Source of the DNA: Monocercomonoides exilis PA203 | Lineage: Eukaryota > Protista > Preaxostyla | NCBI GenBank assembly: GCA_001643675.2 | Contig: LSRY02000048.1 | Location: forward strand, 310,001-374,000 | Length of the DNA stretch: 64,000 nt | Direction: 5' to 3' | Shown here: positions 1 to 64,000 of the stretch, piece by piece | Layout: the number at the start of each line of letters is the position of its first letter | Position numbering within the stretch: the first letter of the stretch is position 1 | The notes under the pieces: model-generated | Seen by the model: only the letters and a program-made list of their open reading frames with translations | The model's database searches: none | Told to the model about the DNA's origin: nothing | Translations under genes and position numbers: made by a program

Positions 1-3000
1 ACGAAACAGCTTCAACAGCTTCGCGGAAGGGCTTTCCCAATTTGGAATGGTAAAGGAAGTGCATTAAGCACCCTTCATGATCATCGCAGGATAAATCTCG
101 TATTTTTTCAAAAATTTCTTTTGCATGACGGCTTTTTGTAGCGCGTGGACGAGTGTAATATGGATGGCAATAGATTTCGTTTTCCATATTTTTGCTTATG
201 GTTTCAAAAAAGTGTGATAAAACAATAAAGAAAGCTTGTATCTGTCAATGATGCTGTTGTAAGAGAAAAAAAAAATATCTTTTTTGAGTACAAAAACTTA
301 CTCTTTATTTTTCCTTTTCTTCTCCATCCGTAACAATCCAGTCTTTTCGAACTTTTCTTAAGATTTCCTTCAGTCACGTTGATCCTCCAGTTCCAGCTTA
401 AGCTCCAGTTGAAATTAATCATTTGCTGCACTATTCCCTTCTCACATATCTTCTGCTGCTTCATATTATTCGCTTCAGATGAAATAGAGAAGGATAACAA
501 TGAAAGAGAAGAAGAAGATATAATGCTGGATAAGCATTCGTTTAAAGAGAAGATGTTGCAGTAATTGACAGATATGATAGTTACAGCAATTCCCCCAAAC
601 TGAGAGCAAGAAAGGCAGATAAAAGAGAAGAGTCAGAAAAAGGAAAGGAAAAGAGATTAAAAGAGAGCATGATTGCTGAAGTGCCTGGTACAAAGAAGAG
701 TTGCTGTTAAGAAGCTCAAATTCTTCAAACAACATCATATCGCCTTTTGAAGAACAGGCAACCAGAAGAAGCGGATGCAGAATGAGCAGAAGAGGTACAG
801 GAAGGGCTTTTCAATACGATGAATCATTTGCGAACACGAAAGGCAAATTTGAACGAACAAGAAAAATGAAGAATTCTGGGATAATCCAAGGCACAGAATT
901 TCGATTTAAGCTTACGGCTTTTTTGATGAGAAGCAGAAGTTATCAACTTGAACACGATAACAATGCCATTAGAAAAAATTTCCTCTTTAGTCAAATTGCC
1001 TTTCTGTCTAATTCCTGGACAGGAATCTCGAACAAAGAAATAATCCCTTCTCCTCTCTTCGGTCGAGAACAAATGTCAATCAGCAGCTGAGACTGAAGAG
1101 CATTACAAAAGCGGATATTGCCATCTGCAACGAACGTGAAGTGCACGTCTCGATAGATACGCAAAGATCGGATGATAAAGTTCGTGATGCATCGTGCTCT
1201 CTTCTTCAGCTGCAAAAATAGGATGTGTCAATGTGTATTGTGTGTTCTGTGCTTATTTTGAAGGCTGGGAAGATGAAAAAATGAGTCGTGTGGCTGTATT
1301 GTTGACGGAAGCGCAGAATATAAAGAAGATGAATCCTTATTCACTCCGAAATTTGTATGAAAGAGCAGTTTTGTCTGTTTGAAGAAGTGAGCCAGCTACT
1401 GTGTAAAATGATGCATGAGTCGAAGGGAGGAATTTCGTTAAATTCTGTAAATCAAGCAAATCAAATCTATTTGGTTCATCATTGTCCTTCTCTCCTTTTT
1501 TGTCCGTCTCGTTCTCTTCAGAAAGAAGAAGCTATTGCCCTTTCCCAGAAAACAATGCATAGGCTGTGTCGTGTTCATTGTTGCTGTCTTCTGCTATCCT
1601 CATCTACTGTTGTTCCTCAATTTCCTGTTCAGCTTCCTCCAATTATGCAAGCATCTTCATTGCTGTCTATTTAATTTCATTCTTTCTCATTTTCTCCTCT
1701 CCTCCATCGTCTTCTTATTCATATGCTTCTTCAGATGTTAACAAGAGATCAAAAGCTGTTTTTAACAAAGCTGTTGCCTAAGTGCTGCAACACAACTAAT
1801 CCTTCAGCAGATGCTGTTTCAAAAAGAGGTGTAAAGCTTTTCGATTCAATTGCCACATCTCTTTTTTACATTCCATTTGTGATTGGACATAAGAATATGT
1901 GCTTTGGGACTTTGGTGGACGAGCACACATTTATCGATAACTGAGACGGTTTGGTAGAAAAAGAGGGAATAACAAGCTGTGAATAACCAGCTGTATAACG
2001 CACAACCTCGAAAGAGAAGAAGCCATTCTGCTTTTTCTCATTCTTTGTTTCCGTCAGGTTTAGCGTATACTGTCTCTACTCCCTTTCCACTTCCTCCTTC
2101 GAGCTTTGAAATGCAAACGTTGAATCAAAAATGAGGACGTTGGGCTGCATAGACTTTTTCGCAGAGTTAAACGAAAGGTGGATATTCGACTCTAGAGGCA
2201 GCTGAGGCTTTTCAACACAGTGTTCGTTGCTCCTCCAACCGACTGTGAAAACGAGCCGCAAGTTTGAAGGGATGATCGCATTCACCATATCACAATCGCC
2301 TGTCAGTGGGTGAGATGGGGCGTATGCATTTTCAAAGTTGATCCCATCGTTGTTGTTTGATATAACTCTCTACTTCCGCAGTTGTAACAGACAAGCTGTC
2401 TCTCACTCTATTCCAGATAAGTACAGAGTGAGAGTTGAAGAGCTGAAAAGTAAAGTTGAAAGCCATCTACCCTGCCACCACCTTCCACACATTCGCCACA
2501 CAGCTGGTATCAATTGTGATGAGTTTGCAGAAGATGGTGCTTTTGACGATGAATTCGATGCATGTTTAGTCGAATATGTCACAACGGACGGAGAAGATGA
2601 TGGAGCGCCACACGAACAGCCGCTTGCTTTGCATCACGATCACATTATTTTTCATTTTAAGTATATTCTTTACCGAAACCAGGTGCTTTGACTTCTTGAC
2701 TCCTTTCTATTTCTTTTTCTTTTTCTCTTTTCCTTCTCTTCTAACATTCATCTTGTTTCCGTCTTCCATTTTTCCCTGAATAAGATGCATTCGAAGAATT
2801 AACAGAATTGTTTCTGCTGTTGTATTCCTGCTCCAGTTCTTCTTTCTTCTTCTTCTTCTTCTTCTTCTTCTTTTTACTTTTTTTTTTTTTTTTTTGCTTC
2901 ATCAAAGTGTTAAAGCATCGTTATTGGAGAAATGAACAACTGTGACGCTTCTTCGAATGAAGACACCATCTATTCACACATCTGCTACAGGATGCCAACA

Positions 3001-4849
3001 TTCTCGCTGTTATATCAAAAAAGAAAGAAACCGGATAATCCCTATCCAATCTGGCTGACCTTTTCAATTCTTCAAGAGAGTTGAGCATGCTTAGGTTCCA
3101 TAGCAGAATCCTTCCTCCAAATTCAGCTTTGTCTAAAAGACACATCTTCCTCATCAATTTTATTCACAACACGCATCTCTTGTGAGCGGGGAGGAGAGCT
3201 TAACGAGAGAGCCTGTTGAAGATGAAAAAGGCATAGATTGTTATGAACTCTTTGCATGAATAGCAGTACATTTTGGTTTTGTTTTTGAAGTTCTTTTCAT
3301 ATCATCGTCTCTGGCAATAGTTGCATTGGCTGCTCTCATTTTCTCCATTTGCTTGTTTGATTAACCAAATCATTTCGAGCATTTCAATTGGTAGGATCTT
3401 CGCAATGTAGTTATTAGAGGTATAATCAGGAACTATTCCTCTTCAGCATTGAACAATGTGGTGATTGCTTTAATATGGACATGCATTGAAAAATTTTCAT
3501 CAGTTGCACAATCATCAAGACGAGGGCACAAGCTGCTTTCAAATGAGAAAGTTGAGGAAGATAATGATTGCCATGCTGGAGTAGAGAAGTGAGGGGAGTT
3601 GCGAGATAAATGTCAGCGAGATGATTAAGAAAAAGAAAAAGAAAATAATGATGAAGTTTAATGAAAGTGAGATAAAACAGATGATGATAAGAAAAAGAAG
3701 GCAGTGTCATAAGAGAGAAGAGGTTGATTTCTAAAAAAAATAATGAGAAAATTTAAAAGAACAACAATTATAAATAAAAATAAAACAAAATGTTTTCATA
3801 TTGTTGAAAGAATTCAAAGACAATAAAGATAATTATAATGATATTTCATATATAATTTAATAAATCATACTAAAAGCATTTTAATAAAAATTGCAAGTTG
3901 GGAAAGTTGGAGCGCAAGCACTGAGAAGAGGGTCCAGAACAGTGAATACGATAGAGACGAGGCTGAAGAGGCGGACGAAGAATGACAAGAGCAAAAAGAT
4001 ATACACAGAAACTTTGTCTTCTGCAGATCAGATTGAGTGAACGATGAAGAAGAGGACGAGGTGGCGTATGAGAGCAGATGAAAGAAAGGTGCGTTCTATG
4101 GAGAGAAGGTCCGGGGTGGATAGATTCCTGGAGAAAGAGAAGTTAAAAAAAAGAATGTTAATTGTTTTAAAATTAAAAAGGTAGATCGTATTTATATATT
4201 TGAAAGGATCATAAAGAATATGAGTAGACAAACATCAAAATTCTTGTCACTTTCAATTCAAAACAAATAAATAAAAAAATACATACCACCTAATACAACA
4301 CGGTTGCCGATGAGAATTCATTGTTGCTCATGTCTGGTTATTCTGTGTGATTGTCCAATTCTCACAAAAATCTTGCTGTTCTCTGGAACAAAATGGCTCT
4401 AATTTGCCAAGAAGAAACAGAAGATTGCGAATAGAAGCTGTATTGTTCATCCCACATTCCTCCTCATGTTCCCCTCCTCTGCTTGCATTGTTGTTGTTGT
4501 TGCCTTTCCTGCTATTTGCAGAATATCTTGATTAACTTTTATCATCACTTGCATAAGGATTTCTATTGCCATCAAAATTGCTATTGCTATTCTCGGTGCC
4601 AAAAGCAGAGATCTGAGAATAGAGCGAGTCTGCTGAGCGGATTATCTCAATAGCTCAAAATAAGGAGGCAACTTCGTTTGCAAGAAGGATGAGATGCGCA
4701 ATGAGACGAGTGCGGAGCGAGGCTACAACTGAAACATGATCTGAAAAGCAGAGCAGAGCAAGAAAGAGAGATTCAAGAGTTTCAGCGGTACCGCTGCTGA
4801 GTGGATGTCGAAGAAGATGGCCTGTCGCAGGAAGGGGAGAGAAGAAGAA

Positions 4850-4922
4850 GAATAGGATGAAGAGGAAGAGGAAGAGGAAGAGGAAGAGGAAGAGGAAGAG
4901 GAAGAGGAAGAGGAAGAGGAAG
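4850..4922. repeat. (GAGGAA)n microsatellite
   Basis: Read directly. Confidence 0.9.
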
Positions 4923-6906
4923 GAGACTTTGGTTGGAGCCTCGCATTATGCTTGCCAAACAACAACAACAAAGAAGCTGATGATGGAGCAGACCAATGTG
5001 TGGTGGGCGTGAAAGATTTGCTTGATAGAGTCACTTTGAACTATTTTGAAAAGATCGTCTCCAGCTGGTGCCTCTTAATTTGAATGAATAATTGCCTTTT
5101 CGACCGAAGCGAAATTAACTGAAAGGAGATAAAAATGAACCACATTGAAGAAGATCGATGGATCAGAAGAGGAGGAGGCTATAGAAGAAGATGAAGACGA
5201 TGACACTGTTGGAGACGACGATGATGATTATGCAAGAGAAGGAGTGGAAATGATGTCACTGACTTTGGAATCTGCATCATCGCCCCAATGTCAAGAGACT
5301 TCCGCAGTAAGCCTGTTCTAAATGACGAAGAATACGAAATGGAATATTAACGAATAGACGAGAAAGATGTAGAAGAACACGAACTCCAACCAGAAAAGCT
5401 TCTGTTTTTCATCTCAAATTCCATCGAATTCAACGAAGACGATCTTTTCATCTCTCTTTCCTCCAACCCATTCATTTTCCGTATCGTTGCTCGCCAATTC
5501 TTATCCAATGCAGATTCCACCACACATGCCACTTTTCATTCTTTCAATATACTTTTCGTTATTTCATCTTCCAACTTCTGCAATGTCATCTTTTCTTACA
5601 TATCTGAAGAAAGCTATTATCTCCACTGGCTTCGGATTACAGCAGTACTCTTTCTGAAAATATTCGTTTAACATATAATAAAGAAAAAAAAGGAGATGAA
5701 GAAAGACAAAAAAGCAAAACTGGTGGTTTTTCTTCTTTTCATTTCCTGAAAAAAAATATTGAATTCTGAATCTCCCATGGTTATCGCTTCGACTTTCAAT
5801 TTCCGTTTGAATGATTAATTTTTCTTTATTCAACAATAACTTATTCGAACAAAATATCGCTCATAAATACTAACCTTCAAATGTCACTCGGACAATTCGA
5901 TTATGTTTATTATCATATCATTCATTTTTGCAAATACAAATATTAATCTTTGTCGCTCATTTTTGATTCCTTTTCCAAATATTTCTTTTTATATTGAATT
6001 GTTTCTAAAACTCAAAATAAACATTTATTATGGAATGGTTTTCAATTCCTTTTTTTGTTTCATTGGACTATAAACATTATGACTAGAATGCAGAATAAGT
6101 TTGGAACAAAACATGGTTTTTTTCATAAATGAAAAAATTATGCCCCATATTTCAAAAATTGATCGCTCCCACAATATTTAACTTCAGAATTGGTTTTTTT
6201 TCAAAAAAAATATAAGATTAAAAACCAAAAATTCGATTCCAATCGTGTTTTATTTATTCTATTCAATCACGTTTTATTAATGTTTAATAATTTGTGAACA
6301 TTTCAACGACTACGTGAAGTTATCATATGCCTTTGTTTGTTCAGCACCCTTATAAAATCGTTATTTCAAATTGAAATATCTTTTCTCTCCTTTTTTGGTA
6401 GTTTATAATGACAAATCATAAGTTACAAATCAATGGATGAAATTTAAATAGACTTCTTCAATTCAAATCAATCCATTTAATTCAAATAAAGTTAGTTTAT
6501 TTAAAATGAAGTTGGAATATTCTAAATATAGCACGTTTATTCAAATTGACGCTGAAATCCATCTTGAAAATGTATTTAAAAAAATATATTTTATCTTTCT
6601 AAATCACTAATTGGTTCATTTGGTGTTGTTTTTTTAAGTATTTTTAACCCAATTTTTATAACAATTTTGATCTTTTAGTTTTTAGTTGGAAATATGACTA
6701 AATAACACCAAAATGAGCTTCAAAGACAAAAAAAAGAAAAATTTCGAGAGTTTAAGGTTTATTTCGCTAATATTTTTATGTTTGTTTTAGAAAACACAGA
6801 AGATACGATTTTCATTAGGATAAAAATGTTAAGAGGAAAAGTGAAATGCTCCGAACAGTTTCATTTTGTAAAACACAAATAACTGCAAAAGTGTACGAAA
6901 TGAAGC

Positions 6907-7830
6907 GTGGAAGCTGACAAACTTGATTTTCTTTTTTCTTCTTCCTCTCCTTCCCCCTCTTCTTCATCCCATATTATCTCCTCCCAGATGCAAATCCCCA
7001 AATCCCTGCCTCCTTCTCCATCTCCCATTTCTCTTTCTCCTCATTCATCTCCCTTCACAATTCCTTCCTTTTTTCTCCTTCCCCTCTCCATATCCATCAC
7101 CAATCCCATTCCCACCTCCAAATTCACCTCAATCTCCATCTCTCAAACGCCTTCTTCTCCAACATCTCATCTCCCCAATCCCATCCATCTCTTCCATCCC
7201 TTCCCTCTCTCTCATTCAATTCTCTCATCTCAACCTCTTCTTCGTATTGTTCCACTTCCACCAACATCAACATCAATACAATCCCCTCTTTCTCCCTTCA
7301 CTCATCCCTTTCAATTCACTCAACAAATTATTCATTCTCAGAAAACAGAGTAGAAAGTTGTTCAATAACAAATTGGTGTGGAACTGGCTGGTATTTTAAT
7401 GTTGGCGGTTTTCCGTCAAATGGTCAATTCTTATTCACCAAATGCAAGTGCATCTCAAATTCTGGTGGTGATTCTGCTGGTTCTCTAACATTTTATAATC
7501 CTCCAGGAAACAAACCAAGCCAGTTTTCTATCAATGATTGTCAATTCATCAATAATAAATTAACTGCCTCTGCCAATTACGGAGGAGCTGCAATTTGCTT
7601 CCTTCCACCATATTCATGGTGAATGGAGTTAAATTCATCACTTTCTGTTTCTTCGATGGCATCACTACAACTAATGGAAGAGGAAATGATGCGTTTTTTT
7701 ACGGAAGTGATATTTCCCAATCCCCATTCGGAAATGTGGATCAACAACTCCAACACCAAGACTGTGAAACAGCAATACAGCTGATAATGCTGAGTGTAAC
7801 AGTTGGCTTCCAATTCATATCTCCTTTTTT
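6907..7830 (+). pseudogene. Frameshifted fragment of a beta-helix / Pmp-like repeat protein gene
   Basis: S/P-rich segment, then FSINDCQFINNKL..YGGAAICF and FITFCFFDG..GRGNDAFF in different frames. Confidence 0.5.
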
Positions 7831-8419
7831 TTTCAAATGAAAATTCATGAGAAATTTCATCTCTTCATTTTCTTCATTTTCTTCATTTTCTTCCTCATCC
7901 TCTCTTCCTATTCCTTCTTCTTCGACTATGTTTGTGAAAATATACCTTTTTTATGTGAAGCTGAAGCAACAGCTTCCGTGTCCACTTCTCCAAAACCTCA
8001 TGTATTATTTCCTCTTTTTGCTTTTGTTCTTAATATTTCTTAAAAATAAACTTCATGTCTCCATCAACTTTCTCTTCTTCTTCCTCCTCCTCTTCCTTCT
8101 CAATATCAATTGAATTTCTCTCAATCTCTGACTCCTCAAACATAGTCAAATCATTCTTCGATGTATGCATTTGTTCCTCATCTTTCTTTTCTCCATCTGA
8201 ACTTCCATCTGAAGTTATTCCCAAAGACCCATCTGCTGCTTCTTCTTCTGCTCTTGATATCTCCTGTTGAATGCTATTGGATGGAGAAGAACTGCACACT
8301 TCAGGTTTCATTGGATGCTGCTTGCTTACACCCACATCAGCATCGGCCTTCACAAACCTCAGCCGATTCAGCCCAAGCGCCTCCACAACCACAGAGCCAT
8401 CGCTTCTTCCAGCTTCATC

Positions 8420-9070
8420 TGGTTCTCCTTGATTCTCTCCACAAACTCTCCGTGCGCTGTCGGACACCCGCCTTTCTCCTCATTCCCATCACCTCCCTTT
8501 CTCCTTCCATCTTCTTCTCCTTTTTATCCTCCCTCTTTGTCTCCCTCTTTGCATCCCCTTTCTCCTTCCTCTGCTTCTTCCCGCTCCTCCAGAGCCGCCA
8601 GCGCCATCGCTGCTCACGACAGAACCACATCTTCCATCTTCAGCCCCGCTGCCGATAACCCCTTTTCCACAATCTCTCTCACTTTTCACACTGCAACCCC
8701 TCGCTCCATCACTTCATCGTCCAGATTCACCACCACACGCCTCGACTGTTGTGATCGCCATATCTGTGGCGACGGGTCAAACAGATCGTAGATCGACCGG
8801 AACGCATTCACACATCCACTCCAAAGATCTGCTGATCACCAACTTCGTGCCCACCGACGCTGAAAGCGACGGAAGCTGAGCCACCAGCGGAACAGAAAGC
8901 ATCGCCGAAAGCGCCACATTGTACTCGCACACAACACCCACATACAGCACCCCCCGCCGAGCCACAACATATCCACGCAGCGTCTGCGGCGACAGCAGTA
9001 TGTGCTGTGCATACAATTCAGCCTCCTCAGGCACCACAATCCCCAGTTGTCTCTCCATGTTATCCATCGC
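8420..9070 (-). pseudogene. Decayed member of a second repeated family (AFxSIYDLFD..MEDVVL motif)
   Basis: Colinear nucleotide similarity to 32820-33280 (AGAACCACATCTTCCATC, AACAGATCGxAGATCGA, CTCAGGCACCACAAT). Contains stops and frameshifts. Confidence 0.6.
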
Positions 9071-10884
9071 AGCTGCTTACGTGTGTGACAATGCAACAGT
9101 CAAGGCATCTGAAGGGTCAATTGCAGGCTTCGATGAAGATAACGATGGCTTTTCATCCTGCAAAATTCTTCTCTTCTCTTATATGTTGCACAAACAGCTA
9201 TGAAGCAAACTAATATGCTGCTTCAGTTGAAGAAGAAGAAGAAGAATGAGATATTTGATTATGATCATCTCCAAAAGGCGCTACAACATTTATCTTCTTT
9301 GGAGAAACGTTTCAAATTTCTCAGAATTTCTCTGATAGGAAAGTGGGAATATCAGGGATGCAGATTAAAAATGAAATTTCTTTTAGTTTCTTTGTGCATT
9401 TTCTGTTGTTTCCATTTTAATTTTTGTTAAAAACTGAGTTTTCTGCAATTCGAGGAAAGAAGTCGATGTCCTTATCGAAATTGTCTTCTTCGAAGAATGT
9501 TTCGTCTCTTTTGGGGGAAGAATGAGATGTTTCAATTGTAATGAACATGTTGGCTCAATCTTCTCTTTCTTTTTCTTCAATTGATAATTCTTCTATTAAT
9601 ATCAATGATTCTCTTCTTTTTATTCCTGTTCCTTCTCTTCAATTTCTTTTCTTTCTTCATTTCTACAACATATAAATTTTCTTCTTCTTCTTCTTCTTCT
9701 TCTTCTTCTTCGCCTTTCTCTCATTTCTTTCCTTTCTTTCCTTTTTCTTTCGTTTTCATTTGTTTCCTACAAAGTTCCCATATCGCAACACATGTCTCCC
9801 TTGTCCTGCATCTGATCGAAGCATTCTTTTGCTTTTCTTACGCAACAGTTGGTGTCTTCCGCCAACAAACAATTGAATTCCCCGTCTCATTGCATTTGTA
9901 ACTTGGCGCGTGAAAGCACCTTCTCATTAAAAAAATGTCACTGCTTCAATGATCACATAAACTCTCCAGAAGATTAAAGAATGCAGTGACACTTCATTCG
10001 TCTTGTTGACGCCCAAGCCTCTGAGGAGCAGGGTGAACTCAACAGTCCACAAAATATGTTCGGTTGAAAACAGAATCTGATGAAATTTTCCATTCTTTAA
10101 AAATCATTTCTTATTGAAGCCGCAACACAAGATAAACATAGGCCAATCATTTTTCAAAATGCCATCCAAATTTGTTTGTCCTTCCTTTTTCACAGAAGTC
10201 CATCTTTTCATCTTCATTCAATAAAATGTATTCTGAATTTGTTTTCACCTCTTGCATCCAATAAAATTTCCGAAAATCATGTATCTTGCGTAACTTCCTT
10301 TATTTCCCAATGGATATATAATAATCAGCTCCATTCTCATCGTATTGCTCCACAAAGCGGGGATTGGCCATTTCAACAATAATTCGGATTCCTGCACTTT
10401 GGAAAGGATACAGACGGAAATATCTTTGCAATCAATAGAACAATATAAAATACATACATTCAGATTTTTCCATTCAAAATGAAAATCGTTATTATCCCTT
10501 GGACAACGAATCACATTAATTCATCAGATAGAATTTCAGAATTATTTCGTTTCCACCATTTCCAGTTGCCATCATTGGAAATAATGCTTCCAATTCTGTA
10601 AAAAATGTTTATTAATTGAACTCTCATTTTGTTAATGAGTATTCCTTTTGAAAAAAACTTTGATCAAAACATCCATAACAACAAACAGAAAGAACAAAGC
10701 GTTCTTTTTCTTTGAAATTATAAGTCGAAAATGTTATCGAAAGATGGAAGAGTTTGAATGAATTTATTTTTTTTTTGCTTTTGTGAGTTTTCATTTTTCA
10801 TCTGTTTTCTTCAATCCAATCATTTGAGCTTTCTTTGTGAATATCAAAATCACATTGCTTTCTTCATTCAGTAAAAAAAAGAAT

Positions 10885-11474
10885 ATGCATATAGGAGACA
10901 GACAGAACAAAAAAAGTTCACAGGTTTGTGTTCAATGTTTCACAAAATTCTTATTTATTGCATTTTTTGATAATTTTTTTAAGAACTGTTTTGTGAACTG
11001 GAGCATAGCAATGAAGATGAACAAAGAAAGAAAATCGAAGAAATGAATGAAATACTTGATGAAATGAATGGGCATGAATTTAAATTCATTTATAAGACAG
11101 AGCTGTTTAATGAAATTCTTGCAATGATTGAAAAAAAGAAAATTTCGATGGAAAATGCAATTTTGCTGCTGAAGTGCATTGGATATTACGCAACATTGAA
11201 AGGAATTTGGGTTTCTGACTTTGAAAGATCTTTGCTGAAAGAAAGATTTGAAAAAATGATTAAAAATGAAGTCAAGAAAAAAGAAAAAATGAACGAAAAT
11301 CTACTGATTGATCTTTGAGAATGTTTTGTTTTTCTTTGCGCTACTAATCTTTCAATATCGCTTTCAATTTGTTTGCCCTGCCTTCTGAAAGCTGCCTCAA
11401 AGAAAGAGGGAAATGAGGAGACTTGAAAAGAAGTGGAAATGGCTTTGCTTTCATTAAGCGGATCTGGATATTGT
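10885..11474 (+). pseudogene. Expanded unknown family copy 1, 5' part (exons 1-2)
   Basis: MNEILDEMN..ENAILLLK.IG..NENLLIDL and EVEMALLSLS. In-frame TGA at 11316 and ~11424. Intron 2 donor GTATGA at 11475. Confidence 0.85.
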
Positions 11475-12141
11475 GTATGAAAACTTCTTTTCCAATTGTG
11501 ATACTAATATCCCCCCTCCCCTCTTCAATATTTATATAGGGTGCAAATTTTAACTTGACCTCAAAATTTTATCTCAACCCTATTTTTTTGAAACTTATTT
11601 TTGCTTTTTTGATTTGTAAAAAGGCTTAAAATAAAAACAAAATAAATCGACTTCTTGATATTTTTGTTTTTCATAACTATGTGGAAAAAAAATTTGAAAT
11701 TTTTATATTCAAAAAATTATTTAAAATTTTTATTATTTTAGGACCCAGATCAAAGACTTGCTGGCTGTGAAGCCAATATTTCATACTGAACGTTTTAAGC
11801 CACAGCATCAGCATTCCACATTCCAATATTAATCCTCTGCGACTTGTGACATTTTTTGAAACAAAAAGTTAAAATGACCGACTTAATAAAACATTTTTGT
11901 CACTCAAATCTCATCCTATGAAAAAGCAAAAAAAATATGGAAAATAAATAATTAAATAATTAATGCAAAATGTTTATTTTAATGTTATTGGATCTTTTTT
12001 TTATTTGCTTTTTCGATGTTGTTGAAATAAAAATGATCATTATAAAAGTGATGGTTTATTGACAAGATCAGTCAGTTATGGAAATTTGATGACAATTTTT
12101 TCCAGTGGAGAGTCTGGGCAACAGAAAAATTTATTATTTAA

Positions 12142-12276
12142 ATGGATCCTGAGCTATTGAACAGTTTACCACCTGAACTTCAATTATCCCTGAACGATCT
12201 TTCAATTGTATGTGGTTTATATCGCATTTAATTGTTAAACAGAATTATTCTATACATTTTGAAGAAAAAAGCATAT
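12142..12276 (+). pseudogene. Displaced 5' end of the hAT transposase (exon 1, 35-nt intron, start of exon 2)
   Basis: ATG at 12142 gives MDPELLNSLPPELQLSLNDLSI, followed by intron GTATGT...AAACAG (12208-12242) and NYSIHFEEKSI. This joins in frame to YCKKCYELQKIGCG at 17804 once 12277-17801 and one AT are removed. Confidence 0.72.
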
Positions 12277-12983
12277 GGGTAATTCTTTATGAAAAGTCGC
12301 AAACGTTTAACTGATCTGAAAAGAAGATCAAAAATGATCAAAAAATGTTGATCATTCCGTTACCATCATATATTGCTGAGTATTATTCTTATCAGTTTTG
12401 CTACCCTATCTCCGAATATTTCGTTTCAATAAAACAGATTTCATATAATATTTTCTCTGTCAAATCATATCAATGTTATTAAATATTGTTTTTCTTGTTT
12501 TTTGTAGCAACTTAATATTTTGTTCATATTTCTTTGTTTTCATTTCAACTGTTCATATAAACGTTTTATTTTTTTGAATTGAGGCTCCACATTAATTATT
12601 TTCCTATGATAAATAACAGATAGATTTTAACTTGTTTTAATTTGATTATTTTGAAAAGAAATTATTAAATAGGAAATTTTCATCTATTCTTTCCTCATTG
12701 AAATTAAAAGAAATACAAAAAGTTGTTAATATTGAGCAATTGTTAATGTTATTAAAAATAAATGAAGAATAACATGTCATATCTCAAAATTAAATGAACT
12801 TTTATAAAAATTCAAAAAAGAAATGGTATCTCATGTTTTGAATCAAATCATGAATCATATCTTAAATAGTTTTCAACTTTTCATTTTCTTTTTTGTTTAT
12901 CTTTTTCTTCTCATTTCAATTCCCTTCCAAAAGAAATTCTTTTCCTTTTTTTCCATCAAATTAGAATAGATGAGATTTCGGAA

Positions 12984-15900
12984 ATGATTGACGTTTATAA
13001 TTTGATCATGGACTTTGTGTTTGTGACTCGAAAGCAGCTGCAATTTTGTGTGATGAGTTGCATCAAAAAGCTTCTTGCGGGAGCGGAAGCGATTCAGTTG
13101 TCTCTTTTCTCAGCTCCTTTTTACTTCGTCTTCTTCGAGTGGAGTAGCACGCAGATCTTCTTTACATTCAGGAGTCCAATAAAAGAAGAGAAGAAGGTGA
13201 CAGAGGATGTACGGATATTAGCATCTTCGTCTGTACGTGCATTTTACCCTTCGGATGCCTCGAAGATGGAGGATTCATAAACGCTTGAAGTGGCATGGTT
13301 GAATGAAATCGTTAGGCGGCTGAGGATAGTTGTGAAGAAAGCAGCTGAGCTGCAAAAGCTGCATGGTTATGAAGCTGTCACTGCTCCTGTCGCTGCTGAT
13401 GTTGCACACGCTGCAAGGTTTCAATATTGGCTTGCTGTGCTCTGCTGTACAGAACATGCAATGTCCGTTCAATGTTTGATGCTTTTCATTCTTCTTGTAG
13501 CTTTACTCCCGTCACTTGAGGATTTACCGAGAAAGAAGTCGTCGAAGAAGCTGTTATTAACAGCGGTAGATGTGGATGCGTTCCTGCCAATCTGCAATCC
13601 GCCTGATCCATCGCTGGCTTCATCGGCCATTGAATGGCTGGCGAACAGAAAGAAGAAGACGAGGCATGCAGAGTGATGAAGCTGGTCAACAAAATGAGGA
13701 GGGGGGATAGTTGCAGTGAATGAAGTGGGAGAGATTGCGAAGAAGGCGCTGGAGGTGGTGGGGCAGAGGGGCTGATGATGGAAGATGTGGTTCTGTCGCC
13801 TGCAGCGATAGTGCTGAATTTGCTGGAAGAAAGAAAAGAAGAAGAAGAAGTTGGAAAAGGACAAGGAGGCGAAGCGGATGAGCGGGCTGACAGAGCAGAT
13901 GAAGGAGAAGGCCAATATCATCTGGATGGATCAGAGGAAGATTCCGGAGCTGAGCGAGAAGCACAACTCAGAGGTGATGCAGGTGAAGCAGGTGAAGGAG
14001 CAGCTGGTGACGATGAAGAAGTGGGCGGAACTGATTTATATGAGGATTGAGAAGCGAAGAATCGATGGACGCAGCATGGCGTGGTGGTGAGTTGGTACAG
14101 CAAGGGGTCGATGCAGGAAATTGAAGTTTTCCTTGCTACGTCTTCTTTGTTAATGTCTGTGTGTGGACAAATAATTTTGTCTTATGCTTCGTTGATTCCG
14201 CTGTTGGGCTGTGTAAAAAGCACAAAGAGAAGTTTGCAGCGAGCATCGGGGATGTCAGCGCTGTGTTGGTTGAGCCAGACCCGAGCGATAAGGTGGTTGT
14301 TGTGAAAGTGGGGAGTGGGGAAAGTGTTGTGGGCGAAGCAAACAGCTGTGGGGAAGGAGGAGGCGGAGGAGGCGGAAGCGAGGGAACGAGGTCATTGATC
14401 AGGAGAGATCAGAGAAGAACAGCTCTGGGGCCAATGGTGGTATTGGTGTCGGTGGTGGTGAAGGAGGAGTGGATGCAAGTGTGCCGTAGAAGATGAACAA
14501 GGTGGAAAAGGAAACGAAGATGCTGATTGCGCTGTTGAATGTGCACATAAAGACTAAATGCGAGCAGAAGGCGCTGTTCAATAAGGTGATAGAAAAGGAG
14601 CAGATGTCGCTTGGGCAAAAGAAGCAGGAGAAGAGAATATTTAAGGTTCGTATGAAGAGGTTGCTTAATGAACTCCTGGTTAGGTTAAGAAGCTGGAAGA
14701 GCGTGAGGTGCAAGTGGACTTTGGAGGGAGCAGGTTAGGAAGGGCAGAGGAGAAAGGTGCGAGAGAGATGGATGGAGAAAGGAGGAGGATGAGGAGGAGG
14801 AACAGAAGTTATGGCTGAGAATACGAGGAGGCAGAGGAGGTGGAAAAGGCAGAAGAAAAAGATGCAAGCGCGGTGAACAGGATTCCGCTGTTTCAGCACA
14901 ACGATCCGAAGAGAGGGAGCGGGATGATTGGATGAAAACGGTGGTTCCAACAGTGGTAAAGAAAGGATAAGGGAGTGCGAATGTTGTGTAGTGCACGTTC
15001 ATGCTTCTTGAGCAGACGACAGAAAGCAGAGACAGGGAAGAATCGGAGTGCTCTGTGACTTCTCTTTGTTGATTGAGGTCAGGGGTGTCTGGTGCAAAAG
15101 GGGTGCCTTTGCAGGCGGTGTCGATGGCGAGGGAGTGTTAGATGAGTGCAGTGTCTGGGTCGCTGGTACAGGAAACGTGTAAATCAGCACATGTGCTTCG
15201 GGTGCCACACTCGCGGAGGTCATCCGTGCAGATGAAGCGTTTGTTGAAGTTGCTGAAGATAGGTTTGCAGTCGTAGCTAATGTGGAAGCTGTCGAGGATC
15301 CGGGGGTGATGCGGAGACATTATTTCAGAAGATCTTTGAATGGGGGTGGGCGTTCAGAGGCAGGGGTTTGGGGAATTTGTGTGCATGTGGCTGGGGGAGA
15401 AGCAAGCGGTGCAGAAGAATAACTAGGCGGTGATGTGTGCGAGGATGTATGGGGAAGAACTGTTCCGGAAGGACTTTGCAGAGATGGAACTGTTTGAGGA
15501 ATTTGTGCGGAAAGAGTAAACTTGAGGTGAATTGGAGTTTTTCTGATAATTGAATGGTGTTAGAAGGGGTGTATAAGAAGAGATTAAAATGTCTTTTGGT
15601 TGTTTGAGGGGATACAGTTGGAGAAGATGTATGCATATGCCTCTGTGTTTATGGTGTTTCTACTGAATAACTTTATGGAAGAAGCAGCTTCCGGATGTTA
15701 GCGATGAAGCTGACAAGTTACAGCATTTAAAGCAGTCTTTGAATTATGTGATTGCGAAGGCGACAAGATGGTGTTGGTCAACTTGGAGTAGGAGTTTTAC
15801 ACAGTATCGAAGGTGATGTGGGAATGGTTTGTGATGAAGCTACATGTGTAGATTGTTCAGTTGGTGAAAGAGAAGAAAGAAGGGCGGTAGACGTTGTTCC

Positions 15901-16010
15901 ACATTGTGCGGCTGCTGGAAGGGATGGTGAGGCTGCAGCTGAGGAGGATGTGCAGTCGATGGTGGAGACAAAAGAAGGACAGATTGTGCTTGTGCAATTT
16001 AGTTAGAGAT
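12984..16010. pseudogene. Mosaic of decayed, GC-richer gene remnants inside the nested element
   Basis: Short frameshifted ORFs. The 13700-13850 segment (MEDVVLSPAA) is homologous to 8580-8720 and 32820-32930. Confidence 0.5.
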
Positions 16011-16175
16011 GTAGTTACACAAAAAATAGCATTGTCGATGGAGTAAAAGTCATATTTAACAATAATTCATCAACATCTGTTTCTTCATCGCTGCATAAAA
16101 CAAATACAGAATGGAAAGTGATGAAATTAAACAATGCGCTTCGATCATTGGGTTGATATTGGATATGATCAACCA

Positions 16176-17285
16176 TCAAATTTCCAAAACAATATTTTCA
16201 TCAGCGTTTTCTTCTCGTCGATACCTTTTTCTTTTTCTCTCTTTTCCTTCTTTCTTCAATGATATTTGATCATTTTTGGAGAATTTGAGAGAAGAAGGAG
16301 AATGAGAAGAAGGAGTTAGAAAAAGAAGAAGATGATGATGAAGAGGAAGAAGAAAAAGAGGAAGAAGAAGAGGAAGAAGAAGAGGAAGAAGAAAAAGAAG
16401 AGGAAGAAGAAGAGGAAGAGACGCCAAAAGAACAGAAGCTATTTGTGAATTCCTTGAGCAATTCTCGAATGAGGAGCTTCCAATGGAAATTGATCCTGAA
16501 GTTGAATCATTCATTGAAAAAATACTGCCATCATGCAATTTTACTCCATCTGTATCAATTCCATTGAACACAACTTTTTTGTTCCGATCAATCTCAAATA
16601 CATTTGATGTTGATTCAATCTGTTCCAATTTCGCATTTGTGATATTTAATACATCTCCATTTAGCAGAAATGAAGGCTTCTGGAATGAAAGCATTGATAT
16701 TGAGCAGTTGTCAACATGAAGAATTCCATTTTCGATGTTTAACAATGTTAAATTGAGAACAACATATTCAATGATTTCTGACTGGCTAACTGAAGAAAAT
16801 TCAACAAATGGAAGAGACGGCTGGCCATTTTCTCCGAGGATTAGAGAATCTCCAGAATACGAAAACGATTGGACAAAGGAAAACTTAACGCTTTCGATAC
16901 GAACATTCTCTGAGGTTGTGATTAGATTTCCAGAATCATATGTAATTGTAGAGTTCAGACGCACCAAAGCAGCTGAGGGAGATTGTAATGAGCGGATGGT
17001 CACATTCAAAGAACTGCATTCTCCATTGATGATAGTTTCTTCTGATATCAACAGCTGTGAGTACTGAGATGGAACAATGTGTTGGATTCCAACATTCAGC
17101 GATTGACAAGGCACATTGAACTCCCCACATTGTTTGCTGTCTCCGTGACTATCTGCAACAGAAGACAGAAATATTGCCTCGCTCTGGTATTTCATCACCC
17201 TCAGCAGAAGATCTTCTTCCCCCACATACGAATCTGTTGTGACTCCCCAGATCGCCATTTCTTTCATGTCAGGTTCTCTATTAGT
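16176..17285 (-). pseudogene. Internal fragment of a large beta-helix/pectin-lyase-like repeat protein family gene (cargo of the nested element)
   Basis: The 389-aa ORF has DSKQCGEFNVPCQSL and repeated S/N-rich beta-strand motifs (LHVDNCSIS, ISIGSSSFENCS). The first ~18 codons look intronic (ending ...TTCGCAG), and the C-terminus degenerates into a GAA microsatellite. Confidence 0.6.
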
Positions 17286-17803
17286 ACTGCGAATTTGCCA
17301 AGTTAAGAAAATGAATAATATTATTAGAATTATTAAATAAAACATTCAAATAAAAGCTGAATGAAAACCTTTTGATATGTATGTTTTTCATCTTTATCAA
17401 ACTTGTGGGAGTAATAAACGCATTTATTGAAATTCCAGGCACATTGTGTGCAATGAAATATTTCAATCAAATAAGAATTTTATCTATCAACGAATCTCAA
17501 TATTTTGATGAAATAAAATTGAAACAAACCTTGTCCATTTATGAATCAACAATTGCTAAGTGTTTCAATCAAGTGAAACTCTTTTTTATTGAAAAAATGA
17601 TATTTTAAATTTTGATCAAAAAATATGATACATAATTTTTTGAAAAAGAGTATTTCTTCTCATAAAGAAGTTTGTTATGAGCCTACAAACATCACTGTGA
17701 AAGTTTAATATTTTTATTTGTATTATGGTAACGGAGTGTTTTTAATTAACTTTCATGGGATTAATTTTTGATCCGTAGCGACTTTTCAAAAAGAATTACC
17801 CAT

Positions 17804-20620
17804 ATTGCAAAAAATGTTACGAATTGCAAAAGATTGGTTGTGGATTCGTTGCTTTGGAATATGTCAAAACAACTGAGAAAGGAAATGGTTTTAATTTTTT
17901 TCTGTTTTTAAATTTTAATTTTCCACCAATAGTTTACAGGCACCCTAAAGAATATGGAAAGTTCATAACAAAAATATCATTGGAAATATATAAAGATAAT
18001 TTGTGGATATCTTTCATTCCTATTCAGCAAGATGGAAGTGTCAAAAAAGATGGTCACAGATATCTTCTTTGTCCAAACAGTCGTAAAGGATTCAATTGTG
18101 GATTTTCTGGAAGAATGGGATATGTTTCTTTGGATTCGCACAAATGCACGATCACTTCGAATCAAAGTTTAGATCACTTAATGCAGAAAAAAAATAATGA
18201 TAAAGGCAAACCATCATCAACACAAATTCAAACATCAGAAAAGTTAATTCAGTTTTCAGATTTGTCAACTTCATTTGTTCAGTTTGTCAGTCATTGCAAC
18301 GTATCATTTCGTTCAGCATCTTCATCTGAATTGAATAACTTTTTGCAATTATTAATTCAAATTGCTCAGCAAAATCCCACTCTTCCTCCAAGAACAATAT
18401 TTCCACTGATAACTGAAAGAAAAATGTCCAACATGCTTTCAATAGAAAGGAAAAGAATACAATCAGAGAGAAATTCACACATTGAAAATGTTCCAGTTGG
18501 TGTCATGATTGACGGAGGAGCAATATCCGGTAAGAAATATACAGCTGTTTCTGTTGTCCCACTAACAATTTCTGGCAAACCAATATTTTGGAAATTATAT
18601 CCCGCTTGTTACTCATCAAAGGATTATGAAAACTTGGCCTTGAATATAATCCGCGAAATAACAATATGCAAATCGGAGGTGCACTGCTTTTGCAGCGATG
18701 GACTTCTTCCGCAAAGAAAAGCCTTGCAACAAATAAGAAACAGACTTTTTTTTGGATGAAGGTCCTCAACATTTATTCGCATTTGGTCCTTTTTTTATAT
18801 ACTGCATGAATCATTTAACTAATTTGATTATTGTGAAAATTTTTTCCAACAATCAAACACTGAAAACATTGAAGGAAACAATTGTTGAGTTTTCAAAAAG
18901 CGCTCATAATCCCAGAATTTATTCGATTTTGAAAACAAAATGTCCGACGTTCGTTGCAACAAGATGGCTTTGTTTATATCAAATTTGTCGTTTCATCAGA
19001 GTCAACAAAAAGATGATTTTGCAAGCTGAACTTCTTGATTCAAACACAGTCTCAGATATTATTAGAACAGAAATTTTGCTTCTTCCATTGCAGCAATTGC
19101 ACTTCTTTTTTGAGAATGAAACTTCAAAACTTGGAGGAGCATTTCCAGAACTACTGAAAGCTTTGGGAAGGTTTTTTGTCATTCTCAATCAACCAAGTTT
19201 TAAAGAACTTCAATATTCAATTTGTGTTTGTGATTTTTTGATTGAATTATTCAATTCGTTTTTGTCAGGACCAAGAGGCGACATGATAGCATTAGCGTAT
19301 GCGTTAACTCCAAATGGTTTGAACAATTTCAGAAAAGGTGAATTTGCATCGATATTTAATTTTGAACTAGCTTTGTTCAAATTCAATATTGAGGCAGAGC
19401 AAAATCAAATTGTCTCAAGTTCAAAGTCTAATCAAACAACCACTGAACCTTCAGATGATGTGTCCAAAGACAGTTCTCAATTTTCTAGATATTCCAATGT
19501 ATTTTCAACATCAACAGTTTTTGACCCTTTGAAACATAATGATGAGGAACAAGCATCTTCATCAACCGATAATTCATCTGCATGCAAAGAATCGCAATTT
19601 CCACAAGTTCATTTCTCTGATCCAACTTCAATTGATGAAAATCAAACATCAACTTCATTGTTTAATTCATTTGTTTCCGATCCCAAAGGCATTGAAACCC
19701 CATTGTCAATCACTTCTTTTCACTCAGCAATACGTTTCTCAGAAGGAATCCATTTGTCGCACAAAAATGGACTCGGCTTTGCAACCACATTTACGGAAGA
19801 AACTTCCAGTCATTCTTCAGAAGGCACAGTTTCAATCACAAACAAAAATGATGAGCTATTGGATAAATTATTGCGAATATTTGAATTAACATCTGAAGAT
19901 ATTAACAACAACGATGAAGCGAATGATTTTTTAATTTGTGAAGATTTCGAAGATCAGCTTGGATTGACCGATGCAGAATTGGAAGCAGAAAATGATGAAT
20001 TTTAATGTTTTCCAACTTCAAGTGAGAATTTAATGTGTTACTCCACAAGAAATACTGATAAAACAAGTTCAGATATGCATACAGAAAATGAAGAACATTG
20101 TTCATCCAGAATGGATATTGAAGATATCGAAGATATCGAAGAACCCACATCAAGTTCAAATGAGGAAATAGAGTTGGATGTTTACGAAATTGGATCAAAT
20201 GAACAAGTTACACGTAACAAAATGACAACTGAAGATGCTGTGAAGGAATAATCTTCGAATATTGAATCTGCTATAACATCTAATTGGAGTATGAGAATAA
20301 TATCTTCGTTCAATTCTTTCACAGAAAATATATTTTCCAAAGCAAATAAAATTCATATTGATGAATACAAGAAGATATTTTATGAATCACTATATCCAAC
20401 TGAAAAGGAAACTATTTACGTAAATCCTTTCACATATTACTCAATCATTGGTTCACGAAGCAAAATTCACACAATTTACGCAAACATTTGCATGTCTTTA
20501 ATTGCCAGTCCTTGCAGCGAAGCGCCTTGTGAGAGGGTTTTTTCTAAAATGAGAAGAATTGTTGGAGATCGGCGTCATTCTTAAAGTGAAGAAACATTGA
20601 ATACACTACTCCTTGTTTGA
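17804..20620 (+). pseudogene. hAT transposase main body, inactivated
   Basis: Motifs VGVMIDG (D1), CFCSDG (D2), YCMNHLTNL (CxxH), FVATRWL, and SEAPCERVFSKMRRIVGDRRHS (E, dimerisation region). Lesions: a frameshift in a T-run at ~18750 and in-frame TAA at 20003, 20249 and 20582. Final TGA at 20618-20620. Probable in-frame 45-nt intron at 17888-17932. Confidence 0.9.
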
Positions 20621-22784
20621 TCATTAAAGTTAGTTTCTTTTTCCTTTTTCTATTTTTGCATTCTTATCAGATAAATATTTTTTTTTCCCTTTGAAACAAT
20701 GAGTTCATATCGCCTATATACAAATAGTTTAAAAAATACTTGTTTTTGATTTTTTTTTAATTATGAAGTGATAAAAGAAACTGAAATAGTTGAATGACTT
20801 ACAAACAACATTATTTTTTTAGTCATTATTTGTTTTGATGAAAATGAACATCATTTTCAAAAATGAATTTTCCTTTTCGAAGAATATGACATAATGTTAT
20901 CAAAAGTTCGGCATTTCAGAATTTTCACTAAAGAAGAAAAAAATCATTAAAAGGATCTTGATGAGCTTTATTGTCTTTCTTTATTATTATGAATTGACAT
21001 TCGTTTTAGGGGGAAAAAATGCTTTTCAGCTTTTCTATTAAAGCAATAAATAAAAAATTGAATTATTTGGAAAAATAAAAAACCACAGACGAAAATGAAA
21101 GAAAATATTTGATAATCACTGTTATCTGGTAATTCAACACTTATTAAAAAGCTTCCATCAATTTTTTTTGTTCAAATCGAAGACAGTTTTCAAATAAACA
21201 AAGAATTTCTTGATGCCAATAAAACAATTTTTCATAAATGTTTTCATGTGTTTCAACAACAAGCGCAATATCCGTTTAAAAACATCTGGCGTAATAATTT
21301 TATAATCTTCATAAAATTACACAAATTGATATTATATTAAATGAAAAATGAAAAACTCAAATTGAATAACTCATCTTAAATAAAATTTCAACATAACTAA
21401 AACACAAACTATTAAACGCTTCATTGTTCAGACGAAAAATATCCAATTATGTTAACTCTAATGCAGAAACATCTTTAATGAGGAAAAGGATAGGAAACAA
21501 TTCGCCAATTGATTTCAAATGAGGTGCTGAACTTTGCCATAAAATAACACATAGTTCAAAACGCGTGTCGATGTCTGACACAATCGATCATGTTTTAAAT
21601 GATCGATTCCATTATTATTCACATTCAAATGTTTTCAATGAGTATTTTAAGAAAGTTCATCGAAATAAATCTGATCAAAACTTTTGTTAGAAAAAAATTT
21701 GAATTGAATAAAAAAGTGTTCTTATCAGGAATCGAACCTGTTGTTTGACAATATTTTTTACTGACAGACTTGAAGAATTTTTTTAAGTCGCGTCGCAATG
21801 GACTATCCAATATTATTATCTTAACTGGAACTCGGACGAATTTTCATTGTCGCATCGAACTGACAGAGAAGAATCAATTTTTGTTCATCTTATTTGGAGT
21901 GACTTAATCACATCGAATGTTTCTCAATCTCAGTTTGGTCGAAATTGTTATTTTCATGATCAAAGTTTTTGATCACACATTTTATTGTTTTGTTCGTTAT
22001 TAACCTTTAATTAGTTAATACTTGATGATTTTTTGATATGTTGTTGTCCGTTAGACAGTTTTTTCATTAACAGTTGAATTATTTCTTCCACCTTTGTTAG
22101 GTTCGGATTTTTATTAACCTTGTATTTTTTGCAGTTGTGATGTGGTTTTCAACTTACTATTTTCAAATCGTTCGATATTAGATTTCATTTTGTGTGAATA
22201 ACGTTTTTATATTCGATTTATTTATCATTTTTTTATTTTATTGAGAATTTTAAACTTTTTTGGTTTTCTTATGTGTTGTATTTTCTTCACCTGAACATTT
22301 TTTGATATTTTGAATATTTTGATAATAAATATCAAACAAAAGGCTTTATGTGATATTGTTTTTTGTTATTTTGTTATTTTCAGAAAAATCGAAAAATGTG
22401 TTAAAAAACAAATAATTCTGGTTTGTATTGTTTAATTATTAAGTGAAAATAGGAAAAGGAGTTCAAATATGATTTATAAATTAACCAATTTCAATTTCAA
22501 ACTAAGAAATTTTCATTAAACTTGAAATTTTTATAATTTTTTTTATTCTGAAAAAAAAGTCTATGAAATGTCAAATAAACGATATTTTTTTTATAATAAT
22601 TGATATTGACAAAAAGAAAATATAAGAATTTGTTAAAAAAATTATTGTTAATATCTGATCATGGGAACCAGAATTGGTAGGATCGGATGTGACTCAGTCA
22701 CATTGAATTTGATAAATCAAAATTGTTTTATATCTATCTTTATAAGCCTTGACACATCTTATTCTATATGAGTGAATAAATTCG

Positions 22785-23222
22785 TACAAGTTCTACTTGT
22801 TTTTAACTTTTTCAATTAAATTTTTGACCTTTTTTTCTCATTTCACTGTTTTTGCATAAAACACGTTTTTTATATAAACAAGTGTTTGTGTCAAATTTTA
22901 TTTAAATGAAAAAAATACACAAAGTCTTAATTATCGTTTATTTGCATTCAGCATTGAAATGAAAAGGAACTTTTCAAGAATTGAAACTGAAAAGCAAGTA
23001 TATATGATTTTTTTGTTATTCAAATTACGAAACATATACAAACAAATAATTATTTTAACATATTCGAATCGTTTTATTTTAGTAATGCTTATTTATCATT
23101 TCAATAAATTTAAAAACAAATGAATGCATGTCTCTTAAATTGTGTTTTTTAAAAAAATGTGTGAAATGAGAAAAAGAGTTAAAAAAACAAGTTGAGAAAG
23201 TTTAAAACAAGTTCAACTTATA
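22785..23222. mobile_element. Possible ~440-bp MITE-like element (imperfect ~80-bp inverted repeats) in the 3' region of the hAT element
   Basis: AAGTTCTACTTGTTTTTAACTTTTTCAA..TTTTTCTCATTTCAC..AAAACAC (22788-22864) vs the reverse complement of 23141-23220 (AAGTTGAACTTGTTTTAAACTTTCTCAA..TTTTTCTCATTTCAC..AAAACAC). No TSD established. Confidence 0.55.
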
Positions 23223-23536
23223 AAAAAGAAACAATGTATTATGATATGAAAGCTGAAAACTTCTTATAAAAAATATTCGCTGGAAAAGCAGCAAGTCAAT
23301 GATTAAAACACAAAATTATTATTATCCTCGATCTTTTTGAAAAAAATGAAATATTGAAAAAAATACAGAATAAGGAAATTAAAACATTTCAAACATTTCT
23401 GGTTATTTTTTATTTATCGCAGGCTTGTGTAAAGCAGAGCGCATGGCAAAAAAGAAAAAGGTCGTGATAAAGAAAAAAGGTCAAGATAAAATTATAGCCC
23501 TATATCATATATATTTTATTTATTTATTTTTTTAAG

Positions 23537-24298
23537 AAACTGGACAAAGAACTTTACGTTTATGAAATCATGGAAATCATCAAATATCATCGTGAACTTT
23601 GCAATCTCACCAGCCTTGCCTATCAGTCTGCTTGGGAGTTTTTAAACAAAAGATTTAAAATGTGTAAAGAATTGGAAAATACTATTGTGAATGAACTGCA
23701 TTTTGGAAGAGAGGCGGAAAGAGAAATATTAGAACTGTAAAAATGTGTCTACTGGAAGAGAAAAAAAGTGGGAAAAGGAGAAAGGGAAGTGAATGAAGTG
23801 CTTGTTATCGATAGATGGCTTGATGAAATTAATAATTTCTTAAAATGGAGCATGTTGTGGAACGAAGAACTTGTTGAGCTTTTCAGAAGCATTGTTCAGG
23901 TATTTCTAGCAGTGAATGACAATCACAGAGGAATTGGTGCCTGGTGTACTTATCCCTTGATAAGGGCAGTGGAAAATAGAGTTGTGAAAGTTGAAGATTT
24001 ATTGAATGGAGGAGCTGTGAAAGCTGTTTTGGAGGGGATTCAGCGACCAATGTTGGATGATGATATTGCACTTGACAGCTTAATTTTTTTTATGATCGTT
24101 TCAAATCGATTGAAAGAAAAGAAGAAAGATGAAAAGGAAAAAGTTAAAAGAAAGGCAACAAAAAGGAAGGCGCTTGAGAAGATGGAAGAAGAAGGATAAG
24201 AAGATTGCATCATCTGGCTGCGCTGTTGCAAGAATGAAGTCGAATTCTCTTCCTATTTTTTTGTTGAAAGCATTGATGATTATTTAGTTTATTGCTGA
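23537..24298 (+). pseudogene. Expanded unknown family copy 1, 3' exon (separated from exon 2 by the hAT element)
   Basis: Acceptor TTTAAG at 23531-23536, then KLDKELYVYEIMEIIKYH..LAYQSAWEFL..LLNGGAV..KMEEEG*ED. Premature TAA at ~23738 and 24197. Confidence 0.88.
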
Positions 24299-24727
24299 TC
24301 CGTTGGCTTTTTGATTCATCTCATTTTTTCATCTTTGCACTTCATTTTATTTTGAGAAAAATATCTGTGCTTCATTTTTCTGTTTTAAAAAAAATTAATT
24401 TTGCTTTTCAAAATGCATCTTTATTCAACTTTTGAATTTGATATTTTTCACATTTCAGATGCAATAAAGCGTGGTTTTATTGATTTCTTCCAGGCATATT
24501 TCATCTTAACTTTCTTCCTCTTCTTCAACAATTCGAATTATTCGAAACAACCATTTGCAATTCCTTCCTTCATTCTTTCATTCTTTGCTTTGTTGCTTTT
24601 CAAAGAAGTGTGTTGAAAAAGTACATTTAAAAAAGCTCGAATGCTTGCAAAATTGTGAAATGAAAAATATAATAATAAACAAAAGGATATTTTCTGAACA
24701 GCAAAATGAATGAAACAATTCATTTTC

Positions 24728-26193
24728 TCAGGAATAAATAAAATAATCAGAAATCTCTAATGATAAATTATGAAATCCTAAGTCAATGAAATCAATAATT
24801 TCTCGAAAGCTTGTGATGATGTCTTCATATCCTTCTTCTTCCAACTTTTCACAAAGCCTCTCCTTTGAAGCCTTTCTTTCCCTTTTCACAATTGCTCCAT
24901 TCGTCTTTTCTTTCAATCTTTTTGAAATTTCCATAAATATTCCTAAATAACACCACACAAAACTGTCTTCAAATGATAATCCCTGGATTTCCTCCATAAG
25001 CAGATCAAAGGCTCCTCCTTCCAGCAAAGCATCAACATTCACTGAAAGCATGGTTGCCATTGAATAAAAAAGAGAAATGCAATTATCGAATGTTCCTCCT
25101 TCATTCTCTCTTGCTGCTCGGCACAATTCAACAATGCTGCAAATCAGTCCAACAACATCTTCATTCCACAAATCAAACTCTCGAAACGGCTCTTTGATTG
25201 TGCAGATCCATCTCATTATTGCTTTTTGCTCTTTTTTGCGTTTCGTTACCTCTTCTTTCCTTTTCCAATCCACACATTTCGTCAGTTCTTTCAGTTCTCT
25301 TGCTGCTTCTCTCACAAAATGCGTTGCATCTACAATATTATCTTCCAAGTGTCTGTCGTTGAGTAATCTGTAAATTAAAAATTGCCAAGCCGACTGATAG
25401 GCAAGGCAGGAAAGGTTTCGATTATTCTGATGATATTGAATTATTTCTTTCATTTCTTCCAAATATAGCTTTTTTTCTATTTTCTGTAAAAAAAGCAAGA
25501 AAAATACAAAAAACATCAAAAAGAAAGAGGAAATGAGCACACATAATAGTCATCAATGCTACTCAAAGCAAATAAAGCTATTTCCACTTCTTTTCGTGCT
25601 TCTTCGCTTTCATTTTTGATCAAAGCTGCTTTCAAAAGGCTAGACAGACAAATCGAAAGCAATTCCTTACTAAAAGTATGATAACTGTGAAGCATTGTAC
25701 AGCATTTGCAAAGGTCAACCAGCAATCTTTCATTCTTTTCTTCTTTTTTCTCATTTTCAAAAATAATCATTTCGGCAAATCTTTTCCCCAATGAAGAATT
25801 TCCAAAATTTGAGTTGGATGAACGCAATGATATTTTACAAAAACCAATGTGCTTCAATAGCAGAATCATATTTCCAAAATTCATTTTCTTTTCATCAATC
25901 ATTTTCTGAATTTTTTCGAACTGCTCGATTTTTAATACTGATCTGAATTCATACTTATCCATTTCGTCCATAAATTCATTCATTTCTCCGATTTTCTTTC
26001 TCTGTTCAATTTCTGTGCAATCTTCCAGTTCATCAAGCAATTCTTCAAATAAAAAAATTAAGAAAAAAAGAATATCTAATCACCTGGAATTCGAATATAA
26101 CAACGGATGCAAACCAGTGAACTTTTTTGTGTTATAAGTCTCCTGCACTTTTTCAAATTTATTTCATTCAAAATACAATATCATTTTTATCAT
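24728..26193 (-). CDS. Expanded unknown family copy 2 (alpha-helical, ~450 aa; exon 1 possibly disrupted)
   Basis: ORFs 25516-26040 and 24728-25540 are joined by a short intron. Motifs EVEIALFALS, LAYQSAWQFL, KLEEEGYED. The putative exon 1 contains a stop. Confidence 0.75.
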
Positions 26194-28707
26194 TCGCATT
26201 GGATTCGCATATGTTCGAATATAAGAAGCAGATGAAAAATAAAAACTCAAAATAATCATAAAAATCTATTAATTCACACCATATTTTTATGCGCAAGTCT
26301 TTGGGGAGGTTCTGTAAAGAGAAGAAACGTTTTATTTTTTTGTTGGTTTGTTGTTATGGATGTGTTGATCGAAATATTTTTTTGTATGGAGATATTCCCT
26401 GTTTAAATGAAAAATTGACGAATGAAATATATCGTCATCATAAGAACAATTCTTTCCTGTAACTTTTTGTTGTAATGATGACGATATGTTCGTTTTGGTT
26501 TATTGATGTGTTGTATTTCACATTTGGACAACCAAGTCGATACATCAAGAAACTTGTTTGGATATAAATTTTATGCATGCTTATTTTCGATTCCTATTTA
26601 TTTTGAAGAGGTCACCTTTTGCAATCTATTCAGGAAACCGAAATTTGACTAATTGTTTTTAGGACCTGTTTTCGCCTTTCAGGATGGTGTTTCGAGTGAG
26701 GACGATTTGTTCCGTATCTTCTGTGCATGAGGAAGATACTTGACGAGTATTGGATTTTGTGTTGTTTTTCGTTGAAATAAAATGGAATTTAATAGAAATT
26801 ATAGGAATTTCTTTTCATCAAAAAGTTGGAACTCGACTCATCTGGGGGAGAGAAGACAAAAAGAAAGGACGATTGATGTATTTCCTTGCAAAACTGTTGA
26901 TAATTGAAGGAATAATAAACGTTTGTTTGAGGACAATAGACTATATCAAAGGAACAAAATATTGAAAAAAGCTTAAAAACATTTTGTCAATGTTTGCTGT
27001 AACTTTTATTGAAGTGATTATTATTTTTTTTTCAGGAAGTTGAAAGAGAAAAGGATAATATGGATATAAAAAGAAAAGTTGGGAAGAAAAATACAGACGG
27101 ACAGATGAAATTCAAGATATTATGAAGATGCATATAATCGGACTTTGAAGAGGAGTTGATACTTGAGTCAAGATGATTTTTGTAAAAGAAGGGGAACGAA
27201 AATGGAAAAAATGGAATGAAAAAGATATCGCTAAATATTTTCTATTCTTTGTCAAAAAAGAGTGAAAGAGGATTGAGCTGAAAGTGAAAGGGATTCAGAG
27301 GTTTCTCTCACCAGAAGACGCAGAAACGACGAAGATAAAAACAAGAAATAGATATTTTTCACATAACTCTATGTTGTTTGATGATATTTCTCTTCACAAT
27401 TCTTTTCTTCCAATCATCTCATTCAATTTATTTCTTCTTCTTCTTCCAACTCAGCAACGTGATGTCATTGGTCTCCTGCATTTTCACTTTTCTCCACAGA
27501 ATCAAATTGAATTTCTTTTCGTTTTGCCTCTAAATTCAGAAAAGACAAGAGAAAAATAAAGAAGGAAGAAAAATAAAAAATAAAAATTAGAAGAAATAGA
27601 AGAGGGGTTGATGAATGAAGAGAAAAAGAAAAAGAAAAATACAATGAAAGAACTTTTGATGGGATTGAAGGAGAAGACGGAGAAGGAGAAGAGGACGAAA
27701 AAGAAGCAGGCGTTACTGATGGATATGACGATTGCGTTTCAAAGAGTTCGTTCAATGGCAAGTGGCAGAGATTTTGATGGGAATGCTGAGGATTAGTGGG
27801 AAGCAGCCAGATCCTTCATTTTTTGAGCTGATTTGAAACATTGTCATCCTCAATTGTCTCTCCAAATGTACCTATCAACGAGACGTCAAATGCAATTCGC
27901 TCGGCTCTTTCGGAGTCTTCGCTTCGAATAAATGAGAAAATTCAAGTCATGCTCTTCATCATCGTCATCATCCTCTTCTTCTCCTCCTCCTCCCCTTCTT
28001 CTTCACCTTCTTCCTCTTCTTCTTCCTCTTTTCCTTATTCTTCGTCTTCTTCGTCTTCATCTTTATCTTCTGATTATTCAGAATTCTCAACTTTATTTCC
28101 ATCGTTTTTGTTTTCTTCTTCTTCTTCTTCCAATTCATGTAACATTTCTTCTTTCATTCTTCGCAAAAAGTCCATTAACTCAAATGAACAATTCGGTTTT
28201 GATATTTTTTTATAATTCTTCTCTCTTTCTCTTTCTCTCTCAATCTTCAAGGGATGTATCAAAACTCCCATCAGAATTTCTTCCTCTTTTCCCATTTTGA
28301 AATAAAATTATTTTGTTCCCTTCAGAAACTGCAAACGGATTGTTTTAACTTTTGGAATGGAAATGATGAAGAATGAATAAACAGGCAGAGGAAAGCGTTT
28401 GGGTTGGATGTTTCTCTAAACTTGGATCAGCATCAATATCGTTGTTAGCTGTTTTTATTGTATTTGCAACATGCTCTGAGGGTTTCTGATGTTCCTTGAA
28501 AACAAAGGAAGCATTGAGAAAACACAAATTTTTTTTTTTTACCAAAGAGCTGAAAAGAGGTTGTTTTGAGAAAAACATGCAAAGAATGAATGAAGAATTT
28601 GAAACAAAAAATATTTGTCAACTCATTTTGGGAAGAACTTTGGTGAAAGAAAGAAGGAAACGGAGAAATTCATAATTTATAATATAATAATTATTTTTAA
28701 AAATTAA

Positions 28708-28708
<1 letters not shown>

Positions 28709-28747
<39 letters not shown>

Positions 28748-28770
28748 TTGTTGTTGTTGTTGTTGTTGTT
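28709..28770. repeat. Poly-T followed by (GTT)n
   Basis: Read directly. Confidence 0.9.
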
Positions 28771-28916
28771 ATTTCATCACTTCATTTTGATGAATCTGGA
28801 TAATAAATCACTTTAAAAACAAACTAACAAAAATTATTTTTTGTATCGTTTTGTGAAATGAATAAAAAAAGAGAAAGTGAAATTGTGAATCATGAAATCC
28901 TAAGCAACTCATTTCC

Positions 28917-30374
28917 TCAAATATTCACAATATAATCAGAAATATGCAACGATAATGAATGATTATAATTTCCTTTAAAAAACTCTAAAGTTTCATGAAA
29001 GCTTGTGATGGTATCTTCATATCCTTCTTCTTCTAACTTTTCAAAAATCTCTTTTTTTGTTGCTTTTCTTTTCGCTTCCTCTTTTTCTTCTTTCTTCTTT
29101 CCATGAAATTTCCATGAAATTATCAAAAAAAATTTCAATCCATTAAAAGTCATTCCGTCATCCAACATTGGCTGCTGCATCCCCTCCAAAACAGCATTAG
29201 CAGCTCCTCCTTTTAACAAGTCTTCAACTTTCACAACTCTTCTTTCTGCTGCCATTTTCAATATATGAATGCATCGACTGCTTATTTTTTCGTAATTGTT
29301 CCTTGATATTTGATATAGCTGAACAATGCTGCTGAAAAGCCCAACAAATTCTTTATTCTCCAATTTGCATTTGAGGAAATAAGAACCCAATGTTTCGAGC
29401 CATCTCATCAATGGAAATTCTTCTTTCGCCTTTTCTTTGTTCATTTCCTCTTCATTTTTTCTGTTCCATTCCATATTTCTTGAAAGCTCCTCCAATTCTC
29501 TTGCTGTTTCTCTTCCAAAATGAAGCTCATTCGCAATTATATCTTCCAAACTTTTATCAATGTTCAATCTGCAAATCAAAAATTCCCAAGCACACTGATA
29601 GGCGAGTCGTGAAAGATTCCGAATCTCCTGATGATATTGGATAATCTCTTTGATTTCATTCAAATACAGTTCTTTTTCTATTTTCTAATAAAAAAAAGAA
29701 GAAGAAAATCAACAATGCCAAAAATGATACAGATATGTTCATACTACAAATCGACTAATGCTACTCAAAGCCTGCAAAGCCATTACTACTTCCTTTTGGA
29801 CTTCCTCGCTTTCTTCTTTCTTCAACGCAACTTTCATAAGACATGGTATACAAATTGGAAGCAATTCATCTGAAAGGAAGTTTAACCTCAGCAAAGTGAA
29901 GCATTCGCAGAGATATATCAGAAGCTTTTCGTTTTTTCCTTCTTTTTTCTTTTCTTCTTCAATTATCATCTTCTCGAATATTCCGTTAAATTGAGATTCT
30001 TCAAATTCATAAATCTGCATGAGTTTTAATGTCCTGCTATATCCAAACTGTTCCAACAACAGAATGGCATTCTCTAAAGTCAGTTTCTTTTCTTCAATCA
30101 TTTCGTGAATTTTGTTGAACATTTCTTCGTTGAAAATAGAAAGCAATTCATCAGCATTCATTCCATCAATCACTTCATTCATTTCTCCGATTTTCTGTTC
30201 CTGCTCAGCGTCAGTGAATTGTTCCAACTGTGAAAATTTCTCTAAAAAAAGTGAAAAATCAAAAGAGAAAAAAGAAGCATTTGTTAATTCAACCAACAAT
30301 TTCTTATTAAACGGTGCAAACCCAGAAATATTTGCTTTTTTGAAGGTGACTGTGAAATCGCAAAATGAATTCAA
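28917..30374 (-). CDS. Expanded unknown family copy 3 (start uncertain)
   Basis: ORFs 29739-30374 and 28917-29663. Motifs EVVMALQALS, LAYQCAWEFL, LLKGGA, KLEEEGYED. Confidence 0.78.
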
Positions 30375-32684
30375 AACAACATATAAATTCGTTTTCGAAA
30401 TATTCGTTGAATATTCGAATTAAAAGAATTAAAAACACCAAATCAAAATTTTTTAAATAATACAGGATTCGAAACCTCTTTTGTCATCAATGATTTTTGC
30501 CTCAAAACAAGTAAATCTATGAAACAAAATAATCAAGTTTTTGTGCAAATAAATAAGGGTGACCAACCTATAATTTTTAAAGTGAAGTTTTTTTTGATGA
30601 TTTGCAGCAGCCTGAACATGCTTGAGCCACTTAGAACCACAGCTGCAAATGCGCCCATACGAGATTTAGCACTGCCAAAGGGCAGGGGTTTTGCTTGAGG
30701 AGTGAGGAGCGAGTGGCTGTTTGCGTCGATTGCTTGCGAAAAGTGAATTGGTGGGGGAAGTTGCATGGAATTTGAACTTGGCTATATTTTGCAAAACATA
30801 TGGTGCCATATCGCTTGTGATATTTTGAATGAAAAATAACTCAAGCAAGATGCAGAAAAAACGAGCAGAATGTCAGAAAGATTGAATTTGACAGCTTGTT
30901 CATTTCGAGGGAAGTACAGTTCATTTAGAATATTTTTTGCTCAGGATTTGCTTTCAGTGATTTTTTATTGGAATGTTGGCTTTGTGGAAAAGGAAAGGGA
31001 ATTGGAGGGTTGAACAATGGAGGAAGCAATCAGAGGAGACACTCAGCAGGCATCAATTCTGATCGCATTTGCATTTTGAAAGAATTCTGCTTGTATGCTG
31101 TCAGCGAAAACTTGGTGTAGAATAAGTCTTTGAAAAGGCGTTAATTTGGAGAATATGAATTTTCATTTGGAATCATGGCCTGCTTCACAAGGGATTCTCT
31201 ACGTTCGATGACGTTCTCTATCAGCCATTTGTTATCCTGTTGTCTGTTTTTTTTATGAGGTGAAAGGCAATTTTGGAGAACAAGAAAGCCAGCTGGGCTG
31301 ATAATTACCAATCCATTGGAGATGGGAAAATAATTCTAGGCCAAAAAACAAAATGGTTTGACTTTTTTTTTATTTCATTCATTTTTCTTTAAAAGACTTC
31401 TTTGATAAATTCAGAATAACTGTGAACAAGAATACCACAAAGAGAGAAAAGCCATTTCATCCTTTTTCAAAAGAGAAAGAAGTTTTGAGATAATTCTTGT
31501 TTGGATTGCATTCAACGATGACAATTGAGAGCTCTTCCATCAATTTTGCGTGCTGAATAGCCCTATAATGTTTTTGGCATGAGCTTGAAAGAGAAAAGCA
31601 GTTTGTTTGGCTTATTTGTTGAGGGCATTTGGCAGAAGCGACTCTTTCATCAGAGCAGATGGGCTGGCTGGGCATTCGCATTCAAAAAGCATCCAACTTT
31701 TTTTTGTGATTTGTCGTAACACTTTGCCATTTCAGAAAACTGTTTGATGGAAACATGCAACTGGAAGACTTTATGGCAAGACCACAATTTTGATGCAATT
31801 GGCAGAATTGGATGAATAAAATGTGAAAAGGATTTAGGAAACTTTGAATTGGAATCAAAAATAGGAGGATTTCCAAAAGGAGAAGAGAAAAAGGAGAGAA
31901 GATGGAGCAATGGACTGGAAAATAAGGAAAAAAATGATCGTGGAAAAGAAAAGTTGCTTTGAGGAAAAATGGAGGAAAGAATAACAAAAAGAGAAGAAAG
32001 AGCGAGAACCGAACAATTCTGGAGAGAGAGAGAGAGAGTCATACCATTGGAGAAAGAAAGAGAGAGAGAGAGAGAAAAGGCAATGAAAGAAGAAAACGGA
32101 ATGACATAGAGGAAAAGAAGAAAAGATGGAGAGAAAGAAGAGAAAGAAGAGAAAAGTATTCCACCAAAATATTCGCTTTGAGATAAGATGAAGAAAACGT
32201 TTGGATTAATTTTATCTTCAAAATCCCAAAAAGATGTTCTGAAAAGGGGAATCTCCAGAGAGAAAAATGAATAAAGTGGATTAGAAGAAAAAGAAGAAGA
32301 AGAAAAGGTAAAAGCAGAGAAAATCAAGCAAAGAGGGATATTTCTCCGGATGATACTAATTCTCCGGAAGTTGTTCTCTTTCATAAACATGAGGAATTTT
32401 GAGGATATCAGCAGGAAAAGCGAAGAATAATTATTAAAAGAAGAAAAATAAGAAAGGAGTTATTTCTCATCAGATGATTTGTGCGAAGAGGTTTCAAATT
32501 TTTTAACAGGTTAAAGAGAGAAAGAGAAAAGATTACCCAATGAAACATAAATAAAGAAGGAAAAAGATGAATAGAAATGAGAGAAAGGAAGAAAAAAAAG
32601 GGAAAGTTGAAATGGAAAAATATAAGGAAAAAGAAAGTTATTTCTCCGTTTTCTCTCAATTAACATAAAAGGTGGAGAGTATGA

Positions 32685-33600
32685 TTACTCTTCCTCTTCT
32701 TCTTCCTCTTCTTCCTCTTCATCCTCTTCTTCTTTTTCTTCCTCTTCTTCCTCTTCTTCCTCTTCTTCCTCTTCTTCCTCTTCTTCCTCTTCTTCCTCTT
32801 GTTTCACTTTTTCTTTTCGTTTTTCAATCACCATCAGCTCAATAGCTAAAGGCAACAGAACCACATCTTCCATCCTCGACCCCCTTTCCTCCAATTCCTT
32901 CCCCACAATATCTCCAACTTCACACATCGTCACTTCGTCTTCAAACTTCGTCATTAAATATTTCTTCTGATACGATAACAACATCTTCATCGACTGGTCG
33001 AACAGATCGAAGATCGAAGGAAATGCTGTTCACATCCTCCACCTCAAATATCCTCTTCCTTTTTAGACTGCGCTCCCACAGAGGATGCATGAGACGAAAG
33101 CAGCGCTCAGCGGAACTGAAAGGAACATAGAAAATTCCACATATCTCATCAAAAAATTCAATCATAGCGTCTGAGGGAACAGAAGCATCAACAGAAACAG
33201 CGAAATACACTGTTCATTCACCACAGCTGCCTCAGGCACCACAATTTGCAGCAGTCTCTCAATATCATCCATTACCGTTCATGATATGTTTGTTGCAGCT
33301 CTGATTGAAGTATGCGAAGAACTGATTTCAGGCTCAGATGACGATGACGATGACGATGATGATGACTGTTCATCCTCTGCCATCTTCTCCACTCCACTTC
33401 GGAGTTGCATGAATAGCGATGAAACAGACGAAGAAGACGAAAAAGGATGGGGTGTTGAGAGAAATGGAAAACTGCTGCACTTTGATGACAACAAGAATGT
33501 TTTTAAAATACTCCGTCTCTTCTGTTGGCAGCTCCATCAGAAGATCAAGCTCAACATAAGCATTTGGATCACAAATGCCAATTGGCTGTGAGTTTTCGCA
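32685..33600 (-). pseudogene. Decayed member of the MEDVVL family ending in a poly-Glu tract
   Basis: AFPSIFDLFDQSMKMLL..VGDIVGKELEERGSRMEDVVLLPLA followed by poly-E. Homologous to 8580-9070 and 13700-13850. Confidence 0.6.
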
Positions 33601-35281
33601 GTGTTCGAGGGAAGGGAATAGATGGATCGGAGTTGCTTTTAGACAAAGAATTGAAGTGAAAGGAGGAGGAGGAAGAAGAAGAAGAAAAGGATGATTGTGT
33701 ACGTGATGATGAAGCCTTGTGAGGCAGATGAGGAGTTAGCAGAAGATTGAAAATGTTTTTTTTTTTGCAGATTTGTCTGCATCTGGAACTGAGGTTGAAT
33801 CTGAATCAGATTATGGTGCTTGTGATAATATTGAAAAACAGAAGAAATTAAGAAAAACATTTGATTGTGAAATTTTGTGGAGGAAAGCGAGTAATGTTCA
33901 TATGAAAAATATTGAAAATTGATAGGAAAAAATGTTTGGAAAGTTTGCAAATTTTATTGATATTTTTGAATTGATATTTTTTTTATTCAGTGAATTTTCA
34001 AAAAATTATGAGGAATCAGATTAATTCGAAGAAGAAAGAGATGAAATAATTTTGCCACAGAAGAGAAAGCTATCTGCTATTTTTGAGAATTCAACTTGAA
34101 CAGTGAATGATGAACTGATTTTGTAAGGGCCTTTCATTTTTTGTTTGCAATCCCACTCAAGCCAGCTAAAAAGGGGGAAAAATAAAGGATAAAAGCAACA
34201 CATTGTTCCATGTTCAGTTGAATCAAGAAATATTGTGGAAATTCGTCTTCTGAAGATTTTCATTGTTCGGTGTTACTTCATCTGATTGCATTCCCATCAC
34301 AGTTGAAATATTTCAATGTTCAATGATTCTTTCAAGCTGCTTGCCAAATTCTTCACAAATGGAACTATGAATGTTGGGAAAGCTTCTTTCGCGAAGTTTT
34401 TAGCTGGAAATACGACTGAAGACTGTTCACTTGACAAAATTTCGACATTTGACACACCAACAGAGCGAGACTTTTTTGTCTTCATCATCATCTTCTTCTT
34501 CAACAAAATACAATCTTTTTTTTTTTAGTTTCTTCAAGCCTGGGAGTAGCAAACGATGATTCAGATGAAATTGGTCCGGTTACACAAAACGAAAAAAAGC
34601 ACTTGAATCACAGAACGGCAAAAGAGATAAATGTAATGATGGGGAATATGAAGAGAAAGAAGAAGAGGAAAGAGAGACAGAAAGTTAACAGAAGAAGAAT
34701 TTGGGTTTTTGCGATTGAGAAGCAGCAAAAGAACGACCATTTACCAAAAGAAATCTTTTTTCTTCACAAAGTTTTTATTTTTTTTTTCAATTCTCTGAAA
34801 TTATATGGAATAAGGAAAAGCTGTAGAAGAAGCTGAAGAAATGCAAAACCACTCAAAGGAACAGAGAAGAGACTTTTCAAGTTGATGAATGAGAATGGAC
34901 TCACTGATTTTTGTTTCATGAAACTTGATTAACAGATGTCCCATTTGAAAAATAAGAAAATGAAACTCATTTTAAGTCTCTCTCTCTTTTTTTTTCTTCA
35001 TTCCATCAAAATGAAGTGGGATAAAAATAAAAAATAAAAACATATACTTAAATTATTATTTTCAATTTCGCTAAATGATAAAAAAGAATGATTTTTGCGT
35101 TTTAAAATTCCATCATTTCGTTTCCTCAAACATTAACACCATCATCAGATAATTTAACAGGCAATCCAACAAAAATCTTCGATAAAAAAAATAACTGCAA
35201 AAAACTAGTTGCTGATGAAGGAAATAACCTTTAAAGAAAAAATGAAATTCAGAGAATCAAAATGTGAAATATCTCATTTTT

Positions 35282-36785
35282 TCAAATATTCACAAAATAA
35301 TCAGAAATATTCAATGATAATTCTTCATAATATTCTTTGTAACGAAAATCAATTGTTTCATAAAAGCTTGCGATAATATCTTCGTATCCTTCTTCTTCCA
35401 AATTGTCGAATATCTCCCTTTTAGTTGATTTTCTTTTCGCTTCTTCCATTTTATCTTTCCCCTTTTCTTTCAATCGACTTGAAATCATTTGAAAAAATTT
35501 CAAGATTTCACTAGTAATTTCGTCATCCAATGTTGATCGGAAATTCTCCTCCATAATAGCATCAATTGCCTCACCTTTCAACAAATCATCAACTTTCACA
35601 GCTTCATTTTCTGCTGCATCATTAAAGGAATAAATGCATTTTCTGTAAATCTCTCCATAATTATCTCTTGATGATCTTAACAACTTTGTAATGCTACCAA
35701 TGAGCCCTGCAAATTCTTCATTCCACAATTTGCATTTGTGAAAAATATCCATAATTATATCGAACCATCTCAAGATTATGAACACTTCTTTCACTTCTTT
35801 TCCTCTTCTTTTTTCTTCTTTCTCTTTCTTCCAATTCACATTTCTTGCCAACTCTTCCAGTTCCTTTGTTGCCTCTATGATAATATGCAGTTCATTCACA
35901 ATCACGTTATTCAATTTTTCATCTTCGAGAAATCTGCAGATCAAAAACCCCCAAGCAGACTGATAGGCAAGGTGAGTAAGATTGTGATGTTCTTGGTGAT
36001 TCTGGATTATGTCTTTGAACTCTTTCAAATACACTTCCTCTGGCATTATCTAATGAAAAAAGAAATAAAATCCAGTCAATAAAACAAAATTTGACAAAAA
36101 TCACATACACGATATCTAAAGCCGTTCAATGCAAGCAAAGCCATTTCCACTTCCTTTTGAGTCTCCTTGCTTTCATCTTTCTTCAAAGCAATTTTTAGAA
36201 GATATGGTACGCAAATTGATAGCAATTCCGATGATGTTGAATAATTGATTAAGACATAGCATTCGCAAACATCAACAAAAAGCTTTTCATCCTTTTCTTC
36301 TTTTTTCTTTTCTTCTTCAACAATCATTATCTTCTCAAATCTTTTGCGCAACGAAGAATTTTCAAAAGAATAACGCCATAAGCCTTTCAACTTAATCCAA
36401 TACCCAATATGTTTCATCAGCAAAATAGCTCTGTTCAAAGTCAATTTCTTTTCTTCAATCATTTTATTAATTTTGTCGAAATTCTTTTTTGTAAATGTTG
36501 AATAAAATTCTTTTTCATTCATTTCCTCAATCATAACGTTCATTTCATCGATTTTCTTTCTCTGTTCATTCCCGTCGCGATCTTCCAGTTCATCAAGCAA
36601 TTCTCCAAAAAAAAAAAAATAAAATAAATATTCAAAGCATTGAAAATTTTATCAACAGAAAAAATTAACAAACTGTTGAACTTTTCAATAAGCTCTTTTT
36701 TGAATTCTTCCTCTTCTTCGTCATCGCAATCTTCTTCTCCTTCCTTTTCTTCTTCAACACCACAGACCGAACTAACTTCGTTCAT
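35282..36785 (-). CDS. Expanded unknown family copy 4, apparently intact, 3 exons
   Basis: Exons 36785-36674, 36602-36109 and 36049-35282 join in frame with GT-AG introns. Acidic exon 1; motifs EVEMALLAL, LAYQSAWGFL, LEEEGYED. Confidence 0.87.
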
Positions 36786-37838
36786 TATGTGTTCTGGGCA
36801 AATGAAAGGAATACAAAATATACAACAAGTTAATCAACAAATACAAACATTTTTATTTATTTCCAGAATAGAGTGTTAATGAATTCAATGACAAATGCTA
36901 TGTTATATATCAATTTGAAGCAAAAATAAAAATGGAAGAATAAACGAATTTGCTTGCTGCAAACAAGAATTTATCCTATCTTTTTTTTTCTTGTTGATCG
37001 AACCAATAGATAATTTGATAATGATGATAAAAAACAAAATTTATTTTATTTTTGAAACAACATTTTTCTGTTTTGGAAATGTTGTTTTTTCATTAAAAAG
37101 GAGCTTGAGTAATGGGAAAAGAAATAAAGAAGAATTACCAGCATTTCGAAGAAATAGATATTGTATTTTTTGTTCATTTTAACAGAATAAATACAACAAA
37201 AAAATACAAAAAGCAAACTTTTATATGTTTATTAAACTATTTTATGATAGTGCAAAATTTTTTTTTGTTTCAATTTTAGTTTTTGATGAAGATCATAGGA
37301 ATTTTTAATTTTTTTTTGATCATTTGTTTTGCTCGTTTCAAGCCAACTCTCTTTCTTTGTTTATTTTTAATTACAATGTCATAAAACATACATAATGAAG
37401 TTTTATAATTCCAAATGTTCTATGTTTTTATCTTTTTTCGAATGTTTTTCACATTTCATCATTTTTGACAAAAAATATAAAAAAATGAAAATTATGAGCT
37501 GTACATTGTTTTTTACATATTAAAAATGATGTGCATGAAAAGAAAAATGGTTTCATTAAGTATTCACCTTGTTAAAACATTTTGAAATGTTGCTGCTCAT
37601 GAAGTTCACATCAATTTTTGCAAATTACAAATATACTTTTTTCATATTTAATTGAAATTATAATGACAAATTTTTTTGAACATCAATGCATTATTATCTT
37701 ATTTGCATGATATCGTTATATATAATTCTATAAATAAAATACAAGCTCAGAAATTTTTATTTTTTCATATTTTTTTGTCAAAAATGATGAAATGTCAAAA
37801 ACATTCAAAAAAAAAAAGATAAAAATATACACCATTTA

Positions 37839-37938
37839 TTATTCAAATTTGGTAAACTTATTATTCGAAATTGGTCAACTAATTATTCGAAATTGTTAAA
37901 CTTATTATTCGAAATTGGTAGACTTCTTATTCAAAATT
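37839..37938 (+). repeat. 22-bp tandem array (TTATTCGAAATTGGTxAACTxA), 4 full units, left arm
   Basis: Units read directly from the sequence. Confidence 0.9.
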
Positions 37939-38575
37939 AATAAAATTCAGTATTTTTTACAAATAATTTTTTTGATATAATATGATCACTGGCTGAGCGT
38001 CAGAAAGTGATTAATACGTTTTGTTTTTTCATTATTCTTAAAAAGGATGAAAATTGAACCTCTACTTTTATTATTTGTGAATAAACATGAAATTTTTTGA
38101 TTTTTCAGAAAAAAATTCATCACCATGGAAATCGGATAATTTTCAAATGAATTAACATCACATAGTTTGATAACACATCTTTCAATCAAGTAAAGTTATT
38201 TGCATCAATTTGACAAACTGGAAACAAGAATTATTTATTAGTGAATAAATCCATAAATGCACTTTCAGGATTCTTCATTTGTTTTTGTTGATCTTCTAAA
38301 TATATTGATTATGAATAATGTATTTAAATTGAAAGATGTGTTATCAAACTATGTGATGTTAATTCATTTGAAAATTATCCGATTTCCATGGTGATGAATT
38401 TTTTTCTGAAAAATCAAAAAATTTCATGTTTATTCACAAATAATAAAAGTAGAGGTTCAATTTTCATCCTTTTTAAGAATAATGAAAAAACAAAACGTAT
38501 TAATCACTTTCTGACGCTCAGCCAGTGATCATATTATATCAAAAAAATTATTTGTAAAAAATACTGAATTTTATT

Positions 38576-38719
38576 AATTTTGAATAAGAAGTCTACCAAT
38601 TTCGAATAATAAGTTTAACAATTTCGAATAATTAGTTGACCAATTTCGAATAATAAGTTTAACAATTTCGAATAATTAGTTGACCAATTTCGAATAATAA
38701 GTTTACCAAATTTGAATAA
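38576..38719 (-). repeat. 22-bp tandem array, 6 full units, right arm
   Basis: Reverse complement of the left array with one two-unit block duplicated. Confidence 0.9.
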
Positions 38720-39640
38720 TAAATGGTGTATATTTTTATCTTTTTTTTTTTGAATGTTTTTGACATTTCATCATTTTTGACAAAAAAATATGAAAAAATA
38801 AAAATTTCTGAGCTTGTATTTTATTTATAGAATTATATATAACGATATCATGCAAATAAGATAATAATGCATTGATGTTCAAAAAAATTTGTCATTATAA
38901 TTTCAATTAAATATGAAAAAAGTATATTTGTAATTTGCAAAAATTGATGTGAACTTCATGAGCAGCAACATTTCAAAATGTTTTAACAAGGTGAATACTT
39001 AATGAAACCATTTTTCTTTTCATGCACATCATTTTTAATATGTAAAAAACAATGTACAGCTCATAATTTTCATTTTTTTATATTTTTTGTCAAAAATGAT
39101 GAAATGTGAAAAACATTCGAAAAAAGATAAAAACATAGAACATTTGGAATTATAAAACTTCATTATGTATGTTTTATGACATTGTAATTAAAAATAAACA
39201 AAGAAAGAGAGTTGGCTTGAAACGAGCAAAACAAATGATCAAAAAAAAATTAAAAATTCCTATGATCTTCATCAAAAACTAAAATTGTTTCAAAAATTGA
39301 AACAAATTTATTTTTTCACTATCATAAAACAGTAAAATTTAACAAATAAATATTTGTCTTTAAAATTTTTATCATCTATTTCTTCTGTTTCTACAATAAT
39401 AAAAATAACCGTGTTTATGATAATGTTCGGGTTTATAAATCACTTAATTCATTTTCTATATGAACATGAAATTTTTTGAAGAACAAGAAAAATTATCAAT
39501 TCTTCTTGTGATTAAATATTTTTTGAACTATGAGTAGGATGAAATTATGATTGGGAAAAAATTTTTTTGTTCCATGTGAAATGGATTACAAAAAGTCGTG
39601 TTTTAAAGTTTTCTTTCGTATTTACAGTACGCAAATGAGT

Positions 39641-42600
39641 TTATTCTTCCTGCATCAAAATGTTTTTCATCTTCATAGCATCAGTAAACATGCGCATCAT
39701 CATCGAGCAACTGACTTCCAGTGATTTTTCACGCTTTGCTAACGACACCGCTACAGACATCCACTTTTCCGCCTCAAAAAAGTTGTTTAGTTTATAATAA
39801 TATGCCCCATTGTTCCAAGATGTTGTCACAATCCACAGGAGCTCAACTTCTGGATAGCAGAAATCAAACGCTCTATTATCTTGATTGCATGAATCACGAA
39901 CAACATCACACTCTCTTTCCCTTTCTTCCTCCAATTGTTCCAAGATCTCTCCAACCTCGCAATACAATTCATAGGAATCTGATTTCTTCTCTTTTCCTTC
40001 AATGACTCTTCTTCTGTATTCCGCTCCTTTGGCAATCAGCTGCTTAATTCTCTCCTTTGCTGCTATCAAATCAGTTTCTATGCCCTTTTCTTGCTTTGTT
40101 TTCCATTTGGCGATTTCAACAGAATATTCTCTTTTGCATGCCTCCAGTGCATTTTCAAGAGCGCACTGGTGAATTTTCTCCAAATATTCTTCTTCTTCTT
40201 CTTCTTCTTCTTCGCCACTGCTGTTTCGAAATGCTATTTCTTCCTTGTGGTCTTCTTCAATGTCCATACGAGATTCCATTTCTGGTCTTCGTATTTGGAA
40301 AAGAGGGTTTCCGTCCTCTTGCCTTTTTTCCACGATCACTTTTCTGACCACTCCAGCCATTGTCTCGAACACTTTCTCATTCATTTTCAGCAGCTGTGCA
40401 TGTTTTATAACGTCTCGGGCCTCTTTCTTTCTCTTTGCCTCGAGCAATGCTTCAAACCGAAGAGTCAAAAGAAATGGAATCAGCTTATCTTCTTCTTCAA
40501 AGTGGCAGCAGAACTTTGTTCCGCTTCTGGAGACAGTTAGTTTTTGCTTTTCTCTCACTTTCAGACAAGAGTCGATATGCGATAGCACTTCCACTGCCAG
40601 AACTTCCTGTTTGTTATTCAGCCATGAATTAATTGAAAATAATACAAAAATATAAAAATTGGAATTCATAGGTTAATAGATAGAATAGTTAAAAAATACA
40701 TAAAACATTTGAATTAAAACGCAAAAACATTCAAATAATAACACAAACCACAGTTTTCATTGTCCCACTTCGCAGCGATTCCATAAGCGAAGACGCAATC
40801 ATCAGATGGCACACTCGCACTGACTCAAGCCGATCAATTTCCTCTTTTGCTGGTAGTCTTTCTTGGGTTCCCTTTGCTGTTAGATAGAACAAGCAGTCTT
40901 CAAACAGGCGCCCACACAGCGCAGAATCACTTCTCTGGCCAGCCTCTACACCTGCATTCCACACAAAGCTGCAAACCCAGTCAACAACTTCTTTGAGACT
41001 AAGCTCGTTTTCTTGGTAATTTTCTGGTTTTTTTTCCTCTGAGTCTGAAGAAACTGGTTCATAAACTTCATTTCTCGTAGGCGAAATGAATGAAGATGAA
41101 GGCAAATTGGCTTGAGATGGAGTTGAAGTGAATGGAGAGAAGAATGAAGAATTGGCATTAAGTGAAGAAGAAGAAGAAGAAGAAGAAGAAGAAGAAGAAG
41201 AAGAAGAAGAAGACAATGGCGATGTTGATGAGGACGATGATAGCGACCAAGAAGTAGAAGAAGCAGATGCAGAAGTAGAAGCAGAAGCAGAAGCAGAAAC
41301 AGAAGAAGAATTCAATGTTGAGATATTCATGCTCATTTTCTGTTCAGAAAAGAAATTACGTAAAGATGGTTGAAGTGCTTCAAGCACATTTTTCATTTCA
41401 TTGCTCAATTCCTTGATTTCATCAAGATTCCTGTGATTTGCCAATCAGAATGCAATAAAAATTAAAAAAAAAAAAACGCATAAATAAAAATATGCAATTG
41501 AAAAAAGTAAATTAAGGAGAAAAATGTTAATGCTCAATAAAAACTCCAACAAGAATAACTTCTTGGAGCACAAAAAATATGAAAAAAGCTACTCAAACCA
41601 TTTTGAAGCATCTTCTCGTCGAATTAGATGGAATAAATGAAAAATAGTCGTCACAATTTGTGTTAAAACTTTCTTTTTTGCCATTGCCTGCCTTTCTTCC
41701 GTCAAGTGTGTCTCTTCAATATGAGAAAGATGATTTATTTGCGACAACAAAAACTCTCGCAGTATCATTTGGCACTCGTTTATTTCCCCTTCTTTCTCGA
41801 ATTCGAGCGCCATGTTCTCCAAAATATCCATTCGAAGCGTCACATCCACAGAATCGTCCTGATGACTTGATGAAGATCCTGATGAAGCCTGAAAAACTTC
41901 TTTTTCAGAAAAGACTTCATTTTCATCGTCAACCATTTTCGTTGAGTTGTCTTCTAAATCTGATTTTTCATCATTTTTGCCAGTCAAAATGCTCCGCGCA
42001 ATTTGTTTCGCTTCCTCTTTTTTCCCCTCACGTAAAGCGATTTTCAGGAACAACAGCTGATTCAAAGGATTCTTTGGCTCAAGCGACACAGCAATGGCTG
42101 CTGCTTCTCGGGCTCTGTCAAAAGAATGACGCGCTTGCACAGGAATTGAAGGCGGTTCTGGAACAGGCAATGGAGATGCAACTGAAGCATTGGATGTGAT
42201 GGAGGATTCAGGTGTTTGAGAAGGCTCGCAATGCAAAAGGCAGAATGATAAGACTCGGTATGCATTTGCTTGAAAACTTCTAACAGAGTCTCGCGATGGA
42301 ATGTTTGAAAGACAATCATCCGCATTCTCGTTCTCTTTGTCTCTTTTCTCCCAAAAATAAGTATTGCCTTTGTTTTTATTTTTTTTTTCATTTGACTTTC
42401 CATCTTCTGTTGTATCTTCTTCATCACTGTCCAAGTTATTGCTTAACTTGGTAACAATTTCCATCAACCCATCACTCACATGAGCAGCATGCGAAGCAAA
42501 TAAGCTTGCCTTTGGATAATCAGCCAATTCAAATGCTTCGCTTGTTTCTTTCCACACAACGCTCAAAACATCGCACCACAATCGGCAGCGCTCACTTTCT

Positions 42601-44113
42601 TCAGAGGTATCAGACACTGCTGGGTTATCTTCAGCACTTAAAGGAGAAGAACATTTGGCTTTTTCATTCTTCATCATATCAACAACAACTGAAATTTGAG
42701 AGTCAACATCTTTCAATTCAAACGCTTCATCATCATCATTTTCTTTGTCCATTTTGTTGCTTTGCTTCCCAACTCGGTCGGATATGATTGATATGTAGCA
42801 TAGCTCCACCTTTATCAATTGGGAAAAGTCACTTGTACTCGAACAAAATAGACTGAAGAGTGATTGAAGAAGATCTCTATAAAAAATGAATTGAATCCAA
42901 AATCAAAAAAAGGAAATAAATTAAAAATATAAATACCTTTTGCAATCTTTCACTGATTGAAATGTCATCAACAAATATTCGAATTCGATGGCTTGCTTAT
43001 TTCCCAAAGCCGAATTGCTATTCTCTTTTTCTGAATCAACGGCATGTTTCTCATTTTCTTGCATTGAAGTGTTTTCCGAATCCATACGATTCAACCCATC
43101 AACTTTTTGTGATGCCTGTTTTTTCTCTTCCTCGATTTCATCTTCTTTTGAAGAGGCAAATTGATTTAGCATTCGCCTCCATGCATTTTCGGCTTCATTT
43201 TTTTTGTTCATCCAGCAAAATAATTGAAGTCCAGCTGACAAGCACTCCAAAGAACATTCTTTGTCAATCAGAGATCTTATCAGTCTTTCTGCTTCAGTCA
43301 CCGACACGTCAGAAATCGATAAATCTGGACTGTAGTCGTTATTGATGATGCTCCTCACAAGCAGACCAGCAACTCGTTCTTTTTGTTTCCTGCACTCAAA
43401 TGAATCGCTCTCAACCATTGAGATTAACTCTAAACATTTTCCTATCCAAAAACATCTTTCGGGTTCATGTCCCTCATCTTTTATTTTCCCACCAAATTCA
43501 AATGCAAAAGAAGCCAACTCTAACACATGATCGTTGTCATTTTTTACATTTTGCTCAAGATTTGAAAAAATGGATTTTGCTTCCGCTATCTTTCCTTCTA
43601 AATAAAATAGCTTCATTTGCGCAACAAATTTGTAAAAGAATGCGTTTTTCAACTCTTTTGGAATATTTTTTCGAGGGACTTCATACGATTCAGCAATCTT
43701 AAGCTGATCTTGACATCTTTGAAACATTGAAGCGGAAAGATATGCTGCAAAAGAATGAGTGAAAAACAACTATAAAAAACAGTATCAAAACCTTTAGCAG
43801 TTTTTATTCCTAGAGAAAATAAGTGATCTTTTTCTTCAAGAGAAGAATCACTTGAAAGTCTAAAAAATGTGAAAGAAAGATAACGTAATTCTGCTATCAT
43901 TGATTCTTTTCCTTTTCTTCCATCAAGCTCAAGTTTAACTGATTCATTCCATATGTCGCAGCCCCGTTGTCTGAATTCTATTTCGAGTTCTTTTGAACGA
44001 ACAACATACAAAGATGGCAAAAGTTCTGACAGTTGATAAATATTTTCTGGTGATGAGGACACAAGAGCATTTGAAGATGTTGCACAAAGCACCTCATCTA
44101 AGCTGTGAAACAT
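39641..44113 (-). CDS. ZIP4: Meiotic ZMM TPR protein ZIP4/SPO22/TEX11-like, about 5 exons
   Basis: ORFs 43649-44113, 42921-43769, 41589-42818, 40731-41444 and 39641-40669 join through GT-AG introns (~43791-43745, ~42936-42879, ~41593-41431, ~40750-40608). N-terminal GCDIWN..LRYLSF..LGIKTAKAYL; internal WDVLSVVW..AFE..DY..A and VWNAG; C-terminal YPEVELLWIVTTSWNNG..AEKWMSVA resembles the TEX11/ZIP4 C-terminal motif. Confidence 0.82.
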
Positions 44114-44728
44114 TTTCCAAAAGCAAATAAGTCATGAGAATTTTTTGCCGGTCAAAATTCAAAAAAATTAATTTACTCTTTGATCAATTCATATTTTTAA
44201 TCGGTGTTCAAATCAGACTTTTTATTAAATGCAAATAATAAGCATGTAAAAGAAATAATGTTGTAAGCAAATTGAATCATAACAACAAAATGAATAAAAG
44301 ACTCATCTCTTCAGAAAAGAAATATATAAATAATTGATAAATTGAGTGCAATAAACAAAACATATTGAGTCGGTAATCACTATTAACTCAAAATAAAGAT
44401 CAAAAACTTAAAATAAAATGAAAAGTGCAAACAACAAAATTCCTTTATTTTTACTATTCTTAGCAAAATGTCATTAGTGAAACAATTATGATCAGATTTG
44501 ATAATTCAGAAACATTTACAATTCATTATACATTTCAACAACTCAATAAAATTAAACGAAACTTACGAAATAAAATAAAATAATGATAAAAATAAAGAAA
44601 AAAATAAAAAATAAAAATTATTTTTGTTATTCCCATCATTTTCATCATCATAACATTGAAACATTATTCCATTAATTAATAAATTTTTTATTTAAATCAA
44701 TCATTTCATTTACGCTCATTTAAAAAAA

Positions 44729-44811
44729 TAAGAAAGAAAGAAAGAAAAAGAGAAAGAAAGAAAGAAAAAGAAAGAAAGAAAAAGAAAGAAAGAAAAAGAA
44801 AGAAAGAAAAA

Positions 44812-44883
<72 letters not shown>

Positions 44884-44885
44884 GA

Positions 44886-44934
<49 letters not shown>

Positions 44935-44962
44935 AGAGAGAAAGAGAAAGAGAGAAAGAGAA
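44729..44962. repeat. Compound (GAAA)n/(GA)n polypurine microsatellite immediately 3' of the Trk stop codon
   Basis: Read directly. Confidence 0.95.
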
Positions 44963-44965
44963 ATG

Positions 44966-45659
44966 CTATAGCAAAGCATCGTCCAGCTGAGAAGTATTTT
45001 CAAAGCTTGGCTTGATGATGTGTGGAAGAGGTTGGGGTGGGTGTTGTGAAGAAGAAGAAGAGGAAGAGGAAGAAGAAGAAGAAGAAGAAGAAGAAGAAGA
45101 GGGGGAAGAGGAAGAAGAGGAAGAAGAAGAAGTTGGTTGATGTGACGAATAATCCTCTGTTTGAATTGCAGGTGATATGTCAGACGAGAAAGCAGAAGAG
45201 GAAGAGGAAGAGGAAGAGGAAGAGGAAGGAGAAGAAGAAGAAGATGATGAAGAGGAAGAGGAAGAGGAAGAGGAAGAAGAGGAAGAAAGAGAAGAAGAAG
45301 GAAAAGAAGAATAATTATAACCAGAAGAAGAAGAACCAGAAGAAGAAGAAGAAGAAGAAGGTATCAAAGGAATCGATTCTTCAACCTCCACCGATTCAAA
45401 TAGCTTCGGTGAATCACTTCCATTTCCTCCTCTTTCTCCTCTTTCTCCTCTTTTCATAGATTTCATTGATTTCAGTGACTTTAGCGACATTTTCACTGAT
45501 TTCTTCTTCTGGTTTTTCTTCTGCTCGCTCAGAACCATCGGCACTTTGTCTGAAGAATAGATGATGTGGTCGAAGGAGACAGGAATTGTGATGATCCCTT
45601 TGAAGTCGATGGCTGAATCTTGGGAGGAGGGGATTTCTCGGTGTTTGCCTGGAAAAAGG

Positions 45660-45736
<77 letters not shown>

Positions 45737-45944
45737 GAGAAAGAGAGAGAGAGAAAGAGAGAAAGAGAGAGAGAGAGAGAGGAGGAGGAGGAGGAGGAGG
45801 AAAAGGTTTAGAAAGAGATAGTTGATGTGTTGTAGAAAAAAAAACATAAAAAATTAATGAAATTGATTTAATAAAGAAAAAGAAATTTATATATATATTA
45901 TTCATTCATTCACTTTTCATTCATTCATTCATTCTTTCTTTCTT

Positions 45945-45975
<31 letters not shown>

Positions 45976-46652
45976 CTTTCACACAAAATAACACAAAATC
46001 TCGCAATTACTCATAAAAAAAGAAAAGAAAAAAAAAAAAAAAAAAAAAAAGAAAGAAAGAAAGAAAGAAAAATTTCCCCCTTCCCCAACACATACCCATG
46101 AACATGATAATAATGAAGAAAGCCTTCGACCACTGCGAAAACGGCGCCTGATCATCGTCCAAGATCGAAGCACACCCTGTCGACAGTCCCACATTCCCAT
46201 ACGCCGAGCACAAGTCAAACACCACTGTAAACCCGCTGAACACTTGCTCAATGATCTTCTTGTTCTCTATCCAAAACACCGCAAACACTGAAATCACCAG
46301 CCACCACAGGTCGCGCGCTTCGGTTGTGTCTTGCTGCGCTCTGAAGAACTTCGCGCAGAAACTCAAGGCAATCTTCCATTTCGCCAGGTTTGTCCGCTTT
46401 TTCGGCCTTTGCAGGGCTAATTTGGATTCGGATGGGTTGATGGAGCCGATGGAAGGGGCGATATGAGCATCAGATTCGACGGAAATGGCACTGGAATCAG
46501 AAGAAGTTGAAGAAGAGGAAGAGAAAGAAGAAGATGAGAATGAAGATGAATAAGAAGAAGAAGAAGAAGAAGATGATGATGATGATGATGAAGGATCCTG
46601 TCTTCGCGCATACAGAACTGGTTCAGAAAGAAGAGAAGATGAAGAGGAAGAA

Positions 46653-46685
<33 letters not shown>

Positions 46686-48916
46686 TGCAGTATATCATCT
46701 TGAATCTGCCTTCCTTCTTTCAAACCAGCTTCTTCTTCTTCTTCTCTCTTCTCACTCATTTTTTCATCTGAATGCACCAACACTCCATCCATCTTCGATG
46801 ACTTGTCTGCTGCTGATGAAATTTCAGAGGACATTTCTTCCTTCTCATCCATCCAATGTGCTCCTGCATTGCTTAGTGCACGTGAGCCGCTGGATTTCGA
46901 ATGATGGCTGCTGCTGCTGCTTCTGTGATTAACTTGATTATTATTATTATTATTATTAAGATCCCTTTCTCTTCTGCTTCCTCTTCTTCTGTCACTTCTT
47001 AAACTGCTGCGATGTTTGTGCATCCCCCCGTGTTGATAGCCACTTGCTGCCATTTGCATAGCGCCTGCTGCATTTGACTGCGCAGGAGAAGGCGATGTGG
47101 CAGGAGTGGAAGAGAACGAAGGGTATGTGGAAGGCTCACGGGAAGGAGAAAAAGAAGGGGAATAAGAAGGAGAAGGAGACGGAGTTGGCGAAGGGGAGAG
47201 AGAAAGAGAAGGCGAAGGAGACGGAGAAGGAGAGAGGGAGGGAGAGGGAGAAGGGGAAGGAGAAGGCGAAACATTGCGTGCCGGCGTGGACTGCAGCAAA
47301 AGATGGCCAGACGAGCCCATCACTCGCCTGGACTTGAGGCTGCGTGAAGATCCTGTGCGCATTCTCGCACCCGAGCCACTGCCAAACCCGCTGCCTCCTC
47401 CACTGGCCCCATAACCCCCATAACCCCCACTTCCCCCGCTGCTGTTGTTGATGCTCCTCAAACGGGATGTGTCGTTTGCAGACGCCGATGCGTCGTCTGA
47501 TATGTTCGTGGCAGAGGATTTCAATGCATAGATGAACGGGTAAGGGCCGAAGAACATGCAGACGGTGAAGAGCCACAGCGTGCCCATGTTCAGCGAGGCG
47601 CAGTCGAGGACGCTGTGTCCGCACGCGCGCACGTTGATGGCCTGCACAAAGGCAATCATCATCCGCTGCCACACATTCACCTGCTCCGCGGGCACTGTTG
47701 TCAAACCCCCCAGCATGTTGCTGTAGTCGAGGCACATCTGCGGGATGAAGCAGGCGAAGAAGAATACGAACCAGAAGAGCGTGAGCGTGCGTGTCTCGAC
47801 TGAAGAGAAGAGGTGGGTGTAGCACTGACGGCTCCGCGTCTGCAGGAAGTGGTAGAGAGGGCGGTTTGGCCCTCCGCGCGCCTTCACGACTTCGATGAGC
47901 AGGCGGAAGAGGATCGGGAAAAGCGTGTTGCCCGCAGCGATCAGCAGCCCGATGGGGAACAGCAGCGCCGAGTGGTGCCGCAGCTGCGAGAGCCCACCCT
48001 CAGCGATGCAGATGCCGGCGTTGTTGAAGCTGGAGATGGTTGTGGTGACAGCGAAAAAGATGGGAGATATTTCGCTTCCGTCTTCGATCTCGAGCAGACC
48101 CTTTGACGAAACTGCCCAGACAAACAGCCAGATGATCCCAAATGCATACCACAACAGAATGTAAATTATTACGAATATGATAATCTTCCCCATTACAGCA
48201 TATTCATAAACAGATTTATACAATGGCTCATCGCATATCAAGAATCGCTCTTGATCAACTGATTGATTGTATGAAGCATTATCTTCACTAATTGAAACTT
48301 TAAAATGCCCTTGAGGAATAGCATTTTGCTTTAAAATGTGATGTACTTTAGCATCGGAGTGTGTGTGATGAGAATGCCCTGAAGAATTTGAGTGATGACT
48401 GTTCCAGTGATGGCGCCTTGGTTTCAAAATTGCTGCATTTGGATCAGTCCACGGAACTTTTATTCCATTTGGATGATCTTCGTCTTTATAATAAAAAATG
48501 CGATCATCATATCCCGTCGGCGCTGAAGGATCAATCCAAATTTTTCTTCGATGCATTTTCAGATTCTGTTTAATTTGATAACGTCTAATACACACAGGCA
48601 CAAGCGAAAGCATAACTCCACTGCCAAGTTGGGTGAGAATAATCAATAGTACTTGAGATGAAGCGTGAAGTTTCGCGAAATCAAGAGTCATAAATCCAGT
48701 TTCTGTAATTGCTGAGAGCGAGCAATAAAGACAATCCAAATAGGTATGAGGTGATCCACGACTTGCTGCACTGTTGTATCTCTCGATAATATACAGCACT
48801 ATTGCAAATAACAGTGAGCATAACAAAATGTAACTCATGTGCAAAATAATGTACCTAAATAGAAAGTTTTTAACCCCATTTAATATTCTCATAGCAATTT
48901 TGCTTTTTCCTTTCAT
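44966..48916 (-). CDS. Trk/HKT/KtrB-superfamily K+ transporter with long low-complexity loops (2 exons; 5' end uncertain)
   Basis: Four MPM pore motifs: SAITETGF, SSFNNAGI, NVRACGHS, SAYGNVGLS. An intron at ~46096-45649 (GTATGT...CCAG) joins IIMFMG to KHREIPSSQDSAIDF, matching the Trk C-terminal GRHRGLP..DRAI motif. Stop is TAG at 44966-44968. Confidence 0.92.
45652..46072. repeat. Microsatellite-filled intron of the Trk gene: (GA)n, (GGA)n, (TTCA)n, (TC)n, poly-A, (GAAA)n
   Basis: Read directly. Confidence 0.9.
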
Positions 48917-49789
48917 CTCCTTCAACTTTTTCCCGTTATATGTTTTGGGAACAACAGAGAAAAATATATTAATAAAAAAATTATTGTTTTGATTGCTGAT
49001 CTTTTCTGATCATAAAGGAATGATGGTTTTTTTTTTTTTTTTGAACATTTTTTGAATATATAAATGGCTCGCTTTTTCTTGGGAAAGTCTTTATTAGGCC
49101 TTTGTGACAAGGAACAATGAGCGATTTGCGTCGGTCAGAAGAACAAACCTCTGTCGATGGTTTTCTTTTTTTTTTTTTTTTTTTTTTAAACAATAATTTG
49201 TTATACAAAATAAATATTTTTCGACTTTCATTTCAGACTTGCGTCTGCTCTTCATTTTGACTCGATTATTGTGTTTGAGCGCATTCTCACAAGTCTGAGA
49301 AGTCAAGCGTTTTAAACTTTCATGAAACTTTTTTTTCAATAACTTTATTCAAACAGACTTTCAACGAAAATGAAATTAAATTACTTTAACAAAAAGCTGA
49401 TTATTGAAAATATTCTAATTCATTTCAGATTTACTGAATAAATGAAAAAAAAGAAAAATTAGTTTTTATTGTCAGTATTCGTTCCATTCTGTTTGTTCCT
49501 AACTTTCTGCTTCCTCAAACGATCTATCTGAAGCAAAGCAAGCCGAATGATGCCAGCAAGCAACAATTTAACATCGTTAATGCATATTAAGAACAATTGG
49601 AAGATTTATATTTGTTGTTGAATTGATTAAAAATATGTAACTTTTTCAATAAATAAAAAAAACGAAAAATTACTTGAAAGGAATTTGTTACAGAACAAGA
49701 TTTGAGATCACAAGAAGTTGTTATTATTGCTTCGATTCATCCAAGATAGATGCAAACAATGCAGACCAAAGAGGATAATTAGTTGACTC

Positions 49790-51650
49790 TAAAGGGAATA
49801 AGAGAAAGATAATGATGAATTACTGGAGTCCTTGTGAAGATTGACGTTCTTGTTTAGCAGTTCCACTGAATCAGATAGAATTGGATTGCCTTTTGAAGAA
49901 TGGTTCTTGCTATAGTGAAGATCGATAGCATTGATAGGGAATTTGACAAGTAACTGGAAGTGATATCCGATATTGCAATAAAGCAGTGAATGGCAATATT
50001 GAGAATTCACAGGATTGAAAAGAATTCTGAATGCTGGTGTAATACGAAGTTTGATCGAAGGATCTGGGCTGAGAGGAGTTTTGAAGAGAAGCTTCAGGTG
50101 TGCTGTTAGTGCATCTTATTCGTGTTAACAATTGAGTCACTTCTTCAGTCAATTTAACTTTTCTATGTCATTCTGAAAAAAGTGTCTCAAACAGAACAAA
50201 AAATTCTCCTTTTCCTTCAGTCAAATGCTGATGCCTGCTTGCTTCTGCTGCAAAGAAGCATGACAAAAACGAAGGCAGCCATCAAATTAAAATGTGACGT
50301 GCTCATTTCGAGAGATCTACGATTACAAGAAGATGCATGTGGTGAAATATTAAGTGATCTTCTTCATCTGTTGAATTGGGATGCACATGCATGTTCTGCG
50401 AATTCTTTGATAGCCCAAAAGCTTTAAAATAAAGTTATGCAGCTGTTTTGTGGATGAAAGAACAGAAGATAAGACAGATGAAACAGTTGTTGTTCCGAAT
50501 GTGTTTAAATGAACTTTTCCATCCTTCTGAATCGATAAACAAGCAGTTGCCTGGTAAGTTGTTAAAGTTAAAGAGATTCTGTTCATCATATATTGAGAAT
50601 TGAGTTCGCCAAACTGAAAAGGCTTATCTTTCCATATTGATCGTTCTGTTCAAACGGAAGAATGTTTTTGGCCTTTCCCCGCAGAGCAGTGTTACACTTG
50701 TGCTGTCTTCGTTGCTTTTGTCTCTTCTTCTCAGTCTGCTTCCATCCTTCCTGCTCTCGAACAGCAATATTTTTATAACTTAAATCTTTATCTCATTTTG
50801 ATTTACTGTTCTCTTTCTCTCCCCTAGCATCCACCTTCTTCACCAGATGCTTGCAAAGTCCAAAAAGCTCTTCTTCACCAAGGAGATGTCAATGTTCCAC
50901 AGCACAAGCATTCTGTTAGTCAATGTTTTTGAATGTATGGATGGAGTTGTGAATAACATACAATCATATTTTCCTTGTGCCTGCCACGTGCGATGGTTTG
51001 TGAAAGCGCACTCATGGAATAGGTTCGTACGAATGAATATTCAAGAAGATTGATACCATTGGGAAGATTGAGAAGGAGGAGAAATAATCTTTTAATAACA
51101 TGTCGCATCCTGATTATTCACAAAAAAGGTGCTCCTCTGTCCTTTCTCCTTCCGCTCGTCCTTCAGGTGCGTAATGAGTACACTTTGTCCTTTCTCAACC
51201 TCCTCCTTCGAGCTCTTCTTTGCTCCATTAAGAATAAAATTGAACTTATAGAAGATAGAAAGTCTTTCGCAGAGTTGATTGATTCGTTGATGCGCGATTC
51301 GTAATGTTATTCGAGTGTTAGCTGCAGGTCTTCGCATTAGTGCACATAGAGCTGTCCAATGAAGGTGAAGATGAGGCGCATGCTTGATGGAGTGAGCAAG
51401 TGTTCCACTCATTGCTTATGTGATGCTTGGTGTGAGAATGGATATTCATCGCCCAGAATAGCACCTGCATAATTGTTCGTGATGAAGATTGTTCCATAGC
51501 ATAAGCTGCTGATAAATCTTCTTTTACTCGGGTCGAGGCATTCACAAAGAGGCGAATCGAAAAGCGAAAGAGAAAAATGGTGGACCATTTGCATCACTAT
51601 CAAATTTCACACATTCATCACGCTGTTTGCGCAGAATGTGATGAATTTGT
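49790..51650 (-). pseudogene. Heavily decayed coding remnant, product unknown
   Basis: GC-richer than its flanks, with a chain of short overlapping minus-strand ORFs and no recognisable domain. Confidence 0.3.
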
Positions 51651-52223
51651 TTCGAAAAGATATGTTGACAATGGTAATTTTGAGCGTTTTGTTTAATAAA
51701 CAATCGCTAAAAAAAAGATCGATGGGTCACCGCATGAACTTTCGCTTTCCAAATATCACTATTTCTTTCCTCTTCTCCATCTCTTTTTCATCCCTATCAT
51801 ACGTTTTTCCCCTTAAACTCTTTTCTCTCTTTTTTATTTATTCATTCTTATTATTTTTTCTTTGTAATAATAAATGAGAATGCAAGGCTTTCAATGAAAA
51901 GATGGAGGAATTTTTTGGAACACATTTTCTTTTCTCCTCTTTTTTTAATATTTAAAAAGAAATTATGCTCCATATTAATATTCTAGCATCCCATGTCCAT
52001 ATTATGGTTTGTTCGATCAATAAACGATTGATTTTCAAAATACTAGTGTGTAACAAACAATTACAGCTATTCCTCACTTTCATTTTTGCTTCTAATTTAT
52101 CCAAAGCACAGCATTTGAAATTGAAGTTGCTTAATTTTTATTTTGTGAGATAAATAAAGATGTTTGTGTTTTTCGATTAACTCGTTCATATTTGAAATTC
52201 ATTTCATATGTTTAGAATATTCA

Positions 52224-53732
52224 ATGAGTAGAATAAATGGAGTTGATCATGATGAGGAAGAAGAGGAAGAAGAAGAGGAAGAATTCAAGACAGAGCTTAC
52301 AGAAAAGTTTTCAAGTTTGTGTTTTTTTCTGTTGATTAAACTTCAGATATTTTTGAATATTTTATTTATTTATTTTTTTTTTTTTTGAAGAATTGCCTGA
52401 TGAACTGGAATGTTGTAATGAGAATGATCAAAAACAGAATATTGAGGAAATGAACGGACTAATGGAAGAGATGGACAAAAAGGAACTCAGATCTGTATCC
52501 ACAATTAAAAATTTCGACAAAATCGAAATAATGATTGAAAAAAAGAAAATGCCAATTGAAAATGCTATTTTGCTGATGAAACGAATTGGGTGTTGGATAG
52601 CGATGAACCATATGTGGATTCGTGGCTTTGAAGAATCTTCGTTGTACAAAGTATTGGAAAAGATGATCGTTGATACAGAGAAGAAAAAAGAAGAAAAGAA
52701 TGAAAAGCTTCTTGTTGATCTTCTCGAATGCTATTTGATGCTATATGTTAACTACATTTCAGAGGAATTAGTTGTCATTTGTTTGCCTTGTCTTTTGAAA
52801 GCTGCTTCAAACAAAGAAGGAAATGAGGAAACACAAAAAGAAGTGGAAATGGCGTTGTTGGCTTTGAGTCGTATTAATAACTGGATTGTTTGATTTCTCC
52901 TTTTTTTTTTTTATTATAATTATTAAAATATTCCTCTTTATTTTTTAAAAAGAAACTGCCAGAAGAATTTGTATTTAATGAGATCAAAGAGATAATAAAA
53001 TATCATCAGGAGTGTGGAAATCTCACTCAACTTGCGTATCAGTGCGCTTGGGAGTTTTTCATTAACGGATTATACTACGAAGAAAAATTGGAAAGTGTTG
53101 TTGATGAGCTGCATTTTGTGAGAGAAGCTCAAAGCGAAATGAATGAACTGAAGAAATGCATTGATTGTGAGAAAAAAGAACATGAAAAAGAAAAGGAAAG
53201 AAATGAAATGAAAGAAGAGCTTATTTTGATAGGATGGCTCGAAGTATTGGAAATTTACTTATCCTCATGCAATTCGAGGAATGAAAAAATTATTGAAGTT
53301 GTCAGAAGCATCATTCAAGTGCTTCGAGCAGTAAAGGATAATCATGGAGATATTTATAGGCAATGCATTCAGTCTTTGGGAACTGCAGCGAGAAACAGAG
53401 ATATTCAAATTGATGGATTGCTGAAAAGTGGAGCTGTTGATGTGTTTTTGGAGAAAGTTCAGCAAATAACAATTGAAGACTCAAACGCATTCAGTTGTTT
53501 GGAATTCTTTGTTGCACTTTCCAGAAGATTGAAAAGAAATACAAATGATGAAATCGAAGAAGCGAAAAGAAAAGCAGCAAAAACGGAATTGTTTGAAAAG
53601 ATGGAAGAAGAAGGATTCGAAGATATCATCGTGGGCTTTCAAATAATAATATATTCTCTGAGAAGAGAATATAATTCAGAATTGTCTGATAATTTGCCGA
53701 ATTTTTTTTGTGACTGTCAAATTGTGAAATGA
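52224..53732 (+). CDS. Expanded unknown family copy 5, apparently intact, 3 exons
   Basis: MSRINGVDHDEEEE..KFS | intron | KLPDELE..EVEMALLALS | intron | KLPEE..LAYQCAWEFF..KMEEEGFED. Confidence 0.87.
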
Positions 53733-54517
53733 AAAAATTAGAAAAATGTAATTTTCCTAGAAAGCATTAAACATTTCTTTTCCTCAAACAATCATTTGAG
53801 TTTGTTTCATATTCTCTTATTATTCTTCCCAAAAATGAAGTGAAGTTGCAGCAACAACAAAAGTGAGAAAGAAAGAATAGAAAAGAAAGAAAAATTACAA
53901 TTATTTCAGTTCAATTATCTTCATTTCTCCATCACAATATTTCATGAATTTGGTTATTGTTTCTGAAGTTCTCACAAAAACCCTTTTTATGAATCGAGTT
54001 CTCCTTTTTTTTCTTGTCATTTCAATGATCAGTTCATTTCTTTTTTGAGATGTGTGATTACCCTTCGTCTTCACTCTCCACTTTTCCAGAGAACTTTTAA
54101 CGTAAAAGAACTTCAGTTTTGTTGAAGAAAAAAAGAATTAGTTCTGAATTGCGTTCGAATTAAGAGAAGTGGTTGAAGGAATCAACAACAATAAAGTTGC
54201 CCCATCTCCAAGTGAATTCCTCCAGGAAAGTTGACACAATCACAAAAGACAGGAATAAGTGGTTGTCGATTCATAAATGAAGGAGCGTTTGCAGAAGAAT
54301 TGAAACAGATGAAAAAGATGAGACAAAATAGTTTACAATTGATAAACTCTATTTCTTGTATCTGAAATGCTGAAAAAGTAGATTCGAAAGGAGAGAAAAG
54401 CACATGTTGAAAAGAAAATAAATTCATCCTCTAAAATGTGTAAAAGTGAACAAATGTTTTGTTCAAAATCAAATGAAGAATAATTATAATTAAAATCTTT
54501 GTGTGAAAGTGAATCCA

Positions 54518-55976
54518 TCAGAAATAAACGCAACACTCTTCAAGATTGCCAAACATATATCTGGGGCTTCTTGATTTAATGCAATTGTGAAATCCAATGA
54601 GACAATCTTCATATCCTTCTTCTTCCATCTTTTCAGAGACTTTCCTTTTCATGTCTTTTCGTTTTGCTTCATCGTTTTCATTTTTCATCTTTTTCTTCAA
54701 TGCCCAACATATTTCTTTCAAAAGCATCAAGCTGAGACAAATTTGGTTGAGACAGGAACTCAATTGGATTATCCACTCCGAAGCAGCTTCAACAGCTCCA
54801 CTTTTCACCAAGTGTTCAAACTTCACAGCTCTGTTTCTGGATGCATATCCTAAAGCTTGAATGCACATCTCACCAATTTCTCTGCGACAATCCTTCGCAA
54901 CTCGAAATATTTGGACAGGACAGCCAAAAAGTCCAATATATTCTTCATTTGTCGATTCAAACAAGTAAAAATATTGTGCCAATGCATAGAGCCACCTTTC
55001 CAAAGCAAGTTCTTCTCTTTCTTCTCTTTCTCCTTTCTCCTCTTTTTTTCTTTTCCAATCAATATGCATAGCCAGCTCTACTGGCTCATTTGTTGCAACT
55101 CTGATAAAATGCAGTTCATTCACTATCACTCCTTCCAATCTTTTGTCGAAGTCAAATCTGTTCATCAAAAACTTCCAAGCGGACTGATATGCAAGCCATG
55201 TCAGATTATGATGCTCTTGATGATTTAGGATGATTTCCTTTATCTCATTGAAATACAATTCTTCATCCGTTTTCTTTGAAAAAAAGACAATGTGATTAAG
55301 AATATCAAAAATGGAGATTGAAATATTCATACAATAAATTGGTTAACGTGACTCAGAGAAAGCAATGCCATTTCAACTTCCTTTTTGGTCTCCTCATTTT
55401 CCTCTTTCCTTAATGCAGCTTTCAGAATACAAGGCACACAAATACAAATAATTTCAGATGAATACTGGCAGCTTACTAAAAGATAGCATTCACAAAGATC
55501 AACAAGAAGTCTTTCATTCCTTTCATCTTTTTTCTTATCTTCTTCATTGATCTTCTTCTCAAATCTTTCACGCAACATTGAAAAATAAAATTTTGATTCT
55601 GCACATCCTTTTAATACTCTACGATATCCCAAATGCTTCAATAATAAAACATTTTTTTCCCATGGCGTTCTCGTCTCTCCGGTCATCATAGATATTTTGT
55701 CAAATAAAGATTTATTGAAAAAGGACAGCAATCTTTCACTGTCCATTTCATCTATTGTTGAATTCATCTCTGAAATTTTCTGGTTCTGCTCAGTTTCTGT
55801 GCAATGACCCAGTTCGTCGTACAATACTTCAAAAAAAAAATCAAAAAGAAAGGAAGGAGAAAATGCAATCATAAATTCAAAAATAATATTGCTCGTGAAC
55901 ACAAAAATCTATAAGATGCATCCATCTCCTGCATTTTTTTAATTGCTTCATCCTGAAAACACATCATTTTCATCAT
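54518..55976 (-). CDS. Expanded unknown family copy 6, 3 exons
   Basis: Exon 1 MMKMMCFQDE..YRFL, then ORFs 55327-55902 and 54518-55330. Motifs EVEMALLSLS, LAYQSAWKFL, KMEEEGYED. Confidence 0.82.
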
Positions 55977-58492
55977 GTACACAGACACAAAACAAGTTGA
56001 AAAAAAAAAAAAAATAGAAAAAGAAAAATGAAAATTTTGCACAGTAATATCAATTTCAGTGTTCGTACCATCCTTTTGAGCGTTAATGTTTTTGGTGAGT
56101 AATTGAGAAGAAAAACAACGATTCAACAACTTAAATATATTGTTATGGCTTTTATGATCGCATCATTTCATTTTTCAAAACGAAATTATCCATCCACAAA
56201 ATCAGAGAATACCAAATATAATCCATCTATGAATAATACAAAATATTTTCAGTAATTGCAAAGGAAATGGAAAGAAATCAACAAATTTGGAATTGTTTCG
56301 ATGGAATGCATTTTTGTTTGAGTGCCTTGGAAGAAATCACAATTTACAAAAGTTTCTATTGTTTAAAGTCGTGTACAATTAATTAATAAGTTTCTATATG
56401 GGTGATTATTTTTGAAATCAGAACTTTTTTCGGGTTGCAGATTTTTCAAACTTTGTTTATCATTGGGAAGAGCTTTTGAAATAAGATATGCAATTTGTCA
56501 CAACTGTTTTAAAAATATATGATTCATCTGAAATAAAGAAAAAATTTTCTTTATAGTGCTTTTTCACTTTTCAGAGATCATTAATCCATATTTTTAGGGG
56601 AAATATTTGAACCGAAAATTTTGAATGAAAGAAAATGATTTCAAAAATAATTACACATATGAAATGAAGGTTTCTCCATTTGCAGTCTTTTGAAAGGAAA
56701 AATATCTGAAAAACATTTGAAAAAGGTGATTTTGATGATAAGTGAAGTAGGATAAAGAAGGAAAAAAAAACATTGAACTTGAAAATAGTTATCAATGAAA
56801 TGTTCGAGAGGGCTTTTTGTGATTTTCACACACTCGAATGTTGTAAGTTACAGAAGTGAAAATCAAAGAACGATTAATTTGACTGAGCTGAATTGAAGAA
56901 AGATGAAGTTTAAAAAGGATGATAGATTAAAATTGAACGGAACAATTAATATGGTGAAGAGAAGAAGATCGGGTTGAATTCAACAAAGAACGACACTGAC
57001 AAAATCGAAAGCAGGAACATGAATGCAAACTTGATAAAACCATTCAATTTTCATTTCCACTTGCTAATAAGACAAAAAGACATTCATTAAATTTTTTTGT
57101 AAAATAATAAAATAGTTAAATACTTGATAGATATTCTTTTTCATCTAATTTATAATATTTCTGCTTCGTTAATAACTATTTGGGATTAAATTTTTTGTTT
57201 GAAGAATTTTATTCCACACAGTTCTTTCAAATATTTTTTTCGATATTTCATGTTTTAAAAATAAATGTATGGTTAATGCACAAGATACGACCGGTCACAA
57301 AATTGTCATATGTCACAGCTATCATGATACCATATTGTGCACATAAGTTTTTTTCTTACTATTGTGTGCGGAAACTGTGATATTTGTTATTTTCAATCTT
57401 CGTGAAATTCAAAAATCTTTTTCAATTTTGATTGAAACCAACTGTTTTTTTCGGGTATTTATTTGTTAGCTTTTTTTAGCGCTATTATTTTGTTAGGGTT
57501 TTATCCAAAATCAACTTGTTTGGATTTAATTCTGTTGCATTAATTACTCAATATTTAAATATATAAATAAAATAATTTCACATTGATCAAAAAATGCTCT
57601 TTACAAATTGGGGACAAATTAAATTGAATATGTTCAAAGCATATTTGAGTGCATTCAAGTCGAATTTTAAATATTAATCTGTTTATTTTGTTTATTGTTA
57701 AATATAATTGATGTTTAAAAAATTTTGATCAATACCAATTTAGAGGAAAAAATCATCTGATTCATTTGAAATAAAAAGATTCCGCACAAAAGAAAGACAT
57801 CATAACTTTATGAAACAGTTTACAACAATGTAATAATCATCCACACAGATTTTTATTAACGGTCGCATATTGTGCAATTACCTAAATGTTACACGATTAT
57901 ATCAGAATTTCAATTTTACGATTTCAGAAAAAGTTTTGAACAAAAAATTGATTTTTTCATAAATGTGAAAATTCAGTCCCTTTTTCAATCAAGAGAAAAA
58001 AAATTAAGTTTTGAATATTCCGATGAATATCCAACATACAAAAAATATTTATACGAAATATGAAACTTTATTTTTGGAGGAAATTATTTATCTTTGTAGT
58101 TTTGTGGATAAAGCACATGATAATGAAAAAAGAAAATTCATATTTGTTACAAAAAATATTTGTATGTTTATTTCATGCAATGGCAAATAATTTATTTGTT
58201 AAAATGTTTTATTTTATTTTTTAAAAAAAGTTTTTTTTATTTTAATTTTTTTATTTTTATTTTTATTATATATATATATTTTGATTAATTCTCATTTCGA
58301 ACAAATCTTGTTGTTAAAAAAAAGTGAAGAAGGGAAAATGAAATATTATTTATTTTGATTTTTTTTTATTTCAGAAAATATTATTATTATTATTTCCAAT
58401 ATAAAGTGATTCATCTGATTTTCTTATGCTTATTTTAAAAAAGATCAATGTTAGTATTATTATAATTATCACCAGTTAAACAGTATTTTATC

Positions 58493-61400
58493 ATGAATTT
58501 GAAATTTATGACTGTTCTCCACCCAAGTGGAGACAGCATAACACCTGTTAGGGCACTGGATTTTTCACCCAACGGGGAGAAACTTATTTCTGTGAATCAA
58601 GGCAAATTTATTCATGTTTATGATGAAAATGGAACATTGAAAGATAAATTCACACCTAAACCATCCGAAAAGGTTGTTTCACTTCAATTTTATACGCGCT
58701 TTATTTTTTGATATTCAATGATATGAAGGCCAAGTCAAGTAGGATTGTTGTGACGGCTTTATGTTGGAGTCCTGATTCAACAAGAATTGCTGTTGCGCTG
58801 TCTGATGATACGCTAACTGTTTACCAAATTGGACTTGGGTGGCAAGAAAAAAGAAGTGTTTTAAAGCAATTTCCTCAATCATCTACTGTCACATCTATTG
58901 TTTGGCCAGCGCACATGGCACAAGAATTTGTTTTTGGAATGGCAGACGGAAAAGTATGTTGCATTAGCTAAATTTCGCATTTCATACAGATCTAATTGCT
59001 GATTCTTCTTATTCTTCTTCTATTTTCCCCCGAAAGGTTCGATATGTTAATTTACGCGAAAAACGGCTTGGAACACTATATCCTTCATCATCAAGTGTTA
59101 TATCAATTGTTTCTTCTCCAGTCCAAAAATCTATTATTTCTGGACATATGGATGGGAAAATTATTCACTATTCTTTCGATGATAGCACTGATCCTGTCTG
59201 CAAATATTTTTTTTTTTTTTGCTTTCTTTGCATTTCTAAAATGTTTTATCATTTCTAATCACATTTTTTATTTCTTTTAAAGGTTACAATTATAAATCAT
59301 TCTTGCCCACCTGTTTGCCTTGGGTGGGGGCAAAGTATTGTGGCTGCTGGTAACGATAACCGTGTTGTTTTTTATAACCTAGATGCAACTGTAAAATCAA
59401 GTTTTGATTTTAATTCGGATGAGAACCAAAAAGAATTTTCATCACTTGCTGTATCTCCATCTGGGCAAAGTGTCGTCGTTGGAAGTTTCGATTGGTGTGG
59501 ATCTTGATTAATATTTGTGAGTTTCGCTGACTTATTCTAAATTATAAATCATTTATTATAATTAAAAAAAACAATATTAATTTTATTCCATTTTTATCAT
59601 CGAATCATTCCTCACCACCTAACGAATGACAAAGCTTGCGTGTGTTTTCCTACAACAACCGGCGCGGGATGTGGGAAGACAGCGGGCAGAAGGTGATCCC
59701 TCACCTGCAGTCTGTGACGTCCATCAGCTGGAAGATGAACGGGAGCCGGCTGGCGATCGGCACCTCGGCCGACTGCGTGGCGCTGTTTGATGCGTCGCTG
59801 CGGCGCATCCGCTACCGCGGCAAGTACGAGTTCATCTACACGGCCGGCAGCCAGGTGATTGTGTCGTGCCTGGCGAAAGGGACCAACATCGTGCTGAAGA
59901 GCGAGCAGCGCAACGAGATCTCAAACATCAAAATCTACCGCGACCGGTACCTCGTGGCGAACACTCCGAACACGCTGATGCTGGGCGACCTGGAGACATA
60001 CGACCTGAGCGAGATTGAGTGGGCGACGACACACAAAGAGCGCTTCAACTTCGACAACCCGTCCGTCGTGGTGATCTTCACGCCAGGCACAATGACGTTT
60101 GTCGAGTATGGCAACATGGAGGTGCTTGGAACAGTCCGAACAGAGTTCACCTCGAAGCACCTGTTCTCCCTGTGCATCCACGACGGCCGCGCGAAAGGCG
60201 AAGGGGAAGGCGAAGGCGAGGCAGAGGGGGAGATGAAGCGCGATGCAGAGAAGGAAGAAGAGCAGATTGTGCGGCGGGTGGCGTATCTGACCGATGCGAT
60301 GACAGTGAAAGTGCTCGACCTCACCACAGGCATCACGATGTCTGTCTCCCACGACTCCAAAATCGACTGGCTGGAGCTGAATGCGAAAGGGGACAGGCTG
60401 CTCTTCCGCGACAAAAGACAGCGCCTTTACTTGTTCAACCTGAAGGGGGAGACTAAGCACGCCCTGCTGTCGACATGCAGTTTTGTGCAGTGGGTGCCTG
60501 GGACAGACGTTGTTGTAGCACAGGAAGGGTCAAACATCTGCACGTGGTACAACATCGCATCACCTGATCGTGTGACCATTCGACCAGGAGTGAAAGGAGA
60601 AGTTGTGGACATCGAGCGGACGGAGGACCGGACAGATGTGGTGGTGGACGAAGGGAGGGAGAAGATGTTCTACACACTCGACACCCGGCTGATCGAGTTC
60701 GGCGATGCGCTCGAGAAGAAGGACCTCACGCGCTGTGCTGTCATCCTGGAGATGATGCCGCTCACACCAGAAATCGAGGCCATGTGGAACGAGCTGTCGG
60801 TGGAGGCGACGAAAGCAGGGAACTATCTCATCGCTGAACAGTGTGCAGCGTCTGTGCTGGATGCGCCCCGCGCGCGGTTTCTGCGCAAAGTGAACCAGAT
60901 TGCGTCAGAGTCGTCGGCGAAGTTCGGCGGAAGCGGGTACGACCACTTCACGGTCCGGGCGCAGCTGGCGATGCTGGGGAAGGACTTTGACCGGGCAGAG
61001 CAGATACTGCTGCAGCAGCACAAAGTGAACGATGCGATGACGATGTACCAGGAGATGCACAAGTGGGAGGAGACGATCCGTGTGGCAGAGAAGTGCCACC
61101 ACGAGAAGGAGGACACGCTCAAACAGGGCTATTTCGCGTGGCTGATCAAGACGAACCAGGAAGAGAAAGCAGGAAAGATCAGAGAGAAAGAAGGGAAGAT
61201 CGAAGAGGCGGTGCAGCTGTATCTGAAAGGCTGCATCCCGTCTGAGGCAGCGCGGGTGGTTCTCACACACACAGCACCTGCGCCCGGTGCAGTCAACATT
61301 TCACCGCTTTGTCAGTTCGCACCCCGCAGCGCTTCTTCTATGGACACTTCAGTTATGTCATCATCATCATCATCATCTTCTTCTTCATTTGGCTCTTCTG

Positions 61401-64000
61401 TTTCTCCATCTCCTTCTTCTTCACCTTCCTCAGACTCCTCATCTTCTGACTCATCATCATCGTCATCATCCAATGGAACAGAATCCGTCTCATTTAGCGA
61501 AGATCTGCTTGTCCAAATTGTGCGTGCCCTGGAGCGCCTCGACATGAATGCCAAAGCTGGCGAAGTTCTTGAGCACTTAGGTCGTTTTGAGGCTGCGCTG
61601 ACTGCATACTGCAAGGGACATGCATATCGCCCAGCCCTGCTGCTGGCGCGGTCAGTGGCTCCGCAGAGGACGGTGGAGCTGCATGAAGAGTGGGGCACGT
61701 GGCTGGAGTCGCAGAAGCAAGTAGAGCCAGCCATTTCGCACTTCATTGAGGCAGGCAATGTGGAGAAGGCGATCAACGCGGCTGTTGAGTACGGGCTGTG
61801 GGAGAAAGCAGCACACTACATCACATCGATGCCAGGCAGGTCAAGAAGCCCCGAGCTCAAAGAAGGAGCGAAACGAGTGGCGCAGCACTACGAGGCGATT
61901 ATGAACTTCAGCGAGGCTGAGAAGTTCTACCTGATGGCGGGTGTGCCGCGGGAGGCGCTGGGAATGTACTGCCGGGCAGGCATGTGGGACAACGCACAGC
62001 GGCTGGCGAAGGACAACTTGTCGCCGGAGGAGGCAGGGAAGTTCTACGGGCAGCAGGCGAAGGACTTGGAGAAAGCAGGAAAACTGAAGGACGCGGAGAG
62101 GTTGTATCTGAATGTGAACAATGTGAGTGGAGCAGCAGACATGTACAAGCGGAACAAGATGTATGACGAGGCAGTGCGGGTGATTGTGACAGCACGTCCA
62201 GAGGAAGCGAAGAAAGCACATGCAGATGTGGCGCGGCTGCTGGAGAAAGAGCAGAAGTTCAAAGACGCCGAGAGGCATTATGTGGAAGGGAGGGCATACT
62301 CAGAGGCAGTGCGGATGTACAAAGAGAGAGGGATGTGGGACGATGCACTGCGTGTGGCACGAACAGGAGGTGGGCAGAAGGCAGCGAATGAGATTGCACT
62401 TGTGAGAGCGACGGCAGTGGGAGGAGAAGGCGGGGTGCAGATGCTAGTGCAGATGGGGATGGCTCCACTGGCAGTAGACTTTGCATGCGACAACGACCTC
62501 TTCGACTTGGCGTTTGCGACTGCGAAGGAGCACTGCCCAGCCAAGCTGGACGAGGCGCGCATTCGCCAGGCAGAGAAGCTGCGGTCGCAGAGGCGCTATG
62601 CCGATGCAGTGGCAGCGTTCCTGTCGGCGAAGGCGTACAAGCAGGCCGTGGCGATGCAGCTGGAACTGCACGACTTTGCATCAGCGAAGCACATTGCAGA
62701 GACGAACGACCCATCGCTGCTGGATGATGTGCTGGTGGCTGAGGCGAAGCTGTGCGTGGAACAAGGAGAGCTGCATCAGGCTGAAGAGCTGTTTGCCCGC
62801 GTGCGAAAGCCGCACTTGACGGTGCAGATGTACATCGACTTTGGCAGATGGGGCGATGCGCTGAGGATTGCAGAGGAAGTCGAAAAGGGCATCAAAACAG
62901 GCTCGCTCTCGACCGCAGCGCTTCCAGGCGACGATGGCGAGAAGATACGAGCACTGCTCAGGAACACGGTGCAGAAGTATGGAGACTATCTGGATGGCTC
63001 AGGTGCGATGGAGCGGGCGAGTGTGAGGGAGCTGAGGGAGATCGCGAGGGTGTTTGAGGCGAGTGGAGATGCAGAGATGGCCATCAGGGCATGTCTGACA
63101 GCGTCGACTACGTCTCCTAGCGGAAGAGGCGCTGACGGGATGGGCGACGACCAAGGCGTGATGTTTGGAGGAGAAGGGGTGACGGCAGACGAGCTGGAGG
63201 AGATCTGGTTGAATGCAATCCGCGTGGCTAACAGAGCGAGCGGTGTGAATGCACAGGAAGTTGCATCGAAAGTGGCACAGAGGCTGCTGACGATTAAGAG
63301 ATTTGACGGAGCAGCGAATGTGCTGAAGGAGGTGGGACTCACATACAAGGCGATACAGGCGTGCATGGCTGGGCAGATTTGGGATAAAGCGATGCAACTG
63401 GCGAAGGGAACAGACTACGAAAAGATGGTCACGGATGAGTTTGTTGATCAGATGAAGAAGCAAAATAGGGTTTGTCAATTATAATTATGAATTATTTAAA
63501 ATGGTTTTTTTCCATTTTAATTTTACTGATCATAAATTTTGTTTATTATTTTTGACATATAAAATGCCTTATCGAATTATTTTCCTTTCATTTCCCTTTC
63601 AAACAAAATCCAACTTCCTCTTCTCTTCAGGCGCAAGATCTGATGAGCCACGGCCACATCTCAGCCGCCATTTCTGTGTGGATGGCACAAGGCAACTGGG
63701 AAGCTGTCTTCCAAGCCGCTCCACGCGAAGGACCCACTGCGCCTGCGAAGTATGCTGCGATGTATGCTGAGAGGCAGGCACAGGAAGGCAACGTGACAGA
63801 AGCACTGTCGATTTTGGTGCGACACGGTGCCACAGCCAACCCAGAACACGCGCAACTGTACCGCAAAGTGGCACAGCACGCACTGGGACAAGTGGGCATC
63901 GACATGATCGATGTTGGAATGCTCGACAATCTGAAGTCCTTCCTCCAGAACCTCATCACCGCCTCGCGCGCTGCCCCATCGTCTGCGTTCCCTCTGCAGC
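58493..64000 (+). CDS. IFT172: Intraflagellar transport protein 172 (WD40 + TPR/clathrin-like repeats), multi-exon, truncated at window end
   Basis: Exons approx. 58493-58672, 58729-58953, 59037-59195, 59283-59494, 59635-63469 and 63631-end join in frame across GT-AG introns. IFT172-type motifs: DENGTLKDKFTPKP, NHSCPPVCLGWGQSIVAAGND, VRTEFTSKHLFS, SHDSKIDWLELN..LLFRDKRQRLYL, CSFVQWVPGTDVVVAQ, MYQEMHKWEE, AISHFIEAG. Confidence 0.96.

Follow-up and report, generated by a model that had tools for sequence, protein, structure and literature searches.

The window analysed here, a 64,000-nucleotide stretch of a Monocercomonoides exilis contig, contains a bounded, non-autonomous DNA transposon of 5,525 bp (12277-17801) with terminal inverted repeats (TIRs), which lies within a hAT-like transposase gene (Table 1). 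The 24-bp TIRs are identical at 23 positions, with no matches expected in the chance control, and ATAT adjoins them on both sides, as the first-pass annotation of this DNA had described. It had also proposed that the repeats continue imperfectly for about 90 bp. This holds, since imperfect inverted similarity runs to ~95 bp and includes a second conserved block, CTCCGTTACCAT. The genome searched was that of M. exilis (101 contigs, 82.3 Mb), in which the TIR pattern with up to two mismatches has 945 matches and the reversed-pattern control has none.

Table 1. Features of the transposon and of the gene that it interrupts (positions in the window)
Feature	Position	Strand	Remarks
Left target-site duplication copy, ATAT (4 bp)	12273-12276	none	Paralogous empty sites carry a single 4-bp ATAT/ATTT
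Left TIR, GGGTAATTCTTTATGAAAAGTCGC	12277-12300	+	23/24 match to right TIR; 945 genome-wide matches
Left subterminal region	12301-12371	+	GATC/TGATCA motifs and block CATTCCGTTACCAT; imperfect mirror at right end
Decayed coding segment, two open frames (12870-13277 and 13281-13673)	12870-13673	+	One reading frame with a single stop between
Core, mosaic of decayed coding segments	13250-16100	+	G+C-rich (45-52%), purine-skewed
389-aa open frame	16176-17345	-	Hydrophobic leader, captured fragment and low-complexity tail
(AGA)n-like microsatellite	16290-16419	none	Length differs among copies
835-bp captured segment	16431-17266	-	Homologous to internal part of giant host ORFs on contig C52
Right subterminal region	17708-17777	-	Imperfect inverted similarity to left end
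Right TIR	17778-17801	-	23/24 identical to left TIR
Right target-site duplication copy, ATAT (4 bp)	17802-17805	none	From flank and empty-site comparison
hAT-like transposase gene, interrupted	17806-20584, continuing from 12142-12272	+	Weak Dimer_Tnp_hAT match

Insertion site and target-site duplication

The domain match of the interrupted gene, at 20291-20584, is weak (E 9e-4; 19.4 bits, under the Pfam cut-off of 21.4), and a PDB sequence search with the hAT-like ORF returned no relative. Four other copies of the hAT-like element, on contigs C17, C41, C21 and C20, are 91-96% identical and uninterrupted by the 5.5-kb element. The suggested insertion of a TIR element into a hAT transposase is thus confirmed for a hAT-like gene.

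The target-site duplication (TSD) is 4 bp long, not 2. Between the conserved flanks, the uninterrupted paralogs hold ATAT (C41), ATTT (C21 and C20) or ATATT (C17), which amounts to four bases in three of them and five in the other. The first-pass annotation had reasoned that deleting the element plus 2 bp (AT) restores the original site, a model that needs six bases there; neither that length nor its predicted empty site, ...GCATATATTGCA..., was found among these paralogs. A 4-bp deletion had been dismissed as unfit with a phase-0 intron. In the 4-bp model, the transposase frame is still open across the site (...LKKKAYCKKCYELQKIGCG in the window and ...LKKKAFYKKCYELQKIGCG in C21 and C20) and the supposed acceptor, AAACAG, is unconserved in C21 and C20.

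Other members of the family carry duplications of the same length. Matching 4-bp flanks occur in 12 complete long copies (ATAT in nine, and ATGT, AAAT and ATTT in one each), and 16 of 24 miniature relatives have a perfect 4-bp TSD, including ATTT twice, AGTT, ACTT and TAAT. Eight family members other than the window copy therefore have non-palindromic duplications (ATGT, AAAT, ATTT three times, AGTT, ACTT and TAAT), which makes a duplication of 2 bp impossible. ISL2EU elements, to which the element had been assigned, are defined by 5'-AT-3' TSDs (PMC4482050). With a TSD of 4 bp, the ISL2EU label fails and the classification shifts elsewhere. Neither the 2-bp AT duplication of ISL2EU nor the 3-bp TWA duplication of PIF/Harbinger fits the empty sites, the long copies or the miniature elements. 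The pattern found, with ATAT dominant and ATTT, AAAT, ATGT, AGTT, ACTT and TAAT as variants, matches the 4-bp, AT-rich (AWWT) type published for Sola2. A 4-bp ANNT duplication also provides an exact annotation rule for these GGG...CCC/ATAT elements and flags gene models that are in fact transposon cargo.

The long-copy family and its miniature relatives

The element is one of about 20 copies that make up its family in M. exilis, 5.3-7.7 kb in length. Thirteen of them are complete and have interiors that are collinear end to end, with near-full occupancy and mostly 71-89% identity. In its first 100 bp, the window copy has a mean identity of 94% to the other 12 complete copies. No fewer than 13 complete copies, and about 20 altogether, have this interior, so the cargo characterizes the family as a whole; the collinear alignment also rules out later nested insertions as its origin. 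Two sister copies, L039 and L040, are 98.2% identical over 5,766 bp and lie at different sites with different TSDs, and have therefore moved recently.

These data bear directly on the original proposal, in which one Pack-type element of the ISL2EU group, with an AT duplication of 2 bp, made a private capture of host fragments. The ATAT flanks are compatible with an AT duplication, and deleting 2 bp in silico does yield a tidy spliced frame. That reading is nonetheless refuted by the empty sites, the TSDs of the long copies and those of the miniature elements, and we regard it as having almost no remaining likelihood. What stands of it is a TIR element with gene fragments and no transposase; what does not is capture by one element independently, as the same cargo is collinear in all 13 complete copies and occurs in about 20.

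The genome-wide TIR search that the first-pass annotation had called for also recovered many further paired copies, mostly miniature elements of ~240 bp. One pair of matches in opposite orientation, at C27:31324(+) and C27:42182(-), lies 10.9 kb apart. There are roughly 450 such MITEs with the same TIRs and TSD, and they are internally palindromic. Among 26 sampled TIR loci, 24 were MITEs of 239-241 bp. Eight sampled matches that had seemed to be single all turned out to be typical 240-bp MITEs whose partner end has diverged. About 35% of the M. exilis genome has been described as 'unclassified repeat' (PMC8767320). The GGG...CCC/ATAT elements, with hundreds of MITEs and cargo families of 5-8 kb, make up part of that share.

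Cargo of the element

The interior had been said to hold pieces of at least two host multigene families, and the comparisons agree with this, pointing to a family of giant, surface-protein-like ORFs and to segments related to long ORFs on contigs C25 and C41. The 835-bp segment is an internal piece of the former family, whose parents persist elsewhere; the parent ORFs on C52 exceed 1112 and 1666 aa and share 80.4% nucleotide identity with it. Host paralogs of the piece occupy at least 40 places. The neighboring microsatellite region has grown to about 2.4 kb in copies on contig C62.

Within the 835-bp segment, variation shows third-codon periodicity, with dN/dS of about 0.34 between element copies, a value like that between host paralogs (0.30). 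Only the window copy is without stops in this fragment, all others having one to eight. Ongoing selection on all copies is ruled out as the source of the third-codon variation by these stops and by indels that are not in threes. A single capture of the piece is compatible with the tree. Between element copies, the fragment has diverged to dS of 0.45-0.9, far above the flanking element DNA. These dS and dN/dS values hint that the element fragment and the giant surface-protein genes may repeatedly exchange sequence, through gene conversion or recurrent template switching during gap repair, although nearly all copies are now broken; we consider such exchange doubtful. If it occurred, the transposon family would be a mobile reservoir that shuffles variation in and out of a large surface-protein family. 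The piece, by its codon-aware divergence, offers a testable lead on exchange between a transposon and a host gene family.

Across copies, stops are rare in the frame of 12870-13673 and its synonymous share is raised; in the L035 copy the frame continues through the stop that separates its two parts. It has 33-40% amino acid identity to places within open frames as long as 1553 aa (C25:2070579). The two frames matched no Pfam family, and an ESM Atlas look-up of 13281-13673 returned nothing. Further into the core, 14161-14496 has 78% amino acid identity to C41:11260, which is part of an open frame of 1391 aa, and has at least 134 homologous places in the genome, mostly broken. Only 34% of core indels are multiples of three, which indicates neutral decay. 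Taken together, the long ORFs on C25 and C41 are suggestive of parents elsewhere, from which the core segments may have derived as parts of non-transposon genes.

Alternatively, the core may represent the element's own gene or genes in a decayed autonomous lineage, with its homologs being transposon copies and only the surface-protein piece being true cargo. An abundance of mostly broken homologs is a profile typical of transposon genes, a search of 1.8 billion representative proteins gave as relatives of the core only a few hypothetical proteins, all from M. exilis, and related element families carry the core in collinear versions. We nevertheless judge this improbable: neither a transposase domain nor, in a crude scan for the two such motifs, Sola2-like catalytic motifs were found, the best homologs of the core belong to long ORFs of 1391 and 1553 aa outside the element copies detected, and recent movement of the 98.2%-identical pair, when every copy is broken, implies help in trans.

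Source of the transposase

The first-pass annotation had reported no transposase in the interior, and none was detected. Pfam scans covered the interior ORFs of both strands, the sister copies and the giant host ORF, and no family rose above noise; the element contains no DDE_Tnp_4, THAP or YqaJ ORF. Pfam contains no Sola model, so a decayed Sola2 gene within the core could go unseen in such scans. With this reservation about Sola-type transposases, the element has the family TIRs and TSD and no transposase, as a Pack-type element does.

No autonomous element with GGGTAATTCTTTTTGAAAAGTCGC-type TIRs was found, and there were no putative USP-bearing transposase genes within 25 kb of the exact TIR matches among the 100 listed of 945. 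In the surroundings of C45:43.8 kb, two 10-kb pieces had candidate ends that do not pair, as their TSDs, AAAT and ATAT, differ. The same two pieces include a Tc1/mariner gene as well as further members of the family. A left end at C80:165870, 14.5 kb from a USP match, was rejected as a partner because its variant of the TIR occurs nowhere else in the genome.

Sola2 TSDs are published as AWWT, namely ATAT, AAAT and ATTT (PMC3627910). Because a 4-bp, AT-rich duplication is the hallmark of this group, a Sola2-type enzyme would be the most likely source of the transposase, an assignment to which we give even odds.

A competing source would be a lineage of Harbinger/ISL2EU-type (PHIS, DDE_Tnp_4) transposases with 4-bp ANNT duplications, which would constitute a new PHIS group. 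DDE_Tnp_4 genes are very abundant in M. exilis, at no fewer than 147 places, many of them intact. In seven of eight pattern matches, a terminus GGGTAAAAATAAAAAAGTCTAAC lies exactly 225 bp beyond the DDE_Tnp_4 domain with ATAT always adjoining, and both this terminus and the element TIR read GGGTAA...AAAAGTC. Termini of GGG or GG and AT-rich targets are usual in PHIS, with group TSDs of 0, 2 or 3 bp and possibly 5 bp in NuwaII (PMC4482050). None of the PHIS groups in the literature has a 4-bp TSD, however, while 4-bp AWWT is exactly the Sola2 pattern. Moreover, the first 11 terminal bases of the DDE_Tnp_4 lineage match the element TIR at only six positions, the lineage has no subterminal homology to the MITEs or to the 5.5-kb family, and its elements are known from one end only. 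We therefore consider this source unlikely, though it would be the foremost of the alternatives. If it were correct, the first-pass annotation would have been right on the kind of transposase and wrong on the length of the duplication.

Our preferred reading is that the element is a non-autonomous, cut-and-paste DNA transposon from a family of about 20 copies, with a fixed and decaying cargo, that is mobilized in trans. We place its probability at roughly 0.7, a figure that excludes the Sola2 assignment. The boundaries, the 4-bp TSD, family membership, the common cargo and the recent mobility of sister copies are direct observations, whereas mobilization in trans is the step we infer. A transposase supplied in trans would bind the TIRs and the subterminal GATC-rich motifs, excise the element and re-insert it at ATAT or, more loosely, ANNT, with cuts staggered by 4 bp that would produce the 4-bp duplication. 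The cargo, consisting of the 835-bp surface-protein-like piece and pieces of other lineage-specific, multicopy ORF families, would have been gained no later than the family itself arose and copied along thereafter. The window copy, on this reading an old and isolated lineage, inserted into the 5' coding part of the hAT-like transposase gene and broke it.

Comparison with known systems

Pack-MULE and Pack-CACTA elements of plants are bounded by TIRs, are without a transposase and contain internal gene fragments whose parents lie elsewhere in the genome. The M. exilis element resembles them in its TIRs, internal gene fragments and chimeric 389-aa ORF. It differs in belonging to another superfamily, in having a metamonad protist as host, and in that one cargo is fixed in about 20 copies and in related families, whereas Pack-type elements make many independent captures. 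A further difference is the dN/dS between its copies, which suggests exchange with host paralogs or selection. The ~240-bp sisters, with their common TIRs and TSD, are classical MITEs of the Tourist/Stowaway-like kind, whereas the element itself is 5.5 kb long and has only ~35 bp per end in common with them. With ISL2EU and PIF/Harbinger (PHIS) elements it shares TIRs that start with GG(G), AT-rich targets and abundant MITE derivatives, but TSDs in those groups are 2 bp (AT, ISL2EU) or 3 bp (TWA, PIF/Harbinger), as opposed to 4 bp in M. exilis (PMC4482050).

Sola2 elements have been described from Dictyostelium fasciculatum (DFa-1/2/3) and Polysphondylium pallidum (PPa-1/4/5) and have the same 4-bp, AT-rich TSDs (Bao and Jurka 2013, PMC3627910). 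Their TIRs are likewise short (12-22 bp, compared with 24 bp in M. exilis), and they too include members with a common end region in which the transposase region differs or is lost, as well as large elements with extra genes (PMC3627910). The differences are that no Sola2 transposase is tied to the M. exilis TIRs, that the termini are GGGTAA in M. exilis rather than the GAG/GAA or GTT of the dictyostelid families, and that the M. exilis elements carry dead gene fragments where the Sola2 elements carry a Fanzor gene.

Termini and target-site duplication

The 5,525-bp GGG...CCC element at 12277-17801 ends in 24-bp terminal inverted repeats (TIRs), the left of which (GGGTAATTCTTTATGAAAAGTCGC, 12277-12300) matches the reverse complement of 17778-17801 at 23 of 24 positions, a match that none of 100 shuffles produced. 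Both ends are flanked by ATAT, as the first-pass annotation had described. The imperfect inverted similarity that it noted beyond the TIRs was also recovered: when the ends were aligned globally with each other, a first block with 19/20 identities was followed by gapped, weaker similarity that includes a second conserved block, CTCCGTTACCAT, at about bases 80-95.

The flanks are part of a repeated hAT-like element, and the proposed insertion into such an element was confirmed by four other copies without the insertion (on contigs C17, C41, C21 and C20), which match the window at 91-92% over 12000-12276 and 95-96% over 17802-18300. The interrupted element is a putative hAT transposon, judging from a Pfam match below threshold and the C-terminal SEAPCERVFS motif, which we take to be a hAT mark. 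At the site bounded by the conserved sequences GC and T(G/A)CAA/AACTAA, the uninterrupted copies carry ATAT, ATTT, ATTT and ATATT, and their left and right flank matches overlap by 4 bases. A 2-bp AT duplication, as originally proposed, needs six bases in the empty site, where four, four, four and five are read. Identical 4-bp flanks were found in 12 complete long copies of the family (ATAT in nine; ATGT, AAAT and ATTT in one each), and perfect 4-bp duplications in 16/24 miniature copies, including ATTT (twice), AGTT, ACTT and TAAT; those that are non-palindromic allow no reading as a 2-bp duplication. The target-site duplication (TSD) of the element is 4 bp. A restored spliced reading frame had been offered as an argument for 2 bp, but with a 4-bp duplication the reading frame of the hAT-like element likewise stays open across the site, both in the window and in the C21 and C20 copies, so that the frame decides nothing, and the intron acceptor on which the argument relied is unconserved in those two copies.

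GGG...CCC elements adjoin at L037:89-104 and 5560-5575, with one ATAT common to CCC and GGG, and the same arrangement is seen in loci L020, L024, L005 and L030 at about base 1500. In such abutting elements, the ATAT target is remade by every insertion.

Family structure and mobility

The window occupies C45:310001-374000. Genome-wide searches covered 101 contigs and 82,301,135 bases; the M. exilis PA203 nanopore assembly is described as 101 contigs of about 82.3 Mb (PMC8767320). With up to two mismatches, the TIR 24-mer gave 490 forward and 455 reverse matches (945), paired in long copies and in miniature elements (MITEs), and the reversed-pattern control gave zero matches genome-wide. Elements of 239-241 bp occupied 24 of the 26 distinct loci sampled; most TIR matches are therefore MITEs, about 450 in number. 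Their sequence in common with the long element is limited to about 35 bp at each end. The 240-bp MITEs (e.g. L001:1501-1739) align to their own reverse complement over the whole length at about 72% and are thus long imperfect palindromes.

Searching the genome DNA with the full 5,525-bp sequence recovered about 20 long relatives, copy counts being lower bounds. Thirteen complete copies of 5,306-7,753 bp could be aligned over their full length, with occupancy close to complete; the overall identity of the window copy to the others is 78-84%, and mean identity to it per 100-bp stretch lies between a minimum of 67% and the 94% reached at the TIR end. This collinearity rules out later nested insertions as the origin of the cargo and also means that the cargo was not acquired by the window copy itself, contrary to the individual capture first envisaged. 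Two copies at unrelated sites (L039 on C58, TSD ATGT; L040 on C43, TSD ATAT) share 98.2% identity across 5,766 bp, so the family has moved recently, and the window copy, which no other copy matches at more than 84%, represents an old lineage. Two further copies about 16 kb apart, L046 (C62:213075-221027) and L047 (C62:197061-204418), have identical flanks and hence reflect a segmental duplication; an (AGA)n array is expanded to about 2.4 kb in both.

Interior and cargo

In agreement with the first-pass annotation, no transposase family matched the tested open frames of the interior on either strand. Only 23/67 distinct core indels are multiples of three, which indicates that the copies are decaying.

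The surface-protein-like fragment is homologous to C52 open frames whose lengths exceed 1,112 and 1,666 aa; no Pfam family was found in them, and their GGAI-type repeats presumably recall polymorphic surface proteins. Across copies, stops are few in 12870-13673 and the synonymous share is raised, and its protein is 33-40% identical to stretches within open frames as long as 1,553 aa. The protein of 14161-14496 shows 78% identity to part of a 1,391-aa open frame (C41:11260); it has at least 134 homologous places in the genome and only 17 relatives among 1.8 billion representatives, and the four top matches that were looked up are all hypothetical proteins of M. exilis. Genuine genes of the window reach 55-59% G+C, so the composition of the core is that of coding DNA in M. 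exilis. The earlier claim of captured host multigene families is upheld for the internal piece of the giant C52 open frames. The core segments are related to multicopy open-frame families that may be cellular genes or the cargo of other transposons.

Core homologs cluster close to contig ends (C41:9.5-12 kb; C42:802-805 kb of 811 kb), and others lie near contig ends at C35:3140, C67:307, C15:27980 and C36:38339, which suggests a subtelomeric multicopy family with one member containing the 1,391-aa open frame. Remnants collinear with element bases ~900-1574 sit in a 49% G+C island of the window at 8565-9184 (minus) and 32807-32922, and are diverged (71% nt; 33% aa, E 0.012).

In the surface-protein-like fragment, element copies differ from one another mostly at third codon positions (ratio up to 2.2). 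Pairwise dN/dS is about 0.34 between element subfamilies (dS 0.45-0.9), 0.30 between two host paralogs and 0.25-0.42 between host and element, and every copy but the window's has 1-8 stops. Synonymous divergence in the fragment is far above the divergence of the flanking element DNA; the window copy and L039 are 87% identical over bases 1-3672 and 75.7% in the fragment. In the L049 subfamily, the fragment shows 76-78% identity to several loci without matches to other parts of the element, and 72-75% to the fragments of most other subfamilies, only the C62 copies L046/L047 being closer (81-82%). This signal would be accounted for if sequence had been exchanged repeatedly with host paralogs, or if master copies had been under selection in the past; the tree did not reject a single capture.

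Elsewhere in the window, five paralogous open frames with a common motif constitute a local multigene family, and the genuine genes have a much higher G+C content than the repeats.

Features of the element, the window and sampled loci (L, extracted loci; C, contigs; plain coordinates, window positions)
Feature	Position	Strand	Remarks
Coding-like segment	12870-13673	plus	one frame, single stop
Core			G+C-rich, purine-skewed; further coding-like segments inside
389-aa ORF	16176-17345	minus	fragment, hydrophobic leader and microsatellite-derived tail
Surface-protein-like fragment	16431-17266	minus	80.4% identical to internal part of C52 open frames
Five paralogous open frames, 255-274 aa	24731-25549, 28920-29684, 35285-36049, 52920-53729, 54521-55342		motif EIKEIIQYHQE..NL..LAYQCAWEF
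TrkH-like ORF (cation transporter)	46010-49009	minus	E 2e-34; 59% G+C stretch
IFT140/IFT172-like ORF, 1284 aa	59630-63481	plus	51-58% G+C
DDE_Tnp_4 genes (examples)	C22:115713-125592; C62:227603-235244; C1:535383-544812		
ATAT followed by GGGTAAAAATAAAAAAGTCTAAC	L065:5028-5058 (C45:35032-35058)		and 7 other places
Tc1/mariner transposase, intact-looking	L065:127-1398	minus	DDE_3, E 7e-21
Reverse-transcriptase-like open frame	L026:2156-3022	minus	adjoins MITE

Candidate transposases

ISL2EU elements are defined by an AT duplication and PIF/Harbinger elements by TWA (PMC4482050); with a TSD of 4 bp, the family fits neither definition, and the initial ISL2EU assignment falls. Its TSD spectrum equals that published for Sola2, which has 4-bp AT-rich duplications (AWWT; ATAT, AAAT, ATTT) and TIRs of 12-22 bp (PMC3627910). 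We therefore consider mobilisation by a Sola2-type transposase, with a probability of about 0.5, on the strength of this spectrum. A crude scan of the extracted sequences for the two catalytic motifs that can be made out in published Sola2 transposases was negative, and no USP domain match in the genome, a possible mark of such genes, lay near an exact TIR match, among the 100 matches listed of the 945.

The family could instead be moved by a 4-bp-TSD branch of the Harbinger/ISL2EU group, which we regard as rather unlikely. In its favour, DDE_Tnp_4 (Harbinger/ISL2EU-type) transposase genes abound (at least 147 places, many intact at 300-590 aa), often in head-to-tail stacks with a spacing of 2.3-2.4 kb, and in 7/8 genome-wide matches a terminus of ATAT followed by GGGTAAAAATAAAAAAGTCTAAC stands exactly 225 bp past the DDE_Tnp_4 domain. 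This terminus and the TIR of the family are alike in build, each with GGGTAA and AAAAGTC, but only 6 of their first 11 bases match and the DDE_Tnp_4 lineage has no subterminal homology to the family; the TSD spectrum leads us to prefer the Sola2-type source.

Comparison with known elements

Repeats of M. exilis are mostly unclassified (PMC8767320), and no description of GGG...CCC/ATAT elements in this species was found in the literature searched. The element is a Pack-like, cargo-carrying, non-autonomous transposon with MITE sisters. At the family level it shares with Pack elements the TIRs and TSD, an interior in which no transposase was found, and an internal fragment of genes that persist; the window element differs from them in that its cargo was not individually captured. 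With Sola2 the family has in common the 4-bp AT-rich TSD, the sole Sola2 criterion assessed, and by the same feature it stands apart from ISL2EU and PIF.
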